Source: Candidatus Berkelbacteria bacterium (GTDB taxonomy: Bacteria > Patescibacteriota > UBA1384 > XYA2-FULL-43-10 > 1-14-0-10-43-13). From it: a stretch of DNA of 64,000 bases. The notes beneath the pieces were generated by a model. That model was not told the origin of the DNA, searched no databases, and saw only the letters and a list, made by a program, of their open reading frames with translations. The stretch spans positions 47,186 through 111,185 of the forward strand of contig JBAWZC010000002.1 of NCBI GenBank assembly GCA_037143235.1. The letters run 5' to 3'. This document shows positions 1-64,000 of this stretch, one piece after another. The position numbers and the translations under genes were made by a program. Every line of letters begins with the position of its first letter. Positions within the stretch are counted from its first letter, which is position 1.

Positions 1-438
1 GTCAAATTGACAAGACATCGAAAAATCCGTTGGGCATTTTAGATCCAAAGCAGTGTCAGTGTTAAATACAAATTGATCATAGGTACTGCCATCTTTTTCA
101 AGTACAACTTTTTGAATCATATTATCAGTATCGATTGTCACTTGATCGGTCAAACAATTCAAATCATTGGATTTATATAATCTAGCGGCAGGCACAACAC
201 CTCCACCAGCATCAGGTGTTAGATTATCAAACCTCACTCCGTAGCATTTCACGCTACTATCAGCAGGATTTTTCGAAAGTGTATACGCCTGATTTATCAA
301 TTCTTTGACTTCGTCTGACTTCTGACGAAACGCTACATCTTTGCCAAACTGACTATATGCAGGTATGCCAATCCCTGCCATCAATCCGATGATAGCAATC
401 ACAACCAAAAGTTCAATTAGGGTATAAGCTTTTTGCAT
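1..438 (-). CDS. type IV pilin-like protein (N-terminus at 438; C-terminus runs off window start)
   Basis: The reverse strand reads MQKAYTLIELLVVIAIIGLMAGIG..., a prepilin leader plus hydrophobic N-terminal helix with Glu at +5. This ORF is not in the supplied track because it reaches the window edge. Confidence 0.6.
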   Translation of the reverse strand, partial: MQKAYTLIELLVVIAIIGLMAGIGIPAYSQFGKDVAFRQKSDEVKELINQAYTLSKNPADSSVKCYGVRFDNLTPDAGGGVVPAARLYKSNDLNCLTDQVTIDTDNMIQKVVLEKDGSTYDQFVFNTDTALDLKCPTDFSMSCQFD

Positions 439-461
439 AACGATATGGTATTCGTCTGTAA

Positions 462-1019
462 TTATTGACAAGTCGCAGTCTTCCAAAGAGGAAGATTATC
501 AAGCGGAACACTGTTCGGCTGTCCAGCATAGTAACACTTACCATTTGGCGAATTTCCCCCAGAGCCAGTCTCCAGAACTGTAAACAATAGATATGTAGTA
601 TAAAAGGTAGAAGACATCGGTTTATATATATATTTAAGCTTCCAGTCGTTAGATGTTGCGTTTTTATCTCTTTGGTCGACTGGAACGGGGCTTAAGTATT
701 TAGACAAAGAATCGTACAATGTGTGGTCTGTACCATTAGAACCCAGAGTTTTTTCTCCCTGAATATACTGATATTCACCAACGCCAGTGCCATAAAAATC
801 TCCTGCCGAAATAGTATCTAATTTGGGATAAGTCCCGTTTGCCTGTTTGTACATCTCTAACGCTGTGGAGATCTGATCGATATCAGCCTTGCGAGTATTA
901 TCTCGCACCTTTGCCTGTGCACCCGAAGCACTGTATACCACAATGCCGGCCAAGATACCGATGATGGCAATCACGATCATTAGTTCGATAAGCGTAAAAG
1001 CCCGTTTGTATAAATTCAT
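462..1019 (-). CDS. type IV pilin / pseudopilin family protein
   Basis: N-terminus MNLYKRA|FTLIELMIVIAIIGILAGIV is a class III signal peptide with Glu at +5. Size 185 aa. Confidence 0.75.
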   Translation of the reverse strand: MNLYKRAFTLIELMIVIAIIGILAGIVVYSASGAQAKVRDNTRKADIDQISTALEMYKQANGTYPKLDTISAGDFYGTGVGEYQYIQGEKTLGSNGTDHTLYDSLSKYLSPVPVDQRDKNATSNDWKLKYIYKPMSSTFYTTYLLFTVLETGSGGNSPNGKCYYAGQPNSVPLDNLPLWKTATCQ

Positions 1020-1094
1020 AACCCTCCCCGATAATAATTACTAATATTATATCACAATCAGTTGGTATAAATACAACAAACCGAAACTTTGGCT

Positions 1095-1180
1095 ACGAGC
1101 CCACGTAGATCAAGCTTTAGCTTGCTAGGCGGCACACGGTGAGCCGTAATCGACAATCCGTAGATCAAGCTTCAGCTTGT
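1095..1180. repeat. REP-like palindromic repeats (family A) flanking the RAYT gene
   Basis: Motifs gtagatcaagctttagcttgc, ggcggcacacggtgagccg and gtagatcaagcttcagcttg. Imperfect palindromes caagcNNNgcttg. Confidence 0.6.
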
Positions 1181-1184
1181 TTGC

Positions 1185-1730
1185 CTAAAAATCATCAGAA
1201 AACGCTTTAAAATCAACTACCGGATACTTTTCAAAACTATCGTTCATATATTCTTTACCCTTTTTCCTGACCCACTCGTCGTAACTGGAAAATTCATAGC
1301 TAAATTCCTTTGCAATCCCATGCTTGATTGGGTTTTGATGAATATAATTCAAATGTTTGAAAAAGTCTTCTTCGTCACGAATCACATGGTCGTAATAATT
1401 CCACCATATTTTACGATCAATTACAAAATCAGCTTTGTTGATCGACCGCGAGCTCGCGCCGTTTAACTCGGCAATAAACTTTTTAAGTGTCGATGCGTCT
1501 TTGACCTTTAACAATACATGGTAGTGATTGTGTAATATTGCATAAGCCAGTAGAGAATAATCGAACTTCTTGGTTTTTTCTTTGATAATATTCAGAAGCA
1601 AAGATTTATATTTGTCTGGCTGCAAAAACCACTGCGCATCGACGCATCTACTGGTTATGAAATAAATCGAATTATCATGGATGATGTGCTTAGGACGATT
1701 GGTAAAAGTTGGTTTATATTTCGGCTGCAT
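1185..1730 (-). CDS. rayT: REP-associated tyrosine transposase (IS200/IS605 Y1 transposase family, RAYT)
   Basis: 181 aa. The HuH motif AILHNHYHVLL plus a downstream catalytic Tyr region (WWNYYDHVIRDEEDF) are typical of TnpA_IS200/RAYT. REP palindromes flank it on both sides. Confidence 0.75.
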   Translation of the reverse strand: MQPKYKPTFTNRPKHIIHDNSIYFITSRCVDAQWFLQPDKYKSLLLNIIKEKTKKFDYSLLAYAILHNHYHVLLKVKDASTLKKFIAELNGASSRSINKADFVIDRKIWWNYYDHVIRDEEDFFKHLNYIHQNPIKHGIAKEFSYEFSSYDEWVRKKGKEYMNDSFEKYPVVDFKAFSDDF

Positions 1731-1749
1731 GGATTAATTTTATCACAAA

Positions 1750-1910
1750 CAAACTAAAGTTTGAGCTACATTTTCCCCGCAGCTCAAGCTTTAGCGTGCT
1801 GGGCGGCACACGGTGAACCGTGGTCTACCAGAGCGTACCGCACGCTTTAGCGTGTTTACAACAGCCTGAAGGCTGGGCTACGATCCGTATCTCACGCTTT
1901 AGCGTGCAAT
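1750..1910. repeat. cluster of REP-like palindromes (family A)
   Basis: agctcaagctttagcgtgctgggcggcacacggtgaaccg, cacgctttagcgtgt and cacgctttagcgtgc. The same units recur at 1095-1180, 12181-12270 and 26540-26640. Confidence 0.6.
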
Positions 1911-2665
1911 TAGAACATCGTATATCCCAAATACAAACCAACAATATAATTTCCCACAAGCAAAGAGATGAAGATAGCCAGCACGAGGAATGGCGCGAAG
2001 GGCACAGAGTCCTGCATCGACTTTCTCTTTAGACCCATCATAATCAGCCCGATAACGCTACCGAGCACAAAAGCCATTAACAATCCCAGCAAGATAACGC
2101 CAGATCCAAGCAAAAAACCCATAATGATGCCGATTTTGATATCACCAGATCCCATCCACTTGCCCTTTGATACCGTCACGATCGCTCCGAGAAATCCGCC
2201 GCCGATCAGACCACCTAGCAACATCTGCCAAACGTCAAAGCCGCCGGCCAAAAAACCAAACACTGAGAGTCCAAGAGCGATCCAAATAAATATTTCTGGT
2301 ACCTCCTCAGTCTTGATATCATGAATAACAGCCACCATCAAGATGGAAAATATGGCTGCATAGTAAAAAGTTGCAACATTTAATCCGAAAAAGTAATACA
2401 GGAGTACAAATACGGCGCCTGTGGATAACTCAACGACAGGATACTGCCACGAAATCGGTTTATTACAATATCTACACCTCGTTTTCAGAATAAAAAAAGA
2501 TAATACTGGTATCAAGTCGTACCACACCAGCTTCGTCTTGCAGTTTGGGCACTCTGAACGGCCAGTCAAGACCGACGCCAGATCATCAGTTCGCAAGACC
2601 AGAACATTTATAAAAGACCCGATAATTAGACCAAAAAGTGCAAATAGGATTAGATTTAATGTCAT
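1910..2665 (-). CDS. pilD: prepilin peptidase (A24 family)
   Basis: 251 aa. N-terminal CPNC...CRYC zinc motif, polytopic membrane profile and a GSGDIKIG motif (GGGDVKL-like). Confidence 0.8.
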   Translation of the reverse strand: MTLNLILFALFGLIIGSFINVLVLRTDDLASVLTGRSECPNCKTKLVWYDLIPVLSFFILKTRCRYCNKPISWQYPVVELSTGAVFVLLYYFFGLNVATFYYAAIFSILMVAVIHDIKTEEVPEIFIWIALGLSVFGFLAGGFDVWQMLLGGLIGGGFLGAIVTVSKGKWMGSGDIKIGIIMGFLLGSGVILLGLLMAFVLGSVIGLIMMGLKRKSMQDSVPFAPFLVLAIFISLLVGNYIVGLYLGYTMF

Positions 2666-2711
2666 ATAATTATTATATCAAAACAAATCATTTTCTACAT
2701 TTCTAAATTAA

Positions 2712-2741
2712 AAAAGCGGAAGTCGCAACTTCCGCTTTTTT
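2712..2741. terminator. bidirectional intrinsic terminator hairpin
   Basis: aaaaagcggaagtcgcaacttccgcttttttt: perfect 10-bp stem, A-tract on one side and T-tract on the other, between pilD and the pilin gene. Confidence 0.7.
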
Positions 2742-2749
2742 TGTAGCAT

Positions 2750-3175
2750 TTAATTGGCTACACAACTTGTTGCGGTACATTTAATACCACCAGTGCTGCC
2801 AATAGTAATCGAAACTATTGCACCAGAGTTAATATTCATCGCAGATGGCTTGTTAAGATTATTTTTAAACAAAGCAGAATCTGGCCATGAACCAGTTATG
2901 GTAGTGCTTGGTGCCAATGTACCAGTAGAGTTTTTAACACAGACTGAAGTACCAGCGGCTGGATAAATAGTCATAGGTCTTAGATACTCACCCGCGGCCA
3001 AACATTGTTGAGCCAGCTTTACAGCATTATCCAAATTAGCCGCATCGGTGGTATTTTTAGCTTTGGTTGATGCCCCAGCTGACGAATAAATCACTACACC
3101 TGCCAAGATGCCGATGATGGCGATGACAATCAAAAGCTCGATCAAGGTAAAACCCTTTTTAATTCCTTTTAACAT
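2750..3175 (-). CDS. type IV pilin (candidate major pilin)
   Basis: MLKGIKKG|FTLIELLIVIAIIGILAGVV is a canonical G-1/F+1/E+5 prepilin leader. 141 aa with paired C-terminal Cys (disulfide loop). Confidence 0.8.
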   Translation of the reverse strand: MLKGIKKGFTLIELLIVIAIIGILAGVVIYSSAGASTKAKNTTDAANLDNAVKLAQQCLAAGEYLRPMTIYPAAGTSVCVKNSTGTLAPSTTITGSWPDSALFKNNLNKPSAMNINSGAIVSITIGSTGGIKCTATSCVAN

Positions 3176-3458
3176 ATTCCCTCCTAATTATAATTCGGTT
3201 TATTGTTACTTCTCGATTCGCGGACTCACTCGAAGAATAAAATGCTTACGATAAAGAATTTATTGTACGAGCCTGTCGAGAACCGACCACTTATTTTACT
3301 TCCCTTTTAATTTGCTTGCTCTCTGATCGACCAGCCAGAGAAGCAAAATATCTATAATAATATTATATATTCTATTACCACATCAGTGCAAGAGCACAGA
3401 TGAAATTTCTAAATTTCCAATTTCTCAATCAAACGATCAACCAAATAAATAATCTTGA

Positions 3459-4688
3459 TTACGCTCCCGCGCTGCCGGCAATACTGTATATGGGCAACAA
3501 GATAGAAAAGACGAGAAACGCCACCGCAGCACCGATGATAACCAAGACGACAGGCTCTACGAGAGTACTAATAATCTTGATATTCTCCTCTGAATTCTCT
3601 TCGTAATAAATGGCTACTTTATCTAAGATCTTGCCAAGCTCACCCGTTTCTTCACCAACAGACATCATCTGTGACAAAAGTACTGGAAAAACAGGGTCCT
3701 TGGACATCTGCACAGATAGCGGCACACCTTTTTCGACTTGTTGCGACGCAAGCACGATCGCCTCTTCGTAAATAACATTGTTCATAATAGTCGCACCGAT
3801 CTTCAAAGCATCTAACAGAGGTACGCCAGCCTCAATCAGCATCGCCATCACTCGAGAGAACCTTGTCATCGCTACATTTTCCGTCATCTGACGAAGTCCT
3901 GGCATCTCGAGCTCAAACCTATTCCACCACCTAGCCCCAGACTCAGACGAGAGCCAGAAACGAACCAAAAGAAATATAACCAATAGACCAAGAATCACTA
4001 CCCACCAATACGAAGCCATAAAGCCGGACATCGCCAGCAAGATCTGAGTTGAGATCGGCAAAGCCTTGCCAGACTGTTCGAAAACGGTCGCTAACTTTGG
4101 CACGACCGATGCCATCATATAAGTACCAATCAGGAGCATAACGATCAAGATAAAGGCAGGATAGTAAAGTGCACCACGAACCTTGGACATAAAGTTGTGA
4201 TCAGCCTCGAGTTTCTTGGATAACTGATCAAGTACCACATCAAGCTTACCAGTGCTTTCACCAGAAGCAACGATGCTGATATAAAGTCGATCAAAAACAT
4301 CCGGATGTTTTGCGAGTGCGCCAGAAAGATTGAAACCTTCTTCCAGGTCCTTATAGACTTCCAGAAAAATACTCTTTAGATATGGTTTTGCCGCCTGAGC
4401 TGCCAACATACTGATTGCTTTGGTCAGAGAGATACCAGAAGACAACATCGTTGCCAACTGACGAGAGAATACGGCTTTTTCCTTGACAGAGACAGTCGGC
4501 TTGAACCAATTGTCGACTTTCAATATCTTGTGCTCGAGCATCATATTGACCGGCACTAGATTGTGTCGTATTAATACACTCTCAGCGAGAGACTGATTTT
4601 CAGCGCTGACTGAGCCAGTAACTATTTCACCCTGCTCGTTTTTTGCTTTGTATAAAAACTTTGTCATAACTATCCTCCATGGTTTCAT
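3459..4688 (-). CDS. pilC: type IV pilus inner-membrane platform protein PilC (GspF family)
   Basis: 409 aa with two T2SSF-like repeats and three TM segments. Syntenic with pilT and pilB. Confidence 0.8.
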   Translation of the reverse strand: MKPWRIVMTKFLYKAKNEQGEIVTGSVSAENQSLAESVLIRHNLVPVNMMLEHKILKVDNWFKPTVSVKEKAVFSRQLATMLSSGISLTKAISMLAAQAAKPYLKSIFLEVYKDLEEGFNLSGALAKHPDVFDRLYISIVASGESTGKLDVVLDQLSKKLEADHNFMSKVRGALYYPAFILIVMLLIGTYMMASVVPKLATVFEQSGKALPISTQILLAMSGFMASYWWVVILGLLVIFLLVRFWLSSESGARWWNRFELEMPGLRQMTENVAMTRFSRVMAMLIEAGVPLLDALKIGATIMNNVIYEEAIVLASQQVEKGVPLSVQMSKDPVFPVLLSQMMSVGEETGELGKILDKVAIYYEENSEENIKIISTLVEPVVLVIIGAAVAFLVFSILLPIYSIAGSAGA

Positions 4689-4873
4689 CTATTATTATAT
4701 GACCATTTGGAAACCAATGCAATAAAACAAATTTAATCATTTGGTCATTTACTCATTTTTCAATTCAATTTTCAAATGATTAAATATCTAAATCAATGGC
4801 TAAATGGATAAATAATCAAATGAATAGATAATACACTAACTAAATGATTAATTGATTAAATGATTAAATCTCC

Positions 4874-5953
4874 CTAGTACACCATCATCTTGAACGCTTT
4901 GGGGTCGAGTGAATAATTCAAAGCATCCTCGAGAGTGATATCACCTCGTGAAACATACTCGGCCAGAACTTTATCCAGACTAATCATACCTTCGGCCGCG
5001 GAAGTCTGAATGATATTTGGAATCTGGAAATTCTTGCCTTCACGAATCAAGCTCTTAACGGCTGTATTTGCCATCATTATCTCCGCTGCAAGTACTCGAC
5101 CACCATTTATCTTCGGGATCAGACGCTGCGAAACAACCCCGAGCAAGACAGAAGCCAATTGCGAGGCAACCTGCTGTTGTAGATGAGGCGGGAATATATT
5201 GATAATACGGTCAGCTGTTTGCGCTGAAGAGTTGGTGTGCAAAGTGGTGAAGACCAAGTGGCCAGTCTCAGCCAGGTTCAGTGCAGCCTCAACAGTCTCA
5301 AGATCGCGCATCTCACCGACCATGACGACATCTGGATCTTCGCGCATCGCAGATCGCAAGGCTCGAGAAAATGTTTCCGTATCAGAACCAACTTCACGCT
5401 GGGAGATGACGCTTTGTTTATTTTCAAAAACATATTCGATCGGATCTTCAATCGTAATGATATGCTTGCGCTTTTCGCTATTGATCTTGTCAATCATAGC
5501 CGCCAAGGTTGTGGATTTACCTGAGCCGGTAGGGCCAGTAATAATCACAAAACCCTGATTATGCTCGGTGAATTTCTCCAAGATAGGTGGCAAACCGAGA
5601 TCGCCAAACTGGCGAATTTCTTTCGGAATAATACGCAAAGAAGCAGCTACTGTCCCCTTTTGATAGTAGATGTTAGCACGAAATCTCATCGCCTTGTAAC
5701 CAAACGAAAAATCGACATCCTTGCTGCGCTTCAGACGGATGAGCAACTCAGGCGGAGTGAAGGAACCAACAATTTTCTCAGCTCCAGCGAGGTCAACATC
5801 AGGAGAGTCTGGTATCGACATCAAATTGCCGTCAATACGGACGGTTATTGGTAGGCCGACAGAGACATGAATATCAGAAGCATTATGCTCGATCGCATAA
5901 TCCAAATATTTAGCAAAACCGTTTCCAGTTACTTCAGCCACAATCCCCTCCAA
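4874..5953 (-). CDS. pilT: twitching-motility retraction ATPase PilT
   Basis: 359 aa. Walker A GPTGSGKST, Walker B/Asp box DPDVVMVGEMRD, His box. Lacks the N-terminal GspE_N extension, which fits the PilT length. Confidence 0.8.
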   Translation of the reverse strand: MEGIVAEVTGNGFAKYLDYAIEHNASDIHVSVGLPITVRIDGNLMSIPDSPDVDLAGAEKIVGSFTPPELLIRLKRSKDVDFSFGYKAMRFRANIYYQKGTVAASLRIIPKEIRQFGDLGLPPILEKFTEHNQGFVIITGPTGSGKSTTLAAMIDKINSEKRKHIITIEDPIEYVFENKQSVISQREVGSDTETFSRALRSAMREDPDVVMVGEMRDLETVEAALNLAETGHLVFTTLHTNSSAQTADRIINIFPPHLQQQVASQLASVLLGVVSQRLIPKINGGRVLAAEIMMANTAVKSLIREGKNFQIPNIIQTSAAEGMISLDKVLAEYVSRGDITLEDALNYSLDPKAFKMMVY

Positions 5954-6210
5954 AGCGTCATTAATTCAATATAAAAGTAATTGTTTGACCCTTCCGTAGC
6001 TCGAAGAGCGAAGGAGGGCTTAATTCAATTTGCAAGTCTGTTCTCCACAAGGTCGAACCATAACTTTTTATTCTTCGAGCGAGTCTGACGAGTCGAGAAG
6101 TCCAACTCTGTTCTCGATCCATAAACACCATTTCTGTCTATATATATTCTACTCGAATAGCACTGCACAAGCAAACTATTGGCCTGCAACCGTTTACATA
6201 CAACCACAGA

Positions 6211-8925
6211 TTACACCACTGGAGCATCCTCGCTCTTGTTTTCGACAACAGCTTGAAATATTTCATCGATAGTCGTCTCGCCAGCAAAAGCTTTCAATAT
6301 CCCATCTTGCCGCATCGTCAACATCCCATTTTTGATCGACTGTTCCTTGATCTCGTTTGCTGGCCTTTTCCCGATTGCCAACTCTTCGATCTCGGGAGTT
6401 ATCTTCATCACCTCATATATGCCCAATCGTCCTTTAAATCCATTGTTACACTCGTCACAACCCTTGCCATAATAGAGTTTCCACTCTTTCGGAAATCGAG
6501 CCCTGTCCTCAACGTTTTGTGGTGAAATTTTGTCTAACTCGCCCTTGATCTGTTCCATTAGCTTCTCAGGAACTTTCATCTCCTGCTTACATTTCGGACA
6601 GATACGACGCACTAGACGCTGTGCGATAATCAAATTAATCGCCGAAGTAATCAAAAATGGTTCTATGCCCATATTGATCAAGCGTGGTAGGGCTCCAGCA
6701 GTATCATTTGTATGTAAAGTCGAAAGCACTAGGTGGCCAGTCAATGCAGCGTGTGTAGCCATATTTGCAGTCTCAGAGTCACGAATCTCACCAACCATAA
6801 TAATATTCGGGTCTTGTCGCAAAACGCTGCGAAGACCAGAAGCAAAGGTAAAACCAATCTCCGGCTTGACCTGACACTGGTTTATGCCAGCAATTTCGTA
6901 TTCAACAGGATCTTCAAGCGTAATTACATTCACCCCAGGGACGCTAATGCGGTTTAGAATAGCGTAAAGAGTTGTTGATTTACCCGAACCCGTCGGACCA
7001 GTCGCAAGAATGACCCCAAAAGGCTTACCAATCGCCTCTACCGTATCTTTCTGCGCTGTCCCCATCACCCCAAGATCTTCGAGGGAAAGAATGCTCTGAC
7101 TTTTATCCAAGATCCTCATCACTACTTTTTCACCATGAACGGTCGGCAAGGTCGAAACACGCACATCGACTTCTCTCTTGTTGAAAACAACATCGAAACG
7201 GCCATCTTGCGGAATTCTCATCTCATCAATTTTGAGCTTGGAAAGAATCTTGATACGACTGACAAAGGGCGGATGAAACGATAGAGGGAGATCAAGCGCC
7301 TCTTTCATCACACCATCAACACGACACCTGATACGCAGAGACTTCACCAGAGGCTCAACATGAATATCCGAGGCTCGCGTTGTCAAGGCATAGTTTATAA
7401 CCGAAGCAACAATCTTGGGGATATAGCCACCTTTGCAAGACTCAGCCAGCATCTTTTCGTCCCTGATATCTTCTTTGACCAAAGATCCGATATCTTCATT
7501 TGCAAGGCCAGAGGCATCGCGAGCCTGCGACTCAGTGTCCAAGATTTGAGGCGCAGACGAAACAGCTGTATCTTCAACTTTCGCAGGCTGATCAGCTTGA
7601 CTAGTCAACAGACCACCATTTTGATTTATTTTCTGATCATTTTCAGTTGATCCCTGTTCTATTCCTTCTGACTCCTGCTTGCCCCGCGTAGCCTCGGCGG
7701 AGTGGGGATTACCAGACTTATCCACAGATTCTAGTTTTTGTTTACCAGACTTATTATTATCAGAATTATCAACCAAATCACTAGTCCCATTTTCAATATT
7801 GGTAACTTTAATACCAGCCGCCTGCAAACTTTCTTTGTCGCCGGCTCGAATACCCTCAGCAATCTGATCACGCTTTTGCTGCTGCGAAGGATCTATTGCA
7901 AGAGTATTTTTTATTTGATCGTCTTTTTTCGGAGTCGATATATCATCGATCGTCATCTCTGCTCTTTCGTTGACACCGAGCAAGCTTCCAACCATACTCT
8001 TAAATGACACCGCATCGCCACCCTTCGGTGCACTTTCTACCATAGGAGGGCTACTTGTCTCAACTTTTTCAATCTTATCAACCGTAAAATCAGGCAGATT
8101 TTGAATTGACTCACCCTTCTGCACAGTTTTTGATTCTGGGGACTGACTCAATTCCTTCAGTTTTGTTACCACAAAATCAATATCAGACCTAGATGTCGCA
8201 AAGAGCTCAACCTTAATATTATTTTCCTGACGTAATGACTGAACTATTTTCAAGGTTCTAGCATCATCAGGTTTCTCGCAAGCCAATAAATATTCTCCTG
8301 CTTGGTTTTGACCAATGACGACCACACGATTCTTTTCAATGAAATCCAAAGGCAATTTGTGAATATATTTCTCTGCAATCGCTTGATTTTGCAGGTACAC
8401 CACCGGCAAACTACCTTTTTTCAGTAAAGACTTGTTAGATTTTGGGGGGCGATATTGTTTTACGGCTTCGCTAAAATCAGTTTCACCCGTGACAAATAAT
8501 TCAATCTCGACTCCTTTTTTGTCAAAGAAATCGAGCAAACCAGTCTTGAAACCAACTAGCATATCTGCTGGATGAGCGACGGCTAGGCGAAGCAAGTTGT
8601 CAGTAAACGCAAAAGGTATTGCACCATATTTTCTGGAAATATTCTCGGGAAATATTTTCCTCGCCTCCACAGGGATCAAAACATTTTTCAGCTCGATATA
8701 AGGTAATTTAAGTAAAATACCATAGGCTTTGTTGATCGAGTCACGGGTCACTAGATTATTTTTTACCAAAAAGGTCTCAAGTTCGCGGTTGGTCTTGAAC
8801 ATCGTTCGCAAAGTGGATGCATCGTCCTGATCAATCACATTTTGCAACACAAAAACATCCAAAATAGACTGTGTTGACACAGCCTGCGGCAGATATCTTA
8901 AATTTGATTTGACAATATCGGCCAT
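6211..8925 (-). CDS. pilB: type IV pilus assembly ATPase PilB/GspE with an unusually long acidic low-complexity insert
   Basis: 904 aa. The C-terminal ~420 aa hold Walker A GPTGSGKST, a His box and the tetracysteine CPKC...CDEC. The N-terminal MshEN-like region is followed by a ~220-aa Ser/Glu/Asp/Gln-rich segment. Confidence 0.8.
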   Translation of the reverse strand: MADIVKSNLRYLPQAVSTQSILDVFVLQNVIDQDDASTLRTMFKTNRELETFLVKNNLVTRDSINKAYGILLKLPYIELKNVLIPVEARKIFPENISRKYGAIPFAFTDNLLRLAVAHPADMLVGFKTGLLDFFDKKGVEIELFVTGETDFSEAVKQYRPPKSNKSLLKKGSLPVVYLQNQAIAEKYIHKLPLDFIEKNRVVVIGQNQAGEYLLACEKPDDARTLKIVQSLRQENNIKVELFATSRSDIDFVVTKLKELSQSPESKTVQKGESIQNLPDFTVDKIEKVETSSPPMVESAPKGGDAVSFKSMVGSLLGVNERAEMTIDDISTPKKDDQIKNTLAIDPSQQQKRDQIAEGIRAGDKESLQAAGIKVTNIENGTSDLVDNSDNNKSGKQKLESVDKSGNPHSAEATRGKQESEGIEQGSTENDQKINQNGGLLTSQADQPAKVEDTAVSSAPQILDTESQARDASGLANEDIGSLVKEDIRDEKMLAESCKGGYIPKIVASVINYALTTRASDIHVEPLVKSLRIRCRVDGVMKEALDLPLSFHPPFVSRIKILSKLKIDEMRIPQDGRFDVVFNKREVDVRVSTLPTVHGEKVVMRILDKSQSILSLEDLGVMGTAQKDTVEAIGKPFGVILATGPTGSGKSTTLYAILNRISVPGVNVITLEDPVEYEIAGINQCQVKPEIGFTFASGLRSVLRQDPNIIMVGEIRDSETANMATHAALTGHLVLSTLHTNDTAGALPRLINMGIEPFLITSAINLIIAQRLVRRICPKCKQEMKVPEKLMEQIKGELDKISPQNVEDRARFPKEWKLYYGKGCDECNNGFKGRLGIYEVMKITPEIEELAIGKRPANEIKEQSIKNGMLTMRQDGILKAFAGETTIDEIFQAVVENKSEDAPVV

Positions 8926-8998
8926 CCCCTCCCGAACATCATTAATTCAATATACAAGTCAGTTCTCGGAATAACGAACGTTTCTTCCATTATTTTTT

Positions 8999-9178
8999 GT
9001 CATTGCGAGGAGTCTGCGACGAAGCAATCTATCATTTAGTCTATTCTCGACAAGCTCGAACCATAACCGTTTACTCTTCAAAAAATGAAAAATGATCTTT
9101 GGAACAAATCTTGCTAGCTGAGAAGTAATGATAGATTGCCACGAGCCGAACGAACAGATCGGCTCTCGCAATGACAAG
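8999..9178. mobile_element. MITE-like element with ~40-nt terminal inverted repeats (TGTCATTGCGAG ... CAATCTATCATT)
   Basis: Left arm tgtcattgcgaggagtctgcgacgaagcaatctatcatt. The right arm is its inverted counterpart, aatgatagattgccacgagccgaacgaacagatcggctctcgcaatgaca. A solo arm lies at 12271-12312. Confidence 0.5.
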
Positions 9179-9243
9179 CATTTATTACTCTTCGAGCGAG
9201 TTCCCGAGTCGAGAAGTAACCAATCCAAAAGAAACAACCAAAT

Positions 9244-9507
9244 TTATAGTCCAGTAAAAGGATTGGTCCGTCCTACGCCTTCTGTAGGCGCAGCCAATGG
9301 CATACCCACCAAATTCTGCCTGCCAGTCATAATTTTATCAACTTGCGTCTTGTAGCTGTTTATATCAATAGTTGCGTAATCATCAGATGCAGGAGTCACT
9401 TCGGAAACCGCAATAGCATTTGACCATGACCAGAAAAACCCAATCGCCACGACGGCAACAAAAACCAAAGTAATGATTAGGGGTGTCTGCTTTTTTATAT
9501 CGTTCAT
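9244..9507 (-). CDS. small membrane protein in the pilus locus (possible PilP-like)
   Basis: 87 aa with one N-terminal TM helix. Lies between the PilO-like gene and pilB. Confidence 0.4.
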   Translation of the reverse strand: MNDIKKQTPLIITLVFVAVVAIGFFWSWSNAIAVSEVTPASDDYATIDINSYKTQVDKIMTGRQNLVGMPLAAPTEGVGRTNPFTGL

Positions 9508-9527
9508 ATCTCCTCCCGTTTTAGAAT

Positions 9528-10052
9528 TTATCTTGTGTAAGTTTTCAGCCCAATCGTTGCTGACATACCGGTGTCAGTTGATGACATCGTGATATTATCG
9601 ATAGTCATAAACTTAACATCTTTTTCGATAGACTTGACCAATGCGTTGATCGCCTCGAACGAACCATTGACGGTGAAGCCAAGAGTTACGGCGTCACTTG
9701 AAGCTGTAGCATCAGCACTAGCAGTTTCGCCAGATATTTGGATGGACGGTATGACAAGCTTTTGAGCAGAAGCCAAAGCCTCAATCTCAGCAATAGTATT
9801 TTCGGTATCAGATCCCTGGGCAACCGCGACCAAAGTGTTCGTAACCAGATCTTTGTTGTTGGCAATCGCAGCCTTGGTCTGAACCAAAGAATTGTATTTA
9901 TCTTGAGCCATTTTCACTTCATCGCTAATCCGATCAATATCTGCAGCCTTTGACTTATAGCCGCCAAAGCCAGAAACATAACAGTAAGCCCATGAAGCCA
10001 CGATGATCAAGACAGCAAAGACGATCGAAAAATAAGAATTATCGCGTTTCAT
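9528..10052 (-). CDS. PilO-like pilus assembly protein
   Basis: 174 aa with N-terminal TM, a coiled-coil and a periplasmic domain. Its stop overlaps the next gene's start. Confidence 0.45.
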   Translation of the reverse strand: MKRDNSYFSIVFAVLIIVASWAYCYVSGFGGYKSKAADIDRISDEVKMAQDKYNSLVQTKAAIANNKDLVTNTLVAVAQGSDTENTIAEIEALASAQKLVIPSIQISGETASADATASSDAVTLGFTVNGSFEAINALVKSIEKDVKFMTIDNITMSSTDTGMSATIGLKTYTR

Positions 10053-10711
10053 ATTGCCTCCCCTGTCGCAAAGCTAGCTTTGCCGCTAATAGTAAATTTA
10101 AAGGAACTATTCTTGCCTTCAAGATCGTTACTGACCGAACCGATAGTAACTCCAGACAACTTATTCCAAGTCATCAAGGTCAGTGATTCATCAGCAATCG
10201 AACGATAATTCTTGGTCACACCGTCAAAGCTAAAGGTACCATCAGATGCCAAGGCCAGATTTTTTACCTGTATGCTAGAATTGACCTTGAGATAAAAACC
10301 ATCAAGAAATGTCCCGACTGAGACCGTTTTGTTGTTGGCATCGATCAGTTTGGTCGCAGCCAATTTAAAATCTTTGGCTTGCTTTTCAACTGCAGCATAG
10401 TCTGAACTGTTGATACTTTGAACGACATCGTTTCTCTCGTTTGTTTTGGCAGCGATATCTTGATCAAGGGACCTATTCATAAAATAAAGACCGCCAACGA
10501 CAACAAGAGAAAAAGCAGTAGTTATCCACAGGATGATGACCGGCCAATTGGTCGATTCCTTACTAACCTCGAACTGCAAATCTTCCAAGACACTATCTTT
10601 GCTCGATGTTGTCTTTTTTTCAGGAATAGGCATCGGCGAAGTTGTGTTTGGTTTGCTATTATCGCTACCAAAACTGCTACCGAAGCCACCATTGTTTTTT
10701 TCTGGTTCCAT
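10049..10711 (-). CDS. PilN-like pilus assembly protein
   Basis: 220 aa with a low-complexity cytoplasmic N-terminus, a single TM (WPVIILWITTAFSLVVVGGLYF) and a periplasmic domain. Confidence 0.45.
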   Translation of the reverse strand: MEPEKNNGGFGSSFGSDNSKPNTTSPMPIPEKKTTSSKDSVLEDLQFEVSKESTNWPVIILWITTAFSLVVVGGLYFMNRSLDQDIAAKTNERNDVVQSINSSDYAAVEKQAKDFKLAATKLIDANNKTVSVGTFLDGFYLKVNSSIQVKNLALASDGTFSFDGVTKNYRSIADESLTLMTWNKLSGVTIGSVSNDLEGKNSSFKFTISGKASFATGEAI

Positions 10712-10992
10712 ATTACCCTCCAGAGTAATCCATAAATATGCTTAATATTATTGTATAATACATTAAAGCTAATGACAAGCGAACGCTATTTATTCATTTA
10801 ATCATTTGATCAATTAGTCATTTATTTCACTATTTGAACACCAAATTTATTGTTTCTGTGATTTGGTCCGTTTTTCTCCCGACTAACTCCTGCCTGCCCC
10901 GAGTAACCCTGCCGTGCCATCCGTAATTTTAATGAAGGATAGGCGAAGTGGGATCTCCTGTCTTCTGTCTCCTGACTCTTAGCTGCTATCTC

Positions 10993-12168
10993 CTAGTTAG
11001 TATTTCCCACTTCCCCGCTACTAAGTCCTGAAATATTTCTAAATCCTGGCGGCTGCAAGCTATCAAGCTTCGTGTCGTACAAGATTTGGATGTTGTTTTT
11101 GACAGGAAAATCGAAAGAATTCGCTATATAGAATCCAGTCAATTTATTATTATTATAGATTTTAATCGTCCCACCAGCGCCATAGGCACTACTCTTGATC
11201 GCCATGATTGGCGCTTTTATCTCACAACCAGCCTCTATAGTCACATCACCGTAGACAATAAAACCGAGCGCAGCTGTTGACGAAGTCGGTAAAATTTTTG
11301 AGCCAGTCCTGAACCTCATATTACCATTCACAATGATTATACCCTGACCAGAATAATTTTTTTCAATATTTTTAAGATTAGGAGCAATTGACGACGAATT
11401 TATCACAACATCGCCATCCACTGTCCAAACCTTTCCCTCTGGATATTTGAAAGTCTCATCAGCAGAGCTAGGGAGTGAAATTGTTTTTTTCTGCAATTCC
11501 CACGGACCAGTAGAGATCGCTGCAAGATTCGTAAGATCTATATCAGCCCCTTCTCCTTTTAGAGTATTAATCTTAGCCACATTTGCATCGTCATCCTTCC
11601 CGTTCCAATACGCCATTGATTTTGAGTCAATGTTATAACTGCCCATGCCCCAAGTTTCGCCATTGCTGCCGTTAGGAGTAATACTGTTTCTCGACTGCGC
11701 CAAAGCTTTGCCCCAATAAGTGAAATTACTATAATCAGTCGAGTAAGTATCCCCGATCACATTGATACCGCCGAGAAAAAGTGCCGGCAACTCATACATC
11801 ACAGTCCCACCGACCGTGGTGCGACTGGTCATCAGTCGTGTTGAACTACTAATGTTCCCGCCTGTCCCATTAGATCCCGTGCCAATGATAAAACAAACAG
11901 GTGAGGCATTGATCAAAATTCCACAATCGTCATCGGTCAATCTTGTAGTATCAAATCCATAACTTGAGTTCGGTTCACCATTGAAAATGGCATAGTTCCC
12001 CGTCATCCCGCCATAATATGTATTTCCCCCACTCACCACCGTTGTCTGCCCGACCATCATATCGGGCAAGACCGACTCAGCGAAAACTTGAAAAGGAAAA
12101 ACAAAAACAAACGCGACAAGGCCAATCGCCGTGAAAGAAACTAAGATTTTAGAATACATTTTTCGCAT
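10993..12168 (-). CDS. secreted protein of unknown function (candidate pilus-associated/adhesin)
   Basis: 391 aa with a signal peptide (ILVSFTAIGLVAFVFVFPFQVFA), Gly/Ser/Thr/Asn-rich composition and no recognisable catalytic motifs. Confidence 0.5.
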   Translation of the reverse strand: MRKMYSKILVSFTAIGLVAFVFVFPFQVFAESVLPDMMVGQTTVVSGGNTYYGGMTGNYAIFNGEPNSSYGFDTTRLTDDDCGILINASPVCFIIGTGSNGTGGNISSSTRLMTSRTTVGGTVMYELPALFLGGINVIGDTYSTDYSNFTYWGKALAQSRNSITPNGSNGETWGMGSYNIDSKSMAYWNGKDDDANVAKINTLKGEGADIDLTNLAAISTGPWELQKKTISLPSSADETFKYPEGKVWTVDGDVVINSSSIAPNLKNIEKNYSGQGIIIVNGNMRFRTGSKILPTSSTAALGFIVYGDVTIEAGCEIKAPIMAIKSSAYGAGGTIKIYNNNKLTGFYIANSFDFPVKNNIQILYDTKLDSLQPPGFRNISGLSSGEVGNTN

Positions 12169-12180
12169 AAAATTGTTTAA

Positions 12181-12270
12181 TACTTACAAGCTGAAGCTTG
12201 ATCTACTTAATTCCCGTAGCCCACGCTTTAGAGTGTTGCTCCACAAGCTGAAGCTTGATCTACGGGGCGA
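12181..12270. repeat. REP-like palindromes (family A)
   Basis: caagctgaagcttgatctac, cacgctttagagtg and a second caagctgaagcttgatctacgg. Same family as the RAYT-flanking REPs. Confidence 0.55.
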
Positions 12271-12315
12271 TTTTGTCATTGCGAGCCATCGGGTTTTCCG
12301 AGGCGCGGCAATCTA

Positions 12316-14064
12316 TCATTCCACCCTACACTGATACGACACGGTCGCCTTGTGAGTAGTGGCGTTCTGGGGAATATCGGAAAAAGTGACCTGACTACTT
12401 AATGCGGGGAAAGTTGCAGCCGCGCCAAATTCAGAACCGTTTACACCCCTACAAATATGCGCATTCGCTCCCTTTGTTACCAAATATTCGTCCGTCAAGG
12501 TATCTAGCGTCCCCGTCATATTTGAGATCTCAATCTTCACTATTATTACATCACCCATCTGTAAAGAATAAGGATTAAACGGAGTTGTCGCTGCAGGAAC
12601 ACCGTTTCGACTCACTGGCTCAAGTGTTTTCTTGATCGAAAGCCCCGCTGGCTTGCCATTGATGACGATAATACCGCCACCACCAGGAGCATCATATTCT
12701 CTTGTGAAAGCCGAACTACCCCCATTAGCTGTAATATTTGCCGCAGCAGTAGGGACTGTATTTTTCCCTAAAACATCGTTATCTGTGCCAGCAATAGTCT
12801 TAGGATTGCCAACTTGACTTGACAACTCTTGACGAATAACATTGCTAATTGTGACAGAGCCAGCCCCCGCATTCGCAGGAGAATCATCAACTACGCCGGC
12901 GCCAGCCAACACAGCGCCACTGGTTAGAGTTCCAGTAAGATTAATGCTAATTGTTCCTCCTGCTCCACCGCCACCAGATGATTGTGAGTCTCCACAACTC
13001 CCACCATTTCCAGCAGCTCCGTCTGCAGAAATAAACGAATTAGCCGAAACACTTAATCTATTGGCACTAAGAAATATCTTCCCGCCGCCAGCACCACCAT
13101 AAGCGGAGCCAATACAATCCCAACCAGGAGCATAGCTTGCGCTACCACCACCAGATCCAAAATCAACCGGAGGAGAAACCAAATCATATGTGCCCCCGCC
13201 GACAGCTTTCATATAATCGCTGACCTTGTAAGGATAATCATCTTTATATGTAGTAGATCCACCTTTTCCACCATGGCCACCACCAGAAGCGAACATAGCA
13301 TTTGGATTAAAATTATATCCCGGAACAACCACCGGAGGTTGACCTCCTCCCAAACCATAGCCATCAGGATGTGGTTGAGCTCCTTCTTGGGGTACTTGCT
13401 TGTCACCTCCTGGATACCCCTTGCCGTCAACATCAATCCTACTACTTCCGTATATAGCAATAGTACCACTTACCACAAAATCAACTTTTTTCCAGCGACC
13501 TGTGCCAGTCGTTTGACTGATTGATTTCGCATATACGTTGCCGCTGCCACCAGTAGCCTCCATGTCGGACCGATTTATCGCACTATGTGTTAAAATTGCG
13601 CCATTTTTCAATTCCAAACTATCGAAATGTCTTTGAGTATCACAGGAAGAATCTTGAGTATCGGTATAATCATCGACTTCATCTGGATGATTGTAACATT
13701 CAGTAATTGCACCAGTGACATTATGTTTGACCTTTACTGCATCAGCATAAACTATCGCTTTACCCTCAGGAGCATCCACGCCGTCGATAACAATATTTTT
13801 CCTCTCACAATCAGCAGGAATACCACCCATGTCGTCGTGGCCAGTGACATATTTAATAGTGCATGTTTTCCCATCTCCACTGTAAACGACTTGCGCCAAT
13901 GTCTTCTTCGTCCCCTGACTAACCAAGACTAGAGAGAAAGAAACAAGCAAGATCGCAAGAGCGCCAAAAGAATAAAGACGAATCTTGTGCTGACGAGCAA
14001 AGAACTGTTTGATCGATACTTTAGCCATAGAACCCTCCGAATATATATCAAGTTTATTATACAA
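12316..14064 (-). CDS. glycine-rich membrane-anchored surface protein
   Basis: 582 aa. N-terminal TM anchor and a long Gly-rich repetitive core (GGGHGGKGG, GSGGGSASY, SGGGGAGGT), likely beta-helix-like. Confidence 0.55.
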   Translation of the reverse strand: MYNKLDIYSEGSMAKVSIKQFFARQHKIRLYSFGALAILLVSFSLVLVSQGTKKTLAQVVYSGDGKTCTIKYVTGHDDMGGIPADCERKNIVIDGVDAPEGKAIVYADAVKVKHNVTGAITECYNHPDEVDDYTDTQDSSCDTQRHFDSLELKNGAILTHSAINRSDMEATGGSGNVYAKSISQTTGTGRWKKVDFVVSGTIAIYGSSRIDVDGKGYPGGDKQVPQEGAQPHPDGYGLGGGQPPVVVPGYNFNPNAMFASGGGHGGKGGSTTYKDDYPYKVSDYMKAVGGGTYDLVSPPVDFGSGGGSASYAPGWDCIGSAYGGAGGGKIFLSANRLSVSANSFISADGAAGNGGSCGDSQSSGGGGAGGTISINLTGTLTSGAVLAGAGVVDDSPANAGAGSVTISNVIRQELSSQVGNPKTIAGTDNDVLGKNTVPTAAANITANGGSSAFTREYDAPGGGGIIVINGKPAGLSIKKTLEPVSRNGVPAATTPFNPYSLQMGDVIIVKIEISNMTGTLDTLTDEYLVTKGANAHICRGVNGSEFGAAATFPALSSQVTFSDIPQNATTHKATVSYQCRVE

Positions 14065-14160
14065 AAAATCCCCGAAAATCCTTCACTTATTATTATAGTT
14101 GTATTAGCAAAACCATGTCAACTATTTGGCGGCAAGCCAGTAAACTAGACAGCTGGCAAG

Positions 14161-14215
14161 TGTTTGAGTGTTTAAGTGTTTAAGTGTTTAAGCTGGTAAG
14201 CGTTTAAGATTGCGA
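14161..14215. repeat. short tandem repeat (gtgtttaa units)
   Basis: gtgtttgagtgtttaagtgtttaagtgtttaagctggtaagcgtttaag. Confidence 0.5.
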
Positions 14216-14225
14216 AAGAAAACAA

Positions 14226-14298
14226 CTGTCATTCCCGCGCAGGCGGGAATCTACCAAAAGGTTTACTGTTTGTGGATTCCCGCCTGCGCGGGAATGAC
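14226..14298. repeat. 73-nt palindromic element (tgtcattcccgcgcaggcgggaatc ... gattcccgcctgcgcgggaatgaca)
   Basis: Perfect 25-nt inverted arms around a 23-nt spacer. A related copy lies at 22296-22395. Confidence 0.6.
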
Positions 14299-14411
14299 AA
14301 ATGAATCGGGAGAGACATTTTTTTTATTCTTCGAGCGAGTTTGACGAGTCGAGAAGTATCAGACTGTTCTCCTCAAGCTCGAACCATAGCTATTGAGATG
14401 ACCGATATTAT

Positions 14412-15743
14412 CTATTGCCTGATCTCGTACCTTGGTTTGCCAAAAGGAATGCGATCAGGTGCGGACTGACGAGAGGTGAACATCGAAGCACTACAAACCG
14501 TATCCGCACCATAAATATCGTTGATCTTGTCCTGTGCCTTAGAAATGCCAGCTATTTTCCCCAAATCATCAAATATACTCAACTGTGAGGCTTTGCTGCT
14601 CGATAAATTAAAGAAGGAGATCGCCAGATGGATCGGCCGACTTTCAAATTTACAGTCAAGGAGAAGGTATTTCAGTTTTTCCCAAGCCGTAGCATCGTCA
14701 CAAAAAGGGACAAATTTTTTGCTGATATGAAAATTACTATGATCGAGAAATGAGATCGAGGCCATCAAGCCTCCTGCCAAAAAATTCCCCGCTCGCAGCC
14801 GATAGCTTGCTTTGAAAATTAACTTTCGCAGGATAGCCATCGCCCCTTCGCGAGTACGAAACTCTGGCGCTAGCACATGCGAGTGCCCAATCGTCTTAGT
14901 GGTCGTCAAATCCATTCGCGGAGAGCTGGTCGAATCTACCTGTGGTGAGCTTGTCGAATCCATCCATGGTGAGCCTGTCGAATCCACCTCATACCCCCGC
15001 AAACGAAAATACCAAGCCCTGCCACAATGTTTTAACCTCTGAGTCATTTCCCCCGCCGACAGATGAAATAATTGAAGCGGGGAAATTACGCCCAGACGAT
15101 TTAGCTGCGCTTCCATCCGCACATTGATACCAGTCAGATCAGTTAATTTGAGCTTGGAATAAAAATCTTCAAGTTCGTTTAATCGCACGATTGTAAAACC
15201 ATCTGGTTTTTGCCGCTCGGCTGCCATCTTGGCCAAGAATTTTGACGGACCCACGCCGACCGAGCAGCGCAAGCTATCCCCCACCTCGTCACGAATTTTT
15301 TTCTTTAATTTCGCAGCTATCTGTCTCGCCACCACTTCGTTTTGCTCGCATCGATCCAACTTCAGGGCAAATTCATCGACACTACACACCTCGAAATATG
15401 GCGTGACCGACTCGATCACCTTTTTTATCTTCTGGTGATAAGAAATATAGAGCGCTGGTCTCGCTTCGACAATTTCGATCTGTGGACAAAGCCTTTTAGC
15501 CTGTTCGTTTCGACAAATCCGCACACCCATCGCCTTGGCCTCATAGGAGGCAGCGATGATGCAACCAGATGGACCAGTGTACGGAGACACACCGATCGGC
15601 TGCCCCCTCAACTCTGGCCGAACCTGCTGTTCGACCGACGCAAAAAAAGAGTTCATATCAAGAAAAAGAGTTGAAAAATCTTTTGGTGGTTGCATAACAC
15701 CATCATACATCAAAAATCGAACAAATACCGAACATTTATCCAC
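14412..15743 (-). CDS. dinB: Y-family DNA polymerase IV (DinB/UmuC family)
   Basis: 443 aa. The N-terminal motif FLDMNSFFASVE corresponds to DinB's DMDAFFASVE, with palm/finger motifs. An in-frame 3x ~9-aa repeat insert (VDSTGSPWM-DSTSSPQV-DSTSSPRM) lies mid-protein. Confidence 0.75.
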   Translation of the reverse strand: MDKCSVFVRFLMYDGVMQPPKDFSTLFLDMNSFFASVEQQVRPELRGQPIGVSPYTGPSGCIIAASYEAKAMGVRICRNEQAKRLCPQIEIVEARPALYISYHQKIKKVIESVTPYFEVCSVDEFALKLDRCEQNEVVARQIAAKLKKKIRDEVGDSLRCSVGVGPSKFLAKMAAERQKPDGFTIVRLNELEDFYSKLKLTDLTGINVRMEAQLNRLGVISPLQLFHLSAGEMTQRLKHCGRAWYFRLRGYEVDSTGSPWMDSTSSPQVDSTSSPRMDLTTTKTIGHSHVLAPEFRTREGAMAILRKLIFKASYRLRAGNFLAGGLMASISFLDHSNFHISKKFVPFCDDATAWEKLKYLLLDCKFESRPIHLAISFFNLSSSKASQLSIFDDLGKIAGISKAQDKINDIYGADTVCSASMFTSRQSAPDRIPFGKPRYEIRQ

Positions 15744-15768
15744 AACTCACCACCTGCCCACCGCTATC

Positions 15769-15795
15769 AAAACACCTCAGACACCTGAGGTGTTT
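15769..15795. terminator. conserved hairpin terminator (family aaacacctca-N-tgaggtgttt)
   Basis: aaacacctcagacacctgaggtgttt with a 10-bp stem, between two minus-strand genes. Confidence 0.6.
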
Positions 15796-15822
15796 ATTAG
15801 ACAAAGTACATATCGATTAGTC

Positions 15823-16170
15823 TTATTCTTTTTTATAGCCTGGAGATGATTCGATATTCTGGCCACGATATAAATCACGAAGCATACTAGAAGCCACAGT
15901 CAGCACACCGGTATATCGCGACACAGGTCTTGACAATGATTCCTCATCGAGCTCATCGGCTTTCGAGAGCAATGCTACCCGGTATTCCGCGTTTGTTTGT
16001 CCAGGATTTATATCCTTCAATTCCCTTGCTAACCTCATCGCCACTACGCGACCTTCTTGCGCAACTTGTTTTCGATCTTCATCTTCATTCAAATATCGCG
16101 AGTCAATCATATTTTTGCTTACCCCGTCACCCAAAAATTTGCCACCAATCGGGCTACCTTCCCTGAACAT
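15823..16170 (-). CDS. hypothetical protein
   Basis: 115-aa ORF upstream of dinB with no recognisable motif. Confidence 0.35.
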   Translation of the reverse strand: MFREGSPIGGKFLGDGVSKNMIDSRYLNEDEDRKQVAQEGRVVAMRLARELKDINPGQTNAEYRVALLSKADELDEESLSRPVSRYTGVLTVASSMLRDLYRGQNIESSPGYKKE

Positions 16171-16472
16171 ATTACCCCCTTTAAATATTATCTTTTTAAA
16201 TTATATTAACGCATTGATCAGAACAAGAGCTATGATCGATCCCAGAATGCATATCTATTTACTTTAATTTTAACCTATTTTGGGTGTTTTGGGCAAAATC
16301 TTCGTTGTCATAAATATTAACCTCTCCCGTAGTGATTTCCTTATCCTCGCTGAAGACAAGGTCGCTCTCGCAAATTTGCAAACAACTTAATAAATTCGAA
16401 CCTGTTAAATTGAAGGACTACCCACAACTTCAAGCGGTTGATATGCAAACAAAAGCAAAGTATCATTGAATT

Positions 16473-16727
16473 ATGAATCATATTTTAACAATAATTTTTG
16501 GTTTTTGGTTTACGGGCTGTTTCATTTTAATTATTCCCTGGGCAGCATTCTCGTTTTATACAGGACATTGGAGTGGATGGCGGGGCGAAGGATATAAAAA
16601 TACAAACGCGCCAGACTGGACTCTAACAGTACATCAGTTGTTAGAGTTTTGGTTTTATCTCCCGATGACAATTATTACATCCCCATTTGTTTTTATCGGC
16701 TGGTTGCTTAATAAAATATATAAATAA
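16473..16727 (+). CDS. small membrane protein
   Basis: 84 aa with two predicted TM helices. Its stop abuts the next start (TAAATG). Confidence 0.4.
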   Translation: MNHILTIIFGFWFTGCFILIIPWAAFSFYTGHWSGWRGEGYKNTNAPDWTLTVHQLLEFWFYLPMTIITSPFVFIGWLLNKIYK

Positions 16728-16901
16728 ATGAAATACGAATTTTTAACAGTGGAAGAAACAGCGAAAATTCTCAAGGTTACTAAGATGACCATTTATCGCT
16801 ATATCAAGGCTGGCAAGCTGACGGCTTATAAAGTTGGTAAAGATTTTAGGATAAACAAAGAAGAATTTGATAAGTTTTTAAATGAAATACGAAAGGGATA
16901 A
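16728..16901 (+). CDS. excisionase-family helix-turn-helix DNA-binding protein (Xis-like)
   Basis: 57 aa: MKYEFLTVEETAKILKVTKMTIYRYIKAGKLTAYKVGKDFRINKEEFDKFL, the classic excisionase/MerR-type HTH signature. Below the 60-aa cutoff of the ORF track. Confidence 0.6.
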   Translation: MKYEFLTVEETAKILKVTKMTIYRYIKAGKLTAYKVGKDFRINKEEFDKFLNEIRKG

Positions 16902-16904
16902 TTT

Positions 16905-17339
16905 ATGGATACATTATTTTTGATTATTACAGCACTTGGGGCTTTGGTTATTGGTATTCCATTGCTAATCTTTGTTTTAATCCCTTTGTGGTATATATGC
17001 ATTCCAATTATATTTACTATTCTACTTGGCTGGATTGGTTTATTTTTCGGAATTGGATTGGTGACTGTAATCTTCTGTGTTAAATGGATATTAACCGATA
17101 ATAACGACAAAGAAAAAGCACCGACAAAAAAGGAAGATAAACCAGATTCCAAAAAAGCATTTTTAGCTTTTATTACGGTATTCAGTATTTGGGGATTATC
17201 AAATTGGCTCTTCACTGATATTTTAGTACGACTTCACGGAACAAATAACGATTCAGACGGTTTGCTAATAATTATTTTTATGGCAGTGTCTGGCTTTGCC
17301 AGCTATAAGGTTGGGCAAAAAATGATAGAGGCCAAATAG
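16905..17339 (+). CDS. membrane protein (4 TM), unknown function
   Basis: 144 aa, hydrophobic, with a Lys-rich loop. Confidence 0.45.
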   Translation: MDTLFLIITALGALVIGIPLLIFVLIPLWYICIPIIFTILLGWIGLFFGIGLVTVIFCVKWILTDNNDKEKAPTKKEDKPDSKKAFLAFITVFSIWGLSNWLFTDILVRLHGTNNDSDGLLIIIFMAVSGFASYKVGQKMIEAK

Positions 17340-17343
17340 CAGA

Positions 17344-17655
17344 ATGAAATCAATTATTCTTGCCAGAGTATCAACAGAAGACCAAAAAGAGGCTGGCAAT
17401 TCATTGCCCACTCAAATTAAGCGTCTGAAAGATTATTGCAAAAGAAAAGATTTGGAGGTTATCAAAAAATTCAGCTTTGACGAATCAGCCTATAAAACCA
17501 AAAGAGATAAGTTCGATCGTATTCTTGAGTATCCGAAAGGCAACAAAGTAAAGATTGCTGTTTGCTTTGATAAGGTTGATTACTTTTCTAGAGCACCTGG
17601 GGACGCTCCCCAATTAGATACGGTTTTTGCAATAAGAAAATTTCTCAGAGAATAA
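17344..17655 (+). pseudogene. serine recombinase (resolvase/invertase) N-terminal fragment, truncated
   Basis: 103 aa, MKSIILARVSTEDQ..., the catalytic Ser motif (Y/L-ARVST-x2-Q) of serine recombinases. The ORF ends after about half the catalytic domain and lacks a DNA-binding domain. Confidence 0.6.
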
Positions 17656-17674
17656 CTCGATCAGTTGACCATCA

Positions 17675-17708
17675 AAACAAACACCTCACATGTATGAGGT
17701 GTTTGTTT
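17675..17708. terminator. conserved hairpin terminator (same family as 15769, 40017, 42433)
   Basis: aaacaaacacctcacatgtatgaggtgtttgtttt with a 14-bp perfect stem. Confidence 0.6.
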
Positions 17709-17736
17709 TGGCAGAGGCAAGAGGAATCGAACCCCT
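17709..17736 (-). other. tRNA 3' fragment (T-arm + acceptor 3' strand + CCA), possibly an att-site duplication or the 3' exon of a split tRNA
   Basis: Minus strand AGGGG-TTCGATT-CCTCT-TGCCTCT-G-CCA. No contiguous D or anticodon arm upstream. Confidence 0.4.
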
Positions 17737-17777
17737 AATAAAGGTTTTGCCTGTCCTCCGTAGCATTAAATCAATTT

Positions 17778-17851
17778 TGGCAGGCCTTAGAGGAGTCGGA
17801 CCTCTGACTAAGGTTTTGGAGACCTTCGTTATACCGCTTAACTAAAGGCCT
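17778..17851 (-). tRNA. tRNA-Trp(CCA)-like, 74 nt, unusual T-loop
   Basis: Hand fold: AGGCCTT/TA/GTTA-AGCGGTA-TAAC/G/AAGGT-CTCCAAA-ACCTT/AGTC/AGAGG-TCCGACT-CCTCT/AAGGCCT/G/CCA. Anticodon CCA. The T-loop has C at position 55. Confidence 0.5.
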
Positions 17852-17880
17852 ATCAAAATTGATTTGAGAAGGAGGAGAGA

Positions 17881-17939
17881 CCTCCAGCCTACACTTCAAG
17901 CTACGGCCGGCAAGCCGTTATACCATTTAACTATACCCC
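17881..17939 (-). other. tRNA 5'-half-like sequence (acceptor + D-arm) lacking a contiguous anticodon/T arm
   Basis: Minus strand AGGGGTA-TA-GTTA-AATGGTA-TAAC-G-GCTTGCCGGCCG... The acceptor strand AGGGGTA can pair (with G-U pairs) with TGCCTCT of the fragment at 17709-17736. Confidence 0.35.
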
Positions 17940-18339
17940 TAAAGACAAGCAATAAGCTTGCAAGCAGTAAGAATTAAGCTGAATACACTTAAACACTTAC
18001 CGGATTACTTGCCACAAAGTGGCCCCTTTGGGGCTTACCAGCCTGTCTTACTTTGTTTCTTTGTGATTGGTGCGAACTTTGCAAGTTTTGCAATACTTTG
18101 GCAGTTCGATCCGCTTGATAACGTCTTGCCCCTTCATACGCTTCTCAGTATGGTAACCTCTGCTTTTGCATGTTTCACATTCCAATGTGATCAATTTTCT
18201 AGCTTCCTTGGCCATGGATTCCTTGTTTCTATTACCCCGGATTTAATCCGGCATCTATTTAATGTTTCTCTGGATCCTGAATCAAGTTCAGGATGACATA
18301 CATTTTTTTGTCCCGCATAGCCCGTAGGGCGACGTGAGA

Positions 18340-18414
18340 TGGAGCCGATGGAGGGAATCGAACCCGCAACCTTCACTTTACAAAAGTGTTGCTCTACCAT
18401 TGAGCTACATCGGC
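18340..18414 (-). tRNA. tRNA-Thr(TGT)
   Basis: GCCGATG/TA/GCTC-AATGGTA-GAGC/A/ACACT-TTTGTAA-AGTGA/AGGTT/GCGGG-TTCGATT-CCCTC/CATCGGC/T/CCA. One mismatch each in the anticodon stem and T stem. Confidence 0.6.
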
Positions 18415-19010
18415 ATTTTAAATTTTTCTATCCACCCAACAATAACCTTAAGCAAATTCTTGTCGGAATATCTCAAAGAGGCCGTCCCATACTTTGATAT
18501 TTTCTTGTAACTTCCATTTGAATGGGCGTGACAATATGTTTTGCTAAACTGGCTTGTGGGAATTTTCGTACGATCAGACCAATATTTTTTCAGCTCTATC
18601 TCGTTTTGGTCATCGTATATATGAAGCAATAACCTAAGCCTCTGCTCCGACACTCCACATATCTCTCTCAAAAAACGAAGGAAATAACTCACCATATTAG
18701 GATCACTGTTGCTAAAAACAACACTATTGCCGTCTTTCGTGCCCTCGCCCCAGTACAGCATAACTCCAGCTATGCGCAAAACCTCTTGTTCTGGAGTTAA
18801 ATTTGTCAACACATTGCAAGAGTGTCTTCCAAATTTTGTTTCATGCAACAATCGACTTGCACTACTGTGATCCCTTCTGGGAACATTGCCAGCTATCAGC
18901 ACCTGATTTATACGAGACGATCCGATTCCAATTTTATCAGAAATTTGCTTGACTGAAAAACCAGACTGGTACATTTCAACGATTAATTTTGTTTCATGCA
19001 TACTTAACAT
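18405..19010 (-). CDS. HTH-domain protein, possible degenerate LAGLIDADG-type homing endonuclease
   Basis: 201 aa with an N-terminal HTH (FSVKQISDKIGIGSSRINQVL). MLYWGEGTKDGNSVVF resembles a LAGLIDADG/GDG motif. It sits between tRNA genes and its 5' end overlaps tRNA-Thr by 10 nt. Confidence 0.4.
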   Translation of the reverse strand: MLSMHETKLIVEMYQSGFSVKQISDKIGIGSSRINQVLIAGNVPRRDHSSASRLLHETKFGRHSCNVLTNLTPEQEVLRIAGVMLYWGEGTKDGNSVVFSNSDPNMVSYFLRFLREICGVSEQRLRLLLHIYDDQNEIELKKYWSDRTKIPTSQFSKTYCHAHSNGSYKKISKYGTASLRYSDKNLLKVIVGWIEKFKMPM

Positions 19011-19059
19011 AACAATGTTATACCAGACCTACTGTTATGCAACAACTATTTGAGTCGAG

Positions 19060-19145
19060 TGGTGCTGGGAGCAGGATTCGAACCTACGAAGGCATAAGCC
19101 GCCTGATTTACAGTCAGGTGCATTTGACCGCTTTGCTATCCCAGC
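19060..19145 (-). tRNA. tRNA-Tyr(GTA), long variable arm
   Basis: GCTGGGA/TA/GCAA-AGCGGTCAAA-TGC/ACCTGA-CTGTAAA-TCAGG/CGGCTTATGCCTTCG/TAGGT-TCGAATC-CTGC/TCCCAGC/A/CCA. Confidence 0.65.
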
Positions 19146-19373
19146 ATGCATCTCGCATTTCACCATTTCATCACTTTTTCATTTAAACATTTATAAATAA
19201 ATGACTAAATGATTAATTGATTAAATGGATGCATTTGGCCCTTCGACAAACTCAGGGTCATTCGACTTTACGACCAAGTTAATTAACTCACAGAATGGTT
19301 CACCATCCCTCGACCATGAGCCTCTCGGGATCGAATGGTGAGCGAGAGACCAGATTGTTGGTCTCGAGTCGAA

Positions 19374-19449
19374 TGGAGCCGTTGACGGGAATTGGACCCG
19401 TGACCTCGCCCTTACCAAGGGCGTGCTCTACCAACTGAGCTACAACGGC
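19374..19449 (-). tRNA. tRNA-Thr(GGT)
   Basis: GCCGTTG/TA/GCTC-AGTTGGTA-GAGC/A/CGCCC-TTGGTAA-GGGCG/AGGTC/ACGGG-TCCAATT-CCCGT/CAACGGC/T/CCA. All stems are perfect. The T-loop has C at position 55. Confidence 0.7.
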
Positions 19450-19623
19450 GCTAGGCAACTGACGAGCAGGCCTGCCAACTGCTCCGCATCAGCCTATGGT
19501 TGAGCAGGAGTCCCTGCTTCCACACAGTGGAATGCGGGAAGCTACAACGGCGGGAGTGGTCGACAACGACAACAAAAAAAATTATAGCATTTTATCCGCT
19601 TTCATTCAACCTCTGTCAGAAAT

Positions 19624-20349
19624 TTATTTCATTCTGGCAACATTCGCATGCGAACGCATTTTTTCTTCAGCCATATTGGCTAATTCTTTGTAATCTTTAT
19701 TGTCTATATCCAAACTTGCAGCCCGCTTCAAAGCTTTCGATGCCTTTGCGAACTGTCTCACTTCCAGATAGGCTTCGCCGAGCTGCGCTAACCACTCAGG
19801 CTGAGTCCTACCGAGACCAACCGCGCTCTGTAAATATTCGATCGCACCGGTATAATTTTCATTTTTCAACTCGATTCGCCCAAGCCAAAAATATGTTTCA
19901 CCGATTTCATGATTGCATTTCAAAGAAGCTTTCAAGGATTCCTTGGCTTCCTCGAAATTACCACGAGAAAAAGCAACCTTACCCACCATTAAATAGGCAC
20001 TAGCGCAGCGCTTGCTACGGTTCAGTGCATCAATAGCCAATTCTTCGGCGACTCTCAGATCATTATTATTGTATGCGTCTGTTGCTTGCATCAAGATACC
20101 TGCCAGTTCTGGATCAGACTCGGCAAATGCCTTCTGGGCGTTTTCGATCTCCACTGGCGCAATCATCGGCTCACTCTTACCCAAAACTGCTTCCTCAATC
20201 TCAGACAGAGCAATCAGCTTGCGCCTCTTGCGAAATAAATCCCAAAAACGAAACTTCTTTTTAGGACCGTCAGGATTGGTTTCCGGAAAATGGCGGAGCA
20301 ATAAGAACAGCGCCGCGGCCAAACAAACTATGATTATTATTTCGTACAT
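19624..20349 (-). CDS. tetratricopeptide-repeat protein with N-terminal TM anchor
   Basis: 241 aa. Repeated A/Y/L/G TPR-like helices (AYLMVGKVAFSRGNFEEAKESLKASLK...). Confidence 0.6.
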   Translation of the reverse strand: MYEIIIIVCLAAALFLLLRHFPETNPDGPKKKFRFWDLFRKRRKLIALSEIEEAVLGKSEPMIAPVEIENAQKAFAESDPELAGILMQATDAYNNNDLRVAEELAIDALNRSKRCASAYLMVGKVAFSRGNFEEAKESLKASLKCNHEIGETYFWLGRIELKNENYTGAIEYLQSAVGLGRTQPEWLAQLGEAYLEVRQFAKASKALKRAASLDIDNKDYKELANMAEEKMRSHANVARMK

Positions 20350-21134
20350 TCTGCCTCCATGTATCCTTTCTCACCAAGATACACCGTTACACTATTTTTT
20401 AAAATGTTTTGTGAAACAATCTTGCCGACACCCTTGGAAGTTTTGTATTGAGTCCCGATCGCTGGCATCTTCTTCTTAGCTTCGACATAGCCTTCGAGCT
20501 CATGACGCAAGCAGCACATCACCTTACCACAAGATCCAGTCACTCTTCCTGGCCCCATCTGACCGAGATTTTGTACGGCTGCCATATCCAGCGTCGCTCC
20601 GTCAAGATTGCCTTTCATAAATCTCTTGCAACAATATTCTTCACCACAGCGTCCGATACCGCCAACACACTTTGCTCGTTCTCGTGCACCAACCTGTTGC
20701 AAGCGAATTAATTTGTGAAAACTTGAAGCTAACTCCGAAACCATCGAACGAAAATCAACTCGTCCTGGGGCAGTAAAATAAAAAGTTAATTTCTTGTCAT
20801 CAAAGGATAGATCAGCGTCCGCGAGCTCCATCGGTAGATTGTGGCGAAGAATTATTTCTCGACAAGTCGCGATATTACTTCTGGCACTTTTTTGCTTCTC
20901 GATATCGTGAGCCTCATCTTTTTCATTCACTCGGCGGATAATTGCAGTCGGCAAAATCGGATTTTTATTGTTTTCACTGTCAGAAACAGCACATTTTTTT
21001 GATATTACCTTGCCGATCTCCTGACACTGTTCATTTTCAAAGAGCACAGCTGTGCCCTCATCTATCTCCATCTTTTCGTCTTTGGTCTCAAATATCCGAC
21101 CATCGCTTCTAGCCCTAATATAATATGTGCTCAT
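20337..21134 (-). CDS. ricT: PSP1-domain protein (YaaT/RicT family)
   Basis: The segment LTFYFTAPGRVDFRSMVSELAS is the PSP1 C-terminal domain signature. A Cys-rich tail (CGRCGEEYCC ... CGKVMCCL) follows. Adjacent to holB as in Bacillus. Confidence 0.65.
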   Translation of the reverse strand: MSTYYIRARSDGRIFETKDEKMEIDEGTAVLFENEQCQEIGKVISKKCAVSDSENNKNPILPTAIIRRVNEKDEAHDIEKQKSARSNIATCREIILRHNLPMELADADLSFDDKKLTFYFTAPGRVDFRSMVSELASSFHKLIRLQQVGARERAKCVGGIGRCGEEYCCKRFMKGNLDGATLDMAAVQNLGQMGPGRVTGSCGKVMCCLRHELEGYVEAKKKMPAIGTQYKTSKGVGKIVSQNILKNSVTVYLGEKGYMEAECTK

Positions 21135-21811
21135 ACCAAATCCCTTATTTTTAGATAAACATTCTCCAAGATCAGTCGCTGATTAGCATTTGTGGATAAC
21201 TTCTCAGTCGCCGCAAAGATCTCCCTGAGCGCGTCAGCATACTTTTCACTCTTAGATAATAGCATTTTTTTTTCAAAATGTCTTGTGATTTGCAGCATCA
21301 ATTCTTTGCTTCGCCCATCTTTTGCCAAAATATCGGCCTGAAGTGAAAATTGATAGAAATCTTTCTGGAAATACTCCACAAGATCACTTCCATCTCCGAT
21401 GCTTGTATTCTCAGAGATCAATCGACATCGGGAAACAATCGTCGGCAAGATAGCTAAAGTTTTGGCCGAAATGAAAAAATATGTATCAGCGGGAGGCTCT
21501 TCCAGCATCTTTAGCAAGACATTGCCAGACGCAGGATTTAACTGGTCAGTCTGCGGGATAATACCAATTTTTGCTGGACCGAAGGCTGATTGTGACATCT
21601 TTTGAACAAATATTTTTGCTGCCTCAGCCTTGATCTGAGTTTTATCATCCTCGGGATCATCGGATTCAAGCCGAAAAATATCCATCTTTTCGATACCATA
21701 ATGCGATATCAAAATTTCCGCCAGTTTATCGCTCATCTGTGACGAGCCCACAAACAAAAAAGCATGGAAATTGTCAGCCAGCCCAGTTTTGAATTTTTCT
21801 ATTATATCCAC
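21131..21811 (-). CDS. holB: DNA polymerase III delta' subunit-like (short)
   Basis: 226 aa with a degenerate P-loop (AFLFVGSSQ) and the LLKMLEEPP motif. Overlaps yaaT by 4 nt. Confidence 0.55.
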   Translation of the reverse strand: MDIIEKFKTGLADNFHAFLFVGSSQMSDKLAEILISHYGIEKMDIFRLESDDPEDDKTQIKAEAAKIFVQKMSQSAFGPAKIGIIPQTDQLNPASGNVLLKMLEEPPADTYFFISAKTLAILPTIVSRCRLISENTSIGDGSDLVEYFQKDFYQFSLQADILAKDGRSKELMLQITRHFEKKMLLSKSEKYADALREIFAATEKLSTNANQRLILENVYLKIRDLV

Positions 21812-21906
21812 TTCCGTAAATTAGCAACTTTGGAGGCAAAAGACAATGACACTTTTACTATTTTCACTAAAATATGATAAAGTGAGATCACAACAAGGAA
21901 AGGACT

Positions 21907-22245
21907 ATGATGAATAAATCAGGTGTCAGCGAGGCCGATCTCGAAGAAAAAATCTTGATCTGCAAGGATTGCGGTAATAAATTTGCCTTTACCACAGGCG
22001 AACAAAAGTTTTTTATTGATAAGGGCCTACAAAATATCCCCAAGCGCTGCAAGCCATGCGCCGCAAAGTTCCGTGCTGCGCTACACGAAAAGCACCCTGT
22101 TTGGTGGATCAAATGTAAAAATTGTGGCAAAAAAGCCGAAGTTCCCTTTGAGCCTCTGAGCGAAGATATTTTGTGCGAGAGTTGTTTTGGCGCCGAGATT
22201 GAAAAAAGAGATAAAGCGATATCAGAGCTTAAAGACAAGAGCTAA
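21907..22245 (+). CDS. zinc-ribbon domain protein (three CxxC pairs)
   Basis: 112 aa with CKDCGNK...CKPC, CKNCGKK...CESC. Confidence 0.5.
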   Translation: MMNKSGVSEADLEEKILICKDCGNKFAFTTGEQKFFIDKGLQNIPKRCKPCAAKFRAALHEKHPVWWIKCKNCGKKAEVPFEPLSEDILCESCFGAEIEKRDKAISELKDKS

Positions 22246-22295
22246 ATCGACAAACCACAACCTAAACTTAAAATTATTATTTATTTTATTTTTTC

Positions 22296-22395
22296 TATTC
22301 TCCTTGTCATTCCCGCGCAGGCGGGAATCTACAAATAGTTGTATTATTCTGGATTCCTGCCGGAGTTTATCCTGAACTCGTTTCAGGGCAGGAAT
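22296..22395. repeat. palindromic element related to the one at 14226-14298
   Basis: Left arm tgtcattcccgcgcaggcgggaatctac. Right arm attcctgccggag...cagggcaggaatgacaa. Confidence 0.5.
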
Positions 22396-22416
22396 GACAA
22401 ACGAAGAAATAACAAA

Positions 22417-22452
22417 AAAACTCCCGAGAGCAATCTCAGGAGTTTTTGTTTT
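22417..22452. terminator. bidirectional intrinsic terminator between convergent genes
   Basis: aaaaaaactcccgagagcaatctcaggagtttttgtttt. Confidence 0.7.
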
Positions 22453-22460
22453 AGATCAAT

Positions 22461-22688
22461 TTATTTGACTGATTCAACCTCAGCTGTCTCAGCAGGAGCT
22501 ACAGTTTGAGCGGCATACGCTTGCTCATTTCTCAAATTTGTTTTGATAGTTTTCAAACATTTTGTACACAAGATAACGCCGTTAACCTTTTGCAGGTTAG
22601 CTTTAAATTGTCTCTTGGTATGAACCTTTGAGTGTGAAATATTACTACCGGCTGAAACGCCTTTTTTACAGATTAAACAATGAGCCAT
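22461..22688 (-). CDS. rpmB: 50S ribosomal protein L28
   Basis: 75 aa, MAHCLICKKGVSAGSNISHSKVHTKRQFKANLQKV, the L28 signature. Confidence 0.8.
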   Translation of the reverse strand: MAHCLICKKGVSAGSNISHSKVHTKRQFKANLQKVNGVILCTKCLKTIKTNLRNEQAYAAQTVAPAETAEVESVK

Positions 22689-22862
22689 TTGTGCCCTATT
22701 CTAAGCTAATTTTTTTTGATAAGATTGCTTTGTATCATCATAACTTATTCTTCGAGCGAATTTGATGAGTCGAGAAGTATATAATAGTTTTCAACGGACC
22801 CGAACAAGAATTTCGATACTTGCCAATATTAACACAATTTCAATTATATTTCAAGGACAAAT

Positions 22863-23501
22863 ATGCTTATACTCACACTGTTAGACAACCCGCTGGCTTT
22901 TGCCGCCTATATTCTCGCCCTGATCATCGGTTTCACTGTTCATGAATTTGCCCACGCTTTCGCCGCCAATCAGCTTGGCGATGATACGGCAAAACTGATG
23001 AGGCGATTAACTTTAAATCCCCTAGCCCACCTCGATCCGCTCGGGACTATCTTTCTACTAGCTTTTGGTTTTGGCTGGGGCAAACCAGTGGAGATAAACC
23101 CAAATCGTCTCAAAAGTCGCACCGACGAAATCATCGTCTCTCTTGCTGGCATCTTCGCAAATTTAGTTTTGGCCACACTTTTCTATCTACCAATCAGACT
23201 GGGTTTGATCGATACCAATTCACTTGCCTCAGTACTCCTTCATTTTATCGTCCTGATAAACTTATACCTTGCCGCTTTCAACATCCTGCCAATACCGCCA
23301 CTCGATGGTTCACATGTGATCAGCGTATTTTTGCCGATAATAACTAGAAATATAATTGCTTCACTGGGCACATATCTTCTACTGTTTATCTTGATCTTCA
23401 GCTCTTTTGGTGGTGGCGCTTCTCTCCTTAGTACTATTATGAACCCGATCGTCTCATTTTTCTCCCTGTTGACCACTGGCAACTCCTCTTTCGCTTTTTA
23501 G
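22863..23501 (+). CDS. site-2 protease family (M50) zinc metalloprotease
   Basis: 212 aa with an HEFAH motif in a TM helix and a downstream LDG motif. Polytopic membrane protein. Confidence 0.7.
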   Translation: MLILTLLDNPLAFAAYILALIIGFTVHEFAHAFAANQLGDDTAKLMRRLTLNPLAHLDPLGTIFLLAFGFGWGKPVEINPNRLKSRTDEIIVSLAGIFANLVLATLFYLPIRLGLIDTNSLASVLLHFIVLINLYLAAFNILPIPPLDGSHVISVFLPIITRNIIASLGTYLLLFILIFSSFGGGASLLSTIMNPIVSFFSLLTTGNSSFAF

Positions 23502-23502
23502 C

Positions 23503-24969
23503 ATGAATAGAATCGCGAAATTTATGCAAAGATACGCCTTATTATTGGCAATCATGATTGTCACGATTTCGAGCTTTTCAATTTATTTTTTTCGTTACAA
23601 TGTGCCAAATTCACCCTACTGGGACGAAAACTACCACATCGCCTCAGCCGAAAAATATCTCACCGGGACTTTCTTTTTTGAACCACACCCGCCCCTCGGC
23701 AAGATGCTAATTGCCCTAGGCGAAAAGGTCACCCATTCGAACAGCGACATCGACAAATCCAGCTTCAACAATACTGATTTTATTAAAAACTTTCCAACGA
23801 ATTACAGTTTTTTTGGCGTCAGACTATTGCCAACAATTTTTGCTGTTATTGCTTCAATTCTGTTTTTTATCTTAATTTTTACTCTCACCAAAAGCATCAT
23901 TATTTCGCTCGCAACTTGGTTGTTTTATCTACTCGACACCGCCATCATCCTTCATTTTCGAGGTGCCATGCTCGACGGCATCCAAATCACATTTTCGCTC
24001 GCCGCTCTAATTTTCTTTGCAACTCTCGTACAGGATAAGACAAAATCATATTTTTGGAAAATGACATTTCTCGGACTTTTTGTCGGTTTGGCTGTTGCCA
24101 CCAAGCTAAATGGACTTTATCTCCTTTCTTTATATCTCTTTCTAATCCCATGGAAACAAATCAGACACATACTCAGCAGAGACTTTTGTCGAGAAATTAT
24201 AGCAATTTTTTATTCAATCTTGGTTGGTTGCCTTGTCGTCCTCTCAATCTATATCACCCACTTAGCGATTACCGAAAACATTGTCGACGACAGAACTTAC
24301 GAGCTCGACCAGACACCGATCGACATAGTGAAAAATGGTTACAAAAACCCAACTGATTATCTCACCATGACGGTCAAATATATTGAATATGAAAATAAGT
24401 ATAATACCAAAGTCCCAGCGCTAAACCTGACCAGCCCGACCGAAAACGGGAGCCCACCACTAACTTGGGCCTTCGGCATCAAACCGATCAGATATCGTTA
24501 CGACACTAACTTTGTCGATACTTCCTACCTATATTTGACACCCAATCCTGTGGTTTGGGGCATCGGTCTCATCGGCCTCATCCTATCGATTTCACTAATC
24601 ATCTCAAAATTCTTATTTAAACTAGAAGTGGTCGACAAGAAACTGTATAAACTGATTACTGTTTTCTGTTTTCTTTACTTGTCGTATATGGTTCCGATGT
24701 TTTTCATTTCCCGTGTTATGTACCTCTACCACTATATTCCAGCCCTCGTCATCTCAATCATCTTGTTTGGCCTAAATCTTGCTTATCTCCGGTCGATCTA
24801 TCGTCGCCGAGAAACAATTTTTACCATCGTGATTGCTCTGCTCATTGCGATGACGGTCTATGTTTTTTGTCTTTACAGCCCACTAGTTTATTACAAAAAA
24901 ATTAGTTGTCCAGAACTGAAAGGTCTCGAGATTAGTAAACTCTGGCAGATGAGCTGCCCAACCAAATGA
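23503..24969 (+). CDS. polytopic membrane glycosyltransferase (GT39/PMT- or ArnT-like, lipid-carrier dependent)
   Basis: 488 aa, multi-TM, with an N-terminal loop containing the acidic DE motif (YWDENYH). Confidence 0.5.
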   Translation: MNRIAKFMQRYALLLAIMIVTISSFSIYFFRYNVPNSPYWDENYHIASAEKYLTGTFFFEPHPPLGKMLIALGEKVTHSNSDIDKSSFNNTDFIKNFPTNYSFFGVRLLPTIFAVIASILFFILIFTLTKSIIISLATWLFYLLDTAIILHFRGAMLDGIQITFSLAALIFFATLVQDKTKSYFWKMTFLGLFVGLAVATKLNGLYLLSLYLFLIPWKQIRHILSRDFCREIIAIFYSILVGCLVVLSIYITHLAITENIVDDRTYELDQTPIDIVKNGYKNPTDYLTMTVKYIEYENKYNTKVPALNLTSPTENGSPPLTWAFGIKPIRYRYDTNFVDTSYLYLTPNPVVWGIGLIGLILSISLIISKFLFKLEVVDKKLYKLITVFCFLYLSYMVPMFFISRVMYLYHYIPALVISIILFGLNLAYLRSIYRRRETIFTIVIALLIAMTVYVFCLYSPLVYYKKISCPELKGLEISKLWQMSCPTK

Positions 24970-26474
24970 AATTACTCTATCACATTTTTTCATCGATAAT
25001 TGCCCTTGGCATTATCTTTTTTCTGATTACAGGCGGACACCAAGCAAGTACAACTTTGACCAAAGCAAATGAGTCAACGATTCCACAAAACAAAAAAGAA
25101 CTAGTCGCGACTCATTACTTCGTTCCAGTCACGAGTTTTGCTGACTATCGAACCAATATTTCCTCCACTGACCTTGGCAAACAAAACCTTTGTGCGAGCA
25201 TTGACGATAAACGATATTTGGAAAAGATTTTGCCAGATATGACGATATCATACTTTAATACGACGAAGATCAAACCAACTTTTGACAACAAAATTTGGTT
25301 GCTTTCGCCTGACGACATTGATTTTTCGATGAAAACATTGAAAATAGATAATCAAAATTTCTGGGACAAAGGTACTGATTTATCATTATATCCACTGAAA
25401 TCAACTGAGTTATCAGACACGAATACCGAAGCCAAAGACCTACGCGAACGATTTTTCGTTGGAGGCGAAATCATCCCTGCTCGAGCTGTCGATCGACTCG
25501 CTCTCAATAAATATAACAATTACACTTATCTTTTCGATTTCTTCCGACACGATATCGAAACTGCCGACCTTTCGCTGGCCATGTTGGAAAATCCCATTAG
25601 CGGCGACCCAGAGCCCTGCACTGGTTGTATGTCCTTTGTCGGCGATGAGAAAAATGCCGCCGGACTATCGACAGTTGGTTTTGATATGCTTAGTCTCGCC
25701 GGCAATCATGCTGGCGACGGCAATCAATCCGCTTACGCCCGAACTATTGAAGTTCTAAAAGCCGCCGGTATCGAAACAACCGGTACTGGCAAAAGTGACG
25801 AGGACAAGATTCGCCCAGCAATCAAGGTAGTCAACGGCCAGCGCATCGGCCTGATCGGCGCCGACAGCATCTCTAGCTACTACTGGAACAAGGGTACCAA
25901 TCGCTACGGCACGAACTGGTTTTCAAACCAAATGAATAACGGCACAGACCAAGATCGCGTCGACCTGATCAAAACACTAAAAGCACAATATCAGATCGAC
26001 TATCTCATCATCTATATGAGTTGGGGTATCGAGTACACCAATGTCGCCACCAAATTTCAGACCGATCTTGCCCACGATCTGATCGATCACGGCGCTGACC
26101 TGATTGTCTCAAGTCATCCACACTGGGTTCAAAATATGGAAATATACAAAGGCGTGCCGATCTTTTATGCTCTCGGCAATTTTATCTTTGATCAAACGCA
26201 TACCGACCCAACCAGAGAAGGAGTTGTCCTCAATCTTTACTATTACAATCACACACTGAAATCGATCGAAATTGTACCACATCTGACATGCAGTGTTCAC
26301 ATGACTTCGAACAATCTGACAGAAAAATATCTAAACGGTCAGATAGATAAAAATTTTCTCAGCTCTCATCCTGAGAATCAGGGCTGTGTCTATCTGCAAC
26401 CTCGAGCACTGACAAAATCAGACTCTCGCTACAAAGAAATACTCGACCGGATGATGCAATACACAAAATTCTAG
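24966..26474 (+). CDS. capA: CapA-family metallophosphatase (poly-gamma-glutamate capsule biosynthesis protein CapA/PgsA-like)
   Basis: 502 aa with an N-terminal TM and a C-terminal metallophosphoesterase domain (GNHAGD, SSHPHWVQ, ALGNFIFDQ). Confidence 0.65.
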   Translation: MKLLYHIFSSIIALGIIFFLITGGHQASTTLTKANESTIPQNKKELVATHYFVPVTSFADYRTNISSTDLGKQNLCASIDDKRYLEKILPDMTISYFNTTKIKPTFDNKIWLLSPDDIDFSMKTLKIDNQNFWDKGTDLSLYPLKSTELSDTNTEAKDLRERFFVGGEIIPARAVDRLALNKYNNYTYLFDFFRHDIETADLSLAMLENPISGDPEPCTGCMSFVGDEKNAAGLSTVGFDMLSLAGNHAGDGNQSAYARTIEVLKAAGIETTGTGKSDEDKIRPAIKVVNGQRIGLIGADSISSYYWNKGTNRYGTNWFSNQMNNGTDQDRVDLIKTLKAQYQIDYLIIYMSWGIEYTNVATKFQTDLAHDLIDHGADLIVSSHPHWVQNMEIYKGVPIFYALGNFIFDQTHTDPTREGVVLNLYYYNHTLKSIEIVPHLTCSVHMTSNNLTEKYLNGQIDKNFLSSHPENQGCVYLQPRALTKSDSRYKEILDRMMQYTKF

Positions 26475-26539
26475 TCTCAAATATTCAATGGCTCAGGGAT
26501 ATCTACCTGTGAGCCATTGAGCTTACTCCGTAGTAAGTG

Positions 26540-26640
26540 ATCACTACCATATTCTTCTCTTTCGTCGTAGCCCAGACTTTAGTCTGTTTGCATTAGCAAC
26601 AAGCTGAAGCTTGGGCTACGGTGAACAGTTACACTCCGCA
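26540..26640. repeat. REP-like palindromes (family A)
   Basis: tcgtcgtagcccagactttagtctg and caagctgaagcttgggctacggtgaac. Confidence 0.5.
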
Positions 26641-26713
26641 CTCTTGCATTTTTACCCTCTTTGCTCTACAATCACATCAATTCTCCAGGATGGACCACGG
26701 CTCAAGATGAGCA

Positions 26714-27415
26714 ATGTCAAAACAAAGGAGAAGATGCACTATGAGAACTCTAATCAAAGTAGTCGAGTATGTTCTAGAAACAAAACTCGACCATCCAATC
26801 AATATCCCACCGGGGATAACGAGGAAAGAGATTCTAGAAGTTTGTCCGACGGTCTGTGGCCAAGAAATATCAGAATTCCTGATGATGCGTGTCTGCTCGG
26901 ACAACAACGATGTGTTCGAAGGGGCATGCTGTTGTCCTCACTGGGATTTACTTCTGAAGGGCTCAGCGCTTCTGGGAATTGGAAGAGACAACATCGTCGA
27001 ATATGCAGAATTCTTCTGCGGGGAAGACGAAGAGAAGGTTGACACCCTCTCTGTCCTCTCTGGCCGGCGAGGCAGCGAATATCAAGCAAACTGCTACTGT
27101 CGACGATTGCTCCTTGCCCTTAAATTGGTGCAAGACGCAATGAAAACTCGGGAGCAACCACCAGATAACAGGATAGTTAACGAGCTGACTTCATCCGAAT
27201 TGTACGCTGCCGCATCCATTGCCGAGTTGCGAGAACTTGCCGAGTGTATACAGTGGGCGGAAGACGAAGAGAAAAAAAAGCTCCTCAACGAGATCATTCG
27301 CCGAATCAAGGGAGAAATACTCGTCACCGACGAGACGAGACTTCTCTCCACAGAGCCAGTTAAGACTGGCTGCCCGATAGCTCCCCAAAATCACTTTAAC
27401 GGTGTAGCAGCATAA
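26714..27415 (+). CDS. Cys-rich hypothetical protein on a high-GC island (alternative start ATG at 26735)
   Basis: 233 aa with about 48-50% GC against about 40% for the surrounding sequence. Many overlapping antisense ORFs arise as a GC artefact. Flanked by REP on the left and a hairpin at 27438-27466 on the right. Confidence 0.5.
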   Translation: MSKQRRRCTMRTLIKVVEYVLETKLDHPINIPPGITRKEILEVCPTVCGQEISEFLMMRVCSDNNDVFEGACCCPHWDLLLKGSALLGIGRDNIVEYAEFFCGEDEEKVDTLSVLSGRRGSEYQANCYCRRLLLALKLVQDAMKTREQPPDNRIVNELTSSELYAAASIAELRELAECIQWAEDEEKKKLLNEIIRRIKGEILVTDETRLLSTEPVKTGCPIAPQNHFNGVAA

Positions 27416-27505
27416 CAGACACTGCGCACATTACAGAAACCCGGTCGCATTGCGGCCGGGTTTGCCTGTATATTTTCAAATCAATTTATAACAACACGAA
27501 GAATT

Positions 27506-28591
27506 TTATTCATCATTCAGGCGGAACTTCCAAGAAGCGATCGCCAGACAACCAACTATCCAAGCGCCAACTATAATCAGATTATTTGGATCAGCAAAGA
27601 TAGAGGCCCCTTCCAAGATGACACCTCGCATTATTCGCAATAGCGGAGCTAAGGGCAGAAACTGAACGATTGAGTAAAGCCACTTGGGCAGAGTATCGAT
27701 CGGAAAAAAGATACCGCCCAAAAACATCATCGGGATTGTAATCGCCATCGCCGCTCCTTGGGCTGCATCTACAGTCCGGACGATCGAAGCGAGAGCAAAA
27801 CCGATTAGTTGAAACATGACCGCGCCAATCAAAGCGACCAAATAAATCATGTAAACACTACCGTAGATGTGAGCGCCAAAAACATATTTACCAATGATAT
27901 AGATGATCGTAATCTGAAGAAAATTGAGCACGAGCCTCGACAAGACTTCTCCGGTAATAAACCACCAAGTTTTGATCGGGGCGGTGATGATACGCTTCAG
28001 GATCTTGTCTTCACGATATTTATTCATCCCTATCGCAATGCCCATGATTGAGGCATTCATCAAGGCCAGACCGAACATACCAGCCAAAACAAAATCAAAA
28101 TAAGTCAATTTGTTCGTATTTGTCTTTTCTTCTTTGATCGCAAAAGCCTCGGACCGAATATTGTTCTGTTGATAGGTCATTTGAGTATTGAACTTATTCA
28201 AAAATCCCAACAAGATAGTATTTGTTGTAGCATTGCCAGGATCATCAATGACCGTAATTTCTCGCGGTGCGCTAGTAGATAGATCACCAAAACCTGACGG
28301 GATCACGATAGCTCCTCCGGCCTTACCCTTTTTGACTGCAGCTCTCGCTTCGTCAACATTTTTTATCGAAGTGTTAATAGCAAACAATTTAGAATCAACG
28401 ATAGTTGTTTCAATATTTTTGGCGATCACTGACTGAGAGTTATTGATGATTATGACCGTACCGTTCGTCGAATCTTTGCCAAAAAATAAACCAAAAATAA
28501 CCGTAAACATCAGCGGGAACATCAGCGCCCAGAAGGAAGCCTGACGGTTTCGAAACAACATTTTTAAGTCGGACCAAAATAGTTTAATCAT
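27506..28591 (-). CDS. ABC-2 type transporter permease
   Basis: 361 aa with an N-terminal TM, a large extracytoplasmic loop and a C-terminal 5-TM ABC2 membrane domain. Confidence 0.7.
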   Translation of the reverse strand: MIKLFWSDLKMLFRNRQASFWALMFPLMFTVIFGLFFGKDSTNGTVIIINNSQSVIAKNIETTIVDSKLFAINTSIKNVDEARAAVKKGKAGGAIVIPSGFGDLSTSAPREITVIDDPGNATTNTILLGFLNKFNTQMTYQQNNIRSEAFAIKEEKTNTNKLTYFDFVLAGMFGLALMNASIMGIAIGMNKYREDKILKRIITAPIKTWWFITGEVLSRLVLNFLQITIIYIIGKYVFGAHIYGSVYMIYLVALIGAVMFQLIGFALASIVRTVDAAQGAAMAITIPMMFLGGIFFPIDTLPKWLYSIVQFLPLAPLLRIMRGVILEGASIFADPNNLIIVGAWIVGCLAIASWKFRLNDE

Positions 28592-29516
28592 CTGACTCCT
28601 CTTTTTTGATTTCTTTGCCTGTCAATTCGATAAACAAATCTTCGAGCGAAGCTCTGCCCACCGTCATACTCTCTGGATTCATCTTGTTGATAATTTCAGT
28701 TGCTTTATTTACATCAGCCTGTGTTTTCAACTTCAATTCAAAATGATTTGATTTGCCAGCTAGATTTTCGATATTACCAAGCAATCTCAATTTTTCAATT
28801 TGAGCTTTTGAGACACCAGAGGAGAAAAAACTAATCTTGTAGGGATTTTCCGTACTTTCTATCAGCTTGTGAGTTTCATCCAGAGCGATGATCTTGCCAT
28901 GATCCATAATGGCGATCCGATCACACAAAACCTCTGCTTCCTCCATATAATGAGTTGTCAGCACGATCGTTTTGCCCATTTTTTTGATATTTGCAATCAG
29001 CTCCCACAGACTTCGCCTTGCCACAGGGTCAAGGCCAGTGGTTGGTTCATCGAGAAAAACAACATCCGGATCATTTACCAGACTAGCCACGATCGAAAAG
29101 CGTTGTTTCTGCCCACCCGAAAGATTTGCGACCAGTGATTTCTTTTTCTCCAGTAAGTCCACCATTTCCAATAATTCATCAGGGTTTTTGGCCGTTTTGT
29201 AGAACGATCCAAACAGATCAAGAATTTCATGCAAAGTTAAAAATTGATAATAAGCGGAAGACTGGAGCTGGACGCCAATTCTTTCTTTGACACAATCAGC
29301 ACAGCCATGCGTCACATCTTCGCCAAGCACCTTCACCTTGCCACTATCAGGCGAACGCAAACCCTCAATAATCTCCAGTGTTGTCGTCTTGCCAGCGCCA
29401 TTTTCACCGAGCAAACCAAAAACCTCGCCTTTCTTCACATCAAAAGAGATGCCGTCAACGGCGTTGAAGTTCCCATATTTTTTGACCAAATGATCGATCT
29501 CAATAACTTTTTCCAT
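28584..29516 (-). CDS. ABC transporter ATP-binding protein (partner of ABC-2 permease)
   Basis: Walker A GENGAGKTT, signature LSGGQKQR, Walker B VVFLDEPT. The most likely start is MEKVIEIDH at 29516. The 345-aa ORF in the track extends upstream without motif support. Confidence 0.75.
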   Translation of the reverse strand: MEKVIEIDHLVKKYGNFNAVDGISFDVKKGEVFGLLGENGAGKTTTLEIIEGLRSPDSGKVKVLGEDVTHGCADCVKERIGVQLQSSAYYQFLTLHEILDLFGSFYKTAKNPDELLEMVDLLEKKKSLVANLSGGQKQRFSIVASLVNDPDVVFLDEPTTGLDPVARRSLWELIANIKKMGKTIVLTTHYMEEAEVLCDRIAIMDHGKIIALDETHKLIESTENPYKISFFSSGVSKAQIEKLRLLGNIENLAGKSNHFELKLKTQADVNKATEIINKMNPESMTVGRASLEDLFIELTGKEIKKEESDD

Positions 29517-29627
29517 TTTTTTCCCTTTTAATACCAAACAAATTATATGCCTTGATGTCATAGTTTTCAACATCAACGGCTCAATGACAAATGCCATCAA
29601 GCCGTTGGATATCAAGATCAATAAAAC

Positions 29628-30323
29628 TTATTTTTCGATCTGACCGTCACACATACTGATAATATTTTTGCAATCATTGGCCACAGCCATGTTATGAGTC
29701 ACGATCAGAAAGGTCTGCTTGTTATCTTTGTTCAATTTCTTTAATATTTCCATAATCTCCAGAGATGTCTTGGTATCCAACTCCCCTGTCGGTTCATCCG
29801 CCAATATTATCGCGGGGTTATTCATCAAAGCACGAGCGATCGCCACTCTTTGCTGCTGTCCACCAGAAAGCTCATTGGGACGGTGATGAGATCTGTCTTT
29901 CAAACCCATCAGATCAAGCAACTCTGCCGCCCGCTGTTTGCGCTCGGCCAACTTCATCCCGCCATACTTGCCCGCCAAGACAACATTTTCAAATGCGGTC
30001 AAAGTTGGGATCAGGTTGAAACCTTGAAAGATAAAACCAATCTTCTTGGCTCGCAATTTATACATCTGATTGTCTTTTATCGATGCCATATCAACGCCAT
30101 CAATCTCGAGCGATCCCCTGTCAGCCTTTTCAAGTAAACCAAGGATTGTCATCAAGGTTGATTTGCCACAGCCACTTGGGCCGATAATGGCCGAGAAATC
30201 ACCTTCCTTGACCTCCAGATCAACGCCATTTAATGCTTTCACTACATTCAACTTCGACATCTTAAATGTCTTCTCGAGACCCTTTGCTTTGATAATAATT
30301 TTTTCCGCCATATTGTTCTCCAA
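29628..30323 (-). CDS. ABC transporter ATP-binding protein, MacB/LolD/FtsE-like
   Basis: 231 aa with [24 protein letters not shown] and ILADEPTG. Confidence 0.8.
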
Positions 30324-30389
30324 TTGATTATTGTACCAATGAAAATTAATTCATCATTGACCATTGACACTTGATAATTGCGAATTGTC

Positions 30390-31676
30390 TTACAATTCGC
30401 GTATTGCCTGCACCACCTTCAGTCTTGCTGCGCGAAGAGCAGGGAAAAATCCAGCCACGATACCGACAACAAAAGAGAAGAAGACAACCCCGATCAAAAA
30501 GCTCGGATCGAGCAAAAATATCTCCGCACCCTTTTCGGCCATCTTGCTGTTTATCAGCAATGCAGTCAAAGCGCCAAGTGACATACCCAAGATACCGCCG
30601 ATAATACTCAAGGCTCCAGCTTCTAGCGTATATTCAATTGCGATTGACGAACCAGAGGCACCAATCGCCTTCTTGATACCAATTTCCTTGGTACGCTCAG
30701 AGATTGACATAATCATGGTATTTACGACCGAAAAAAGCCCGACAATCAAAGCCAAGAGCGCGCTGCCTAGAATAATTGCATTCATCGTCGTTGACGCCTT
30801 ATCTATCTGCTCCCCCATTTTCTTTGGTGACAAGACCAAAACTTCGTTCTTGTATTTATCCTTAATCGTATTGAACAGTTGATCAGGATCGACACCATCT
30901 TTCCACGAAACCGATGCTGAGGTAGAAATGTCTTCCATCCTGAATGATTTTGATTGGACGATCTGTGCCCTTGCTTCCGGCGACAACTTTGATAACTCGG
31001 CGTCGGAAATATTGGCCACACTATCGGCTTGAGTTTTCAGAGACTTCAAGAATGGATTTGAGTCAACATATAGTTCTCGTGCAGGCTTGATATTCATAAA
31101 TACATAGGAGTCTGGTCCAGTCATAGTTTTAGTTAAAATCCCAACCACATGAAATTCTCGGCCGCGAATCTTGACTGTATCACCAACTTTCCATTTTTTA
31201 TCCAAAGCCACTGTCGATCCAATCGAAATATCATTTTCTGCTGAATTTTTATCTATTGCCACCCCTTTGTCCATATCAAGAGTTGCCCAGTTCTTATTTT
31301 TGAAATTCGAATTTGGATCCATGCTATAAATTGTCGCTGGCTGACTTATACCCATCGATCCGCCGGTCGGATCATCTGGGTTTGGCTCGTCGACAGCAAG
31401 TGAAACCGATCCTTCAACCGCTTCAACACCGTCGACCTTGGCAATTTTATCCAACAGGTCGACAGGCATAGTACCAGAGGTACCACTCATAAAATCACTT
31501 CCCTTGGGCGAGATAGTAATCTGACCCGTGATATATCTCTTGCCGCCATCAATCATTTTGTTAAGTTTCAATGCCATGCTGCCCATCACCGTAAAAGCAA
31601 AGATACCGACGGCAATGCCAGTGATCGTGAGCAAAGCACGAAATTTTCTACGCCAGATGTTACGAAAAATTTCCAT
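30390..31676 (-). CDS. ABC transporter permease, FtsX/MacB-like with periplasmic domain
   Basis: 428 aa with an N-terminal TM, a large periplasmic domain and a C-terminal 3-TM FtsX-like domain. Confidence 0.7.
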   Translation of the reverse strand: MEIFRNIWRRKFRALLTITGIAVGIFAFTVMGSMALKLNKMIDGGKRYITGQITISPKGSDFMSGTSGTMPVDLLDKIAKVDGVEAVEGSVSLAVDEPNPDDPTGGSMGISQPATIYSMDPNSNFKNKNWATLDMDKGVAIDKNSAENDISIGSTVALDKKWKVGDTVKIRGREFHVVGILTKTMTGPDSYVFMNIKPARELYVDSNPFLKSLKTQADSVANISDAELSKLSPEARAQIVQSKSFRMEDISTSASVSWKDGVDPDQLFNTIKDKYKNEVLVLSPKKMGEQIDKASTTMNAIILGSALLALIVGLFSVVNTMIMSISERTKEIGIKKAIGASGSSIAIEYTLEAGALSIIGGILGMSLGALTALLINSKMAEKGAEIFLLDPSFLIGVVFFSFVVGIVAGFFPALRAARLKVVQAIREL

Positions 31677-31699
31677 AATATTTTCCTATTAAATATAAA

Positions 31700-31830
31700 T
31701 ACGAATGGTCGGACGCTAAACGCTGTTTTAACGACACTAGATGTCCTGCGGCGCCAAGCGCTGCTATAACGACGCTAAATGTTGTGGTCGGACGCTAAGC
31801 GTCCGTTAAACCACGCTCAGCGTGGTCGGA
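31700..31830. repeat. REP-like palindromes (family C: gacgctaaacgctg / gacgctaagcgtcc / cacgctcagcgtgg)
   Basis: At least four palindromic units. The last overlaps the 3' end of tRNA-Pro by 3 nt. A related copy lies at 63441-63480. Confidence 0.55.
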
Positions 31831-31898
31831 GCGCCGAGACTTGAACTCGGAATCTCACGAACCCGAATCGTGTGCCCTACCAATTAGGCCACGCTCCG
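31823..31898 (-). tRNA. tRNA-Pro(CGG)
   Basis: CGGAGCG/TG/GCCT-AATTGGTA-GGGC/A/CACGA-TTCGGGT-TCGTG/AGATT/CCGAG-TTCAAGT-CTCGG/CGCTCCG/A/CCA. Confidence 0.7.
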
Positions 31899-31931
31899 AC
31901 ATTTTATAGTAAAAGCCGATATCAGAAATAT

Positions 31932-32144
31932 TTATTTATTTCTGATCAGCTCTAGCTGCAAGATGATATAGCCAAGTGGCATGATGACCAAACCGCCAAT
32001 GATTTTTGATGATGGCAAGACAAAACTGTAGTCGGTGAAAATATTAAACAACCAGCCGACTACGCCAAATGCAAAAACAAAGGCCCCAGCTGTGATGATC
32101 GCGATGGCGATCGACTTGAAATTCACTTTTCCTGTCTCTGTCAT
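31932..32144 (-). CDS. small membrane protein
   Basis: 70 aa from MTETGKV with two TM helices. The longer ORF in the track has no RBS support. Confidence 0.35.
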   Translation of the reverse strand: MTETGKVNFKSIAIAIITAGAFVFAFGVVGWLFNIFTDYSFVLPSSKIIGGLVIMPLGYIILQLELIRNK

Positions 32145-32154
32145 ATACCTCCTG

Positions 32155-32364
32155 TTAAAATATTTTGTACAAAAGCATGGCCAAAGTCGCATGGACAATC
32201 ATCAAGAAAACGAAGATCACCCATAACCACTTGCGATGCCAAATAGAATTACTAGGGTTTGGCCGTAAGCCGATATAGAGCTGAACCATCAAAACGACAA
32301 AAGCTAAGGCGGTAACGCCAAGCCAGATCATATGAACGAGTTGATATACCAAATAATTGTACAT
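32155..32364 (-). CDS. small membrane protein
   Basis: 69 aa with two TM helices. Confidence 0.35.
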   Translation of the reverse strand: MYNYLVYQLVHMIWLGVTALAFVVLMVQLYIGLRPNPSNSIWHRKWLWVIFVFLMIVHATLAMLLYKIF

Positions 32365-32451
32365 ACCATTATTATATTACTGATCGAAGGTCAATTCAAG
32401 CTAGTGATAAATGTCTGCTTCGGATCATTAGGTTCGATCGAGCGCTAAGTA

Positions 32452-32527
32452 TGGTCAGGGTAGTCGGACTTGAACCGACGATCTCCGGACCCCCAGCCCG
32501 GCGCTTTACCAACTAAGCCATACCCTG
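32452..32527 (-). tRNA. tRNA-Pro(GGG)
   Basis: CAGGGTA/TG/GCTT-AGTTGGTA-AAGC/G/CCGGG-CTGGGGG-TCCGG/AGATC/GTCGG-TTCAAGT-CCGAC/TACCCTG/A/CCA. Confidence 0.7.
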
Positions 32528-32627
32528 ATCATATCCAATTTATCATATGTTGAATAATTTGAATATGTTTGCGCTCTAACAATTTCAACCTAGTTTCATA
32601 TCTCGCCGGAAGTGGTAAAATAAGATT

Positions 32628-33818
32628 ATGAAAATACTTTTAGCCTCAGAATCGTTTCCACCAAATGTTTCTGGTGTGGCCACAGCCACAAAAAACTTGG
32701 CACAAAATCTGGTGAAATTTGGACATACTGCTATCGTTATAACTCCGGGCAATGTTCGCCAAAACAAAAAAGACGATCGTTTTCCTGATTACGATGTCAT
32801 ACGCATCGCCTCCATTCCAAATCCTTTTCGCAAAGGCTTCCGCATTGCTTTCTCCTCAAAAAATCGCATCAAGAAAATATTATTAGAAACGAAACCAGAC
32901 CTAGTCCACCTCCAAGACCCAGCTGCTATCGGTACCTTGGTACGCGATACGGCCAATGACCTAGGTATCCCAGTCGTCATCACCAATCATTTTTCTCTCG
33001 AATATGCCCTTTCCTATGTCAAAGGCTTATCTCCGATCATCCCCTTGCTCAGACAAGGACTGATCACTTATCTGGCGAATTTTTACAATCATTGTGATCA
33101 GGTCGTCACACCGACAGAAACTTTCGTCAAGCAGGTGCGACAATGGGGTGTGAAAAAACCAGTTATTGCAGTTTCCAACGGCATTGATGTTAGCAAATTC
33201 ATCACTCATTTTACCAAAGATGAACTCGACGACTTTCGCAAATCTCACCTCTTGCCTGATGGTCACATCATCCTCTATCTCGGCCGCGCAGACAAAGACA
33301 AAAGCATCGATGTTATCATCCGCTCCATACCAGAGGTAGCTAGTAAATGCGACGCACATTTTGTCATCGCGGGCACAGGCGGTGAGATCGAAAATCTCAA
33401 AAAGCTGGCGACTGAACTAAATGTTGATAAAAATGTGACCTTCCTTGGTTTTCTGGATCAAAAGAATGACGATAAAATCAAAATGTTCAAAAGCGCCACC
33501 GTCTTTGCAATACCTTCAACAATCGAAACACAAAGTATCGTTACTCTTGAAGCTCTTGCTTCGCGTGTGCCTGTCGTCGCCGCTGATGCCGGTGCCCTAC
33601 CAGAGCTAGTCATTGACGGCAAAGATGGCTACCTGATCAAGCCAGGCGACCACCAAGCACTTGCGAAACACCTCATCGAGATCATCAAAGACAAAAAGAA
33701 GCAGCAAGATATGGGCGACTACGGCTTCACTATCGCCATGCACCATCAGATGGATACCGCCTTCAAAGAAATGCTAGCCCTATATAAAGAAGTGATTGAG
33801 AGAAAGAAAAAGTCCTAG
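32628..33818 (+). CDS. GT4-family glycosyltransferase (glycosyl transferases group 1)
   Basis: 396 aa with a C-terminal GT-B fold carrying the EX7E-like signature (FAIPSTIETQSIVTLEALASRVPVVAADAG). Confidence 0.7.
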   Translation: MKILLASESFPPNVSGVATATKNLAQNLVKFGHTAIVITPGNVRQNKKDDRFPDYDVIRIASIPNPFRKGFRIAFSSKNRIKKILLETKPDLVHLQDPAAIGTLVRDTANDLGIPVVITNHFSLEYALSYVKGLSPIIPLLRQGLITYLANFYNHCDQVVTPTETFVKQVRQWGVKKPVIAVSNGIDVSKFITHFTKDELDDFRKSHLLPDGHIILYLGRADKDKSIDVIIRSIPEVASKCDAHFVIAGTGGEIENLKKLATELNVDKNVTFLGFLDQKNDDKIKMFKSATVFAIPSTIETQSIVTLEALASRVPVVAADAGALPELVIDGKDGYLIKPGDHQALAKHLIEIIKDKKKQQDMGDYGFTIAMHHQMDTAFKEMLALYKEVIERKKKS

Positions 33819-34229
33819 ACTGATATTGAATAGTTTCATTTAGTCATTTAGCCAATTGATCGTTTAATCATTGATTGAAGAATTGGAAATTGGATATTGG
33901 GAAATTAACTGATTATTGTTTCTTGGTTATTGTATCTTGGGGTCACTTCTTGACTATTGCTTCTTGCCAGTTTAGGTAATTAGAAATTAGAAATTAGAAA
34001 TTTTCTCAGCGTCCGCCCCACCCTCTAAATTGGTTATAAATAACCAAGTGGGCGACCTCACGCTCTGACCACGGCCAGAGCAAATATTAGAAGCCCTTAA
34101 AAGATTTGTTAGCCAATTTATGATAGATAGGACGGACAGACACATCTTATCATAACTTCAAATATCGCCAAAACCTTTTATATCAACTCTGATTCTGGTA
34201 AAATAGTCTTGTTAATATCGGAATGACCT

Positions 34230-36389
34230 ATGGGCAAACCGCAGCTATTTGTTCAATCATATTTTTTGGCAACACAGGAAAAAACCCTGGGCAGACATTT
34301 GGCGACTGGTAAAATCCTTTTTAATGATCTTACTGATTCATTTTTCTTTTATTTGATCGAAATTACGCCAGAAACCGCTTTTGACACCGTGATTGAGCGT
34401 ATCATCGTCGATACGATGGAAAGTTTTTCTGACACCTCTGCTGTAAATGAAGCAAGTTTCGAAAAAGTTTTGACCAAGATAAACGCAGGTCTTGGAGAAC
34501 TGGCCGACTCAAGCCAGAGTCATTGGGCTGATCATCTAAATGCTATCGTCGGAGTTGTCGATGGCGACAATATCCTGATCTCTCAATGTGGCAAGATTAT
34601 CGGCTATATTTTTCGCAAAAACCGTATCTCCTCGCTGACAGACAACAGCAAAGTTACCGCCACCGCTCACAGCGTTTTTGATGAAATTATGGCTGGGCAG
34701 ATTGCCACCAACGATCGCATCGTCTTTGGCACCTCCGAATTTTTTGCCCATATCTCACTCGATAGGACGAGAAAACTCGGCACAGACCGCTCTCTGCTGG
34801 AAGACCTCTACTCCATCCAGAAATACTTTCAGCGACAGCGCTCAGCCACCGCCAACGCCATCTTCTTTGAAATTGATTGCTTGCCTGACGAGGTTGAAAC
34901 CAGAACTCTTTTTCTCGACGAACCTGAGATCAGCTCGACTGATATTTTTTGGGCAAAAGCAAAACCAATTTTAACGAAAATTGCCAAAAATATTGCTCTG
35001 GCCAGTGCCTTTCTCTGTAAATACATCGCAATTGGCAGCAAAAAATCCCATGGCTTTATCAAAAAAAGTATTTCACCCAAACTTTCTCACTACACTGGAG
35101 AAATCACCGAGTCAATCAAGAAAAAGTTGCCAAAGATAGACTACTCCGAGCGATTTTCACCACAACGAGCTTTTAACCCGACCGGCATTCGAGTCAAAGG
35201 TGCAAATTATTCTCCCCGAACCAGCAAGAAAAACTTTCTCACCTATGCCTTATTTTATTTCTCATTACTGGGGCTATTATTTGAAAAGAAAAACCGCAAA
35301 TATCTATACGCTACCCTAATAGCCTTGGCAATCATCATCGCTTTCTGCAAGATAACTATCAACAATTCAGAGCGTGGCAAGATCGCCGATCAAGCTGACC
35401 AAACACTCGCCTATGAAAAAGCTTTGACTCTTTACAACTCTGGCAAACAAGATATCGCTCTAGGGAAAACTACCGGCAAAGACCAGCTCAGCCAAGCCCT
35501 GAGCCAAGCCGAGGAAGCCCAGAAAAACAAAGATTACGCCGAGAAAAGTACCGCTCTGATCAAGAGCATCAACCAGGTTTTTGACAAACAAATTGTAGCC
35601 ACTAGAGTCTATACTGACAACGCCAATATCTCCTTACCAGCTGATACAGTTTTTGCGATCAGCGTTGGCAACGATATCTATTCTATCTCCAAAAACAACC
35701 ACATTTTCTCAGGGTCAGCCAATAACTACACTCCGACAGAGATAAAGAATTTCCCTATTTCATCACCACAAATCTCAGCCATCACTTATTCTGGCTATCT
35801 CAACAAAATATTTTTCCATGCAGATGCCAAAATGTTCACCATGGATGTTTCTTCCAAAAGCTTCTCAGAACTAATGATCAGCGATGCCACTAGCTTATGG
35901 GAGACAGCGACAACTTTTGCCAGTTATCGTTCCAGCCTCTACCTTATGGATTCCAACAGCAAAACAATATTTAAGCATGTAGCTGACAACGCAAATTACA
36001 GCAAAGGCCAAGTCTACCTGACAGCTGCCAAAAATACTTTGGCGAACGCCATCGACATCGCTATCGACGGTGATGTCTACCTACTTTATAAAGATGGCTC
36101 AGTCAATAAATATCGTCAAAGCACCCTACTTTCAGAATTTAAATTGCGCAACATCCCCTCTCCAGATTCAGCTATCTCGGGCGCCAGCAAAATCTTTACG
36201 GACGAAGATACCAACAACATCTTTGTGATGGACAAAGCCAAAAATCGCGTCATCGTTTTCGACAAAACTGGCAACTATCAGAAACAATATATTTTAGATA
36301 ATACCGATCTGACCGGTTTTACCGTCAACCCCAAATTACAAAAAATCTGGCTCCTCTCGGGAAACAGATTATTCGAAGCCGGACTATAA
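34230..36389 (+). CDS. bitopic membrane protein with N-terminal PP2C-like (PPM) phosphatase-like domain and large extracytoplasmic C-terminal domain
   Basis: 719 aa. NAIVGVVDGDNILISQCGKIIGYIFRKNRISSLTDNS resembles the PPM motif (GDSR...lT.DHS). Two TM helices around residue 340 and a beta-rich C-terminus. Confidence 0.4.
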   Translation: MGKPQLFVQSYFLATQEKTLGRHLATGKILFNDLTDSFFFYLIEITPETAFDTVIERIIVDTMESFSDTSAVNEASFEKVLTKINAGLGELADSSQSHWADHLNAIVGVVDGDNILISQCGKIIGYIFRKNRISSLTDNSKVTATAHSVFDEIMAGQIATNDRIVFGTSEFFAHISLDRTRKLGTDRSLLEDLYSIQKYFQRQRSATANAIFFEIDCLPDEVETRTLFLDEPEISSTDIFWAKAKPILTKIAKNIALASAFLCKYIAIGSKKSHGFIKKSISPKLSHYTGEITESIKKKLPKIDYSERFSPQRAFNPTGIRVKGANYSPRTSKKNFLTYALFYFSLLGLLFEKKNRKYLYATLIALAIIIAFCKITINNSERGKIADQADQTLAYEKALTLYNSGKQDIALGKTTGKDQLSQALSQAEEAQKNKDYAEKSTALIKSINQVFDKQIVATRVYTDNANISLPADTVFAISVGNDIYSISKNNHIFSGSANNYTPTEIKNFPISSPQISAITYSGYLNKIFFHADAKMFTMDVSSKSFSELMISDATSLWETATTFASYRSSLYLMDSNSKTIFKHVADNANYSKGQVYLTAAKNTLANAIDIAIDGDVYLLYKDGSVNKYRQSTLLSEFKLRNIPSPDSAISGASKIFTDEDTNNIFVMDKAKNRVIVFDKTGNYQKQYILDNTDLTGFTVNPKLQKIWLLSGNRLFEAGL

Positions 36390-36455
36390 ATATATTATAT
36401 TATTTGTTCTAGTTTGGTGCGCCGAACAGAGTTAGACCCTGTCCGACGCTAGTTA

Positions 36456-36722
36456 CTAATCCTCCTCTGGGTGCTTCGCGGTCAATTCCGCAATCGAGTT
36501 CGAGATTCGCCAAGCAGCAAGCAGCCCGGCCGCTAAGTCAAAATTTTTTCCAGCGAGCTGCACTCTTCCCGCCGCAAAATCATTCGCGGCCTCGGCCCTG
36601 ATAGCTTCCATCAAAAAGAGAATTAATTCCGCTCTTGCGGAATGGCCAAGGTGTGCAATTTCCTCAGCCAATTGTTTCAGAGTTCCATCGAACCCCAAAA
36701 CTACAGATAGATGTTCAGACAT
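36456..36722 (-). CDS. small alpha-helical hypothetical protein on high-GC patch
   Basis: 89 aa from MSEHL. A strong RBS (aaaaaggagg) lies 8 nt upstream of this ATG. Local GC is about 50%. Confidence 0.5.
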   Translation of the reverse strand: MSEHLSVVLGFDGTLKQLAEEIAHLGHSARAELILFLMEAIRAEAANDFAAGRVQLAGKNFDLAAGLLAAWRISNSIAELTAKHPEED

Positions 36723-36824
36723 TTTACTTTCCTCCTTTTTGCCTGTATCTAACCGCAGATTAACATTATTACACAAAAATATCAAGTCCAGCAGGCAAGA
36801 AAATGAAATCGCCACCCGCGTATT

Positions 36825-37397
36825 TTAGTCTCTCTTGACCAACCCATTAAAAGTCAATTCTTTGTAATCAAGCATCCTGATACCGTTTTGCTTGTAAATT
36901 TGCGTCGTCGAAAACATCTTCTTGTCTTTGGGGTCAAGACCGAGCATCTCAATCGCTTTATCAACTTTTTCCCAGCTGTTACTCTCAATCTCAAGATATG
37001 GATTTAGCTGGGGACAAAAGTCAATGTCAAATTCGACATCACCAAAGAAATATCGAATGCGCCTCTTTTCCTCATAAAATTTCTGAGTAAGTCCGATACT
37101 CTCCAATATTTTCGCTGTTTGCACAAAATCGGTGACGATTGTCTCATGCTCAAGCATGCCATCATCATTTTTGATCCCGTCTTTAGCGCCCAGTCTGTGC
37201 TTGAAAGTCAATGTGATCTTATCTCCCTCGTCCCGAAGCCTGACCCAAGAATTTTCTTGGTCCAGTCGAAGATCAGGATAATCAAAAACCTTGATCTTAA
37301 AAATACGGTCAAAAGCTTTCTTTGACCCAATCTCCAAAATTTTCTTTTCAATTTTTTCTGCGTCAATATCCAAAAACTTTACTTCTATTTCTTCCAT
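36825..37397 (-). CDS. CYTH-domain protein (triphosphate tunnel metalloenzyme; class IV adenylate cyclase / thiamine-triphosphatase family)
   Basis: 190 aa. The N-terminal EIEVKF motif is the CYTH ExExK signature and the length fits. Confidence 0.55.
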   Translation of the reverse strand: MEEIEVKFLDIDAEKIEKKILEIGSKKAFDRIFKIKVFDYPDLRLDQENSWVRLRDEGDKITLTFKHRLGAKDGIKNDDGMLEHETIVTDFVQTAKILESIGLTQKFYEEKRRIRYFFGDVEFDIDFCPQLNPYLEIESNSWEKVDKAIEMLGLDPKDKKMFSTTQIYKQNGIRMLDYKELTFNGLVKRD

Positions 37398-37463
37398 AAT
37401 CTTCCTTTTTACATTTCTCGACTTAACTGTATAATATCCTTACCGACCAACCAATGAATTTGA

Positions 37464-38285
37464 TTAAATCCGATAAATCTCTCTGTTGTACTCCCCTACG
37501 CCAACAAATTCGGCTTTGCCCGTAATGATTTTTTCCATTGCCTCGCAAGCATAGCAACCAGATCGCTCGCATGCAAAATCATTGTTCTTCCGTGCTTCTT
37601 TGATCTTCGTCGCTATTTCCATCACTCTTTTCTCCGACTCAACTAGCGATGGCAATTCGGCATCAACCATCTCGCCCTTGTCTAGATACCAATAACTCGC
37701 TTTTCTAATTTTGCGCTTCTGACAGTGTTCCAAAAGTAATCTATAGATAGCCAACTGGAGAGAATTTTTCGATTCTTCGTTCTTGCCGGTCTTGAAATCA
37801 ATAATATCGACGGTGTCATCGTCAGGATTATATTTGACCCAGTCAACTTTGCCACAAAGAATAATATTTTGCGCTTCGCTCAGCCAGTACCATGGCAGAT
37901 CCTGCTTCAGCTTAATCGCTTTTTCCAGCAGTGGCCCAGGATTTCTCTCCACATTCTCTAGCATAGTCAGTGCTCTGGCCTTATATTGCATTTCTTCTGT
38001 CTCATCTTTGAAACCACCAATCTTGCCCTGGACTTTTCGCCATTTGACACTCAGAAGAACTTTGAAAGGAATATCAAAGCGTTTCTCGGCTGGCAACTCA
38101 GACAAAGACTCTAGCACATCATGCACCACCAGACCGAGCGATAGATGAGGATTGGTCAAGGTAACTTTGCGTCCAGTTTCTGGATTTTTATAAACATTAT
38201 TCAAAAAATACAACCTCGGACAGCGAAGGAAGTCATTGATAGACGAATGTGAGACCCAAATTGCACTAAATTTATCACCTGCCAT
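37464..38285 (-). CDS. PD-(D/E)xK nuclease, Cas4/RecB-like with Fe-S Cys cluster
   Basis: 273 aa with a VDIIDFKTGK core (D...D/E-x-K). Cys22 near the N-terminus plus the C-terminal CERSGCYAC matches the Cas4/AddB 4-Cys pattern. Confidence 0.6.
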   Translation of the reverse strand: MAGDKFSAIWVSHSSINDFLRCPRLYFLNNVYKNPETGRKVTLTNPHLSLGLVVHDVLESLSELPAEKRFDIPFKVLLSVKWRKVQGKIGGFKDETEEMQYKARALTMLENVERNPGPLLEKAIKLKQDLPWYWLSEAQNIILCGKVDWVKYNPDDDTVDIIDFKTGKNEESKNSLQLAIYRLLLEHCQKRKIRKASYWYLDKGEMVDAELPSLVESEKRVMEIATKIKEARKNNDFACERSGCYACEAMEKIITGKAEFVGVGEYNREIYRI

Positions 38286-38321
38286 AGTTCTATTCTAGTC
38301 GAAATATCACATTAAAGCTAA

Positions 38322-38819
38322 TCAATCATTGTCAGAAAATGCCCCGAAAATATCATAAGAATATACTGTCGTCGGTTCGTCCCGATCATTTGTCGTCTCA
38401 CTAAGATATTTCCAGCCCATCTTCTCGTATAGTCCATGAGCAGTTTCAGTATGAAGGTATATTTTCTTTATTCCCATATCTTTTGCTTTTCTTATAGCCG
38501 CCTCGATCAATCGCTGAGCGATACCATGGCCGCGAAAATCTTTATCGACATAGACAGAGGCAAGCCATGGCGTAAGATCTAGCCGTTTTTCTAGATCATC
38601 CTCGACTATTGCGATAGTCCCGATGCATTGGTCTTTTTCGAAAGCGATTATGATCTGCGGCACTTTGTCCAAGCTTAACCCTTGCTCAATTTTCACCTTC
38701 TTTTTCGCAATTCCCTGTTCGGTTTTATCGCTCCCCCACTCCAAACACCAAAATTCTGCAACCTTACCAACAAATTGATTTTGATTCACCAAATTATCAA
38801 TTTGAATATTATTTTTCAC
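38322..38819 (-). CDS. GNAT-family N-acetyltransferase
   Basis: 165 aa with an acetyl-CoA motif (RGHGIAQRLIEAAIRKA). Confidence 0.7.
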   Translation of the reverse strand: MKNNIQIDNLVNQNQFVGKVAEFWCLEWGSDKTEQGIAKKKVKIEQGLSLDKVPQIIIAFEKDQCIGTIAIVEDDLEKRLDLTPWLASVYVDKDFRGHGIAQRLIEAAIRKAKDMGIKKIYLHTETAHGLYEKMGWKYLSETTNDRDEPTTVYSYDIFGAFSDND

Positions 38820-38839
38820 CTAAATGAACATATTTTTAT

Positions 38840-39466
38840 TTAGACTTTACACAACAAATCTATCGCCTCAACTAGTTTGCCACTAAAATTGACATCCATA
38901 TTAATCGCCTGACAGCTATATTTCTCACTTTCTTTTTCAAAGTATTTGCTATATTCAGAAATCATAGCTGCAATTTTCCCATAAGTGTCTTCATTTTTTG
39001 TCCGAGCGATAATCCAATCATTTGGAGTAGTACTTTTTCGAATGTTTTGAACAAATAATTCTTGATCAAGTTTAATCAAAAATATACTCTTAATTTTCCC
39101 TTCGAATTTTTTACTTAGCCCTGCAACTAACTCAGGCTCCACATGATAGCCTTCGATAATAAAATCGTTTCCATCAGCTATCTCACATTCTGCAAACATT
39201 TCAATCGCTCGATAAACGGTTTTTGCCTGTTCTGTGTAAGCATTGATAATCTCATGGGCCGAATATTTCCCGTATTTTTCATCATTACTACCGCACCTCT
39301 GACCTCCAACTGGAAATTTGGTCGTTAAATCATTCTGACCCATATATGGTTTTATAACGTTTTGGAGGGTATCGGTGGAGACCCACGGCATTCCAAGGGT
39401 TTTTGATAATGTTTTTGCCAGTGTAGTTTTACCACATTTTGGTGGACCGCCAATCAAATAAATCAT
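38840..39466 (-). CDS. P-loop NTPase, small-molecule/nucleotide kinase-like
   Basis: 208 aa with Walker A GGPPKCGKTT at residue 6. Confidence 0.5.
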   Translation of the reverse strand: MIYLIGGPPKCGKTTLAKTLSKTLGMPWVSTDTLQNVIKPYMGQNDLTTKFPVGGQRCGSNDEKYGKYSAHEIINAYTEQAKTVYRAIEMFAECEIADGNDFIIEGYHVEPELVAGLSKKFEGKIKSIFLIKLDQELFVQNIRKSTTPNDWIIARTKNEDTYGKIAAMISEYSKYFEKESEKYSCQAINMDVNFSGKLVEAIDLLCKV

Positions 39467-39486
39467 TTTATTTATTTCCGTTTTTA

Positions 39487-39864
39487 TTAATTGATAATAT
39501 TTCCGCTTCTTTCTTGTGGCACAGCATTGATCTGCTCCACAGCACCGCGCAATTTCTTGTGGTTGGCGATATAGTCTTGCAACGACGCCTCCATTTCTTT
39601 CATGAGCGAATACATCAGACCCTCGGCCTGCACGAGCTGGATCATATTTTCAGCCGAAGGACTCTGCCCATCAGCAAGATTTTGTTTCCACTGATTTGTC
39701 AATTCGATCAACTTGGCCTGCATCTCTTTTTGTTCATCCCGAAGATTTACTACTTCGTTAATCAGAAAAGATAAGGTGTCACCAGCTGCACGAATCTGGT
39801 CAATTTTCATCTCCTGATCTTGAACTTCAGGCTCTTGCCCTGTATATTCAGTTCTTCCAATCAT
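39487..39864 (-). CDS. coiled-coil protein, unknown function
   Basis: 125 aa, Gln/Glu/Leu-rich heptads. Confidence 0.4.
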   Translation of the reverse strand: MIGRTEYTGQEPEVQDQEMKIDQIRAAGDTLSFLINEVVNLRDEQKEMQAKLIELTNQWKQNLADGQSPSAENMIQLVQAEGLMYSLMKEMEASLQDYIANHKKLRGAVEQINAVPQERSGNIIN

Positions 39865-40016
39865 TCTCCTCCTCTTGAGATTATATAATGCTAAATATTT
39901 TTCATCTAAATACTAGCACTTTACGCATATTTAGCAAACGGCCGGATGGGCCGTTCGAAACACTTCAGATATGCATACCCCCCCTAACTCCCCCTATCTT
40001 AGGGGGAGGAAAATAC

Positions 40017-40049
40017 TAAAACACCTCATACATCTGAGGTGTTTGTAAT
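40017..40049. terminator. conserved hairpin terminator (aaacacctca-N6-tgaggtgttt family)
   Basis: aaaacacctcatacatctgaggtgtttgtaatt. Two further hairpins lie just upstream (aaacggccggatgggccgtt, ctccccctatcttagggggag). Confidence 0.6.
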
Positions 40050-40096
40050 TACGATCAATATTACCTGATTAACTGTGAGTGTTATATTATTGTCAT

Positions 40097-40137
40097 AATG
40101 TAATAATTAGTACGCTATAGCTTGGTAATTGTTACAT
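40097..40137. repeat. 42-nt palindromic direct repeat, copy 1 (gtaataattaGtacgctatagcttggtaattGttac)
   Basis: About 90% identical to the copy at 40697-40738. Its internal arms gtaataattac / gtaattattac are exact reverse complements. Overlaps the stop codon of the PaaX-like gene. Confidence 0.6.
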
Positions 40138-40674
40138 TGGGGATTGATCGAGATTGAAATAGCGAATAAGTTTGCTCTGAATTGGGAGATGATCCGTATT
40201 TAGATAAACGACAAATGGCGCAATGCTCAGGTTTTGTGCGATGATCGCGACCTCCTCTTTACATTCATACGGATACGCCCAGAGACTCTTTTGCACTTTA
40301 TAAAATCCAGACTCTTTTAACTTGTCCTTGAAACAATCACGCTCTTTCTTGTATTTTTCCGGAACATCCCAACAGACGATATGCCACAAACCATCCCATT
40401 CCTCATCTTCAGCTGGTGCATTTATCTGAATATCCTCTACCTGAATCATCTTCAGCAGCCGCATACCTTTTTTGCTTAATGTGATCTCTTCGCCAGAAAG
40501 ATATATTAATTTATCGTCGAACAATTTCTTGATAATTTTCTTGTTGTAATATTTATCCTGTCGCTTTACAACTTTGAGTGCTTGGAGAGCATTCGGCACA
40601 AGTAGCAATACCCCGACCAAGAATGCGGCTCCTATCACTTTTAGCACTACCTTTTTCTTTTCCGATATCCTCAT
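40132..40674 (-). CDS. PaaX-C-terminal-domain-like protein with N-terminal TM helix
   Basis: 180 aa. WDGLWHIVCWDVPEKYKKERDCFKDKLKESGFYKVQKSLWAYP matches the PaaX_C pattern W-G-W-x-v-fdvPE...R...lr..L...GF..lq.SvW. Confidence 0.5.
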   Translation of the reverse strand: MRISEKKKVVLKVIGAAFLVGVLLLVPNALQALKVVKRQDKYYNKKIIKKLFDDKLIYLSGEEITLSKKGMRLLKMIQVEDIQINAPAEDEEWDGLWHIVCWDVPEKYKKERDCFKDKLKESGFYKVQKSLWAYPYECKEEVAIIAQNLSIAPFVVYLNTDHLPIQSKLIRYFNLDQSPM

Positions 40675-40696
40675 ATATACATTATACCAAATACCA

Positions 40697-40738
40697 AAAT
40701 GTAATAATTACTGCGCTATAGCTTGGTAATTATTACAT
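40697..40738. repeat. 42-nt palindromic direct repeat, copy 2
   Basis: aaaatgtaataattactgcgctatagcttggtaattattacat, 23 nt upstream of the PaaX-like start codon. Confidence 0.6.
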
Positions 40739-40820
40739 AAATATTTAGGGGGGCACCAATTTTTGCTGCTGCTTTGCGACAAGGTATTTGCGACAGGTAT
40801 CTGTGTTGCGTTCGGCTACG

Positions 40821-41165
40821 CTATCTCAAGATTTTTGACTTGAAATACTTTTCTTGGAAATTAACCATCTTCATGATCGCACCGTCATCCAAATCTTCAG
40901 CAGCACCAGGGGTGGCAACAATGAGTTTGTCATCGTCATCATCCAACCGATGAATTATCGCAATACACTTGCCAACCGATCTCTCAACAGGCTTGCTCTC
41001 ACCAAGCAAATAAACATCTATTTCTTCGCCGTCACCAGAAATCGTATCTGGCACATAACCATAGTTCACTTCGTAATATATGTCATGTTTAGGATGCTTA
41101 GTTCCGAGCGGCCGATCAATCACGACCTCTATCAGCTTGCCAATGTATTTACTAAAATCAGTCAT
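40821..41165 (-). CDS. inorganic pyrophosphatase-like protein (short)
   Basis: 114 aa. IEVVIDRPLGTKHPKHDIYYEVNYGYVPDTISGDGEEIDVYLLG resembles family I PPase motifs (EVVIEIP...DGDPLDVLV) but is truncated relative to ~175 aa. Confidence 0.4.
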   Translation of the reverse strand: MTDFSKYIGKLIEVVIDRPLGTKHPKHDIYYEVNYGYVPDTISGDGEEIDVYLLGESKPVERSVGKCIAIIHRLDDDDDKLIVATPGAAEDLDDGAIMKMVNFQEKYFKSKILR

Positions 41166-41781
41166 TTTCTTCCTTTGTGATGTTTTCTATTAGTTCGGGA
41201 AATTGTTTAACACTCACATGGCCGTAGCCATTCAAGACGACAGACTTGGCAGTTGGCAGCGATATCTGGAATTTTTCAAAATCAGTCACAGGAACTATCG
41301 GATCATCGACACTGTGATAAATATAAATCTTTCCAACCTGCTTAGTAATGTTTTCTAGGTTTTCTGGAATAGTAAAATCCGCAACTTTAACCGTGTCATT
41401 ATGAGCGGGGGCAATCAAGTGCAATTGAGAGATTATCTTCGGAAAAGTATTTTCCGCCAAATATTTAGCTAAAAATGTTCCACCAAGTGAACTACCGATG
41501 AGAATAACCTCGTCAGACAAAAACGGCAACATCCGCTCAAACCAAATTTTCCACTCCACATATCGAGCGTTTTCTTTGTTTGGCATTTGAGGCAACAGCA
41601 CTTCAAAGCCTTCGCCCAAATCTTCATCTAAAGTACTTTTCCAATCAGTCTTTTTTGGGAACCATTTTATACTTACCTCACAGGTCTTCAGATTATTTAA
41701 AAAATCATCGTTTGTTTCAAACGACTCACCGCCTCGGATAAGAATAACTTGCTTGTTACCTATCACACTATTCCTTGCCAT
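41158..41781 (-). CDS. alpha/beta-fold serine hydrolase (YdeN/RBBP9-like)
   Basis: 207 aa with a nucleophile-elbow-like LIGSSLGG and a C-terminal His (GYGHVSV). Confidence 0.5.
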   Translation of the reverse strand: MARNSVIGNKQVILIRGGESFETNDDFLNNLKTCEVSIKWFPKKTDWKSTLDEDLGEGFEVLLPQMPNKENARYVEWKIWFERMLPFLSDEVILIGSSLGGTFLAKYLAENTFPKIISQLHLIAPAHNDTVKVADFTIPENLENITKQVGKIYIYHSVDDPIVPVTDFEKFQISLPTAKSVVLNGYGHVSVKQFPELIENITKEEND

Positions 41782-41893
41782 CTTTTTTCTTCTCTTCCTC
41801 TTGCTCTTTTTGATCTTGTTCGGCCCTAGCGATCAGCTCCTGAATATCAGCCGGTAACTTATCATTTTTTGCCATTGTTTTCCTCATTCTAAT

Positions 41894-42418
41894 TTATTTT
41901 TCTATTCCGTATCCGCCAAGGACAGGATCCTTAAAAAGAAAGTTTTTGGGCGGAAAATAGGTAAAGAGCGAAAATGCCAGCAAGAGCAGCACTGTCATCA
42001 TGGCGGAAATGGTTTTGAAACCCCAAACTTTCCTTGCCGTTTCCAGACGGTAGGCCAAAATATGACCAAGTATGACAGCAACAATGAAATTTGCGATGTC
42101 GATAAGGAAAAAATCACCGACAGTAGCAAGCGATGCATAAAATACCAAGATGATGAAAACCGGCATCACAAAAAGTTTTTTTGCTTGAGCTAGACAAAAA
42201 TTTGGCACATTTCTACCGATAGAATAGTAGGCAATCGCAGAAAAGATGAACGCTGGCCAAAACGCCAACTTCAAGTGTTCCCAAGTACTTTCATTGACCG
42301 CACCAAAAAAGGCAACCGGCTTGAGATTTCCGGACCAACCATAGACAAAATGTAGCAATGATCCGATGACGATAGTGCCGACCGCACTCCAAATCTCAAA
42401 CTTCTTTAGTCTTTCCAC
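41894..42418 (-). CDS. membrane protein (5 TM), unknown function
   Basis: 174-aa hydrophobic ORF. Confidence 0.45.
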   Translation of the reverse strand: MERLKKFEIWSAVGTIVIGSLLHFVYGWSGNLKPVAFFGAVNESTWEHLKLAFWPAFIFSAIAYYSIGRNVPNFCLAQAKKLFVMPVFIILVFYASLATVGDFFLIDIANFIVAVILGHILAYRLETARKVWGFKTISAMMTVLLLLAFSLFTYFPPKNFLFKDPVLGGYGIEK

Positions 42419-42432
42419 TGGCCTCCTTTTTT

Positions 42433-42461
42433 AAAACACCTCACATATATGAGGTGTTTGG
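42433..42461. terminator. conserved hairpin terminator (same family)
   Basis: aaaacacctcacatatatgaggtgtttgg, immediately after the argS stop. Confidence 0.6.
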
Positions 42462-42464
42462 CTT

Positions 42465-44096
42465 TTACATCTTGTCTGGAGCTTCGATGCTGCACAGATT
42501 TAAAACATTTTTTAGAACTGATTTTGTAGCTAAAATAAGAGCGAGACGAGCAGTTCTGATCTCAACCGCTTCGTCAACGATCCGACAGCTACCATAAAAA
42601 TCATGAAATAGCTTCGCAATTTTGTAAGCGTAATGGGGGAGTGACTGAACTTGAAAATCAATGGCAACTTCCGACACAATTTCGGGAAATTTAATAATCT
42701 CCTTCATCAGAGAGACCTCTTTTTCGTTGGTCAGAAGCGAGAGATCGGCGCCAGCCGCGTCCTCCCCTGTCTTGGCCAAAATACTGCAGATCCTTGCATG
42801 AGCGTATTTGATATAGAAAACTGGATTTTTTTCCGAGCGGTCAGCGGCCAGATCAATGTCAAAATCAAATGGAGTATTTAGGTTCTGCGAGAGAATAAAA
42901 TATTTATAGGCATCTGGCTGAACACCCGCCTCTATCACCTCTTTCAGAGTGACAAAATTGCCGAGACGCTTGCCCATGCTGAAGGACTTCCCCGCTTTGG
43001 TCAGTCGGATAAATTGATACAGGACGATCTCCAAGATGTCCTCGCTGTAGCCGAGAGCCTTCATCGCCGCCTTCATCCTTGGGATATGACCGGAACTATT
43101 TGCACCCCAAACATCAATAATTTTATCGAAGCCGCGGCCGATCTTGTCAAGGTGGTAGCTAATATCGTTCGCAAAGTAAGTTAGGGTTTTGCCTGCGTCG
43201 CTCTTTACCAAAACTGACTCTAGGTCCTCGAGGTTGGCATCATCCGGTCGTTTGAACCAGATTGCCCCATCTTTTTCGGCCGTAAAGCCCAGCTGTTTCA
43301 GCTTTTCTATCGCCTCTTTTGACCTGCCCGTCTCTGAAAATTCACTTTCATAACTAAATTTATCAAAAACAATCCCCAGCAATTTGGCATCCTGTTTGAT
43401 TTTCTCAATCATCAACCTTAGACCCTCTTCGCGGAAAAGTTTCAACATTTCACTCTCATTATTCGCAATAATAGCAAGTTTATCAGCGTAGTTTTTCTGA
43501 ACTTCTTCAGAAGTTTCCTTGATATAGGCCGCCGGATACCCACCCTCTGGAAACTCTAGCGCTGGATTTGCTTTGACCAGATACCAATAAGCCAGCGAAC
43601 GCTCGAACTTACCGATCTGAATACCAACATCATTAACATAATATTCGCGCGTCACATCGTAACCCAAAAATTCATAAACATTGGCAATAGCGGCGCCGAT
43701 CGGACCGCTTCTGGCATTGCCAACATGTAGCGGACCAGTCGGATTGGCCGAGATATATTCGACATTAACTGTCTTACCCTTACCAACGCTCGTCCGTCCG
43801 TATAGTTCTTTTTGCTCCAAAATCTTGGCCAGCTCCGAGAGAATAATCTCTGATTTTAAGGTAATATTGATAAAGCCGGGGCCAGCTATCTCCGCTTTTT
43901 CTATCTCTGGAAGCTTGACCAAAAGCTCGATCACTTTGGCAGCATTTTCGCGTGGATTGCCCGAGATGACCATCGCCAGATTTGTCGCAAAGTCACCCAT
44001 CGAACTGCGTGGTGGCACCTCGACATTAAAATTAGCCGAGCCAAAACCCAGCTCCTCAGCAATCGCACTCAATTTTTCAGTAACAAATTTTTTCAT
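42465..44096 (-). CDS. argS: arginine--tRNA ligase
   Basis: 543 aa with the HIGH-class motif (PTGPLHVGNARS), a DALR anticodon-binding C-terminus and typical length. Confidence 0.85.
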   Translation of the reverse strand: MKKFVTEKLSAIAEELGFGSANFNVEVPPRSSMGDFATNLAMVISGNPRENAAKVIELLVKLPEIEKAEIAGPGFINITLKSEIILSELAKILEQKELYGRTSVGKGKTVNVEYISANPTGPLHVGNARSGPIGAAIANVYEFLGYDVTREYYVNDVGIQIGKFERSLAYWYLVKANPALEFPEGGYPAAYIKETSEEVQKNYADKLAIIANNESEMLKLFREEGLRLMIEKIKQDAKLLGIVFDKFSYESEFSETGRSKEAIEKLKQLGFTAEKDGAIWFKRPDDANLEDLESVLVKSDAGKTLTYFANDISYHLDKIGRGFDKIIDVWGANSSGHIPRMKAAMKALGYSEDILEIVLYQFIRLTKAGKSFSMGKRLGNFVTLKEVIEAGVQPDAYKYFILSQNLNTPFDFDIDLAADRSEKNPVFYIKYAHARICSILAKTGEDAAGADLSLLTNEKEVSLMKEIIKFPEIVSEVAIDFQVQSLPHYAYKIAKLFHDFYGSCRIVDEAVEIRTARLALILATKSVLKNVLNLCSIEAPDKM

Positions 44097-44107
44097 ATCA
44101 AATTCAA

Positions 44108-45286
44108 TTACCTTATTTTGTACACTCTCAATTTGCCGATCTGCACAATCGTGCCAACAGCTAATTTAATCGTCTCATCAAGAGCGGTAATTTTTACAGA
44201 ATCGATTTTTAATCCACCCTGCTCGACGAGCCGACGAGCATCAGATCGTGAAACGGTCGTGTCCAGCGCGACGATCAGATCGATAGGCAGATACTCTTTG
44301 CCCGAGAGAGAAACTTCAATCACATTGGCGGAAACTTCTCTATTAGAAAATACACGAGTAAACTCGTCCTTAGCCGCCTTTGCTGCTGCATCACCATGAT
44401 AAATAGTCACAATCTCGGTTGCAAGCAACATCTTTATCTCCTTGGGATTTTCGCCATCAAGTCTTTTCTTGATCTCCAGTAATTTTGCTTCACCGTAATT
44501 AGCGGCCAATTCAAAATATTCCATCAGAGCACTGTCCGGGATCGACATAATCTTGCCAAACATATTGTCTGCCGATTCGGTGATCGCAATATAATTGTCC
44601 TTTGATTTGCTCATCTTGATCTTGCCGTCAGTACCCACGAGCAATTTGAAGATCATAATATCCTGAGGTTTTTGCCCCGTCTTTTTCTGATATGAACGAC
44701 CAGCCAAAATATTGAATCTCTGATCGCTGCCGCCAACCTCAATATCGGCCCTTAGCATGACAGAATCATAGGCCTGCATCACAGGATAGAGCAATTCATG
44801 AAGCCCAATCTCAGTATTGCCTGAAAGTCTTTTCTGAAAATCATCTCGCTCCAAGATCGAGGAAACAGTAAACTTGGCGGTAATCTGCAGAATTTCAGCG
44901 AAGCTCAAATCAGCAAACCACTCAGAATTATAACGAATTTCTGTCTTGTCGATATCCAATATTTTGCCAACCTGCTCAAAATAAGTATCGGCATTGACCT
45001 TAATCTCGGAGTCTGACAAAATCGGCCGAGTTGTATTTACGCCAGACGGATCGCCGATCTTAGTCGTATAGTCGCCAATCAAGAATATAATAGTATGACC
45101 AGCATCCTGCAACGCTTTCAGCTTCCAAAGCACTACAGCATGACCAAGATGAATATCAGGACGAGTCGGATCAACACCAAACTTAATTCGCAACTTTTCG
45201 CCCGACGCTAGTCGATCACGCAAAGACTTTTCGTCAATCAGATCGAGTACTCCATTTTTGAAAAAATCTGTTGATAAATTGTTCAT
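44108..45286 (-). CDS. tyrS: tyrosine--tRNA ligase
   Basis: 392 aa with HLGH (PDIHLGHAV), KMSKS and a C-terminal S4 domain. Confidence 0.85.
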   Translation of the reverse strand: MNNLSTDFFKNGVLDLIDEKSLRDRLASGEKLRIKFGVDPTRPDIHLGHAVVLWKLKALQDAGHTIIFLIGDYTTKIGDPSGVNTTRPILSDSEIKVNADTYFEQVGKILDIDKTEIRYNSEWFADLSFAEILQITAKFTVSSILERDDFQKRLSGNTEIGLHELLYPVMQAYDSVMLRADIEVGGSDQRFNILAGRSYQKKTGQKPQDIMIFKLLVGTDGKIKMSKSKDNYIAITESADNMFGKIMSIPDSALMEYFELAANYGEAKLLEIKKRLDGENPKEIKMLLATEIVTIYHGDAAAKAAKDEFTRVFSNREVSANVIEVSLSGKEYLPIDLIVALDTTVSRSDARRLVEQGGLKIDSVKITALDETIKLAVGTIVQIGKLRVYKIR

Positions 45287-45436
45287 TTTGATACCTATGT
45301 AAAAATAATTACTAATTTATTGGCCAAATCATCATTTGTAGCCTCAGGTTTCTCCCTGATTTTTTCTTGCTTCTATTTACATCCTAACAATATCACCGTA
45401 TAATGTAAAGCTAAGAGGGGTATAAATTTTATAAAA

Positions 45437-48274
45437 ATGAAACCAAATATTTGGACTAGAGTTATTGCGTTTTTCAAACATCATCCGAAAGTCACTCCCA
45501 AAGACATCAAAACTAAGGCCGGTCGAAAGAAGATCTGGAGAGTAATTTTGATTTGGTCTGTCTACGCCCTGCTGGCTCTGATCATTTTCATAGGTCTGGC
45601 CTTTGTTTGGTTTGCCAAAGATTTGCCCACCCCAAACAATATTGCCAACCGCAAACCGACAATGTCAACCAAGATTTATGATCGCACCGGCACAATCTTA
45701 CTCTACGAGGCCGGCGACCAGAAACGCACTATCATCACCTCTGCCGATATTCCCCAAACAGTCAAAGACGCAACTGTCGCTGCCGAAGACACTCGTTTTT
45801 ATCAACACAACGGTTTCGATACCAGAGGCATTTTCATGGCTCTCTATGAAAAGATTACCGGCAAAACCAGAGTTACGAGAGGCGGATCAACAATCACCCA
45901 ACAATATGTCAAAAATTCGTTTCTGACCGCGGATCGTTCGCTCATTCGCAAATTCAAAGAGCTGATTTTGTCAATCGAACTTGAGGCAATGTATAGCAAG
46001 GACCAAATCCTGACCATGTACCTGAACGAGATTCCTTACGGCAACAACACCGGCGGTATCGAAGCTGCTTCACAGATGTATTATGGCAAACCCGCCAAGG
46101 AACTCGACCTAGCCCAATCTGCTACTTTGGTTGCTATCCCTCAATCCCCAACCAGACTCTCGCCCTACGGCACTCACCTCGATCAATTGGTTGAACGGCG
46201 CAATTATGTCCTAAACCAGATGGTAAAGATTGGTAAAATAACCGTCGAACAAGCAGACGAAGCCAAAAAAGAAGATACAACCACTCTCGGTACAGTTGTG
46301 AAACCGAAACGCGAATCGATGAAGGCACCACATTTTGCAATGTATGTTTTGAATGATTTGGCCGAAAAGTACGGTGACGACAAGATTCAAAAAGAGGGTT
46401 TGAGGGTAGTCACCACGCTCGACATGGACAAACAAAAAGTTGCTGAAGACACAATTGCCAACAACATCAAACAGCTCACTAGTCACGGCGCCAACAATGC
46501 TGCACTAGTTTCCGTCGATCCCAAAACTGGCCAAGTTCTGGCTATGATTGGTTCCAAAAATTACTTCGATACTACCATCGACGGCAATGTAAATGTCGCT
46601 GACTCTCGACGACAACCAGGGTCATCGTGGAAACCAATTGTTTACTCGACCTTGTTTAAAGGTAAATATTCCCCATCAAGCACAATCTTTGACCTCACCA
46701 CTGATTTTGGTGGCGGCTATATTCCCCATGACGCCGACGAGAAAAACCGCGGACCACTTACCGCCAGACAGTCTCTCGCCAACTCTCTAAACATTCCTGC
46801 CATCAAATCAGTCATGGTGGCTGGCATTGACAACACGATCAAGACAGCAGTCGAGCTCGGAATTACTGGCATCGATAGTGCCGCCCAACGCAAAACTTAT
46901 GGTGCATCTTTTGGCATCGGCGTTGCTGAGGTTAAGCCCATCGACATGGCCAACGCTTTTTCGGCTTTTGCTAATGGTGGATACAAGAGCGACATCACCT
47001 CAGTACTTCAAGTTTACGACGCTAATAACAAATTGATCTACGATAACGAAAAAGAAAAAGCTGAACCAAAAAAAGTTCTTGAGCCAGAAATTGCCTACGA
47101 AATTGCCAGCATGATGAGCGATAACGATGCCAGAGCTTTAGTTTTTGGTAGTCGCAGTGCACTTTATTTCCCAGACCGAACAGTCGCCGCCAAAACTGGC
47201 ACCACCAGCGACAACAAAGATGCTTGGACTGTCGGATACACTCCGTCTCTCTCGACTGCAATTTGGGTTGGCAACACCAGAGGAGAACCGATGAAGGTTG
47301 GTACCTTCGGCTCGGATATTGCCGGACCAATCTTTCATCAATTTATGGTTGGGGCTCTAAAAAGTGTTCCAAACGAAGATTTTGTCAAACCTTCCACTAT
47401 CCAAACACTCACTGTCGCCAGATATTCCAATAAGCTGCCAAGTGATACCACGACCGAAACTATTACTGACATTTTTGCCCCTTGGCAGATACCAACCGAA
47501 AAAGACGACTCATTTTCTCGTCTCAATGTCTGTTCCAACGACGGGAAGCTTGCTCCGGCTGGCGCTACTTCTAGCCTGATTGTCGAAAAGATTTTTGCCA
47601 ATATTCACTCCGAGATGCCGAATAACTCAAATTGGGAAAATCCGGTCAGAGGTTGGCTAATCAACGCTGGTTTTGCTCTCGACCCACCAACTGAGACCTG
47701 CGATCTTTCTGCTGTTGCCCCAAGTATTTCCATTACTTCACCGAAAGATCAGTCGACCGTGACAGGCTCGGCAGACATTACTGTGTCGGTAAATACAGCT
47801 ATCTCTGTCAATCAAGTAGAAATTAAGATCGACAATATCTCAGTAGCTACTCTTACTACCGCACCATATAGCGCGACCTACAATTTTGATTCTCTCTCGG
47901 GAGGCAATCACACCATTACTGCTATTATCACCGATGGCTTAAACAAAACCGCTTCAACTTCCATCGCCGTCTCGACGCCAGAAAAAGTCATTCCTATCGT
48001 GATCACAGGAGTCGAGGCAACAAATATTACTGCCACAAGTGCAACTATCAATTGGACGACAAACTCACCAGGAAACTCCCACATCACCTACTGGAAGGTC
48101 ACAGCGCCATCGCAAAAACTTACCGCTGACAGTGAAACACTCACCAAAACACATACCCTGTCGATAGCTAGTCTGTCTGCCGCTGCGACTTATATCTACA
48201 CTGTTGGTTCTACTAACTCACAGGGCACAATCACAAGTCCTGAGAAAAGCTTTACGACACCAGCAACTCTTTGA
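45437..48274 (+). CDS. penicillin-binding protein 1A (bifunctional glycosyltransferase/transpeptidase) with C-terminal Ig/FN3-like extension
   Basis: 945 aa. GT51 motifs (EDTRFYQHNGFD), TPase motifs SSWKP / SLN / KTGTT, and about 250 extra C-terminal residues of beta-rich repeats. Confidence 0.85.
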   Translation: MKPNIWTRVIAFFKHHPKVTPKDIKTKAGRKKIWRVILIWSVYALLALIIFIGLAFVWFAKDLPTPNNIANRKPTMSTKIYDRTGTILLYEAGDQKRTIITSADIPQTVKDATVAAEDTRFYQHNGFDTRGIFMALYEKITGKTRVTRGGSTITQQYVKNSFLTADRSLIRKFKELILSIELEAMYSKDQILTMYLNEIPYGNNTGGIEAASQMYYGKPAKELDLAQSATLVAIPQSPTRLSPYGTHLDQLVERRNYVLNQMVKIGKITVEQADEAKKEDTTTLGTVVKPKRESMKAPHFAMYVLNDLAEKYGDDKIQKEGLRVVTTLDMDKQKVAEDTIANNIKQLTSHGANNAALVSVDPKTGQVLAMIGSKNYFDTTIDGNVNVADSRRQPGSSWKPIVYSTLFKGKYSPSSTIFDLTTDFGGGYIPHDADEKNRGPLTARQSLANSLNIPAIKSVMVAGIDNTIKTAVELGITGIDSAAQRKTYGASFGIGVAEVKPIDMANAFSAFANGGYKSDITSVLQVYDANNKLIYDNEKEKAEPKKVLEPEIAYEIASMMSDNDARALVFGSRSALYFPDRTVAAKTGTTSDNKDAWTVGYTPSLSTAIWVGNTRGEPMKVGTFGSDIAGPIFHQFMVGALKSVPNEDFVKPSTIQTLTVARYSNKLPSDTTTETITDIFAPWQIPTEKDDSFSRLNVCSNDGKLAPAGATSSLIVEKIFANIHSEMPNNSNWENPVRGWLINAGFALDPPTETCDLSAVAPSISITSPKDQSTVTGSADITVSVNTAISVNQVEIKIDNISVATLTTAPYSATYNFDSLSGGNHTITAIITDGLNKTASTSIAVSTPEKVIPIVITGVEATNITATSATINWTTNSPGNSHITYWKVTAPSQKLTADSETLTKTHTLSIASLSAAATYIYTVGSTNSQGTITSPEKSFTTPATL

Positions 48275-49547
48275 TCTCAGATACATTTTTGATTACTTTC
48301 GGTAGCGTATAACCGAGATTTTTTGCTTCTTTTTCCCGCTCCTTTTGTCGTACCACTCTGCGGACCTCACCAGAAAGGCCGACCTCGCCAAAAATACAAA
48401 TATTTTCCTTTGCAGGTATATTTTTCTGTGAAGAAATAATTGCGACGCAAACTGCCAAGTCCACAGCCGGTTCAATCACCTTTATTCCACCAACAATATT
48501 TAAATAGATATCACAATTCGACAAATTTATGTTAGTCTTTTTTGTGATGACAGCTGCCAGCAAGTTTAATCTATTTAGGTCAAAGCCAGAACTTGTCCGC
48601 TTGGGATAACCAAAATTTGTCGGAGTTACCAGGGCCTGGACTTCAATCAAAATCGGCCGAGTCCCCTCAATCATCGCCGTCACCACGCTACCCGCCAAAT
48701 TAGTTTTTTCAGATAAGAATAACTCAGATGGATTTTTGATCTCTGTCATCCCTCTTTCATCGAGAGAAAAAATCCCAACTTCGTTCGTGGCACCGAATCT
48801 ATTTTTCACCCCACGAAGAATCCTCGCGTCGTTAAATCGATCGCCCTCCAGATACAGAACCACATCAACAATGTGTTCAAGTAACCGCGGTCCAGCAATA
48901 TCTCCCTCCTTCGTCACATGACCGATTATCAGAACAGGAATATTTAATTGCTTTGCCAATCGTTGTAAGAAAATTCCACACTCTTTGACCTGAGAAACAC
49001 TTCCTGTGCTTGATTCAACATTATCAAGGTAAACAGTCTGGATAGAATCAATAATCAAAAGCGCAGGCCGAGAAGTCTCACACTCTACTTTGATTTGCAG
49101 TAAATCGCCACTGGCAACCAGGCGGCAGCCACTTTCCTTTACGCCGATTCGATCCGCTCTCGACTTGATCTGATGCAAAGATTCCTCACCAGAAACATAC
49201 AGGACATTGCAGATATTTTGGCACAGCTGAAGCAATAAAGTCGATTTACCAATGCCAGGTTCGCCACCTAACAGAATTACTGATCCAGGAACGATACCAC
49301 CACCTAGTACACGATTCATCTCTTCGACACCAGTCGATATTCGTCTATGATTGTCAGTCTCGATCTCACTTAATCGCAAAACCTCAATCGCATTTTGAGT
49401 AGTAGAATTTTTATGTTTACCTCCAACAACTTTCACTTCTTTGATCGTATTCCACTCACCACAATAAGAGCACTTGCCACTCCAAGCACCGAACTCATTA
49501 CCACAACTATTACACATCCAGATGATTGAATTTTTATTGGCCTTCAT
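48252..49547 (-). CDS. radA: DNA repair protein RadA/Sms
   Basis: 431 aa with an N-terminal C4 zinc finger (CNSCGNE...CSYCGEW), Walker A GEPGIGKST, KNRFG and a Lon-like C-terminus. Confidence 0.85.
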   Translation of the reverse strand: MKANKNSIIWMCNSCGNEFGAWSGKCSYCGEWNTIKEVKVVGGKHKNSTTQNAIEVLRLSEIETDNHRRISTGVEEMNRVLGGGIVPGSVILLGGEPGIGKSTLLLQLCQNICNVLYVSGEESLHQIKSRADRIGVKESGCRLVASGDLLQIKVECETSRPALLIIDSIQTVYLDNVESSTGSVSQVKECGIFLQRLAKQLNIPVLIIGHVTKEGDIAGPRLLEHIVDVVLYLEGDRFNDARILRGVKNRFGATNEVGIFSLDERGMTEIKNPSELFLSEKTNLAGSVVTAMIEGTRPILIEVQALVTPTNFGYPKRTSSGFDLNRLNLLAAVITKKTNINLSNCDIYLNIVGGIKVIEPAVDLAVCVAIISSQKNIPAKENICIFGEVGLSGEVRRVVRQKEREKEAKNLGYTLPKVIKNVSEIKELLVS

Positions 49548-49561
49548 ATTCCATCCTAAAA

Positions 49562-51229
49562 TTAATTTTCGCGAGATACAGATGACTTTTTCAAATCGAG
49601 TATTTTAAGGGACACCTGCTCATTATCATTCCAGTTATCTATCTCTACATTGAAAGCCAAATCGTATTTTTGACCGTTTTCAATCTTGACCATATTCTCA
49701 CCCTTGTCGAAATATATCGATTTAAATGATTGGCCGAGAGAGAGGGAACAAAATGACGCATGCTTTGCATCTTTGCCGACCATCCGAAGATATTTTATCT
49801 CCGCATCACGAAGAACAAACACCGGACGAGGATTGGACAGACCATAGGGCTCGAGTTGATCAAGGACTTTTATGCTTTGCAAATTCATTTCGCTGGCTAA
49901 TACTTCGCAATCAATTTTCAGTTTTCGAGCAAAAATTTCCGCAGGTATTTTAGCAGACTTCGTTACCATCGCAGCGATAAATTTATCCAGATTATTCTCC
50001 GATACAGACAGACCCGCAGCCCCAGCATGCCCGCCAAATTTGATCAGATGCTGTGAAACCGCTTCCAGTAAATCAACGATATTTATACCAGAGATACTTC
50101 TGGCGCTGCCGGTGTAGGACTCTTGCTCCTTCGATAGCAATACTACAGGCTTATAATATCTTTCAACCAATCGGCTTGCCGTCGGACCCATCACTCCCTT
50201 GGGCCAGTCGCCATGGGCAATAATAATATTGTTCGAGTCCAACTTATTTTTTTCGATAATCAATACAGCCTCCTGTTCAACTGTCGCCATCTGGTCCTGT
50301 CGTTCAATATTTTTCTCTTCCAGACAGGAAGCTAGATCATCGACTTCGGATTGATCATCGCTGACTAATATTTCAAATGATTTTGTGGCATGATCAATCC
50401 TACCAGGGGCATTGATCCTTGGCGCAATCTGAAAACCGACACCATAAGACCCGATAGGCATTTTCAAAGCAGCATTTTGAATTAATTTTTTGATGCCAAT
50501 GTTTCTAGTTTTATTCAACACTGTGAGGCCATACTTTACAAAAACTCGGTTTTCTCCGACAACAGAAACTACATCCGCAATAGTTGAAATTGCTACCAGA
50601 TCCAAATTCCATTTCAGAAATGTTTCATTGAGTATGCTCGGATAATGAACCGCTAAAGCCTGTATGATTTTGTATGACACTGCGCAGCCACACAAATCTT
50701 TAAAAGGGTACTCATCCCCAGGTTTTTTGGGGTTAATCACTGCAAATGCATCAGGTATTTCTGACCCCGGCAGATGATGATCAGAAATAATTAAATCAAT
50801 TTTTTTGTCTGAACAGTAGCGAGCTTCAGCAATACTTCTAATGCCAAGATCGATCGTGATAATTAATTTTGCTCCCTCAGAAACAAGGTAGTTTATCCCC
50901 TCCTCGCTCAGGCCGTAACCAGATTCCCTGCTGGGAATATACACGACGGCTTTGGCCCCTATCGCTGTTAAGGCACGATAAAGTAACGCCGCCCCAGGAA
51001 TTCCATCCGCATCATAATCAGCAAAAATTCCAATTTTATCATTTGATTTCACAGCTTCGGCTATCCGAGCCACCGCCTTGTCCATATCGGAGAGTAAATA
51101 CGGATCAAATAAATCTCGGGCAAAATCCGGTCGCAAAAAAGAATTAAACTTATCAGCAGTGATGCCACGATTGATCAAGATCTGATTTAATAATTTTTCT
51201 TCAGTTCGTTTTTTAACAATCCATTCCAT
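49562..51229 (-). CDS. recJ: single-stranded-DNA-specific exonuclease RecJ
   Basis: 555 aa with DHH (ISDHHLPG), DHHA1 (GGHAGAAG) and an OB-fold C-terminus. Confidence 0.8.
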   Translation of the reverse strand: MEWIVKKRTEEKLLNQILINRGITADKFNSFLRPDFARDLFDPYLLSDMDKAVARIAEAVKSNDKIGIFADYDADGIPGAALLYRALTAIGAKAVVYIPSRESGYGLSEEGINYLVSEGAKLIITIDLGIRSIAEARYCSDKKIDLIISDHHLPGSEIPDAFAVINPKKPGDEYPFKDLCGCAVSYKIIQALAVHYPSILNETFLKWNLDLVAISTIADVVSVVGENRVFVKYGLTVLNKTRNIGIKKLIQNAALKMPIGSYGVGFQIAPRINAPGRIDHATKSFEILVSDDQSEVDDLASCLEEKNIERQDQMATVEQEAVLIIEKNKLDSNNIIIAHGDWPKGVMGPTASRLVERYYKPVVLLSKEQESYTGSARSISGINIVDLLEAVSQHLIKFGGHAGAAGLSVSENNLDKFIAAMVTKSAKIPAEIFARKLKIDCEVLASEMNLQSIKVLDQLEPYGLSNPRPVFVLRDAEIKYLRMVGKDAKHASFCSLSLGQSFKSIYFDKGENMVKIENGQKYDLAFNVEIDNWNDNEQVSLKILDLKKSSVSREN

Positions 51230-51261
51230 AACAATCCTAATCTAAAAAAACAAATCCATAT

Positions 51262-52071
51262 TTATTTGTAATATACCCAACCATCGATGCGCAGGTCGAC
51301 ATACTCTTTAATATCCGGCCTCTTTTGCGCCAAAACTATTTTCAAATTTTCCAACTGAGAGGCACTCGAACGAGTGGTATCGAATTTTACAAAAAAACCA
51401 GCATCGGTAGACACATTCATATCAAAAGTAGTGTCCTGAATCTCATACTTTATCGGATGAATATTGACTGCATTGAAAAACTGATTATTTAAATTAAGGG
51501 TGAACGCGACAAAATTCGGTGATACAATCTGCGTTGCATTTGATACTGGCAAATTGTGTTTATCTGCGACGAGAATGAGATTTGTATATTTATCAGCAGG
51601 AACCTCGTGTATTATCTCCCCCTGATCGCTCAACAAATAATTCTTACCGGTAGTTTGCCAAACCATCACAGGATTTCTCTCCAAAACAATAACCTTATAC
51701 GCATTTGGAATCCCACGGATCACACGAATATCTTTGATCTCAGACATTTTTTTCAAAATATTTTTTTCAATATCGCCAGTATTTGATAAAAATATATTTT
51801 GCCCTGTAGGAATTTCGGCGCGAATCGCATCAGTTTGAATTAAGACATTGCCCTCAACTATAACATCCGCAACTTTGAAATACGAAGATGTCAGAAAAAA
51901 TACAGAGGCAGAAAGAACCACTACCAAAGCAAAAACCAATTTAATTTTAAAAATCAGCCGACTTTTTTCGCCACCATCGACATTCTTACTCTCTCTTTCA
52001 GTCAACAAAATATTTCGACGACGCGGAATATTTTTATTAACAACTTTTTTGTCCCTCCAGAATCTCATCAC
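51262..52071 (-). CDS. ftsQ: cell division protein FtsQ/DivIB-like
   Basis: 269 aa with an N-terminal TM then POTRA-like and beta domains. Sits directly upstream of the mur genes with a 4-nt overlap. Confidence 0.55.
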   Translation of the reverse strand: MMRFWRDKKVVNKNIPRRRNILLTERESKNVDGGEKSRLIFKIKLVFALVVVLSASVFFLTSSYFKVADVIVEGNVLIQTDAIRAEIPTGQNIFLSNTGDIEKNILKKMSEIKDIRVIRGIPNAYKVIVLERNPVMVWQTTGKNYLLSDQGEIIHEVPADKYTNLILVADKHNLPVSNATQIVSPNFVAFTLNLNNQFFNAVNIHPIKYEIQDTTFDMNVSTDAGFFVKFDTTRSSASQLENLKIVLAQKRPDIKEYVDLRIDGWVYYK

Positions 52072-53009
52072 CAGTTCCCAATATATTCAATTTCTTCCTC
52101 AAGCTTCACATTGTATTTCTCTGCAACGGTCTCCTTGATCTTGGCAGCGAGATCCTGAATATCCTTAGCTGATGCATTGTTTTTATTGACCAAAAAATTA
52201 GCATGCTTCGACGATACGGCTGAACCGCCTACCTTCATCTTTTTCCCGCCAACTTTCTCAATCAAGTAGCCGGCAGACATCTCCTTGGTCTGACCTGGGT
52301 TTTTAAAGAAACTTCCAGCTGACGACTCGTCCAGAGGTTGGGTTTTCTTTTTCTTATCCAAACATTCTTTCATCATTGATAAAATTTCATCCTTACGACG
52401 TCGAGCCAACTGCAAGGTTACAGTCAATATTATTGGCTTTGCCGCATATCGCTTTGATTCCTTCTTCAGTGAAGATTCACGGTATGCAAAATGGAACCAA
52501 CTACGATCTACCTTTCTCGTTTCAAGTCTATCTTCGACAACAACCAGAATCGTTGCGGACTTCACAAAATCACCAATTTCATGACCAAATGCACCAGCAT
52601 TTCCATAAATTGCACCGCCCACGGTTCCAGGGATACCAAACATAAACTCAAGTCCACCAAGATCGCGACCGGCGGCTAGGTTGATCAAACGACCAATTGA
52701 AATCCCTGATTCAACTATTACTTCAGAAGAACTCGCGCTGAATATCGCTTCATTTGCATTATTTTTTATTACCATCCCTTGGAAGCCGGCGTCAGCTGGC
52801 AGGATATTGTACCCTCCCCCGAGAACAAAATATGGAACTTTATTCTCAAAACAAAAACGAATCGCCCGAGAGATATCGTCCACGGTTTTGGCCTCAATAT
52901 AATAATCAGCCACGCCGCCAACCTTCAAGGACACTTTATCGTTTAACGGCTCATTGTATTTTATCTTATCGCCAAAATAATCAGACATTTTTAGATCAAG
53001 ATCATTCAT
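52068..53009 (-). CDS. murB: UDP-N-acetylenolpyruvoylglucosamine reductase
   Basis: 313 aa with an FAD-binding region (FVLGGGYNIL) and MurB C-terminal motifs (GSFFKNP). Confidence 0.8.
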   Translation of the reverse strand: MNDLDLKMSDYFGDKIKYNEPLNDKVSLKVGGVADYYIEAKTVDDISRAIRFCFENKVPYFVLGGGYNILPADAGFQGMVIKNNANEAIFSASSSEVIVESGISIGRLINLAAGRDLGGLEFMFGIPGTVGGAIYGNAGAFGHEIGDFVKSATILVVVEDRLETRKVDRSWFHFAYRESSLKKESKRYAAKPIILTVTLQLARRRKDEILSMMKECLDKKKKTQPLDESSAGSFFKNPGQTKEMSAGYLIEKVGGKKMKVGGSAVSSKHANFLVNKNNASAKDIQDLAAKIKETVAEKYNVKLEEEIEYIGNW

Positions 53010-54271
53010 ATATTTTCCTTTGCTAGAATTTCTCCAATTTTATATACCGGTGGTATGCCCAGTGTCAATAAAACAGAATCTTTATCTATGATTTTCTCAA
53101 GATAAGTAACGATTTCTTCGTCGGTTGTCATCACCGATGTTTTTATACCATTTGCCTCAGTTAGCTTCATAATATCCTCAGAACGAACCGGCAGCTCCTC
53201 GTCACGACCAGACACAAAAAATATCGGTTTTAAGATTAATTCATCGATACCCGCAAAACAATCCCCAAATTCTGCCAACAACGGCAAGATTCTCTTGTAT
53301 TGATGAGGCCAAAAAACAACGACTTTTCTTTTTTCCGGGTAACGCTCGACCAAGCCCTCAATCGTCGCCCTGATCTCTGTTGGATGATGGCCATAATCAT
53401 CGATTATATCTGAGCCATTATACTGACCCATTCTTTCAAAGCGACGATGCGCCCCCTTGAACTTCTGCAGACAATCTTCTGTAATCTTCCGCTCAATTTT
53501 CAAGTGGTCGGCCAAAGCAACAACAGCCAAAGCATTTTCGACATTATGATGCCCAGGGATACTCAAGGGAAAATCAAGTTTGCTATAATCACCTTCGTCG
53601 CCGCCATAGTATATCACAGGCGCTTGTGACTGAGTTTTCGCAAGCAGTGCCTTAATATTAGCATCTTTTCGGCAGGCGATGATCAAGCCGTCAGAGGGAA
53701 CACGATCAATATATTGAGAAAATGTCTCCATAATTTCTGGCAAGCCACCAGGGTAACTGTCTAAATGTTCTTCCTCTATGTTCGTCAAAACCAATATATA
53801 AGGACGGTAAAATAAAATATTTTTATCGTATTCACAGGCTTCAAAAACAAACCAAGGTGAATGCCCTACTCGAAGCACATCTCCCCATTCAGTGACGACA
53901 TCACCAACCAAACAAGTTGGATCGAACCCTGCCCCAGTCAGAACCAAAGAAACCATCGAGGTGACGGTTGTCTTACCATGCATACCTGAAACTGCGATCA
54001 TCTTTTTATCCTTGAAAAGGATACCAATAAATTCCGATCGCTTGACGACCTTGATATTTCTTCTGTTGGCTTCTTCGACTTCAATCCAACCAGGCGATCC
54101 GGGTGTTACTGCTGAAGTTCTCACCACCAGATCAATATCGCCAGTAATATTTTCCTTTTTGTGACCACCGGTTTTAATGTCTGACCCAACGACAATATGA
54201 CCCTGTTGTCGCAGATACTCTGCAATTCCTTGCATAGAAATACCATTTATACCAATCAAGAAATACTTCAT
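53006..54271 (-). CDS. murC: UDP-N-acetylmuramate--L-alanine ligase
   Basis: 421 aa with the Mur ligase P-loop VSGMHGKTT. Order murC-murB as in dcw clusters. Confidence 0.75.
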   Translation of the reverse strand: MKYFLIGINGISMQGIAEYLRQQGHIVVGSDIKTGGHKKENITGDIDLVVRTSAVTPGSPGWIEVEEANRRNIKVVKRSEFIGILFKDKKMIAVSGMHGKTTVTSMVSLVLTGAGFDPTCLVGDVVTEWGDVLRVGHSPWFVFEACEYDKNILFYRPYILVLTNIEEEHLDSYPGGLPEIMETFSQYIDRVPSDGLIIACRKDANIKALLAKTQSQAPVIYYGGDEGDYSKLDFPLSIPGHHNVENALAVVALADHLKIERKITEDCLQKFKGAHRRFERMGQYNGSDIIDDYGHHPTEIRATIEGLVERYPEKRKVVVFWPHQYKRILPLLAEFGDCFAGIDELILKPIFFVSGRDEELPVRSEDIMKLTEANGIKTSVMTTDEEIVTYLEKIIDKDSVLLTLGIPPVYKIGEILAKENI

Positions 54272-54273
54272 TT

Positions 54274-55359
54274 TTACTCCTTATGATTTATTAAATCATT
54301 AGCAATATTTTCTATTGCGTCGGATTTAAAAAACTTATTGGCAGCGTCAGTCATCTTTCTCGCACGATCATTTTCGGACAATATCAAACCAATTGTGCCA
54401 GCCAACTCTTCTAATATTTTATCTTCAGTAATGACAATTGCCCCGCCACTACTTGAAATAGCCATAGCATTTTTATACTGATGATCACCTGAGGCATAGA
54501 TATATGGCACCAGTATCATTGGCTTCCCAGACACAGCTGTCTCAGCCATCGTTGTCGCACCCGCTCGGCAAACGACCACATCAGCCGATGAAAGGATATC
54601 GGTGATGTTCGGCTTTTCGTCATAATGAAGAAAATCAGCTATTTTATAATGCTCTTGAAATTCAATCGATAATTGTTCAAAAATATTTCTCGCTTCAATC
54701 AAATTTTCTCTGCCAACCTGATGAAACAAATTATATTTCGGCAATATTTCGCCAAGCAACTGATAAATTAACTTATTTAGAGACTGAGCGCCCTGACTGC
54801 CGCCTAGGACAACAACTGTTGGCAGATCATTTTTGAAAATTTTTACATCATTCTTCGGCGGTAGTTTTATCATCTGCCCGACATAATGAGCATTGGAAAG
54901 ATCATAAAAACTTTCAGGAAAACCCGTGTAAACTTTTATTGCTTTATCAGCTGCATAAAGATTTGATTTGCCCATCACAATATCTGATTCATGAATAAAA
55001 TAAGGCCGTCGAAATAGCTTTGCCCAAAAGATAATCGGCACAGACGCGTAGCCGCCCTTCGAGAAGATTACATCGGGACGATACGAGAGCAAAATACCAA
55101 GTGATTGCAAAAGACCCCAAAACAATTTAATCAGCTCAACGATATTTTTATATTTTTTGTAACGATGAAATTTCCCGGTCACTATTGAGCTATAACCTGC
55201 AACTTTTGAAAAATATGCTCTTTCAATCTCAGTACCAGAACCTATAATCTTTATTCTTAACCTTGGATCAATCGATTTTATCTTCTGTGCTAGTAAAAAT
55301 ATCGGAACGAAATGACCGCCCGAACCACCACCAACCAATAATAACTTTTTATTTTTCAT
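54274..55359 (-). CDS. murG: undecaprenyldiphospho-muramoylpentapeptide beta-N-acetylglucosaminyltransferase
   Basis: GGGSGGHFVPI N-terminal motif. Start taken at MKNKKLLLVGGG (55359). The ORF in the track extends 19 codons upstream into ftsW. Confidence 0.8.
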   Translation of the reverse strand: MKNKKLLLVGGGSGGHFVPIFLLAQKIKSIDPRLRIKIIGSGTEIERAYFSKVAGYSSIVTGKFHRYKKYKNIVELIKLFWGLLQSLGILLSYRPDVIFSKGGYASVPIIFWAKLFRRPYFIHESDIVMGKSNLYAADKAIKVYTGFPESFYDLSNAHYVGQMIKLPPKNDVKIFKNDLPTVVVLGGSQGAQSLNKLIYQLLGEILPKYNLFHQVGRENLIEARNIFEQLSIEFQEHYKIADFLHYDEKPNITDILSSADVVVCRAGATTMAETAVSGKPMILVPYIYASGDHQYKNAMAISSSGGAIVITEDKILEELAGTIGLILSENDRARKMTDAANKFFKSDAIENIANDLINHKE

Positions 55360-56455
55360 ACGAACTCGCTGATTTGGATATATTTGTAAGTATACCAACT
55401 GCCGCCAAAAGCACAATCATTGAAGTTCCGCCATAGCTGATAAACGGCAACGGGATACCAGTAAGTGGGACAAGAGACATCATGGCGCCAATATTGATAA
55501 TCATCTGAAAAAATATCCAACTAGTGATACCAATCGCTAAATACTTGCCAAAATTATCGGATATTCTCTCGGCAATCTTAAAGCCGCGGAAAGCGATAAA
55601 GACAAAAACAGCAATCACTACCATCGATCGAACCATGCCAAGCTCTTCGGCAATAATCGCAAAGATGGAATCAGTATGTGCCTCCGGCAAATATAAAAAC
55701 TTCTGTTTGCTTTGGCCAAAACCCAGCCCCCACAGCCCACCGGAACCAATCGCGATCAAAGCATTTTTAATATGATAGCCAGATCCAAGAGCGTTATCTT
55801 CGGGATTCAAAAAGGTCAAAAATCGCTGCATCCGATATGGTTCTATCTTGATAGCTAGCCATACTACGAAAGCACCCAGCCCCATTCCGCCGACAATGTT
55901 AGTTACTGGCGCACCAGAAGCAAAATACACCGCCGCTGTAATTACCACAAAGATTAACAGAGTACCTAAATCCTTTTGTAACATCATGATTGCCGCTACG
56001 GTTCCCAGAATCGCCACCACGGACCAAAACAATTTACCCGCAGGAACTGCCTGCTTGGTTTTGTTGGCCAGCCAACCGCAAAGATATAATAAGTATGTCA
56101 ATTTCGCAACCTCAGCGGGTTGAAATGAGGTAAAACCAAGATTGATCCATCTACCGGTCGATGCTATACCAAAGGGTTGTAAAATTATTGGCAACAACAA
56201 CAAACCAATCGTTACATAAAATAGCTTATCGAGATGTTTAACCCAAACGCGGTAATCTATTCCCTGAGCGACAACCCAGACGACAAGTCCAATCAAAACT
56301 GAAGTGAGCTGCTTTTTCAAAAAATATTTATCAGTCTGCTCGTGCGTTAATTGGAGAGAATAATATTTCGATACAGAATAAATCATAATCAAACCAAAAG
56401 CCACCAGTGCGAACACAGCAATAGACAACCAAACATCAGACTTTCTTTTTAACAT
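55349..56455 (-). CDS. ftsW: SEDS-family peptidoglycan glycosyltransferase FtsW
   Basis: 368 aa, 10 TM, with SEDS motifs (PEAHTDSIFA, GGTS). Confidence 0.8.
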   Translation of the reverse strand: MLKRKSDVWLSIAVFALVAFGLIMIYSVSKYYSLQLTHEQTDKYFLKKQLTSVLIGLVVWVVAQGIDYRVWVKHLDKLFYVTIGLLLLPIILQPFGIASTGRWINLGFTSFQPAEVAKLTYLLYLCGWLANKTKQAVPAGKLFWSVVAILGTVAAIMMLQKDLGTLLIFVVITAAVYFASGAPVTNIVGGMGLGAFVVWLAIKIEPYRMQRFLTFLNPEDNALGSGYHIKNALIAIGSGGLWGLGFGQSKQKFLYLPEAHTDSIFAIIAEELGMVRSMVVIAVFVFIAFRGFKIAERISDNFGKYLAIGITSWIFFQMIINIGAMMSLVPLTGIPLPFISYGGTSMIVLLAAVGILTNISKSASSYEK

Positions 56456-56487
56456 AATTCCTACCTGATTATGAAAATTGGGGTAAA

Positions 56488-57963
56488 TTACAACACAGAA
56501 TCAGCAATTTTATTTACCGCGTCCTTGAATCTTTCGCCCCTATCTTTGTAATTCTTGAACATATCAAAGCTTGCACATGCCGGAGAAAATAATACCACAT
56601 CGCCCGTGACAGCAACGGCCTTCGACTGTTTTACGATCTCATCTATATCACCAACTCCATCAATTATCTGACCAATATAATCATTTTCGAGCAATGATGC
56701 TCTGATCTTTGGACCCTCCGCACCAATAACAACGACGGCCTTAACATTGTTTTGAGTGATTACTTTTGCCATTTCTGAAAAATCAGCACCCTTAGAGCTT
56801 CCGCCCAGTATTAATATTTTCGGACTCTCAAATGATTCAATGGCAGCAATGGTCGGCCCAGGATTTGTCGCAAAAGAATCGTTGACATATGTTACACCGT
56901 CAATTTCTCTAACGAACTCTAAACGATGAGGCAAGCCGATGAATTCTTTGACAGCCGATGATATAATTTTTAAATCAATGTTAAGCAGACGAGCCGCCAA
57001 AGCTGCTGCGGCAATATTCTCCAAATTGTGCCTGCCCAACAACTTTATTTCAGTTAAATCGCATATTTTTTCTTTTCTCCCATCCTCGTGAAGAAAAACT
57101 GCATATGTATTCATATATTTCTCTATCGTAGCGTCAACATCGTTTTTTGATTTGGAAAAGTATAATTTGCGAGATTTAACCATGTTTAACTCGCCATCAT
57201 CATATGACGAGTCAGCATTGATAACAGCAAAATCATTCTCCGTTTGATATTGAAAAATATTAAACTTCGCCTTGCGATACTCTACTTCAGATTGATGATA
57301 GTCAAGATGATCAACACCAAGATTTGTAAACACAGCAATGTGCGGACTTTTTTGCAGGTCAGCAAGCTGAAAATTTGACAGCTCTAGTATTACGATATCT
57401 TCTGATTTTAATTTATCTATCAACGAGATCGCCGGATAACCAATATTTCCAGCCAAATATACTGCCGGCGCTTCGCTTTTGCCATTGGACATTTGAACAT
57501 TGGAATTTGATTGGTAATTGGTAATTGGAAATTGGAAATTATTTTTAAGTATTTCATAAACCAACGAAGCAGTGGTTCCTTTACCTTTTGTCCCAGTAAT
57601 CCCAACTATTGGACAGGGACAAAGATCAAAAAATAGATCAATCTGCGAAGTTATGCATACCCCAGATTTTTTCGCTTCGACCAATTTTGGGTCATCGAAA
57701 TAGACCGCTGGAGAACGAAACACCATATCGTATTGATCTAAATTATCCAAATATTGCGGACCGAAAATTCTACTAATATTCTCATCAGCCAAGATGCTTA
57801 CAATTTTTTCACCTAGATCGGCTGGCATTTTCTTTCGATAATCTTCTTCAGTCTCCCTATCCAAGATTGTGATCTTGGCCCCTTTTTGACTAAGAAAATC
57901 CACCATAGCGACACCTTCGACCCAGAGACCAATAACCGCGACTTTTTTATTCTCGAAATTCAT
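56488..57963 (-). CDS. murD: UDP-N-acetylmuramoylalanine--D-glutamate ligase (contains in-frame satellite-encoded insert)
   Basis: 491 aa with Mur ligase P-loop GITGTKGKGTT. A 17-aa insert (SNSNVQMSNGKSEAPAV) is encoded by a ccaatt(t/a) microsatellite. Confidence 0.8.
   Translation of the reverse strand: MNFENKKVAVIGLWVEGVAMVDFLSQKGAKITILDRETEEDYRKKMPADLGEKIVSILADENISRIFGPQYLDNLDQYDMVFRSPAVYFDDPKLVEAKKSGVCITSQIDLFFDLCPCPIVGITGTKGKGTTASLVYEILKNNFQFPITNYQSNSNVQMSNGKSEAPAVYLAGNIGYPAISLIDKLKSEDIVILELSNFQLADLQKSPHIAVFTNLGVDHLDYHQSEVEYRKAKFNIFQYQTENDFAVINADSSYDDGELNMVKSRKLYFSKSKNDVDATIEKYMNTYAVFLHEDGRKEKICDLTEIKLLGRHNLENIAAAALAARLLNIDLKIISSAVKEFIGLPHRLEFVREIDGVTYVNDSFATNPGPTIAAIESFESPKILILGGSSKGADFSEMAKVITQNNVKAVVVIGAEGPKIRASLLENDYIGQIIDGVGDIDEIVKQSKAVAVTGDVVLFSPACASFDMFKNYKDRGERFKDAVNKIADSVL
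57487..57545. repeat. in-frame AT-rich microsatellite within murD (aatttccaatt/aattaccaatt units)
   Basis: cattggaatttgattggtaattggtaattggaaattggaaattatt. The same motif family occurs in intergenic regions at 33961-34010, 62441-62480, 62741-62850 and 63290-63360. Confidence 0.55.
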
Positions 57964-58982
57964 TAGATCGTTCCCCTACCTACCAAGGCAATAGCCAAAC
58001 CAGCAACAGATGAAATAGCACTGATAATCCAAAAGCGCATCACAATCTTGCCCTCTGGCCAACCGATGGCTTCGAGATGATGATGAAATGGCGAAGACAA
58101 AAAGATCTTTTTACCATTTCTAAATTTCTTGGAAAGCATTTGGATAATAAAACTCAGACCTTCCAAAGTGAAAACGAGAGTAACCAGCGGTAACACTACT
58201 ACCGCATTTGTTTGAAAGGCAATTACTGCCAAGGTCATACCCAGAGCCATACTGCCAGTATCACCCATAAAAAAGCGGGCTGGAGGTATATTGAACCAAA
58301 GAAAAGCCAATAAAGCCCCCATGACAGTGGCGCAGAAAATTGCGAGCGGCTCTCGCCCTTCGACCAAAGCCAGCAAACCGTAGGCTCCATAAGAAAAAGC
58401 AAAGATGCCACCAGCAAGACCGTCCAAACCATCTGTCTCATTTGAAGCAAATGCTACCCAAACCAAAGTAACAATGAACAAGGGCACATACCACAGACCG
58501 ATTGTGAAATCACCAATACCGGGTAGATGAATCGAGTTCCAGCCAAGCTTGGAGTAGAACCACCAGGCCCCCACCGCTGCAATCGCGGCATAGACCGGAA
58601 ATTTCTGCCTAAAGGTTAGTCCGCCACCCTTTTCACCGATACCTTTGACATTTAAATAATCGTCAACCAAGCCAACAATACCTGTCGCAATCAAACAAAA
58701 CAGTACCAGCCAAGTGCCAGATCGAGAAAAGTTAAACAACAAAGTCAAAATTGCAACTGTGACCCAGATCAGAATTCCGCCCATGGTTGGGGTTCCCGCT
58801 TTTTTCGCATGCAAAGCCGCCATGATCGGCGCGCTTTTGGCATCACGAATCGTTTTACCAAGTTTATTTTTGTACAAAAAATCAGTCAAAAGCGGTGTCC
58901 AGAAAAAAGCAATCATGAAGCTCAGCGTTGCCATGCCGAAGAGACGGATCAAAGTGCCTGAATTAATTTCGAAAAATTCCAT
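57963..58982 (-). CDS. mraY: phospho-N-acetylmuramoyl-pentapeptide transferase
   Basis: 339 aa, 10 TM, with NIPPARFFMGDTGSMALG and DGLDGLAGG. Confidence 0.85.
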   Translation of the reverse strand: MEFFEINSGTLIRLFGMATLSFMIAFFWTPLLTDFLYKNKLGKTIRDAKSAPIMAALHAKKAGTPTMGGILIWVTVAILTLLFNFSRSGTWLVLFCLIATGIVGLVDDYLNVKGIGEKGGGLTFRQKFPVYAAIAAVGAWWFYSKLGWNSIHLPGIGDFTIGLWYVPLFIVTLVWVAFASNETDGLDGLAGGIFAFSYGAYGLLALVEGREPLAIFCATVMGALLAFLWFNIPPARFFMGDTGSMALGMTLAVIAFQTNAVVVLPLVTLVFTLEGLSFIIQMLSKKFRNGKKIFLSSPFHHHLEAIGWPEGKIVMRFWIISAISSVAGLAIALVGRGTI

Positions 58983-58991
58983 GGTACCTCG

Positions 58992-60269
58992 CTATTTAAT
59001 ACTTTTATAAAATTTATTTTTTACACTGGACCATTTCTTGCCTTGGCGAACCAAAAATTCATCAGCCTTTTTAGGATCTTGCATCAATACTTTAGTAATT
59101 TCTTCAAAATAATTATTATTCTGAGATGCTTTGACCAAGACCAAGTCACCCGCCAAGATTTCCAACCCAAGATTTTTGATGACAAGAGCCGGATGAATAT
59201 AAAAAACAGCTCTGTCGCCGATGACTTTAGCCATCGACTCTGCATTTGGTCCTGCAAGGACAAAATGGTCGATCTTGGTTTGTTTCAATTGCTCCGCGAC
59301 TGCAAGATGTTCAGGAACTTCTGCAGCACCCAACTCATTCATATTGCCAAGAATCATAACCTTGCGCAATGGAGACACCAATGAGTCCAAAAACATTGCC
59401 GCAGCCAAAACAGATGACGGATTCGCATTGTATGTATCATCGATAATCTGAACATTATTTTTTCCCAACAAAGGATTCATCCTCCCACTATAGGGATGAA
59501 TTTTCTCGAGTGATTTCGCAATCTGGATAGTCTGAATGCCAAGAGAAGATGCTATTGCAAAGGCAAAGAGATCAGCATACACAAGATGCTCACCAAGCAA
59601 CCTGCTGTTCACATGTGTCTTCTTCCCCGTAGAGACTACATCAAATTCGGTACCTGTCGAGGACAATTTAATATTCTCAGCTCTAAAATCAGCGTCCTTA
59701 TTCTTTACAGCAATAGTCGTCAACTTCAGCTCATCCAGTCGTGCCAAATGTTGATCGTCAATATTTACGAACCCTTTTTCTGCCGGAGATAAATATTTAA
59801 ATATTTTAAGCTTTTCCTGCTGATATTCTCCCAAATCCCTGAAATTTGCTAAGTGCGCACCCGTGATGCCAGTCACCGCAGCCATATTTGGTTTCACAAT
59901 TTCGCAAAGGCTCTCAATCCCTCTGGGATTGTCAATTCCCATCTCCAAAACCAAATATTTTGGGTATTTCTTTACAAATAGCCTACGCAAGGCGCCAAGC
60001 AAAAAAATCGGCCAAAAAATACCAAGCGGATAACTCGTGTAGCCCAAGATGGTCATCGGCAGACCAATTTCCGAATTTAAATTACCAAAATTTTTTCTGA
60101 CCTCTTCTGCGCCAAAATGATCAGACAAAACCTGATAAACAGCTTCTTTGGTTGAAGTTTTACCGGTAGATCCAGTAATGGCAATGACAAAAGGTTTGTG
60201 CCTAGCGATCACGAACCTGGCATAGCTAGCCAATATTTTATTCAAAATTGTTGTTAAGCTTTTTTTCAT
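58992..60269 (-). CDS. murF: UDP-N-acetylmuramoyl-tripeptide--D-alanyl-D-alanine ligase
   Basis: 425 aa with P-loop ITGSTGKTSTKE. Confidence 0.8.
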   Translation of the reverse strand: MKKSLTTILNKILASYARFVIARHKPFVIAITGSTGKTSTKEAVYQVLSDHFGAEEVRKNFGNLNSEIGLPMTILGYTSYPLGIFWPIFLLGALRRLFVKKYPKYLVLEMGIDNPRGIESLCEIVKPNMAAVTGITGAHLANFRDLGEYQQEKLKIFKYLSPAEKGFVNIDDQHLARLDELKLTTIAVKNKDADFRAENIKLSSTGTEFDVVSTGKKTHVNSRLLGEHLVYADLFAFAIASSLGIQTIQIAKSLEKIHPYSGRMNPLLGKNNVQIIDDTYNANPSSVLAAAMFLDSLVSPLRKVMILGNMNELGAAEVPEHLAVAEQLKQTKIDHFVLAGPNAESMAKVIGDRAVFYIHPALVIKNLGLEILAGDLVLVKASQNNNYFEEITKVLMQDPKKADEFLVRQGKKWSSVKNKFYKSIK

Positions 60270-60314
60270 CTATTTCACCAAATTTATTTTATCTCCAGCG
60301 GTATGGATCCAATG

Positions 60315-62033
60315 CTAGTTAATCGGCGTCAACCTATAATAATAATTTAACAGAAAAGAAGCAATTTGGCCAAATAATGGTGATGCTGTACTGCTCGAAA
60401 ATCTCGCTGAAGTCGGCTCATCAATCTTCACCAACATCACAAACCTTGGATCTTCGGTTGGTGCAACACCAGCCAAAGAGTGAATTGACTTTTTAGTGTC
60501 ATAACCGCCCTTCGGATCAGGCACCTGAGCCGTTCCGCTCTTAGCCCCGATATTAAAACCGGGAACCCTTGCCGCCATCGCCGAGCCATGCTCAGTCACC
60601 GCCTGAAGCATTCGCAGAACCTTTCCCGCCGTTTCCTCGGTAATAGCTCTCTTGCCCTCTTCGCGCACAGCTTGTTTGACCTCACCATTTGAGTAGATTG
60701 TTTTATCGATAATATGCGGCTCTATGATCACCCCCTTGTTGGCAAAGGCCGAATACGCCGTCAACAACTGCATTGGCGTCACAGAGGCACCCTGACCAAA
60801 AGAAATTGTCGCCCTGTTAATATCTCGCCAGTTTTTCAGCAAGGGAATTGTCCCCGCCACTTCATTGTTCAGCTGAGTACCAGTCTTTTCCATCAAGCCA
60901 AAAGCATCAAGATACTTATACATCATCTCTGACCCCATCTGTTCCGACAGCCAGACCATCGCTACATTATCAGAGTTCTCCAAAACCTGAGTCATCGTCT
61001 CTTCGCCGAATGCTTTTCTCTCAGCGGTTTCAATCGTATATTGACCAACTTTTACAGATTCGGCAAAAGTTCCCTTTGTCTCTGGAGTTACAATACCCTG
61101 CTCGATCGCCCCAGCCATCACTAACGGCTTCATCGTGCTTCCGGGTTCATAAACCATCGAAGTGACTGGATTGATAAACAAAGATGCATTTTCTGTTGCT
61201 GTTTTGCTGTAATTATTTGGATCAAAGCTTGGATTTGAAGCCATGGCCAAAATTCCTCCAGTTTTCACATCCATCACGATCACACTACCAGATTTTGCCC
61301 CGTACTTTTCAATACCTGCCGCCAATGTCTTCTCGACAAAATACTGAACGCTCCGATCGATCGTCAAAACATAGCTTGTGCCATTCTCTGGCGCTCGCTG
61401 AGAAAGCATAGAGATAATCCGGCCGTAAGTGTCCTTCTCTCCAGTGATACTCCCATCCTTACCTTTCAACACATCATTGTATTTTCCCTCGATACCATAA
61501 TTGCCCTCGCCGTCAGCGTTCACGAAGCCTAGGAGCTGAGAAGCCAATTGGCTTTCTGGGTAAAAACGACTATAGACAGGCACGATCAAGAGACCTTGAA
61601 AATGCTTGTCGTTAACGACTTTGGCTTCTTCGTAAGTCATGCCCGTCTTGAGCGGCGGAATATACGATTTGTTGTTGTTAATCTTGCCATAGATATCCAT
61701 CTGATTGAGCCCAAGTAACGGCGCAAGCTCTTTCGAGAGGTTCAATTTGTCTACAACCTGCATCGGTACCACCAGAATAGAATATTTCTTGATATCAAAA
61801 GCCAACGGATAATACGCCGTTGGGTCGGAAACTGAGTCATGAACATATATTTCGCCGCGATGTGCAATCTGAGTTTTTTCAAACTGCTGCTGACTCTGAG
61901 CCAGAGCAACATAATGAGAATTTTGCGTCACCTGTAGATCGAACAGTCGAAAACAAAAAATACCGGCCAGAGCAAGTACGATGATATTCAAAACCTTCAC
62001 CCGCCCATCAGTTGTTCGAGGCTGCTTGTACAT
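60315..62033 (-). CDS. ftsI: penicillin-binding protein 2/3 class B transpeptidase (FtsI)
   Basis: 572 aa with an N-terminal TM and a PBP dimerisation domain. Motifs STMKP, SDN-like and KSGTA. Confidence 0.8.
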   Translation of the reverse strand: MYKQPRTTDGRVKVLNIIVLALAGIFCFRLFDLQVTQNSHYVALAQSQQQFEKTQIAHRGEIYVHDSVSDPTAYYPLAFDIKKYSILVVPMQVVDKLNLSKELAPLLGLNQMDIYGKINNNKSYIPPLKTGMTYEEAKVVNDKHFQGLLIVPVYSRFYPESQLASQLLGFVNADGEGNYGIEGKYNDVLKGKDGSITGEKDTYGRIISMLSQRAPENGTSYVLTIDRSVQYFVEKTLAAGIEKYGAKSGSVIVMDVKTGGILAMASNPSFDPNNYSKTATENASLFINPVTSMVYEPGSTMKPLVMAGAIEQGIVTPETKGTFAESVKVGQYTIETAERKAFGEETMTQVLENSDNVAMVWLSEQMGSEMMYKYLDAFGLMEKTGTQLNNEVAGTIPLLKNWRDINRATISFGQGASVTPMQLLTAYSAFANKGVIIEPHIIDKTIYSNGEVKQAVREEGKRAITEETAGKVLRMLQAVTEHGSAMAARVPGFNIGAKSGTAQVPDPKGGYDTKKSIHSLAGVAPTEDPRFVMLVKIDEPTSARFSSSTASPLFGQIASFLLNYYYRLTPIN

Positions 62034-62059
62034 AGCTATACTATACCAGAAGATCGATA

Positions 62060-62398
62060 TTAATTTGAGGTCTTTTCAACCCCTTTGTACACTTCAAGAG
62101 GAGCTTTGGACACATCAGTGTCAATTTCTTTCAGAGCGCGTAGTCGTGTCTGCTCAGCTTCCAATCTTTCCTGTTCCAAAACCAGCTGTTCTTTGCTTCC
62201 CTCAAGGTTGCTAAATTTTGCACCTCTTGCGGCACCAGCAGTCGACTGAGTAAGATAGACAATCGCCAAAATAGCGAATATTGCTATCGTAATAAATTTG
62301 ATTGCGTTTGGTCCAATAACTATAGCCTTGTCGATCGATCGTTTTTTCTGGCCCAGATCGTTATTGTTTGAGTTTGTAAAAGTTAAAATTCTGCCCAT
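62060..62398 (-). CDS. ftsL: cell division protein FtsL-like
   Basis: 112 aa with one TM then a coiled coil (LVLEQERLEAEQTRLRALKE). Immediately upstream of ftsI. Confidence 0.5.
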   Translation of the reverse strand: MGRILTFTNSNNNDLGQKKRSIDKAIVIGPNAIKFITIAIFAILAIVYLTQSTAGAARGAKFSNLEGSKEQLVLEQERLEAEQTRLRALKEIDTDVSKAPLEVYKGVEKTSN

Positions 62399-62850
62399 GA
62401 TTCCTTTTTATTCGCTTGATTCACTTCGTTCGCTTAATTCTTAATCCATAATTCCTAATTCATGATTCATGATTCATGATTCACATTGCTATCTTCCAAA
62501 GATCACCAGCCAGCTTTTTGTTTTCGAGCGTTTTCTTGATATAATACATTTGAAACTTGATCCCGACTTCACTTTCGTGAAACGGGGTCTTTTTTTACGC
62601 TGTTAGTACGATCATTTTTGTTTTTGACTTCCCTCCCTTGTCCTCCTCCGAACGGCTCAAAGCCTCTCCAAATGAGGTCATTTGCGCTGGCTGTTGATCT
62701 CTGAAAAATAACTTTTTAATGTACCTTTTGATAAATTCCTAAATATCTAATTTCTAATTACTAAATCAATTATTAAATTCTTAAATTTTATTAATTTTGA
62801 AATTAGGATTTGATTTGAAAAATTGGATATTAGTAATTTAGAAATTTAAT

Positions 62851-63318
62851 TTAATCTGCCTGTAAGTTAGTCAATGTCTCGGCAACCTCCTCTGAACTTT
62901 CTTCCATCTCGTCTTTGAAACTCTTCCATACCTGCTCAGACCAGATCTCGATATAATCATATCCGCCAATGATAACAACTTTGTCTGTAATTTCTGCGAA
63001 ATCTTTCAGTGTCTGCGGGATATTGATCCGTCCGACCTTATCCACTTTTGCTTCATCGGCTGCAGAAAATATAAATCTTGAAAACGATCGTGCTTTTTGC
63101 GAAGTTTTGGGTAAAGCCGCTACCTTTCCTGCAATATTCTCCCACTCCTTCATCGGGTAAACCCACAAACATTTGTCCAAACCGCGAGTCACCACACAGC
63201 CATCCGCCAGTTTACCACGGAATTTTACCGGAAGAGAAACTCTCTTCTTTGCGTCAATTGCATGGTTGTATTCGCCGATGAACATATTTTTCCAAATTCT
63301 TAAATTCCAAATTTCCAA
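62851..63318 (-). CDS. mraZ: transcriptional regulator MraZ
   Basis: 155 aa with MFIGEYNHAIDAKKRVSLPVKFR and a second DxxxR repeat. Confidence 0.8.
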   Translation of the reverse strand: MEIWNLRIWKNMFIGEYNHAIDAKKRVSLPVKFRGKLADGCVVTRGLDKCLWVYPMKEWENIAGKVAALPKTSQKARSFSRFIFSAADEAKVDKVGRINIPQTLKDFAEITDKVVIIGGYDYIEIWSEQVWKSFKDEMEESSEEVAETLTNLQAD

Positions 63319-63642
63319 TTCTCTGAATCAAATCCCAATTTCTAATTCGCAAATCAACTGGAAACTGATTGGATAATTGAATCCTTAATTCCGAGAGTAG
63401 TGCCTATCTGTAAATCCGTTTAAATCTGTAATCTGTATGTTTCCACCACACTTAGCGTGGTACAAGGGACGCTCAGCGTCCCACTCTTTCCCACTTTCTC
63501 CCACTCAAGTACTATTTTATGCCAAAAATTCGTTTTATCCAATGCCCAAAGACCAGAAACTGTGGATACAAAAATCACCAGCTAGATTTAGTCGTTCTAG
63601 ACTGGTGATTTTTTGAATATTATCTTCTGTTTTTACTACAAA

Positions 63643-64000
63643 TTAGATCAATTTTGACTGTATCAGGCCGACGATATCATCTGTTGACACTCTCTCCTGT
63701 TTCATCGAATCACGATCACGCAATGTTACCATCTTATCAGTCAGAGAATCGAAATCGACGGTCACACACCATGGCGTCCCAATCTCATCCTGCCGACGAT
63801 AGCGACGACCAACCGAACCTGATTCATCATAAAAAGCACTGATGCCGGCCTTTTTCATTTTCTTGACAATTTCGCCTGCCATCTCGGGCAAATTTTCTTT
63901 CTTTACTAGTGGGAACACTGCAACTTTAACCGGCGCAATCTTGGGATCAAAACGCATCGTGACTTCCCCTGCTCCTCTCCCATCGCTACCATCTGATTCG
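63643..64000 (-). CDS. glyQS: glycine--tRNA ligase (dimeric GlyQS type), C-terminal anticodon-binding domain; 5' part beyond window
   Basis: GRRYRRQDEIGTPWCVTVDFDS is the class II GlyRS anticodon-binding domain signature. The ORF continues past position 64000. Confidence 0.6.
   Translation of the reverse strand, partial: ESDGSDGRGAGEVTMRFDPKIAPVKVAVFPLVKKENLPEMAGEIVKKMKKAGISAFYDESGSVGRRYRRQDEIGTPWCVTVDFDSLTDKMVTLRDRDSMKQERVSTDDIVGLIQSKLI

Follow-up and report, generated by a model that had tools for sequence, protein, structure and literature searches.

A decayed serine-recombinase element beside a tRNA-Trp nested in another tRNA-Trp in a Candidatus Berkelbacteria genome

Two unrelated things probably lie side by side (we put the probability at about 70%) at the tRNA cluster of the 64,000-nucleotide stretch of Candidatus Berkelbacteria DNA analysed here (hereafter the window): the remnant of a genomic island, and a native nest of an outer and an inner tRNA-Trp, in which the insert is a tRNA cassette and the outer halves are a relic. 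An earlier note on this DNA had joined both into one decayed element that duplicated a tRNA 3' end on integration. As judged from its relatives, the block at 16329-17655 is a doubly truncated, non-functional copy of a small integrative element from a family widespread among CPR bacteria. The tRNA fragment and the hairpin next to it are best assigned to the native chromosome, the fragment being the 3' half of an older, outer tRNA-Trp and the hairpin its terminator. An island remnant alone is ordinary genome decay. The nesting of a tRNA in the anticodon loop of a tRNA of the same specificity recurs across dozens of CPR lineages, and it escapes standard annotation tools. If the outer gene is a relic, the nesting would point to a site-specific process in which an essential tRNA is replaced by a new copy inserted into the old one, a self-perpetuating and hard-to-lose insertion that leaves layered molecular fossils behind; if it is expressed, it would reveal a novel way of splicing or processing tRNAs in bacteria. 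In the mapping of CPR islands, pieces of nested tRNAs should not be taken for integration scars.

The block has a GC content of 31-36% between 16329 and 17655, versus 42-48% in its flanks, and it is, as proposed earlier, the only plus-strand block in its surroundings, all neighbours between 462 and 21811 being encoded on the minus strand. The features listed in the earlier note were all recovered in their places. The leftmost piece of the block is the remnant of a backbone gene of about 245 codons, the last ~41 of which are left (16329-16469, plus strand). It was detected by tblastn with the 245-aa product of L003, a locus carrying an intact-looking element, residues 204-244 of which correspond to 16329-16451 with 46% identity (E 1.4e-6). 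This remnant of a fifth element gene had been overlooked before. A promoter-like site, TTGATA-17-TATCAT, lies at 16438-16466 (plus strand), upstream of an 84-aa ORF; it is a consensus match only (10/12), and promoter-like sites are as numerous in the region as expected from shuffles.

The 84-aa hydrophobic ORF itself (16473-16727, plus strand) is an orphan and lies in the variable spacer that separates the 245-aa remnant from the next backbone gene; no match was found in Pfam, PHROG or NCBIfam, nor by tblastn in 79 related loci. The backbone gene that follows is intact (16728-16901, plus strand) and encodes a 57-aa helix-turn-helix protein of the excisionase/MerR-like HTH_17 type. Its earlier assignment to the excisionase family is upheld by Pfam (PF12728, E 1.7e-16, 60.6 bits for a cut-off of 27) and by matches to PHROG excisionase families, and it shares 88% of its amino acids and 89% of its nucleotides with the HTH gene of L003. 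This protein may be a regulator or an excision factor. In the cargo position lies a second orphan, a 144-aa membrane ORF (16905-17339, plus strand) with hydrophobic windows at residues 1-65, 85-103 and 119-137, which found only itself among 5.8 billion proteins and nothing in the 79 related loci. Both ORFs were rightly described as membrane proteins, each having Kyte-Doolittle windows of at least 1.6 (two in the 84-aa ORF). The cargo slot measures 443 nt in the window, within a family range of 6-5411 nt.

The last gene of the block is a truncated large serine recombinase of 103 aa (17344-17655, plus strand), of which codons 1-83 (to 17592) are homologous to other recombinases and are followed by an unrelated 20-codon tail. 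The Resolvase domain (PF00239) is matched at positions 2-82 of 145 with an E-value of 2.8e-11, which agrees with the first description of this ORF, and the serine nucleophile motif ARVSTEDQ is present. The conserved motif VDR(L/F)SR reads VDYFSR, the catalytic Arg being replaced by Tyr. Residues 1-83 are 75-82% identical to recombinases of 485-540 aa. Using six full-length relatives as tblastn queries, the part beyond residue 83 was found nowhere in the window; the C-terminal Recombinase domain, zinc ribbon and coiled coil, some 300 aa more, are missing, and the window copy retains 17% of the recombinase. Because the ORF stops at 103 aa and only residues 1-83 were found, we consider it a gene remnant rather than a working member. 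The premature end that had been suspected is borne out, and homologues that are full-length at about 103 aa were not found: the full-length ones measure 485-540 aa and belong to elements with a conserved gene order. A systematic split of the recombinase at about 170 aa was also considered, as the database hits were all of at most 178 aa, and was rejected when the genome loci showed ORFs of 485-540 aa; the short hits were cut off at contig ends, carried an adapter-derived tail (one case) or were pseudogenes with frameshifts.

The search of related genomes for intact elements was successful, a full-length recombinase being found downstream of an HTH_17 gene. The family backbone starts with the ~245-aa protein and an HTH_17 protein of 55-57 aa; a cargo slot of variable content follows, and then a large serine recombinase of about 500 aa. 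Relatives of the recombinase N-terminus numbered 346 in GTDB species genomes, nearly all labelled Patescibacteria/CPR. Among 79 related loci, 61 have HTH_17 homologues, and homologues of the 245-aa protein lie upstream of the HTH gene in 59; the 245-aa protein gave no sequence match in Pfam, PHROG, NCBIfam or PDB. Of 66 full-length recombinase ORFs, 44 run into a convergent tRNA gene and stop within its 3' end, with an overlap of 8-64 nt; the tRNAs concerned are tRNA-Asn (35 cases) and also those for Gln, His, Asp and Tyr. The cargo often relates to restriction-modification (Dcm with Vsr, Dam with HARE-HTH, a methyltransferase with a helicase/restriction-like protein). In a locus with tandem copies (L039) the recombinase ORF reads over the copy junction and ends inside the left end of the next copy. 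Intact elements have no long direct repeats at their ends, and when the far ends of 33 of them were searched for displaced tRNA fragments, the matches (6-20 nt) stayed at chance level. These loci apparently represent a large, undescribed family of small serine-recombinase elements in CPR bacteria; a description was not found in the literature searched, the coverage of which was incomplete.

The window copy belongs to this family by three backbone genes (245-aa C-terminus 46%, HTH 88%, recombinase N-terminus 82%) in family order and at typical spacings, homology to L003 being confined to 16329-16451, 16721-16880 and 17341-17592. The idea of a decayed mobile element with a truncated serine recombinase is in this respect well founded, as the full-length homologues of 485-540 aa lie in the same conserved architecture. 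Deletions would have removed the left part of the element, recombinase codons 84 to about 500 and the right junction, leaving a remnant predicted to be unable to move. With the 3' end of the recombinase and the junction deleted, the window lacks the family trait of an ORF that ends in a convergent tRNA, and a terminator hairpin keeps the recombinase ORF apart from the tRNA piece. A search for an empty site or for a close relative of this genome gave neither: exact look-ups of the L33 protein and of the 115-aa neighbour returned only the same organism, the closest RicT/PSP1 homologues in a search for strain variants were at most 61% identical, and two further loci (L145, L147) had no tRNA cluster on the DNA examined. 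A family member adjoining tRNA-Trp was not seen among the related loci.

The tRNA 3' piece on the minus strand has the T arm AGGGG/TTCGATT/CCTCT, the acceptor strand TGCCTCT, G73 and CCA. It had been given as a 28-nt fragment at 17709-17736; the piece is indeed there, and its length is 17709-17749, reaching back to the anticodon (CAAAACC, 17749), i.e. from C35/A36 to A76. Neither ARAGORN nor Rfam called it a tRNA. It had also been said to lack the rest of the tRNA, which is wrong, as the 5' part occurs on the same strand at about 17940-17915 and 17885-17877, beyond an intact tRNA-Trp. The outer 5' part (17916-17940, minus strand) comprises the acceptor strand AGGGGTA, U8 and A9, the D arm GTTA-AATGGTA-TAAC and G26, and its first seven bases (17940-17934) pair 7/7 with the 3' half. 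An extra insertion of about 30 nt (17886-17915, minus strand) separates position 26 from the outer anticodon stem; it begins with GCTTGCC, which resembles the junction motif GCCTGCC, and it is shared with the locus L205 (~67% identity), whereas L148 and L157 lack it and have insertions in the D loop instead. The 5' strand of the outer anticodon stem with CUC (GGAGGTCTC, 17885-17877) is followed by the 5' junction motif TCCTCC (17876-17871), as aligned with L205, L148 and L157 (together 17871-17885, minus strand). The 3' junction motif (17749-17759, minus strand) reads GGAGGACAGGC, a variant of the near-invariant GGCGGGCAGGC; its two changes are matched in TCCTCC, the consensus of which is CCCGCC, so that six possible pairs are kept.

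Between the junctions, in the outer anticodon loop between C34/C35 and A36, sits the intact inner tRNA-Trp(CCA) (17778-17851, minus strand), presumably the working gene, which is called by ARAGORN and by Rfam (tRNA, 63.4 bits) and has 21/21 Watson-Crick stem pairs and the T loop TCCGACT with C at position 55. In the MFE fold it is enclosed by a 12-bp leader-trailer helix, whose leader strand is at 17854-17865 and whose trailer strand, which includes C75 and A76, is at 17768-17779 (both minus strand); in the equivalents of L148, L205 and L157 the central bases differ and the pairing is kept. The outer pieces of the window, joined in silico by two removals, give a tRNA-Trp(CCA) with 21/21 stem pairs in ARAGORN. 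Directly after the outer CCA lies a hairpin with an A-tract and a T-tract (17674-17709, no strand assigned). The terminator hairpin of 14 bp proposed before is real and stronger than thought: it has 17 bp and -24.9 kcal/mol, and by its stem and its z-score of -6.5 versus shuffles it qualifies as an intrinsic terminator, which a simple scanner missed because the T/A tracts are part of the stem. It is the native terminator of the outer tRNA-Trp and may act in both directions. Two other readings of this stretch were dropped: a tmRNA-like or minihelix nature of the fragment (a weak cyano_tmRNA match, 10.8 bits) once the 5' half was found, and a second decayed tRNA 3' relic at 17593-17673, which did not exceed shuffles.

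What the earlier note had called a possible refutation, the 3' exon of a split tRNA, comes near to these observations, the fragment being most plausibly the 3' half of an interrupted gene. The integration of the element into tRNA-Trp, with the fragment as its displaced or duplicated 3' end (att site), is in our estimation very improbable, and the sequence comparisons already contradict it. It would account for a tRNA-Trp-type 3' half with G73 and CCA that lies between a recombinase remnant and tRNA-Trp, and it draws on the habit of the family of targeting tRNA 3' ends convergent with the recombinase gene. The duplication is not borne out by alignment: the fragment agrees with the neighbouring tRNA-Trp's 3' half at only 30 of 41 positions, and its acceptor strand TGCCTCT (AAGGCCT in the neighbour) pairs only 4/7 with the neighbour's 5' strand, with which it is incompatible. 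The fragment and the intact tRNA are only 26 nt apart, too little for an element to lie between a tRNA and its supposed repeat. Serine recombinases exchange at a 2-bp core, and the intact family members leave no displaced tRNA fragment; in them the ORF overlaps the tRNA, whereas in the window the hairpin parts the recombinase from the fragment. No parental tRNA was found by exact 22-mers in viral and metagenome contigs, and blastn-short against all related loci examined returned only the same organism. Finally, loci of other Berkelbacteria and of many other CPR that lack the element (L148, L157, L205 and ~30 further) have the same fragment and hairpin after tRNA-Trp, and in them a matching 5' half always precedes the intact tRNA.

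In the syntenic Berkelbacteria locus L148, the 5' half, the intact tRNA-Trp and the 3' half with its hairpin follow one another as in the window. A hairpin directly follows the outer 3' end in L157 and L205 as well as in L148, with unrelated sequences, and none of the three loci shares anything with the window downstream of the terminator. BLAST similarity between L205 and the window begins at 17943, and the outer 3' halves of the two are identical at 38 of 41 positions, against 69% for rpmG, with pair 7:66 changed from A-U to U-A. The window, L205 and L148 have each kept the four outer stems perfect; the outer 5' half of L157 pairs only 5/7. A pattern scan gave 65 metagenomic loci (52 unique), 33 of them with the 5' junction motif, and altogether the same nesting with near-invariant junction motifs was found in about 40 distinct metagenomic loci lacking the element. 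Removal of 106-119 nt yielded a tRNA-Trp in ARAGORN in 14 loci, plus one tRNA with the anticodon UCA; in most other loci the D or T loops are enlarged by additional hairpins. Hairpins of the types CCGCC...GGCGG and CCTGCC...GGCAGG were considered as a dispersed repeat and rejected, with 0-2 per locus and none in the window. The RNAalifold consensus is a double cloverleaf joined by an invariant helix, with compensatory changes in 34 of 53 pairs; at the junction comes an internal loop (CUC / CAAA) and then a helix of 8 bp that contains a C-A mismatch. A literature search found no description of a tRNA nested in tRNA-Trp in CPR, within an incomplete coverage.

The inner tRNAs kept 21/21 pairs in 14/14 loci and the outer ones 19.8/21 on average (17 broken cells in outer stems versus none in inner stems). 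As the inner stems are always perfect and the outer ones eroded, the outer gene is probably a relic. The nesting is also reciprocal, with paralogous types of tRNA-Trp nested in either order: the outer tRNA of L175 resembles the inner one of L182 (92%) and the outer one of L182 the inner one of L175 (86%), with further likeness between L154-outer and L206-inner (89%) and between L164-outer and L201-inner (90%). Upstream of the nest, L175 and L187 carry a 5' relic of a third layer. We infer that a tRNA-bearing cassette bounded by CCGCCTGCC and GGCGGGCAGGC was inserted at the DNA level into the outer anticodon loop, and that the inner tRNA is the working gene, which would be cut from an rpmG-tRNA transcript by RNase P and 3' processing, its release possibly aided by the leader-trailer helix. 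The outer halves would then be a slowly eroding shell, and repeated rounds of insertion could produce onion-like layers and reciprocal nestings.

This cassette and relic reading has points against it. No transposase or recombinase accompanies the nested unit with any consistency, and a pure relic does not account for junction motifs that are near invariant while their surroundings vary, for the perfect outer stems of the window, L205 and L148, for an outer 3' half better conserved than rpmG with a compensatory change at 7:66, or for the matched changes in the two junction motifs of the window. This conservation of junctions and outer stems suggests a constraint on RNA or DNA structure. One way to explain it, which we regard as unlikely, is that the outer halves have been kept, together with the junction helix, as a tRNA-like scaffold for processing, non-decoding and without ligation, in analogy to the processing stems and intervening sequences of rRNA. 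The inner pre-tRNA would be presented on a stalk and split from the rpmG mRNA by RNase P at the outer 5' end, and its 3' end would be defined; these details seem to us just as unlikely. Such a scaffold would fit the invariant junction motifs and the covarying leader-trailer helix, conservation that starts exactly at the outer 5' end and stops at the terminator, and loops that tolerate insertions while stems are largely kept. It fits poorly with the A-C mismatches in the outer acceptor stems of several lineages and with the imperfect outer acceptor of L157. Moreover, the junctions are invariant rather than covarying, which speaks for recognition by a protein and does not single out a scaffold, and reciprocal nesting and layered relics need events at the DNA level anyway.

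We doubt still more strongly that the outer tRNA-Trp is a functional intron-containing gene, in which an insert of ~107-150 nt, a tRNA-Trp precursor in its own right, is excised and the exons are ligated, giving two tRNAs per gene, with the invariant CCGCCUGCC / GGCGGGCAGGC helix as the signal. Processing would have to follow a protein-dependent pathway of a bacterial endonuclease/ligase or one of RNase P/Z and a ligase, distinct from group I/II introns and from the archaeal endonuclease, and this too we hold to be improbable. Precise in-silico removal does restore CUCCAAA and a canonical tRNA-Trp in the 14 loci, the window, L205 and L148, and the invariant junction motifs, the outer stems conserved in Berkelbacteria with a compensatory change and the known anticodon-loop introns at 35/36 of CPR tRNAs (PMC13011429) all speak for an intron. 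Against it, 9 of the 14 best cases show erosion of the outer stems and none of the inner ones, most other loci have D- or T-loop insertions besides, and the outer gene of the window needs two separate excisions. The outer tRNA is moreover redundant, because both tRNAs share the anticodon. No group I/II signature was found; by eye there is neither a U(-1)/G(omega) pair nor a 3-4-3 bulge-helix-bulge.

Compared with known systems, the element family has in common with the large serine recombinase elements (phiC31, Bxb1, A118, TnpX, SCCmec Ccr type) the N-terminal Resolvase domain with RVSTxxQ, the Recombinase and zinc-ribbon domains of the full-length CPR relatives, the position of the recombinase at one end of a small cargo-carrying element, and the lack of long direct repeats at the ends. 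Unlike these, the CPR family targets tRNA 3' ends, with an ORF that terminates inside the tRNA, and has fixed partners, the 245-aa and HTH_17 proteins. Tyrosine-integrase islands are the classical source of duplicated tRNA 3' fragments, and the window resembles them in its site at a tRNA cluster, anomalous GC content, cargo and excisionase-like HTH protein. It differs from them in that there is no tyrosine integrase and no fragment that duplicates the 3' end of the resident tRNA; the fragment is part of another, interrupted tRNA-Trp and also occurs in genomes that lack the island.

For the nested tRNA, the archaeal and algal disrupted tRNAs (BHB introns, the split tRNAs of Nanoarchaeum, the permuted ones of Cyanidioschyzon) are similar in their separated halves and in a GC-rich helix by the junction. 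The case described here differs in being bacterial, with co-linear halves in cis, an outer gene that is eroding and no 3-4-3 bulge-helix-bulge geometry in the consensus junction on inspection. The archaeal tRNA-Trp intron also houses a functional C/D box RNA, and CPR are not known to have a splicing endonuclease. Group I introns have been described at position 35/36 in the anticodon loops of tRNA-Asn and tRNA-Asp of Patescibacteria (Nakagawa et al. 2026, PMC13011429), and tRNA-Trp is not mentioned there. They share with our case the phylum, the region of the anticodon loop (34/35 or 35/36) and a gene invisible to ARAGORN and Rfam. In our loci, unlike in these introns, the insert of 106-150 nt has no ribozyme core and is mostly a complete tRNA of the same specificity, and the 5' exon ends in C, not U; Rfam intron families gave no match at E <= 10 in the window region or at E <= 1 in five loci. 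The intervening sequences of rRNA are removed by RNase III without ligation. They may offer an analogue, as a helix-bounded insert that is cut from a structured RNA, with the difference that here the insert would be the useful product.

Nearly all genes between positions 462 and 21811 of the window lie on the minus strand, among them the series tRNA-Thr(GGU), tRNA-Tyr, a 201-aa ORF, tRNA-Thr(UGU), rpmG (L33) and tRNA-Trp (17851-17778). An earlier note had interpreted the plus-strand block beside this series (16473-17740) as the remnant of an integrative element, flanked by a duplicated tRNA 3' fragment as its att site. Its four plus-strand ORFs (84, 57, 144 and 103 aa) are all present as described, in DNA of 31-36% GC vs 42-48% around the block. 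The 57-aa ORF encodes a clear HTH_17 protein (PF12728, E 1.7e-16), also matched by PHROG excisionase families. The 84- and 144-aa ORFs are both hydrophobic and matched no family in Pfam, PHROG or NCBIfam, and the 144-aa protein found no homologue beyond itself in a collection of 5.8 billion proteins.

The 103-aa ORF aligns to positions 2-82 of the 145 positions of the Resolvase domain. Its residues 1-83 are 75-82% identical to a large clade of recombinases and the remainder is divergent. Since the ORFs of these relatives typically measure 485-540 aa in the 79 loci kept for comparison, the window retains about 17% of a large serine recombinase; the later parts are not encoded anywhere within the 64 kb. 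The conserved motif VDR(L/F)SR reads VDYFSR in the window, which replaces an arginine that is catalytic in serine recombinases. The best relative, locus L003, resembles the window at three places only: 16329-16451, the HTH gene (89% nucleotide identity) and 17341-17592. The first of these, overlooked in the earlier note, corresponds to the last 41 codons of a gene for a protein of ~245 aa. With similarity restricted to these places, the block is a family member truncated at both ends and carrying orphan cargo. The L003 recombinase, the closest to that of the window (82% identical), has a frameshift of its own near residue 165 (L003 10485-10519), where a 172-aa ORF overlaps an ORF of at least 275 aa in a different frame; either the gene is a pseudogene or the assembly is wrong at this point.

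Relatives of the recombinase were sought in one genome per GTDB species, and 346 were found, almost all in Patescibacteria. In the 79 loci the ~245-aa gene, to which no function was assigned, occurs 59 times and the HTH_17 gene 61 times, 29-904 nt past it; a cargo slot of 6-5411 nt and then the recombinase gene follow. Among 66 full-length cases, 44 have a recombinase ORF that runs 8-64 nt into the 3' end of a convergent tRNA gene, the target being tRNA-Asn 35 times, and also tRNA-Gln, -His, -Asp or -Tyr. Recognisable cargo concerns DNA modification or restriction (Dcm with Vsr; Dam with HARE-HTH; a methyltransferase with a helicase/restriction-like protein). One locus, L039, holds at 2149-20249 two tandem, 100% identical copies of 9.3 kb (9318 nt) each, and each recombinase ORF crosses the copy junction into the same 97-nt sequence at the left end of the next copy. 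This sequence starts with GCTCC, resembling the reverse complement of the tRNA-Asn 3' end, and may be an attP-like junction useful for placing the crossover; the tandem pair is preceded by the 3' end of another, different recombinase. The Levybacteria loci L005-L008 contain a second element (17403-19426) that encodes a 130-aa MerR/HTH_17 protein and then a serine recombinase of 529 aa, the gene for which shares its final 28 nt with tRNA-Asn. A pseudogenised copy of the family recombinase, broken into ORFs of 167, 146 and 65 aa, lies a few kb away. No published description of the family was found in the literature searched.

The tRNA-like piece is also real. On the minus strand it starts at CAAAACC (17749) and ends with CCA (17709), and it includes a perfect T arm followed by the acceptor strand TGCCTCT and G73. 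Its proposed origin as the integration scar of the element did not hold: it matches the neighbouring tRNA-Trp 3' half at only 30 of 41 nt, pairing between its acceptor strand and the 5' strand of that tRNA is not possible, just 26 nt separate the two, and the far ends of intact family elements carry no displaced piece of tRNA, an absence expected for serine recombinases. We consider synteny with L148, another Berkelbacteria genome (RicT/PSP1 protein 57% identical) sharing the tRNA/rpmG series, to be decisive in favour of a native tRNA half. There, about 20 nt past an intact tRNA-Trp, come CAGGCAAAACC, a T arm, an acceptor strand, CCA and a hairpin. Upstream of the tRNA-Trp lies a sequence resembling a tRNA 5' half, and its acceptor strand pairs with the piece downstream. 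Past this first outer 3' half and its hairpin, L148 has one more tRNA-Trp 3' piece (CCGACTCCTCTAGCCCCTGCCA; 14740-14870), again with a hairpin, which resembles an additional layer left by the same process.

The window has the same layout on the minus strand. An outer 5' part, AGGGGTATAGTTAAATGGTATAACG (17940-17916; acceptor strand, D arm and G26), is followed directly by an insertion of ~30 nt and then GAGGT-CTC (17884-17877). Next come a junction region, a leader of 12 nt, the intact inner tRNA-Trp, a trailer that is also 12 nt long and complementary to the leader, GGAGGACAGG and the fragment. The outer acceptor strands pair at 7/7 positions (AGGGGUA/UGCCUCU; two G-U pairs), and folding of the whole unit paired the outer ends, and leader with trailer. 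Joined in silico, the outer pieces were called by ARAGORN as a 74-nt tRNA-Trp(CCA) with 21/21 stem pairs, and those of L148 and the related locus L205 likewise as tRNA-Trp(CCA) with 21/21. The inner T loop (17800-17794) reads UCCGACU, with C in place of the near-universal U at position 55; it is identical in L148 and in another related locus, L157, and the outer relic of the window has the canonical UUCGAUU.

Two other minus-strand ORFs were noted. The 201-aa ORF (18405-19010), between tRNA-Tyr and tRNA-Thr(UGU), overlaps the 5' end of the latter by 10 nt, and its position is conserved in L148 (196 aa) and L205. Its N-terminus gave weak HTH matches (Cbp1-like, PHROG DNA-binding) and a LAGLIDADG-like motif, LYWGEGTKDG, was spotted by eye; the ORF may encode a homing endonuclease, either free-standing or domesticated, within the tRNA cluster. 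In a DinB/ImpB-type polymerase ORF (14412-15743), an internal low-complexity repeat (VDSTGSPWMDSTSSPQVDSTSSPRMD) separates the catalytic and C-terminal domains.

The hairpin described in the earlier note was confirmed at 17674-17709 (17-bp stem, -24.9 kcal/mol, z -6.5). Since L148, L157 and L205, like the window, have a hairpin directly against the outer CCA, each of unrelated sequence, it is the native terminator of the rpmG-tRNA-Trp unit, and 17674 is the minimum extent of the chromosome proper. The end of the remnant falls between 17592 and about 17673; the 80 nt between the recombinase homology and the hairpin resembled nothing compared. In intact elements no hairpin intervenes between the recombinase and its tRNA. 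Either the window copy integrated elsewhere and the deletion of its 3' end then placed it beside the terminator, or it used a now-lost site. Because tRNA 3' ends are synteny break points in related loci too, the tRNA-Trp neighbourhood is a plausible landing zone; among the loci compared, neither an empty site nor a close relative of this genome was found.

Similar units were sought in JGI metagenomes with the pattern GGTCTCCAAAACC, 40-70 nt, AGGCAAAACC, which yielded 65 loci (52 unique), a prevalence biased towards units carrying AGGCAAAACC because the pattern demanded it; 32 encode L33 on the DNA examined. Chance or unrelated matches account for about a dozen, and the majority of the remainder are nested, as counted by motif rules and reading of the sequences. 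In the cleanest class the layout is constant: a 34-nt outer exon 1 ending in CUCC is followed by CCGCCUGC(C) with a short leader sequence; the inner tRNA-Trp, 72-74 nt long, comes next, and then a trailer with GGCGGGCAGGC and an outer exon 2 beginning AAAACC. Removal of the 106-119 nt insert gave an ARAGORN tRNA-Trp in 14 loci and a tRNA with anticodon UCA in one more. In L182 outer exon 1 has CUUC for CUCC, so that the joined product would read UGA through UCA; this is probably decay, although of interest for lineages with altered genetic codes. Short GC-rich hairpins, of the form (U)CCGCC-N3-6-GGCGG(A) or CCUGCCUGCC-GGCAGGCAGG, interrupt outer D, T or anticodon loops of ten loci (L148, L150, L152, L157, L163, L177, L188, L202, L207 and L208), and in L171 and L178 the anticodon loop holds such a hairpin with no tRNA inside. 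A dispersed repeat family was rejected, with 0-2 hairpins per locus in the DNA examined.

Inner tRNAs have 21/21 stem pairs in 14/14 loci, and outer tRNAs a mean of 19.8 of 21, with A-C mismatches in acceptor stems; the RNAalifold table counts 17 broken cells for the outer stems and zero for the inner ones. Extra hairpins interrupt the outer D/T loops in the majority of other loci. Paralogous tRNA-Trp types nest in both orders, the outer tRNA of one locus resembling the inner of another (86-92% identity) and the reverse. L175 and L187, two loci sharing a third, older 5' relic upstream, are 100% identical over about 620 nt upstream and differ only from the outer D loop through the trailer, similarity vanishing exactly at the outer 3' end. 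These patterns favour a history in which a tRNA-bearing cassette was inserted or exchanged repeatedly at the DNA level; the inner tRNA-Trp would then be the working gene and the outer halves the shells left behind.

Several observations speak against a purely neutral shell. Between the window and L205, 38 of the 41 nt in the outer 3' half are identical, compared with 69% identity for rpmG, and pair 7:66 has switched from A-U to U-A. The junction motifs are invariant, all outer stems of the window, L205 and L148 are fully paired, and both substitutions that turn the 3' junction of the window from GGCGGG into GGAGGA have counterparts in the 5' motif (CCCGCC to UCCUCC). Together, these observations make constraint on some structure likely. 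For 12 cleanest-class units, RNAalifold predicted a double cloverleaf linked by a helix of the junction motifs, with compensatory changes at 34 of 53 pairs and invariant junction columns. Bulge-helix-bulge and group I criteria were assessed partly by eye, and no description of nested tRNAs of this kind was found in the literature searched. In the window region and five loci, Rfam 15 matched no intron family and recognised the inner tRNAs alone. The constraint may act on a stalk for RNA processing, on a signal for splicing or on a site recognised in the DNA.

Follow-up and report, generated by a model that had tools for sequence, protein, structure and literature searches.

A complete tRNA-Trp gene nested between fragments of a second tRNA-Trp gene downstream of rpmG in CPR bacteria

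In a 64,000-nt stretch of DNA from Candidatus Berkelbacteria (hereafter the window, whose numbering is used throughout), the minus strand between 17940 and 17709 carries a complete tRNA-Trp(CCA) flanked on both sides by fragments of a second tRNA-Trp. This nested layout recurs in at least seven related CPR bacteria, i.e. the window and six Berkelbacteria-like lineages. The reading we favor, with a probability of roughly 0.7, is that a resident tRNA-Trp gene was interrupted between positions 34 and 35 by a horizontally acquired, palindrome-flanked cassette with a tRNA-Trp of its own, and that the outer gene is a relic. Together with the stem that closes around the inner gene, the layout suggests a small cassette of a kind not described before, which takes the place of the tRNA gene that it breaks up; a literature search did not find nested tRNA genes described.

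All parts of the locus lie on the minus strand. The first piece of the outer gene (17916-17940, AGGGGTATAGTTAAATGGTATAACG, read directly) comprises positions 1-26, i.e. the 5′ strand of the acceptor stem, the D arm, and G26. A 31-nt insertion between positions 26 and 27 follows (17885-17915), delimited by an MFE fold and an inverted-repeat search. The right linker described below recurs, inverted and diverged, in the first 16 nt of this insertion (GCTTGCCGGCCGTAGC), and the two pair with each other; comparison of loci showed that the insertion is not present in the other nested ones. Positions 27-34 (GAGGTCTC), i.e. the 5′ strand of the anticodon stem followed by C32, U33, and C34, were found at 17877-17884, and the outer gene therefore consists of three pieces. 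The main insertion of 127 nt (17750-17876) then separates anticodon positions 34 and 35, its boundaries being set by comparison with the intact alleles of loci L023 and L031 and the nested loci L018, L029, and L035. It contains no ORF and is made up, in this order, of a left linker, a leader arm (AAATCAATTTTG, 17854-17865) with an AT spacer behind it (17853-17852), the inner tRNA (17778-17851), a trailer arm (CAAAATTGATTT, 17768-17779) that starts at C75-A76 of the inner CCA, and a right linker (GCTACGGAGGACAGG, 17750-17764). The right linker was defined by direct reading and locus comparison and pairs with 17915-17900; a motif within it, CGG(N)GG(A)CAGG, adjoins outer C35 and is common to the window, L018, L029, and L035. 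The third piece (17709-17749; CAAAACCTT TATT AGGGGTTCGATTCCTCT TGCCTCT G CCA) comprises positions 35-76, the homology to tRNA-Trp beginning at 17749 (CAAAACCTTTATT...). Directly 3′ of the outer CCA lies a stem-loop of the A-tract/hairpin/T-tract type with a 16-bp perfect inverted repeat (17673-17710). It is presumed to be the terminator of the entire unit, and a hairpin of similar style lies 3′ of tRNA-Trp in all relatives; a simple terminator scan did not flag this stem-loop. The conserved upstream neighbor, rpmG (ribosomal protein L33, 18048-18215), served as anchor for finding orthologous loci.

Comparison with uninterrupted genes establishes what the outer pieces are. Taken together, the first and third are identical to the tRNA-Trp of L023-L028 and L030 at 62 of 66 positions (94%), all four differences falling in the acceptor stem, and to that of L031 at 61/66; against intact L023 alone, the first piece matches at 23/25 and the third at 39/41 positions. 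The second piece is identical to the same positions in L031 and in the outer gene of L035. A1-U72 and G73 are present. When the three pieces were joined in silico, ARAGORN called a tRNA-Trp(CCA), and the first and third pieces joined without the second gave no call. Judged by this homology, the outer gene is a tRNA-Trp by descent, and the flanks are genuine remnants and not chance resemblances. As it stands in the genome, the outer gene is not called by ARAGORN in default mode, and the Rfam tRNA model matched only 17851-17781, with a best flank score of 10.8 bits (E = 2.1).

An initial annotation had already described the locus as rearranged, and a tRNA interrupted by an insertion that holds a complete tRNA-Trp is indeed what we find. 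Its complete 74-nt tRNA-Trp(CCA) at 17851-17778 was recovered by both ARAGORN and Rfam. The 3′ piece that it had read at 17736-17709 (AGGGG-TTCGATT-CCTCT-TGCCTCT-G-CCA) is present, with homology extending further 5′ to 17749, and the proposed complementarity of the outer acceptor strands, G-U pairs included, amounts to 7/7 pairs with wobbles at G3-U70 and U6-G67. Its 5′ acceptor and D arm (AGGGGTA-TA-GTTA-AATGGTA-TAAC-G) start at 17940 and not at 17939. The anticodon stem, which it could not close, does lack positions 27-34 directly after the first piece, but these lie at 17884-17877. With covariance models, the inner tRNA is the sole call, an outcome that the initial annotation had associated with flanks that are noise, yet homology still shows them to be remnants of tRNA-Trp. 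Neither the identity of the outer tRNA as tRNA-Trp nor the helix around the inner one had been recognized.

The outer anticodon CCA is split by 127 nt, with C34 at 17877 and C35 at 17749, and a contiguous 7-nt anticodon loop in which U33 precedes a readable anticodon is lacking. Moreover, G3-U70 is the alanine identity pair and should not be tolerable in a working tRNA-Trp. In related nested loci, the outer gene is visibly decayed: its acceptor forms 5/7 pairs in L018; G18 is lost in L011; the T arm is lost in L001, L011, and L020; and GC-rich palindromes occupy the D or T loops in L001, L011, L018, L029, and L035. No excision restores the outer tRNA in the other six nested loci. Since the outer pieces of the window are themselves nearly intact, with all acceptor pairs formed and perfect D and T arms, it is from these relatives that we infer the window copy to be a relic that has lost its function. 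The window lineage lacks a close database relative (an exact-protein lookup of its L33 gave no match, and the closest PSP1/RicT match, the lineage itself apart, is 61% identical), and the decay of its outer copy is therefore not traceable at short distance.

The inner tRNA, in contrast to a cutoff of 29 bits, scores 63.4 bits with the Rfam tRNA model and is the sole tRNA-Trp called in the window. It folds into a full cloverleaf with a CCA anticodon and a T loop (UCCGACU) that has C55, and over the seven loci its stems are 97-100% paired, with compensatory double changes. L010 and L016 likewise have a T loop of the inner type in the sole tRNA-Trp detected at their corresponding rpmG locus. The inner tRNA is presumed to be the working gene.

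In the window, a leader-trailer helix of 12 bp and two additional helices surround the inner tRNA; they are formed by inverted repeats of the insert (the arms AAATCAATTTTG/CAAAATTGATTT, and the outer pairs CCGTAGC/GCTACGG and GCTTGCC/GGACAGGC). The insert is bounded by terminal inverted repeats, as MITE-like or foldback elements are. Equivalent arms occur in the same register in 7/7 nested loci. The leader-trailer helix measures 8-12 bp in all nested contexts (up to ~26 bp when the outer helices are counted), against 5 bp or less in 62 other tRNA contexts. Its sequence varies by locus: over the seven loci, 94% of positions are paired and 10 of 12 pairs have changed on both sides. This pairing was reached by 0/500 shuffles, and slid controls gave 38-51%. 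The helix contains no G-U pair, and the sole mismatch is A-C. Such a pattern fits a palindrome at the DNA level better than long-term compensation at the RNA level, so that a role as processing stem is uncertain. When inner nucleotides 1-74 were deleted in silico, a perfect palindrome of the form X-TGATCA-X′ remained in all loci. The predicted fold of the window has a z-score of -2.2 relative to shuffles, and a 2×2 loop separates the arms from the inner acceptor stem; in all loci, the shell is predicted to fold as an extended, interrupted coaxial helix. Even the window and L018 have very different shells outside the leader-trailer arms. Small GC-rich palindromes are found near the locus and elsewhere in the window.

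Nesting downstream of rpmG was detected in seven lineages, namely the window, L018, L029, L001 (grouped with L003/L004/L009), L011 (grouped with L019), L020/L021, and L035; the contigs of L032 and L034 stop short of the tRNA cluster. In collection scans with patterns based on the T arm of the inner tRNA and on the right linker, cassette copies were seen at tRNA-Trp only, in these seven lineages. As a test of a phage or viral origin, which was rejected, viral contigs were scanned with the inner T arm and acceptor and gave no match; the right-linker motif had 58 matches there, none of them tRNA-associated, which is about the number estimated by chance. Near relatives can carry an uninterrupted gene: upstream of the tRNA, L023 and L029 share 97% identity, and the two encode the same L33 protein. 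The two loci differ downstream of the tRNA too and are therefore not a clean pair of filled and empty sites.

The relationships among inner alleles do not mirror the phylogeny of the hosts. The inner tRNA of L029 is closest to the distant L031 (71/74 positions) and not to its near relative L023 (68/74), and the inner tRNAs of the window and L018 agree at 73/74 positions while the nucleotide identity of their L33 genes is 67%. Allele roles also swap, the outer acceptor of the window (AGGGGTA) being the inner acceptor in L020 and L035. Between L029 and L023, identity is perfect from position 44 on and poor just before it, which fits a crossover within the tRNA half. Alternatively, the nested loci may descend vertically from a single ancient origin, with later conversion of alleles.

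According to the favored reading, the outer pieces would be the remains of the original tRNA-Trp gene of the lineage, into which a short non-coding cassette was inserted between C34 and C35; the cassette would have consisted of a second complete tRNA-Trp, derived from another lineage, inside inverted-repeat arms. The 31-nt insertion after position 26, an inverted copy of the right linker, would be a later addition, and tRNA-Trp would now be supplied by the inner gene. Probably, the entire unit is transcribed as a single RNA ending at the hairpin 17710-17673. This transcript would fold into an extended helix with interruptions, capped by the inner cloverleaf, and ordinary tRNA end-processing would release the inner tRNA, the outer pieces being thrown away. 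The cassette family would be mobile between genomes; most plausibly, it spreads by homologous recombination with the flanking tRNA-Trp halves as homology arms, possibly stimulated by endonuclease genes of the tRNA cluster. No enzyme or mechanism of cassette movement was identified, no transposase was recognized among the neighboring ORFs, and no target-site duplication is evident at 34/35. A truncated serine recombinase fragment (17344-17655) adjoins the locus outside the repeat. It was rejected as the responsible enzyme: no such fragment flanks the nested loci L001, L020, L029, and L035, and it is therefore not part of the system.

A more far-reaching proposal is that the cassette represents a new class of non-coding selfish element, dedicated to tRNA replacement. 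Such an element, with tRNA-Trp at the center of its palindrome, would home to the 34/35 site across CPR bacteria, kill and replace the host copy, and keep the dead halves as homology arms for a further transfer, the covarying palindrome being needed either to free the tRNA from the composite transcript or for mobility (by way of a hairpin or fold-back intermediate of DNA). We regard this proposal as tentative, and the odds are against it.

Among the alternatives, the one that survives best, though it is unlikely, holds that the inner tRNA was always the resident gene and came to lie between two unrelated scars, a 5′ duplicate left, for example, by a deleted endonuclease ORF and a separate 3′ integration scar, with pairing of the arms arising later. 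In these bacteria, the rpmG/tRNA cluster contains mobile ORFs of GIY-YIG, PD-(D/E)XK, and HTH/LAGLIDADG-like types, with presence/absence polymorphism and duplicated tRNA fragments. L008 carries a GIY-YIG ORF and a duplicated 5′ fragment of tRNA-Trp upstream of an intact gene, and L005, identical to it in the L33 protein and flanks, lacks this arrangement; L016 has repeated 5′ fragments of tRNA-Thr. In L018, moreover, the outer 5′ and 3′ pieces are different alleles (AAGGTCA vs TGCCCCT), and extra displaced tRNA 3′ pieces lie further downstream in L001 (3890-3917) and L035 (~9825-9845). Likewise, the initial annotation had considered an integration scar, and the third piece does look like a displaced 3′ end, but no second copy of the 3′ segment exists elsewhere in the window, and the insert encodes no integrase. 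Against two scars, the outer pieces of the window form 7/7 pairs and meet precisely at 34/35 with no overlap, a single junction with the right-linker motif is repeated in four lineages, and the same-register arms, present in 7/7 nested loci and in 0/62 other tRNA contexts, are not predicted by independent events. In the window itself, the assignment of ORF 18405-19010 to the LAGLIDADG family is weak.

Less probable still is that the outer shell serves as a functional RNA, either as a scaffold for processing or insulation that would impose correct folding and release of the inner tRNA, much as leader-trailer stems of rRNA operons do for RNase III, or, after excision, as a two-piece tRNA-like RNA. 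The specificity and covariation of the leader-trailer helix, the long coaxial fold in all loci (with its z-score in the window), and the conservation of the right linker in four lineages would agree with such a function. The large divergence of the shell beyond the arms, evident already between the window and L018, and the decay of its tRNA-like parts argue against it, and a helix free of G-U pairs with A-C as sole mismatch suggests copying at the DNA level.

It is highly improbable that the outer gene is an intron-containing tRNA-Trp that yields, next to the nested one, a second tRNA-Trp by splicing, whether through a degenerate intron that splices itself or through an endonuclease of archaeal type. 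Exact removal of 17915-17885 and 17876-17750 does yield a tRNA-Trp accepted by ARAGORN, the insert ends in G (17750), and its site adjoins the 35/36 site of group I introns in Patescibacteria tRNA (PMC13011429). The initial annotation was right in proposing an interrupted tRNA; the interruption is an insertion, however, and a spliceable intron is not supported. The Intron_gpI model had no match at E ≤ 10 in 17500-18500 or at E ≤ 0.5 in the whole window, group II models had none at the locus or in the window, and the insert has no ORF for a reverse transcriptase. In addition, the 5′ exon ends in C34 (17877) and not in U, and the non-tRNA part of the insert in L020 and L029 (~25-55 nt) is far below ribozyme size. 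No bulge-helix-bulge of 3-4-3 geometry was seen at either junction in predicted folds or by sequence inspection; the predicted folds have a stem of 5 bp, followed by a 1-nt bulge or 2×1 loop and a helix of 7 bp. Group I/II and bulge-helix-bulge introns were rejected on these covariance models and this predicted geometry. Failure of excision to restore the other six loci and mis-specification of alanine by G3-U70 further oppose a spliced gene. A permuted or trans-spliced gene, also raised at first, is contradicted by the normal order of pieces 1-26, 27-34, and 35-76 on one strand.

The intron mode of ARAGORN, suggested as a check, made no call with default settings and gave mutually inconsistent forced products once overlaps were allowed, namely a tRNA-Leu(GAG) in the window, whose loop CC-GAG-GA lacks U33, and a tRNA-Ala(CGC) in L029. 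A tRNA-Ala(GGC) with an intron, taking CCGGCCG as the anticodon loop, was dropped because intact relatives show an origin from tRNA-Trp. We had also considered tmRNA, since the outer acceptor has G3-U70, a long helix stands where an anticodon arm would be expected, and a short ORF is possible. Neither a tmRNA nor a two-piece tmRNA was detected by ARAGORN -m in any nested locus, the only Rfam trace was cyano_tmRNA at 10.8 bits vs a cutoff of 70, and the shell is tRNA-Trp by homology. Finally, a mis-assembly that fused two tRNA-Trp alleles of coexisting strains can practically be discounted: the window does come from a MAG and tRNA repeats are prone to mis-assembly, but the same architecture occurs in independent NCBI, JGI, ENA, and Logan assemblies, for which different assemblers had been used, separate samples gave identical copies (L001, L003, L004, L009), and a chimera does not explain the complementary arms.

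Should the cassette reading be correct, a tRNA gene that is essential and present as a single copy could be overwritten by a very small element that encodes no protein and supplies the replacement itself, so that a gene is replaced through nesting and not by allelic exchange, and the tRNA-Trp gene of CPR bacteria would be a recurrent landing site. For the window alone, the consequence is probably ordinary, i.e. one working tRNA-Trp and a pseudogene. The covarying helix offers a testable handle on tRNA precursor processing in reduced genomes or on hairpin-based DNA insertion. For annotation, the locus is a trap, as intron-aware finders can make spurious intron-containing tRNAs from the halves (Leu(GAG), Ala(CGC)).

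The locus shares features with several known systems. Integration at tRNA genes has reportedly been assigned, by Williams in 2002, to anticodon-loop and T-loop sublocations. Like the attL/attR scars of integrative elements, the nested loci show a displaced 3′ fragment starting in the anticodon loop, serial 3′ ends (L001, L035), a synteny break exactly at the tRNA, and an adjoining recombinase fragment. Unlike such scars, the insert is only 127-166 nt long, lacks integrase and cargo, and has inverted-repeat arms; a 5′ fragment is left as well, and the working gene, an entire tRNA, lies within the insert and is not a hybrid of a resident 5′ and an element 3′ half. Mobile endonuclease ORFs in the tRNA cluster recall free-standing homing-endonuclease cassettes such as SegB of phage T4, but the nested cassette is protein-free, and an endonuclease would have to act in trans. 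The classical site of the cyanobacterial tRNA-Leu group I intron is 34/35. An insertion at this place in a CPR tRNA gene, within the anticodon loop and missed by standard annotation, resembles tRNA group I introns, whereas ribozyme core, Rfam match, and 5′-junction U are lacking, the insert carries a tRNA, and the host tRNA decays in sister lineages. In archaeal split and multi-intron tRNAs (Nanoarchaeum, Thermoproteales), as here, a tRNA is found in pieces (three in this case) and complementary flanks could hold the halves together; the present host, however, is a bacterium, no bulge-helix-bulge is found, the pieces are ordered and contiguous, and a redundant complete gene lies inside. A stable RNA closed by a helix of its flanks is also known from the leader-trailer stems and intervening sequences of rRNA operons (RNase III), although here a single tRNA is enclosed, by 8-12 bp (to ~26 bp), and a role in processing is putative. 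Lastly, the inverted-repeat ends of the insert and the small GC-rich palindromes nearby are reminiscent of MITE or foldback elements and of REP-like palindromes, from which the cassette differs by a functional tRNA at the center of the dyad, by the lack of a clear target-site duplication and of an identified transposase, and in that copies were seen at tRNA-Trp only.

On the minus strand of the window, downstream of the conserved neighbor rpmG (18215-18048), direct reading showed three pieces that make up an outer tRNA gene. The first (17940-17916, AGGGGTA-TA-GTTA-AATGGTA-TAAC-G) comprises the 5′ acceptor strand, the D arm, and G26. It is followed by a 31-nt insert (17915-17885), the short piece GAGGTCTC (17884-17877), a 127-nt insert (17876-17750), and the 3′ piece CAAAACCTT-TATT-AGGGG-TTCGATT-CCTCT-TGCCTCT-G-CCA (17749-17709). 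A 16-bp hairpin with A- and T-tract arms lies at 17710-17673, also on the minus strand. By homology, the outer pieces are identified as tRNA-Trp: the two large ones match the intact gene of the L023 type at 62 of 66 positions, with all four differences in the acceptor stem, and the short one is the same as positions 27-34 in L031, another relative. Joined in silico, all three were called tRNA-Trp by ARAGORN; the two large pieces alone were not.

Within the 127-nt insert, a complete tRNA-Trp(CCA) at 17851-17778, proposed in the initial annotation, was confirmed by ARAGORN and Rfam (63.4 bits). Given this call and the pieces read on the minus strand, the earlier description of a 5′ half, an inner Trp tRNA, and a 3′ fragment was correct. 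Of its outer layout the pieces hold, but there are three and not two, and the 5′ end lies one base further out, at 17940. The T loop of the inner tRNA is UCCGACU, with C at position 55, the site of the near-universal U55 that is converted to pseudouridine. The same loop occurs in tRNA-Trp of L010, L016, L001, L011, L018, and L035 and in tRNA-Val(GAC) of L012-L017, involving several CPR lineages. At the equivalent rpmG locus of L010 and L016, no tRNA-Trp other than the C55 gene was found.

Orthologous loci in Berkelbacteria-like CPR bacteria (given here as L numbers) were reached via homologues of L33, the rpmG product. Their conserved order is tRNA-Thr(GGT), tRNA-Tyr, tRNA-Thr(TGT), rpmG, tRNA-Trp. 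In several, tRNA-Trp is uninterrupted, e.g. AGGGCCATAGTTAAATGGTATAACGAGGGTCTCCAAAACCTTTATTAGGGGTTCGATTCCTCTTGGCCCTGCCA in L023-L028 and L030. Nesting was found in six lineages besides the window: (i) L018, its nearest relative at this locus; (ii) L029; (iii) L001 (L003/L004/L009); (iv) L011 (L019); (v) L020/L021; and (vi) L035, from Berkelbacteria GCA_002773985.1. A text search of a collection of papers returned no account of nested tRNA genes.

The outer copy of the window is the best preserved of the nested loci (acceptor 7/7 paired, D and T arms intact). It contains two C-to-T wobble pairs, one being G3-U70; this pair is an alanine identity determinant, so a functional tRNA-Trp should be without it. 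Elsewhere, the outer acceptor retains only 5/7 pairs (L018), G18 is gone (L011), most of the T arm is gone (L001, L011, L020), and the D or T loop holds small GC-rich palindromes (L001, L011, L018, L029, L035). Inner tRNAs, unlike the outer pieces, retain all stems, 97-100% paired and with compensatory changes. In dead tRNA-Trp pieces, D-loop/D-arm or T-arm regions carry inserted palindromes such as TCCGCCAGCTGGCGGA, GGCGAGATCTCGCC, and CCCGCCGCTCGCGAGCAGCGGG, or have been replaced by them (L001 2705-2738; L011 about 700-745; L018 about 372-405 and 578-594; L029 368-392; L035 about 9476-9505; L008 711-732; L020 about 1885-1908), some with short target duplications (ATAGT in L008).

We consider it probable (roughly 0.7) that the outer pieces descend as a relic from the resident tRNA-Trp gene, into which a small cassette inserted at 34/35; flanked by palindromes and spreading horizontally, this cassette would carry the working tRNA-Trp. 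Transcription of the nested composite would probably extend as far as the hairpin at 17710-17673, with the inner tRNA probably freed by ordinary end-processing.

The inner gene looks horizontally acquired, judging from allele comparisons. Between the window and L018, L33 nucleotide identity is 67% (43/55 amino acids) and the inner tRNAs match at 73/74 positions. L029 and L023 have identical L33 proteins (96% nucleotide identity) and share 97% over 297 nt upstream of the tRNA, yet their working tRNA-Trp alleles match at only 68/74; the nearest allele to the L029 inner tRNA is that of the distant L031 (71/74). Roles are also swapped: AGGGGTA is the outer acceptor in the window and the inner one in L020 and L035. 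L029 and L023 agree fully between position 44 and the CCA but match poorly directly 5′ of that stretch, as expected of a crossover within the tRNA half if incoming DNA bore the previous host's outer remnants. From the incongruence, the swap, and this pattern, we infer that dead tRNA halves may act as homology arms in transfer.

The tRNA cluster is rich in mobile DNA. Presence of GIY-YIG, PD-(D/E)XK, and HTH/LAGLIDADG-like ORFs varies among relatives, and most differ in gene order downstream of tRNA-Trp. L008 (695-1023) and L005 (2740-2760) have the same L33 proteins and flanks; L008 has an extra 83-aa GIY-YIG ORF, accompanied upstream by about 19 nt of duplicated tRNA-Trp 5′ sequence. At this one tRNA gene, the presence/absence polymorphism of a mobile ORF is clear. 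The window has a truncated serine recombinase (17344-17655, plus strand; 103 aa, Resolvase N-terminal domain only) that lies directly downstream of the hairpin of the nested tRNA and converges on it. Together with an HTH_17 excisionase-like ORF (16728-16901, plus) and a DinB/ImpB polymerase with an internal short repeat, STSSPQVD/STSSPRMD (14412-15743, minus), it may constitute a degraded mobile element. No recombinase is among the reported neighbor genes of nested loci L001, L020, L029, and L035. secE-nusG, the usual neighbors of rpmG and tRNA-Trp, are absent from the window locus. A 201-aa ORF (18405-19010, minus) combines an HTH at its N terminus with a LAGLIDADG-like core (LYWGEGTK...FSNSDP). 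A free-standing homing endonuclease is its probable identity, although the family assignment is weak: Pfam LAGLIDADG_3 matched at E=0.002, and did so in the L007 ORF only. A homologue of the window ORF (38% over 77 aa) is placed likewise before tRNA-Trp in L007 and L002; the tRNA-Trp of both is chimeric between two allele types. The ORF overlaps tRNA-Thr(TGT) (18340-18414), with its stop codon within the tRNA 5′ end. REP-like palindromes are scattered in intergenic DNA of the window: TCCCGCGCAGGCGGGA in three copies (14233-14248, 14278-14293, 22311-22326) and cctgaacttgattcaggatcc upstream of rpmG (about 18270-18290; also in L018). A long hairpin with imperfect pairing (gtaagc...cttactgcttgcaagcttattgctt) forms in the rpmG-to-tRNA spacer (about 17945-18045, minus); similar sequence is recognizable in L018, L031, and L033, and it could be a terminator, leader, or promoter region.

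Second displaced tRNA-Trp 3′ ends with their own hairpins lie downstream of the nested unit in L001 (3890-3917, about 1 kb) and L035 (about 9825-9845, about 150 nt), and L016 has two extra 5′ fragments of tRNA-Thr(GGT) upstream of the gene itself (4449-4468 and 4615-4634). Such fragments point to serial insertions at the tRNA genes concerned. The insert junction, between C34 and C35, is identical in the window, L018, L029, and L035, which also have the insert end motif CGG(N)GG(A)CAGG in common. A resident tRNA flanked by two independent scars is an unlikely origin of the nesting.

In all seven nested lineages, the sequence before the inner tRNA reads ...TG-AT, and the sequence after it is C-CA with the upstream arm in reverse complement. 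Arms are 8-12 bp long and vary from locus to locus (AAATCAATTTTG/CAAAATTGATTT in the window, CAATTAATTTTG/CAAAATTAATTG in L018, TACAATCTTG/CAAGATTGTA in L029, CTCTCACCTTG/CAAGGTGAGAG in L020, AACTGTTTTTG/CAAAAACAGTT in L035). This covarying helix is 94% paired, with both sides changed in 10/12 pairs; for helix and inner cloverleaf combined, observed values were reached by 0/500 shuffles, and slid registers gave 38-51% pairing. For the helix alone (six loci), pairing was 93% (slid registers 32-47%), with double changes in 9/12 pairs; 0/500 shuffles reached four of five measures and 19/500 the count of pair types. The compared loci provide 70 distinct tRNA contexts; a flanking helix of at least 8 bp occurred only in the eight nested ones, and the others had at most 5 bp. 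The window stem is lengthened by two more helices (CCGTAGC/GCTACGG and GCTTGCC/GG-A-CAGGC); its 31-nt insert, a copy of the right linker (17764-17750) that is inverted and diverged, holds the 5′ strands of both. The helix has zero G-U pairs, its sole internal mismatch is A-C, and, once inner nucleotides 1-74 are deleted in silico, the remainder is a perfect palindrome, X-TGATCA-X′, in all nested loci but L001 (one mismatch). These features argue for maintenance or creation of the arms at the level of DNA. Either the tRNA sits at the center of a palindromic element, or the trailer arose as a copy of the leader, primed by fold-back at the CCA end; alternatively to both, the helix may serve as an RNA processing stem. 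A functional scaffold RNA seems improbable, considering the decay of the outer pieces.

A true spliced intron is very improbable. No group I/II intron matched in Rfam at E≤10 (17500-18500) or E≤0.5 (whole window), and ARAGORN in default intron mode gave nothing besides the inner tRNA. With overlaps allowed, it forced an intron-containing tRNA-Leu(GAG) without U33 in the window and tRNA-Ala(CGC) in L029; these calls disagree with each other and are artifacts. Bulge-helix-bulge geometry was absent from the predicted folds. Of the interruption suggested initially, the insertion stands and the intron does not; the permuted arrangement also fails, as the outer pieces stand in normal order. The Rfam scans yielded the six ordinary tRNAs only. 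In the covariance-model check suggested with that annotation, the models scored the inner tRNA, and the sole flank trace was a 10.8-bit tmRNA-clan match on the T arm; homology still shows an outer tRNA-Trp. ARAGORN in tmRNA mode found nothing besides the inner tRNA. An assembly artifact is negligibly probable, the nested lineages coming from independent assemblies.

The preferred reading, a cassette with its own tRNA-Trp nested in a resident gene, is akin to tRNA-targeted insertions that restore their target, and also to palindromic non-autonomous elements.

Follow-up and report, generated by a model that had tools for sequence, protein, structure and literature searches.

Two stretches of a tRNA gene cluster in a Berkelbacteria-like (Patescibacteria) genome, at 17951-18339 and between tRNA-Thr(GGT) and tRNA-Tyr, appear to lack a convincing ORF and are rich in local hairpins. 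A reading of these letters without database searches (here termed the sequence-only reading) had proposed that an RNA gene, an intron or decayed element DNA could hide in them. We asked what the two stretches are, using the window, i.e. the whole 64 kb of DNA that was analysed, together with related loci.

The tRNA operon and the search for a hidden RNA

All features of the tRNA-Thr(GGT)–Tyr–Thr(TGT)–rpmG–tRNA-Trp operon are located on the minus strand. ARAGORN and Rfam identified tRNA-Thr(GGT) at 19374..19449 (RF00005, 70.1 bits), tRNA-Tyr(GTA) at 19060..19145, tRNA-Thr(TGT) at 18340..18414 and an intact tRNA-Trp(CCA) at 17778..17851. A promoter-like site, TTGAAT-17-TGnTATAAT (10/12 matches, with TG extension), was found at 19581..19609 (minus strand), and five relatives are weakly similar over a short length in the matching region upstream of tRNA-Thr(GGT) (E 0.015-0.18). 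The ~125-nt leader before this tRNA (19450..19575, minus strand) contains a second copy of 12 nt from the tRNA 5' end (GCCGTTGTAGCT, 19540-19551), behind which lies filler rich in hairpins. It is missing in the closest relative (L147), whose promoter-like region directly adjoins the tRNA. Remnants of a tRNA-Thr 5' end similar to this duplicate were also detected in L004, L009, L011 and L019. Transcription would proceed from the promoter through tRNA-Thr(GGT), tRNA-Tyr, an HTH-LAGLIDADG gene (present in only some relatives, see below), tRNA-Thr(TGT), rpmG and tRNA-Trp to the terminator.

The sequence-only reading had suspected a degenerate or intron-containing tRNA, for example tRNA-Gly, in the Thr-Tyr spacer and an intron, a tmRNA or an RNase P-like RNA in 17951-18339. 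There were grounds for this idea: thrU-tyrU-glyT-thrT is a common bacterial order, an Omnitrophica relative of the LAGLIDADG locus has the arrangement Thr-Tyr-Gly-Thr-tuf-rpmG, and group I introns, which annotation tools may miss, are known from the anticodon loop of tRNA genes in Patescibacteria (PMC13011429). We ran Rfam on the whole window at the gathering threshold and on 17600-19650 at E <= 10. At both thresholds we obtained the four tRNAs plus chance microRNA-type matches; RF00028, RF00023 and RF00010 were absent, and no intron, tmRNA or RNase P RNA was found. With ARAGORN and RF00005, neither strand of 17951-18339 or of 19146-19373 yielded a cloverleaf, and relaxing Rfam to E <= 10 did not change this. 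The Rfam tmRNA model does work on related loci, where it detected the tmRNAs of L055, L088 and L126. Moreover, tRNA-Gly did not occur in the cluster of any of 19 L33-anchored relatives or of three further Berkelbacteria-like loci, and the analogy to thrU-tyrU-glyT-thrT therefore fails in this clade. The Thr–Tyr spacer varies from 1 to 505 nt in Patescibacteria relatives and is only 1-5 nt long in four of them. In the window it measures 228 nt (19146-19373), not ~150 nt as first estimated, and this length, like the 124 nt (5') and 97 nt (3') that flank rpmG within 17951-18339, is short for a group I intron. With 168 of the 389 nt of the first stretch occupied by the rpmG coding sequence, we give practically no credence to a tRNA, a group I intron or a tmRNA/RNase P-like RNA hidden in either stretch.

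rpmG and its repeat-rich flanks

The centre of the first stretch is rpmG, which encodes the 55-aa ribosomal protein bL33 (18048..18215, minus strand); the statement that this DNA holds no convincing ORF was wrong. The product matched Pfam PF00471 at 45.1 bits (cut-off 25), the TIGR01023 equivalog at 41.3 bits (cut-off 23.95) and NF001764 at 53.6 bits (cut-off 40). Its length falls within the ~50-56 aa of bL33, and its two cysteine pairs, read from the translation as C13-E-T-C16 and C42-K-T-C45, have the zinc-knuckle form. One of the listed hairpins, gcaagttttgc, is indeed present (~18081-18091) but lies inside the coding sequence, where it encodes the second CxxC (C-K-T-C) of this knuckle. Zn-free forms of L33 are known, and the loss of the second pair in some relatives fits them. 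Intact 55-aa orthologues (67-87% identical) were found between tRNA-Thr and tRNA-Trp in 19 of 19 relatives, and substitutions were dominated by third codon positions (277/171/602 by position). These data indicate that rpmG is under purifying selection at a syntenic position. A Shine-Dalgarno sequence, AAGGAA, is located at 18219-18224, and most relatives have an AAGGA-type ribosome-binding site. Since the gene is short and on the reverse strand, it was overlooked both by the sequence-only reading and by the gene caller of the source assembly, which placed a spurious 69-aa ORF here. An exact-sequence look-up of the L33 protein returned no record because the gene is uncalled in that assembly.

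The bacterial neighbourhood tRNA-Thr/(tuf)/rpmG/tRNA-Trp/secE-nusG shares with the window the protein family, its length and its zinc-knuckle cysteines, as well as a tRNA-Thr upstream and a tRNA-Trp downstream of rpmG. However, the window has no tuf between tRNA-Thr and rpmG, unlike the Omnitrophica locus, and in the Berkelbacteria relative L141, the sole relative examined downstream, tRNA-Trp is followed by an amidohydrolase-like gene instead of secE-nusG. We infer that rpmG is co-transcribed with the tRNAs because a scan for sigma-70 promoters and terminators revealed neither a minus-strand promoter nor a canonical terminator beside it; the three terminator-like sites near rpmG are all on the wrong (+) strand.

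Upstream of rpmG, the 124-nt spacer (18216..18339, minus strand), which would form its 5' UTR, contains hairpins at 18311-18339 and 18235-18252 and, at 18273-18297, a palindrome of the GTCAT type (GTCATCCTGAActtgaTTCAGGATC). The hairpin sequences cccggatttaatccgg and atcctgaatcaagttcaggat that had been listed for this stretch were recovered within 18235-18252 and 18273-18297, respectively. The 3' spacer (17946..18047, minus strand) has two small hairpins (18022-18034 and 18012-18022), followed by a 67-nt AT-rich imperfect palindrome of ~8-nt (G)TAAG / CTTA(C) units (17946-18012). As minus-strand RNA, both spacers folded better than their shuffles, with z = -2.96 for 18216-18339 (1/200 shuffles as good) and z = -3.49 for 17942-18047 (0/200), and to this extent the description of the stretch as structured was borne out.

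These folds could be read as a dedicated cis-regulatory RNA, for example a leader for autoregulation by L33 or an attenuator/terminator balancing rpmG against tRNA-Trp expression. Palindromes of like type, with other sequence, also follow rpmG in L002, L004, L008, L010 and L013, and the 3' arm of the 17946-18012 palindrome is 89% identical to L004, which would agree with such a function. On the upstream side, however, the spacer is anywhere from about 26 to 343 nt long in relatives and shows no conserved sequence or structure, and the closest relative, readable for ~110 nt past tRNA-Thr(TGT), contains another palindrome but no GTCAT hairpin. The GTCAT…GGATC palindrome moreover occurs four times in the window (14228-14251, 14275-14298, 18273-18297 and 22306-22329) and at other positions in L007, L010 and L020. 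AT-rich arrays with an 8-nt period are likewise a general intergenic feature of this genome (4731-4869, 10788-10824, 14158-14208, 33836-34002 and others), and on the minus strand the stems lack a following T-run of the terminator kind. A regulatory RNA at rpmG is thus improbable. We conclude that rpmG is flanked by untranslated spacer with an AAGGAA ribosome-binding site, and that the hairpins belong to small repeat families (GTCAT..GGATC and AT-rich 8-nt-period) strewn through the intergenic DNA of the genome. They are probably not a dedicated RNA gene or an intron and would at most separate the tRNAs from the rpmG message as processing or terminator-like stems.

In being multi-copy, short, imperfect palindromes with conserved flanks that are dispersed between genes, these repeats resemble the REP/BIME sequences of enterobacteria. 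The GTAG tetranucleotide of REP is replaced here by flanking GTCAT or tTATT, and the RAYT (Y1) transposase that mobilizes REP/BIME was not found among the ORFs around the locus. The suggestion of decayed element DNA came close for the rpmG flanks, while rpmG itself is coding and the better fit is the element at 19227-19373 described below. The significance of 17951-18339 itself is small: a missed rpmG has been added to the annotation, and its hairpins have been shown to be ordinary intergenic repeats.

An element at the 3' ends of tRNA and tmRNA genes

The second stretch gave a different picture. Directly abutting the end of tRNA-Thr(GGT) at 19374, we found an ORF-less copy of an element that starts at 19373 and extends to 19227 (minus strand), identified by covariance model R1 and pair counts. 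The element consensus is roughly 75-190 nt long and reads TTCGACTCG…CTCGCTCATGG…GAGTCGAATG-CCCTGAG…GTCGAAGGG. The window copy scored 60.7 bits over the full length of the model (E 5e-12), was the only full copy in 64 kb, and contains the blocks TTCGACTCG, CTCGCTCA (TGG..CCA), GAGTCGAATG and CCCTGAG..GTCGAAGGG together with the stems P1, P3 and P4. In transcribed order these are the 5' strand of P1 (TTCGACTCG, 19365-19373), a variable hairpin (19346-19365), the conserved block CTCGCTCA (19339-19346), an extra 33-nt hairpin unit (19306-19338), P3 (ATGGTGAACCAT, 19295-19306), the 3' strand of P1 (AGTCGAATG, 19259-19267) and P4 (ACCCTGAGTTTGTCGAAGGGCC, 19237-19258). Two hairpins noted earlier in this spacer are part of the picture, ctctcgggatcgaatggtgagcgagag at ~19325-19351 and ggtcgtaaagtcgaatgacc (minus strand) at ~19257-19276. 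The 33-nt unit is inserted inside the second conserved block, and because of it the window copy may be damaged. As minus-strand RNA, 19225-19373 folded only marginally better than shuffles (z = -1.88, 8/200 as good).

The AT-rich rest of the spacer (19146..19236, minus strand) includes a tandem array with an 8-nt period (TAAATGAT x3.8, 19198-19227) and has no GIY-YIG-type ORF. No homology was found between this 91-nt tail and the closest relative's Thr-Tyr spacer, which is also 91 nt long; their alignment scored below shuffles.

Each of the 15 strong matches to the element (>50 bits) has its start at the CCA end of a tRNA or tmRNA or no more than a few bases away from it. The hosts are genes for tRNA-Thr, Tyr, Ala, Ser and Arg, or tmRNA (three assignments, that of L131 by its 3'-end sequence only). 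The metagenome loci were fetched by an element-derived pattern and their frequencies are therefore biased; tRNA adjacency was not in the pattern. A GIY-YIG ORF follows the element in five of the 15 matches (L019, L020, L055, L126 and L131) and also a variant copy in L088. ORF-less copies like that of the window occur in L008 and L009, as the second copy in L019 and as the first copy in L020. At the orthologous site, the element is absent in the closest relative and in most others. In an alignment of 13 copies, 87.6% of cells pair, compared with 30-50% when the partners are slid, and seven pairs show double changes. The sequence and structure of 19227-19373 are thus conserved in other genomes, which had been proposed as a check on a hidden RNA, but the conserved entity is an element flanking tRNA and tmRNA genes and not a tRNA. 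Rfam, run on ten element-bearing loci, found their tmRNAs and tRNAs and no family for the element.

Several specific readings of the element were discarded. Pairing of the tRNA CCA with the conserved TGG of CTCGCTCATGG is contradicted by the pairing of this TGG with a downstream CCA in P3, a covarying hairpin of variable length. A T-box-like UGGN/discriminator match did not hold. For a hammerhead- or HDV-like reading of CUGAG...GUCGAAGGG, the consensus cores did not fit by eye and Rfam gave no match. The conserved ATG in GAATG does not start the GIY-YIG ORF, as it is in frame with that ORF in L019 only and meets stops in L020 and L126. Finally, a duplicated target site at the tRNA 3' end is not a rule: only L126 has a direct repeat, in which 22 nt of the tmRNA 3' end recur behind the cargo, and the 14 other copies have none.

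Does the family encode a functional structured RNA, for example a self-cleaving or processing module that releases the tRNA at its CCA and defines where the downstream message begins, or else a decoy resembling a tRNA? The invariable position at CCA ends would fit, as would sequence blocks that are near-identical from AT-rich Patescibacteria to GC-rich genomes, the double changes in P1, P3 and P4, and the cloverleaf-like outline in which P1 encloses two or three hairpins. Such an RNA would be a new class, all Rfam families being unmatched. However, the covariation fits RNA pairing and DNA hairpins alike, and the element proved to be a mosaic of inverted GAGCGAG...CGAGTCGA-type hairpin units with a linker, in which the 5' half matches the 3' hairpin unit in reverse complement. 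On the transcribed strand, the G.A pairs of this half become weak U.C/C.U mismatches, which points to inverted repeats at the DNA level. These units also lie scattered at a distance from tRNAs, in metagenomes as well as in the window, where CTTCGAGCGAG..CGAGTCGAGAAG recurs at 3209-3235, 6073-6100, 9190-9216, 14329-14356 and 22750-22777, in each case in a gap between listed ORFs. The absence of the element from the closest and most other relatives at the same site argues that the host does not need it, and the window copy barely beats shuffles in folding. A functional RNA is unlikely on this balance, though we would not call its chance negligible.

The mosaic of inverted units with a linker is again reminiscent of BIMEs; unlike these, the full element is not dispersed but confined to the 3' ends of tRNA and tmRNA genes, and it is associated with GIY-YIG genes. 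Genomic islands at the att sites of tyrosine integrases also carry cargo directly downstream of a tRNA or tmRNA, and the direct repeat in L126 would be in keeping with them. The cargo here, however, measures ~0.1-0.5 kb and has no integrase, and 14 of the 15 copies lack direct repeats.

The window copy is a member of this family, starts at the end of tRNA-Thr(GGT) and is polymorphic in presence and absence among relatives. It was probably acquired recently and appears to be an inert relic or a non-autonomous member of a selfish cassette. It would be transcribed within the tRNA precursor and discarded during processing, and its conserved stems would serve the cassette rather than the host, either as a leader that forms once the tRNA is cut from the nuclease mRNA or as DNA hairpins recognized at insertion. 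Taken together, we estimate a probability of roughly 0.8 that both stretches are spacers of one minus-strand operon, the first consisting mostly of rpmG and repeat hairpins and the second of the relic of a selfish cassette.

Putative nuclease genes and a nested tRNA-Trp in the operon

Between tRNA-Tyr and tRNA-Thr(TGT), the operon carries a free-standing gene of 201 aa with an HTH and a LAGLIDADG fold (18405..19010, minus strand), whose stop codon TAG is located inside the 5' end of tRNA-Thr(TGT). The protein has the LAGLIDADG fold and, at the C-terminal end of the motif helix, the acidic residue expected for catalysis; there, closing helix 73-89, Y86, W87, E89 and G90 do not vary among 45 sequences. 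In Pfam it did not fall into LAGLIDADG_1/2/3 and gave weak HTH matches only; against PDB, its profile hit I-DmoI at E = 0.3. The gene always adjoins tRNA-Thr(TGT), is found at the same site in L005, L141 and L147, and is missing in other relatives. We regard the protein as a candidate homing endonuclease, an assignment to which the variable presence at one site lends indirect support.

Phage T4 SegB is a precedent for a free-standing GIY-YIG homing endonuclease gene in a tRNA cluster (PMC2330249). Nuclease genes also lie between tRNA genes here, of GIY-YIG type in relatives and LAGLIDADG type in the window, and their presence varies between close relatives. In contrast to SegB, the predicted GIY-YIG nucleases are single domains of ~85-95 aa with no DNA-binding extension. 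A conserved structured element, starting at the CCA, precedes their genes, which are chromosomal in Patescibacteria as well as in other bacteria rather than phage-borne.

At the other end of the operon, the intact tRNA-Trp is nested inside an older, split tRNA-Trp. The tRNA fragments reported at the border of the first stretch are real and are remnants of this older gene. On its 5' side (17852..17940, minus strand), the remnant AGGGGTATAGTTAAATGGTATAAC (17917-17940) is followed by filler and by a leader arm (AAATCAATTT, 17856-17865) with TGAT behind it. On the 3' side (17674..17777, minus strand), a trailer arm (AAATTGATTT, 17768-17777) precedes the 3' remnant (17709-17751) and the hairpin-plus-T-run terminator-like sequence of the operon (17674-17709). 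Covariation was seen in the helix of leader and trailer arms around the inner tRNA-Trp. In L005 and L006, the outer tRNA-Trp is broken after CTCC, at about position 35/36. As with group I introns, an essential tRNA gene is thus interrupted in or near the anticodon loop. The insert, however, is ~120-190 nt long, contains no ribozyme (RF00028 gave no match) and holds a complete second tRNA-Trp, and the interrupted copy looks dead rather than spliced.

Literature searches turned up no account of the tRNA-flank element, of the nested tRNA-Trp or of the LAGLIDADG family linked to tRNA-Thr. As a speculative extension, which we consider possible but less likely than not, the element would define an undescribed class of miniature selfish cassettes, a structured module with or without a single-domain GIY-YIG, that insert at tRNA and tmRNA CCA ends across distant phyla. 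The same processes would then lie behind the nested tRNA-Trp (17709-17940), the duplicated tRNA-Thr 5' end and the tRNA-Thr(TGT)-linked LAGLIDADG gene, and the operon would serve homing-type nucleases as a hotspot for the replacement of tRNA genes, with no reliance on self-splicing introns. It is even conceivable that the structured module is a new self-cleaving or processing RNA by which the CCA end of the tRNA is released.

While the finding itself is mostly ordinary, the hotspot of selfish elements around the two stretches is of more interest. One element family, absent from Rfam, is common to tmRNA and tRNA genes of unrelated bacteria, and the Thr-Tyr-Thr-rpmG-Trp operon of this group of Patescibacteria appears to have been invaded repeatedly by small nuclease genes and structured elements, which keep to tRNA boundaries with single-nucleotide precision. 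Should the cassettes be mobile, they would exemplify a selfish element that targets essential tRNA genes without a self-splicing intron, either by landing exactly after the CCA or by bringing a replacement tRNA. Such mobility would also explain the tRNA fragments and odd spacers that confuse the annotation of candidate phyla.

The minus-strand operon and its rpmG gene

ARAGORN and Rfam agreed on four minus-strand tRNA genes: tRNA-Thr(GGT) (19374-19449), tRNA-Tyr (19060-19145), tRNA-Thr(TGT) (18340-18414) and tRNA-Trp (17778-17851). On the same strand, a promoter scan picked out TTGAAT-17-TATAAT at 19609-19581, which resembles a promoter and has a TG extension, and a terminator-like hairpin with a T-run behind it lies at 17709-17674. 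Both stretches, 17951-18339 and 19221-19373, therefore lie as spacers inside a single minus-strand operon. The sequence-only reading had described them as structured and ORF-less. The hairpins it listed exist in the sequence, but the first stretch does contain a gene.

The ORF at 18048..18215(-), translated as MAKEARKLITLECETCKSRGYHTEKRMKGQDVIKRIELPKYCKTCKVRTNHKETK, scored 45.1 bits against Pfam Ribosomal_L33 (cut-off 25), 41.3 bits against the NCBIfam rpmG equivalog TIGR01023 (cut-off 23.95) and 53.6 bits against NF001764 (cut-off 40), and is thus rpmG. The supposed RNA hairpin gcaagttttgc corresponds to the codons for C-K-T-C in the L33 zinc knuckle. A scan covering one genome per species returned 55-aa orthologues at 19 loci with 67-87% identity, the nearest relatives being Candidatus Berkelbacteria and other Patescibacteria MAGs. 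The gene lay between a tRNA-Thr and tRNA-Trp in 19/19 of these loci, including L006 with a cluster partly masked by an N-run. Such an rpmG adjoining tRNA-Thr and tRNA-Trp is a textbook arrangement. Summed over the 19 comparisons, differences were distributed 277/171/602 by codon position, the signature of purifying selection, and most relatives have an AAGGA-type ribosome-binding site ahead of the ATG. The gene caller of the source assembly (ENA ERZ27300156, where the window lies in the 85-kb metagenome contig k141_1159762) missed rpmG and instead has a spurious 69-aa ORF (18191-18400) overlapping the tRNA; an exact-sequence look-up found no record of the window L33 sequence. The first stretch (~390 nt) is ordinary.

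Minus-strand RNA folds of the rpmG flanks gave z = -2.96 for the 5' spacer (beyond 18215) and z = -3.49 for the 3' spacer (beyond 18048). Of three hairpins in the 124-nt upstream spacer, the best is GTCATCCTGAActtgaTTCAGGATC (18273-18297, -). It is a member of a dispersed family of palindromes flanked by GTCAT..GGATC (GTCATyCC…GGrATC); elsewhere in the window this family has GTCATTCCCGCgcagGCGGGAATC copies at 14228-14251 (+), 14275-14298 (-) and 22306-22329 (+). Near-identical copies occur at varied positions among the relatives' loci: L010 has two in its Thr(TGT)-rpmG spacer, L020 has one, and in L007 one precedes the tRNA cluster. The closest relative found, L147 (LAGLIDADG protein 90% identical to that of the window), has no GTCAT hairpin in the ~110 readable nt past tRNA-Thr(TGT) and carries a different palindrome there. 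This spacer measures about 26 to 343 nt in relatives. The downstream spacer is mainly a 67-nt AT-rich imperfect palindrome of ~8-nt units; its sequence is common only to L004 (89% over 65 nt, into tRNA-Trp), and palindromes of like style and different sequence follow rpmG in several relatives. Tandem or inverted arrays of 7-8-nt period are common in intergenic DNA of this genome (4731-4869, 10788-10824, 14158-14208, 19198-19227, 33836-34002, 57484-57540, 62433-62848). They sit in AT-rich DNA, mostly between listed ORFs, are often imperfect palindromes, and their period is not the DNA helical repeat.

Rfam gave no match on the rpmG flanks even at E <= 10. We conclude that the flanks are ordinary untranslated spacers with repeat-family hairpins, neither intron nor RNA gene; the hairpins may act as processing stems. 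The hairpin families of the window resemble REP/BIME elements but are without the defining GTAG motif, and the ORFs around the locus include no RAYT transposase.

An element at tRNA and tmRNA 3' ends

For the second stretch a hidden tRNA-Gly had been suggested. ARAGORN and the Rfam tRNA model were blank on both strands of the Thr(GGT)-Tyr spacer (19146-19373), and no tRNA-Gly was present in the cluster in the 19 L33-anchored relatives or three further Berkelbacteria-like loci, among which this spacer ranges from 1 nt (L008, L012, L019) to 505 nt (L007). RNA gene, intron and hidden tRNA were rejected as readings of the two stretches.

From the first base past CCA, the spacer reads TTCGACTCG, hairpin, CTCGCTCA, 33-nt extra unit, ATGGTGAACCAT, linker, AGTCGAATG, ACCCTGAGtttGTCGAAGGGCC; we refer to this as the flank element (window copy 19227-19373, -). 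A like architecture follows tRNA-Thr or tRNA-Tyr in L008, L009, L019 and L020 (two copies each in the last two), and a metagenome pattern scan found further copies directly 3' of tRNA-Ala, tRNA-Ser, tRNA-Arg and tmRNA genes, in unrelated, GC-rich organisms.

In a 13-copy alignment, 87.6% of cells in the three proposed stems pair, vs 30-50% with slid partners, and both sides changed in seven pairs. A covariance model from this alignment scored 60.7 bits on the window copy and found no other full copy in the 64-kb window; no Rfam family matches any copy. Across ~900 kb of loci, each of the 15 matches above 50 bits starts at, or no more than a few bases from, a tRNA or tmRNA 3' end, with the L128 match beginning ~11 nt beyond the called tRNA end and the tmRNA of L131 assigned from its 3'-end sequence only. 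The model was trained on 13 of these 15, which leaves L074 and L128 as independent additions. Lower-scoring hits consist of isolated hairpin pairs that are not next to tRNAs. The window copy belongs to this family and is positioned at the CCA end. Its minus-strand RNA fold (19225-19373) is marginal (z = -1.88), and the 91-nt, AT-rich Thr-Tyr spacer of L147 is without the element. The stem pairing fits RNA and DNA hairpins equally well. We consider it unlikely that the element is a functional RNA, let alone one that cleaves itself, at the 3' end of the tRNA.

The 3' hairpin CCCTGAG..GTCGAAGGG is the same unit as the reverse complement of the 5' part TGAGCGAG..CGAGTCGAA, a common GC-rich palindrome of soil-type metagenomes (GTCATCCTGAGCGAGCGnAGCGAGTCGAAGGA) that made up most of the 120+ matches in the pattern scan. 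The 33-nt insertion of the window copy is one more unit (TCCCGAG..GTCGAGGGA, 19306-19330). The same unit in opposite orientations, plus the extra one, makes the flank element look like a mosaic of inverted palindromic units. BIMEs are likewise mosaics, of REPs, but the flank element differs in its strict tRNA-end position and its link to a nuclease gene. A close variant with conserved flanks, tTATT-CTTCGAGCGAGTnTGACGAGTCGAGAAG-TA, shares its core with the hairpin units and is dispersed in the window at 3209-3235 (-) and at 6073-6100, 9190-9216, 14329-14356 and 22750-22777 (+). A 24-nt tandem repeat, GAGCTTGTCGAATCCACCTATGGT x2.8 (14923-14989), includes the GAGCTTGTCGAA motif of the palindromic repeats; it lies in frame within a DinB/IMS-family polymerase gene (ORF 14412-15743, -) and encodes peptide repeats …VDSTSSP….

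A small GIY-YIG ORF lies 3' of the flank element in L019, L020, L055, L126 and L131 (PF01541 confirmed for two). In L088 a variant copy without the last hairpin is followed by an ORF resembling, by eye, the C-terminal part of these proteins; no GIY-YIG ORF follows the window copy or several others. The element is polymorphic in presence between close relatives and associated with GIY-YIG genes. In L126 the flank element and GIY-YIG gene form a 460-bp insert after the tmRNA gene, with a 22-nt direct repeat of the tmRNA 3' end, differing by one mismatch, on either side (2677-2698, 3155-3176); L088 has a shorter remnant. The other copies have no direct repeat of the tRNA or tmRNA 3' end. Since only L126 carries such a repeat past the cargo, classical att-type integration does not apply in general.

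A second, unrelated post-CCA family, CGTAAAA..TCACGTGGCAC, occurs in L005, L007 and L141. Its multi-hairpin modules CGTAAAAATCGA…TCGATTCACGTGGCAC start at the first base after tRNA CCA ends, with tandem repeats in L007 and GIY-YIG genes downstream in L007 and L141.

Nested tRNA genes and a putative homing endonuclease

The tRNA fragments bounding the first stretch are halves of an older tRNA-Trp (5', 17917-17940; 3', 17709-17751; both -), split by an insert carrying the intact tRNA-Trp. The arms abutting the inner gene are complementary (AAATCAATTT-TGAT-[tRNA]-AAATTGATTT), and the outer acceptor stems can still pair. The layout recurs in L005, L006, L007, L008, L009 and L014 with different arm sequences. 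Over the seven genomes, both sides changed in 9/10 pairs of the arm helix, and 82.6% of cells pair vs 30-54% when slid. In L010 the order is a decayed tRNA-Trp, an ORF that by eye looks GIY-YIG-like, and an intact tRNA-Trp. Group I introns interrupt tRNA genes of Patescibacteria (PMC13011429), as the tRNA genes here are interrupted, but the window case has no ribozyme.

A 12-nt duplicate of the tRNA-Thr(GGT) 5' end (19540-19551, -), absent from L147, lies ~90 nt upstream of the real tRNA within the leader 19450-19575 and is followed by hairpin-rich filler. L004, L009, L011 and L019 hold tRNA-Thr copies that are nested or partial and have insertions in the D-loop or T-loop.

On the plus strand (16728-17655), a convergent block lies immediately past the terminator-like site of the operon. 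It comprises an excisionase-like HTH_17 ORF of 57 aa, a membrane ORF of 144 aa and a truncated, 103-aa serine recombinase that has just the N-terminal part of the Resolvase domain. The block resembles what is left of an integrated element adjoining tRNA-Trp.

Between the two stretches, a 201-aa ORF (18405-19010) has 156 unnamed homologues in Patescibacteria and Omnitrophica. Its predicted structure (pLDDT 93.7) has an N-terminal helix-turn-helix region and a LAGLIDADG-fold domain; in the latter, E89-G90 are invariant where the first helix ends. The family adjoins tRNA-Thr(TGT) in the window, L141, L143, L145, L146, L147 and L148: just upstream, with the stop codon within the tRNA 5' end, at five of the seven loci, and just downstream in L145 and L146. 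L005 has similar DNA at this site. The protein is a good candidate for a free-standing homing endonuclease; phage T4 SegB is likewise encoded in a tRNA cluster (PMC2330249).

Implications for the tRNA operon

A literature search of incomplete coverage, and hence weak evidence of novelty, found no description of the flank element, the nested tRNA-Trp or the tRNA-Thr-linked LAGLIDADG family. The second stretch is a member of an apparently undescribed element family that is probably selfish. The window copy may represent a selfish cassette in non-autonomous or decayed form, which would be co-transcribed with the tRNAs and then removed as spacer. The stems would serve the cassette, either as a leader of the nuclease message once this has been cut from the tRNA or as DNA hairpins in insertion. 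The nested, duplicated and partial tRNA copies are consistent with incoming cassettes that may have replaced tRNA genes repeatedly.
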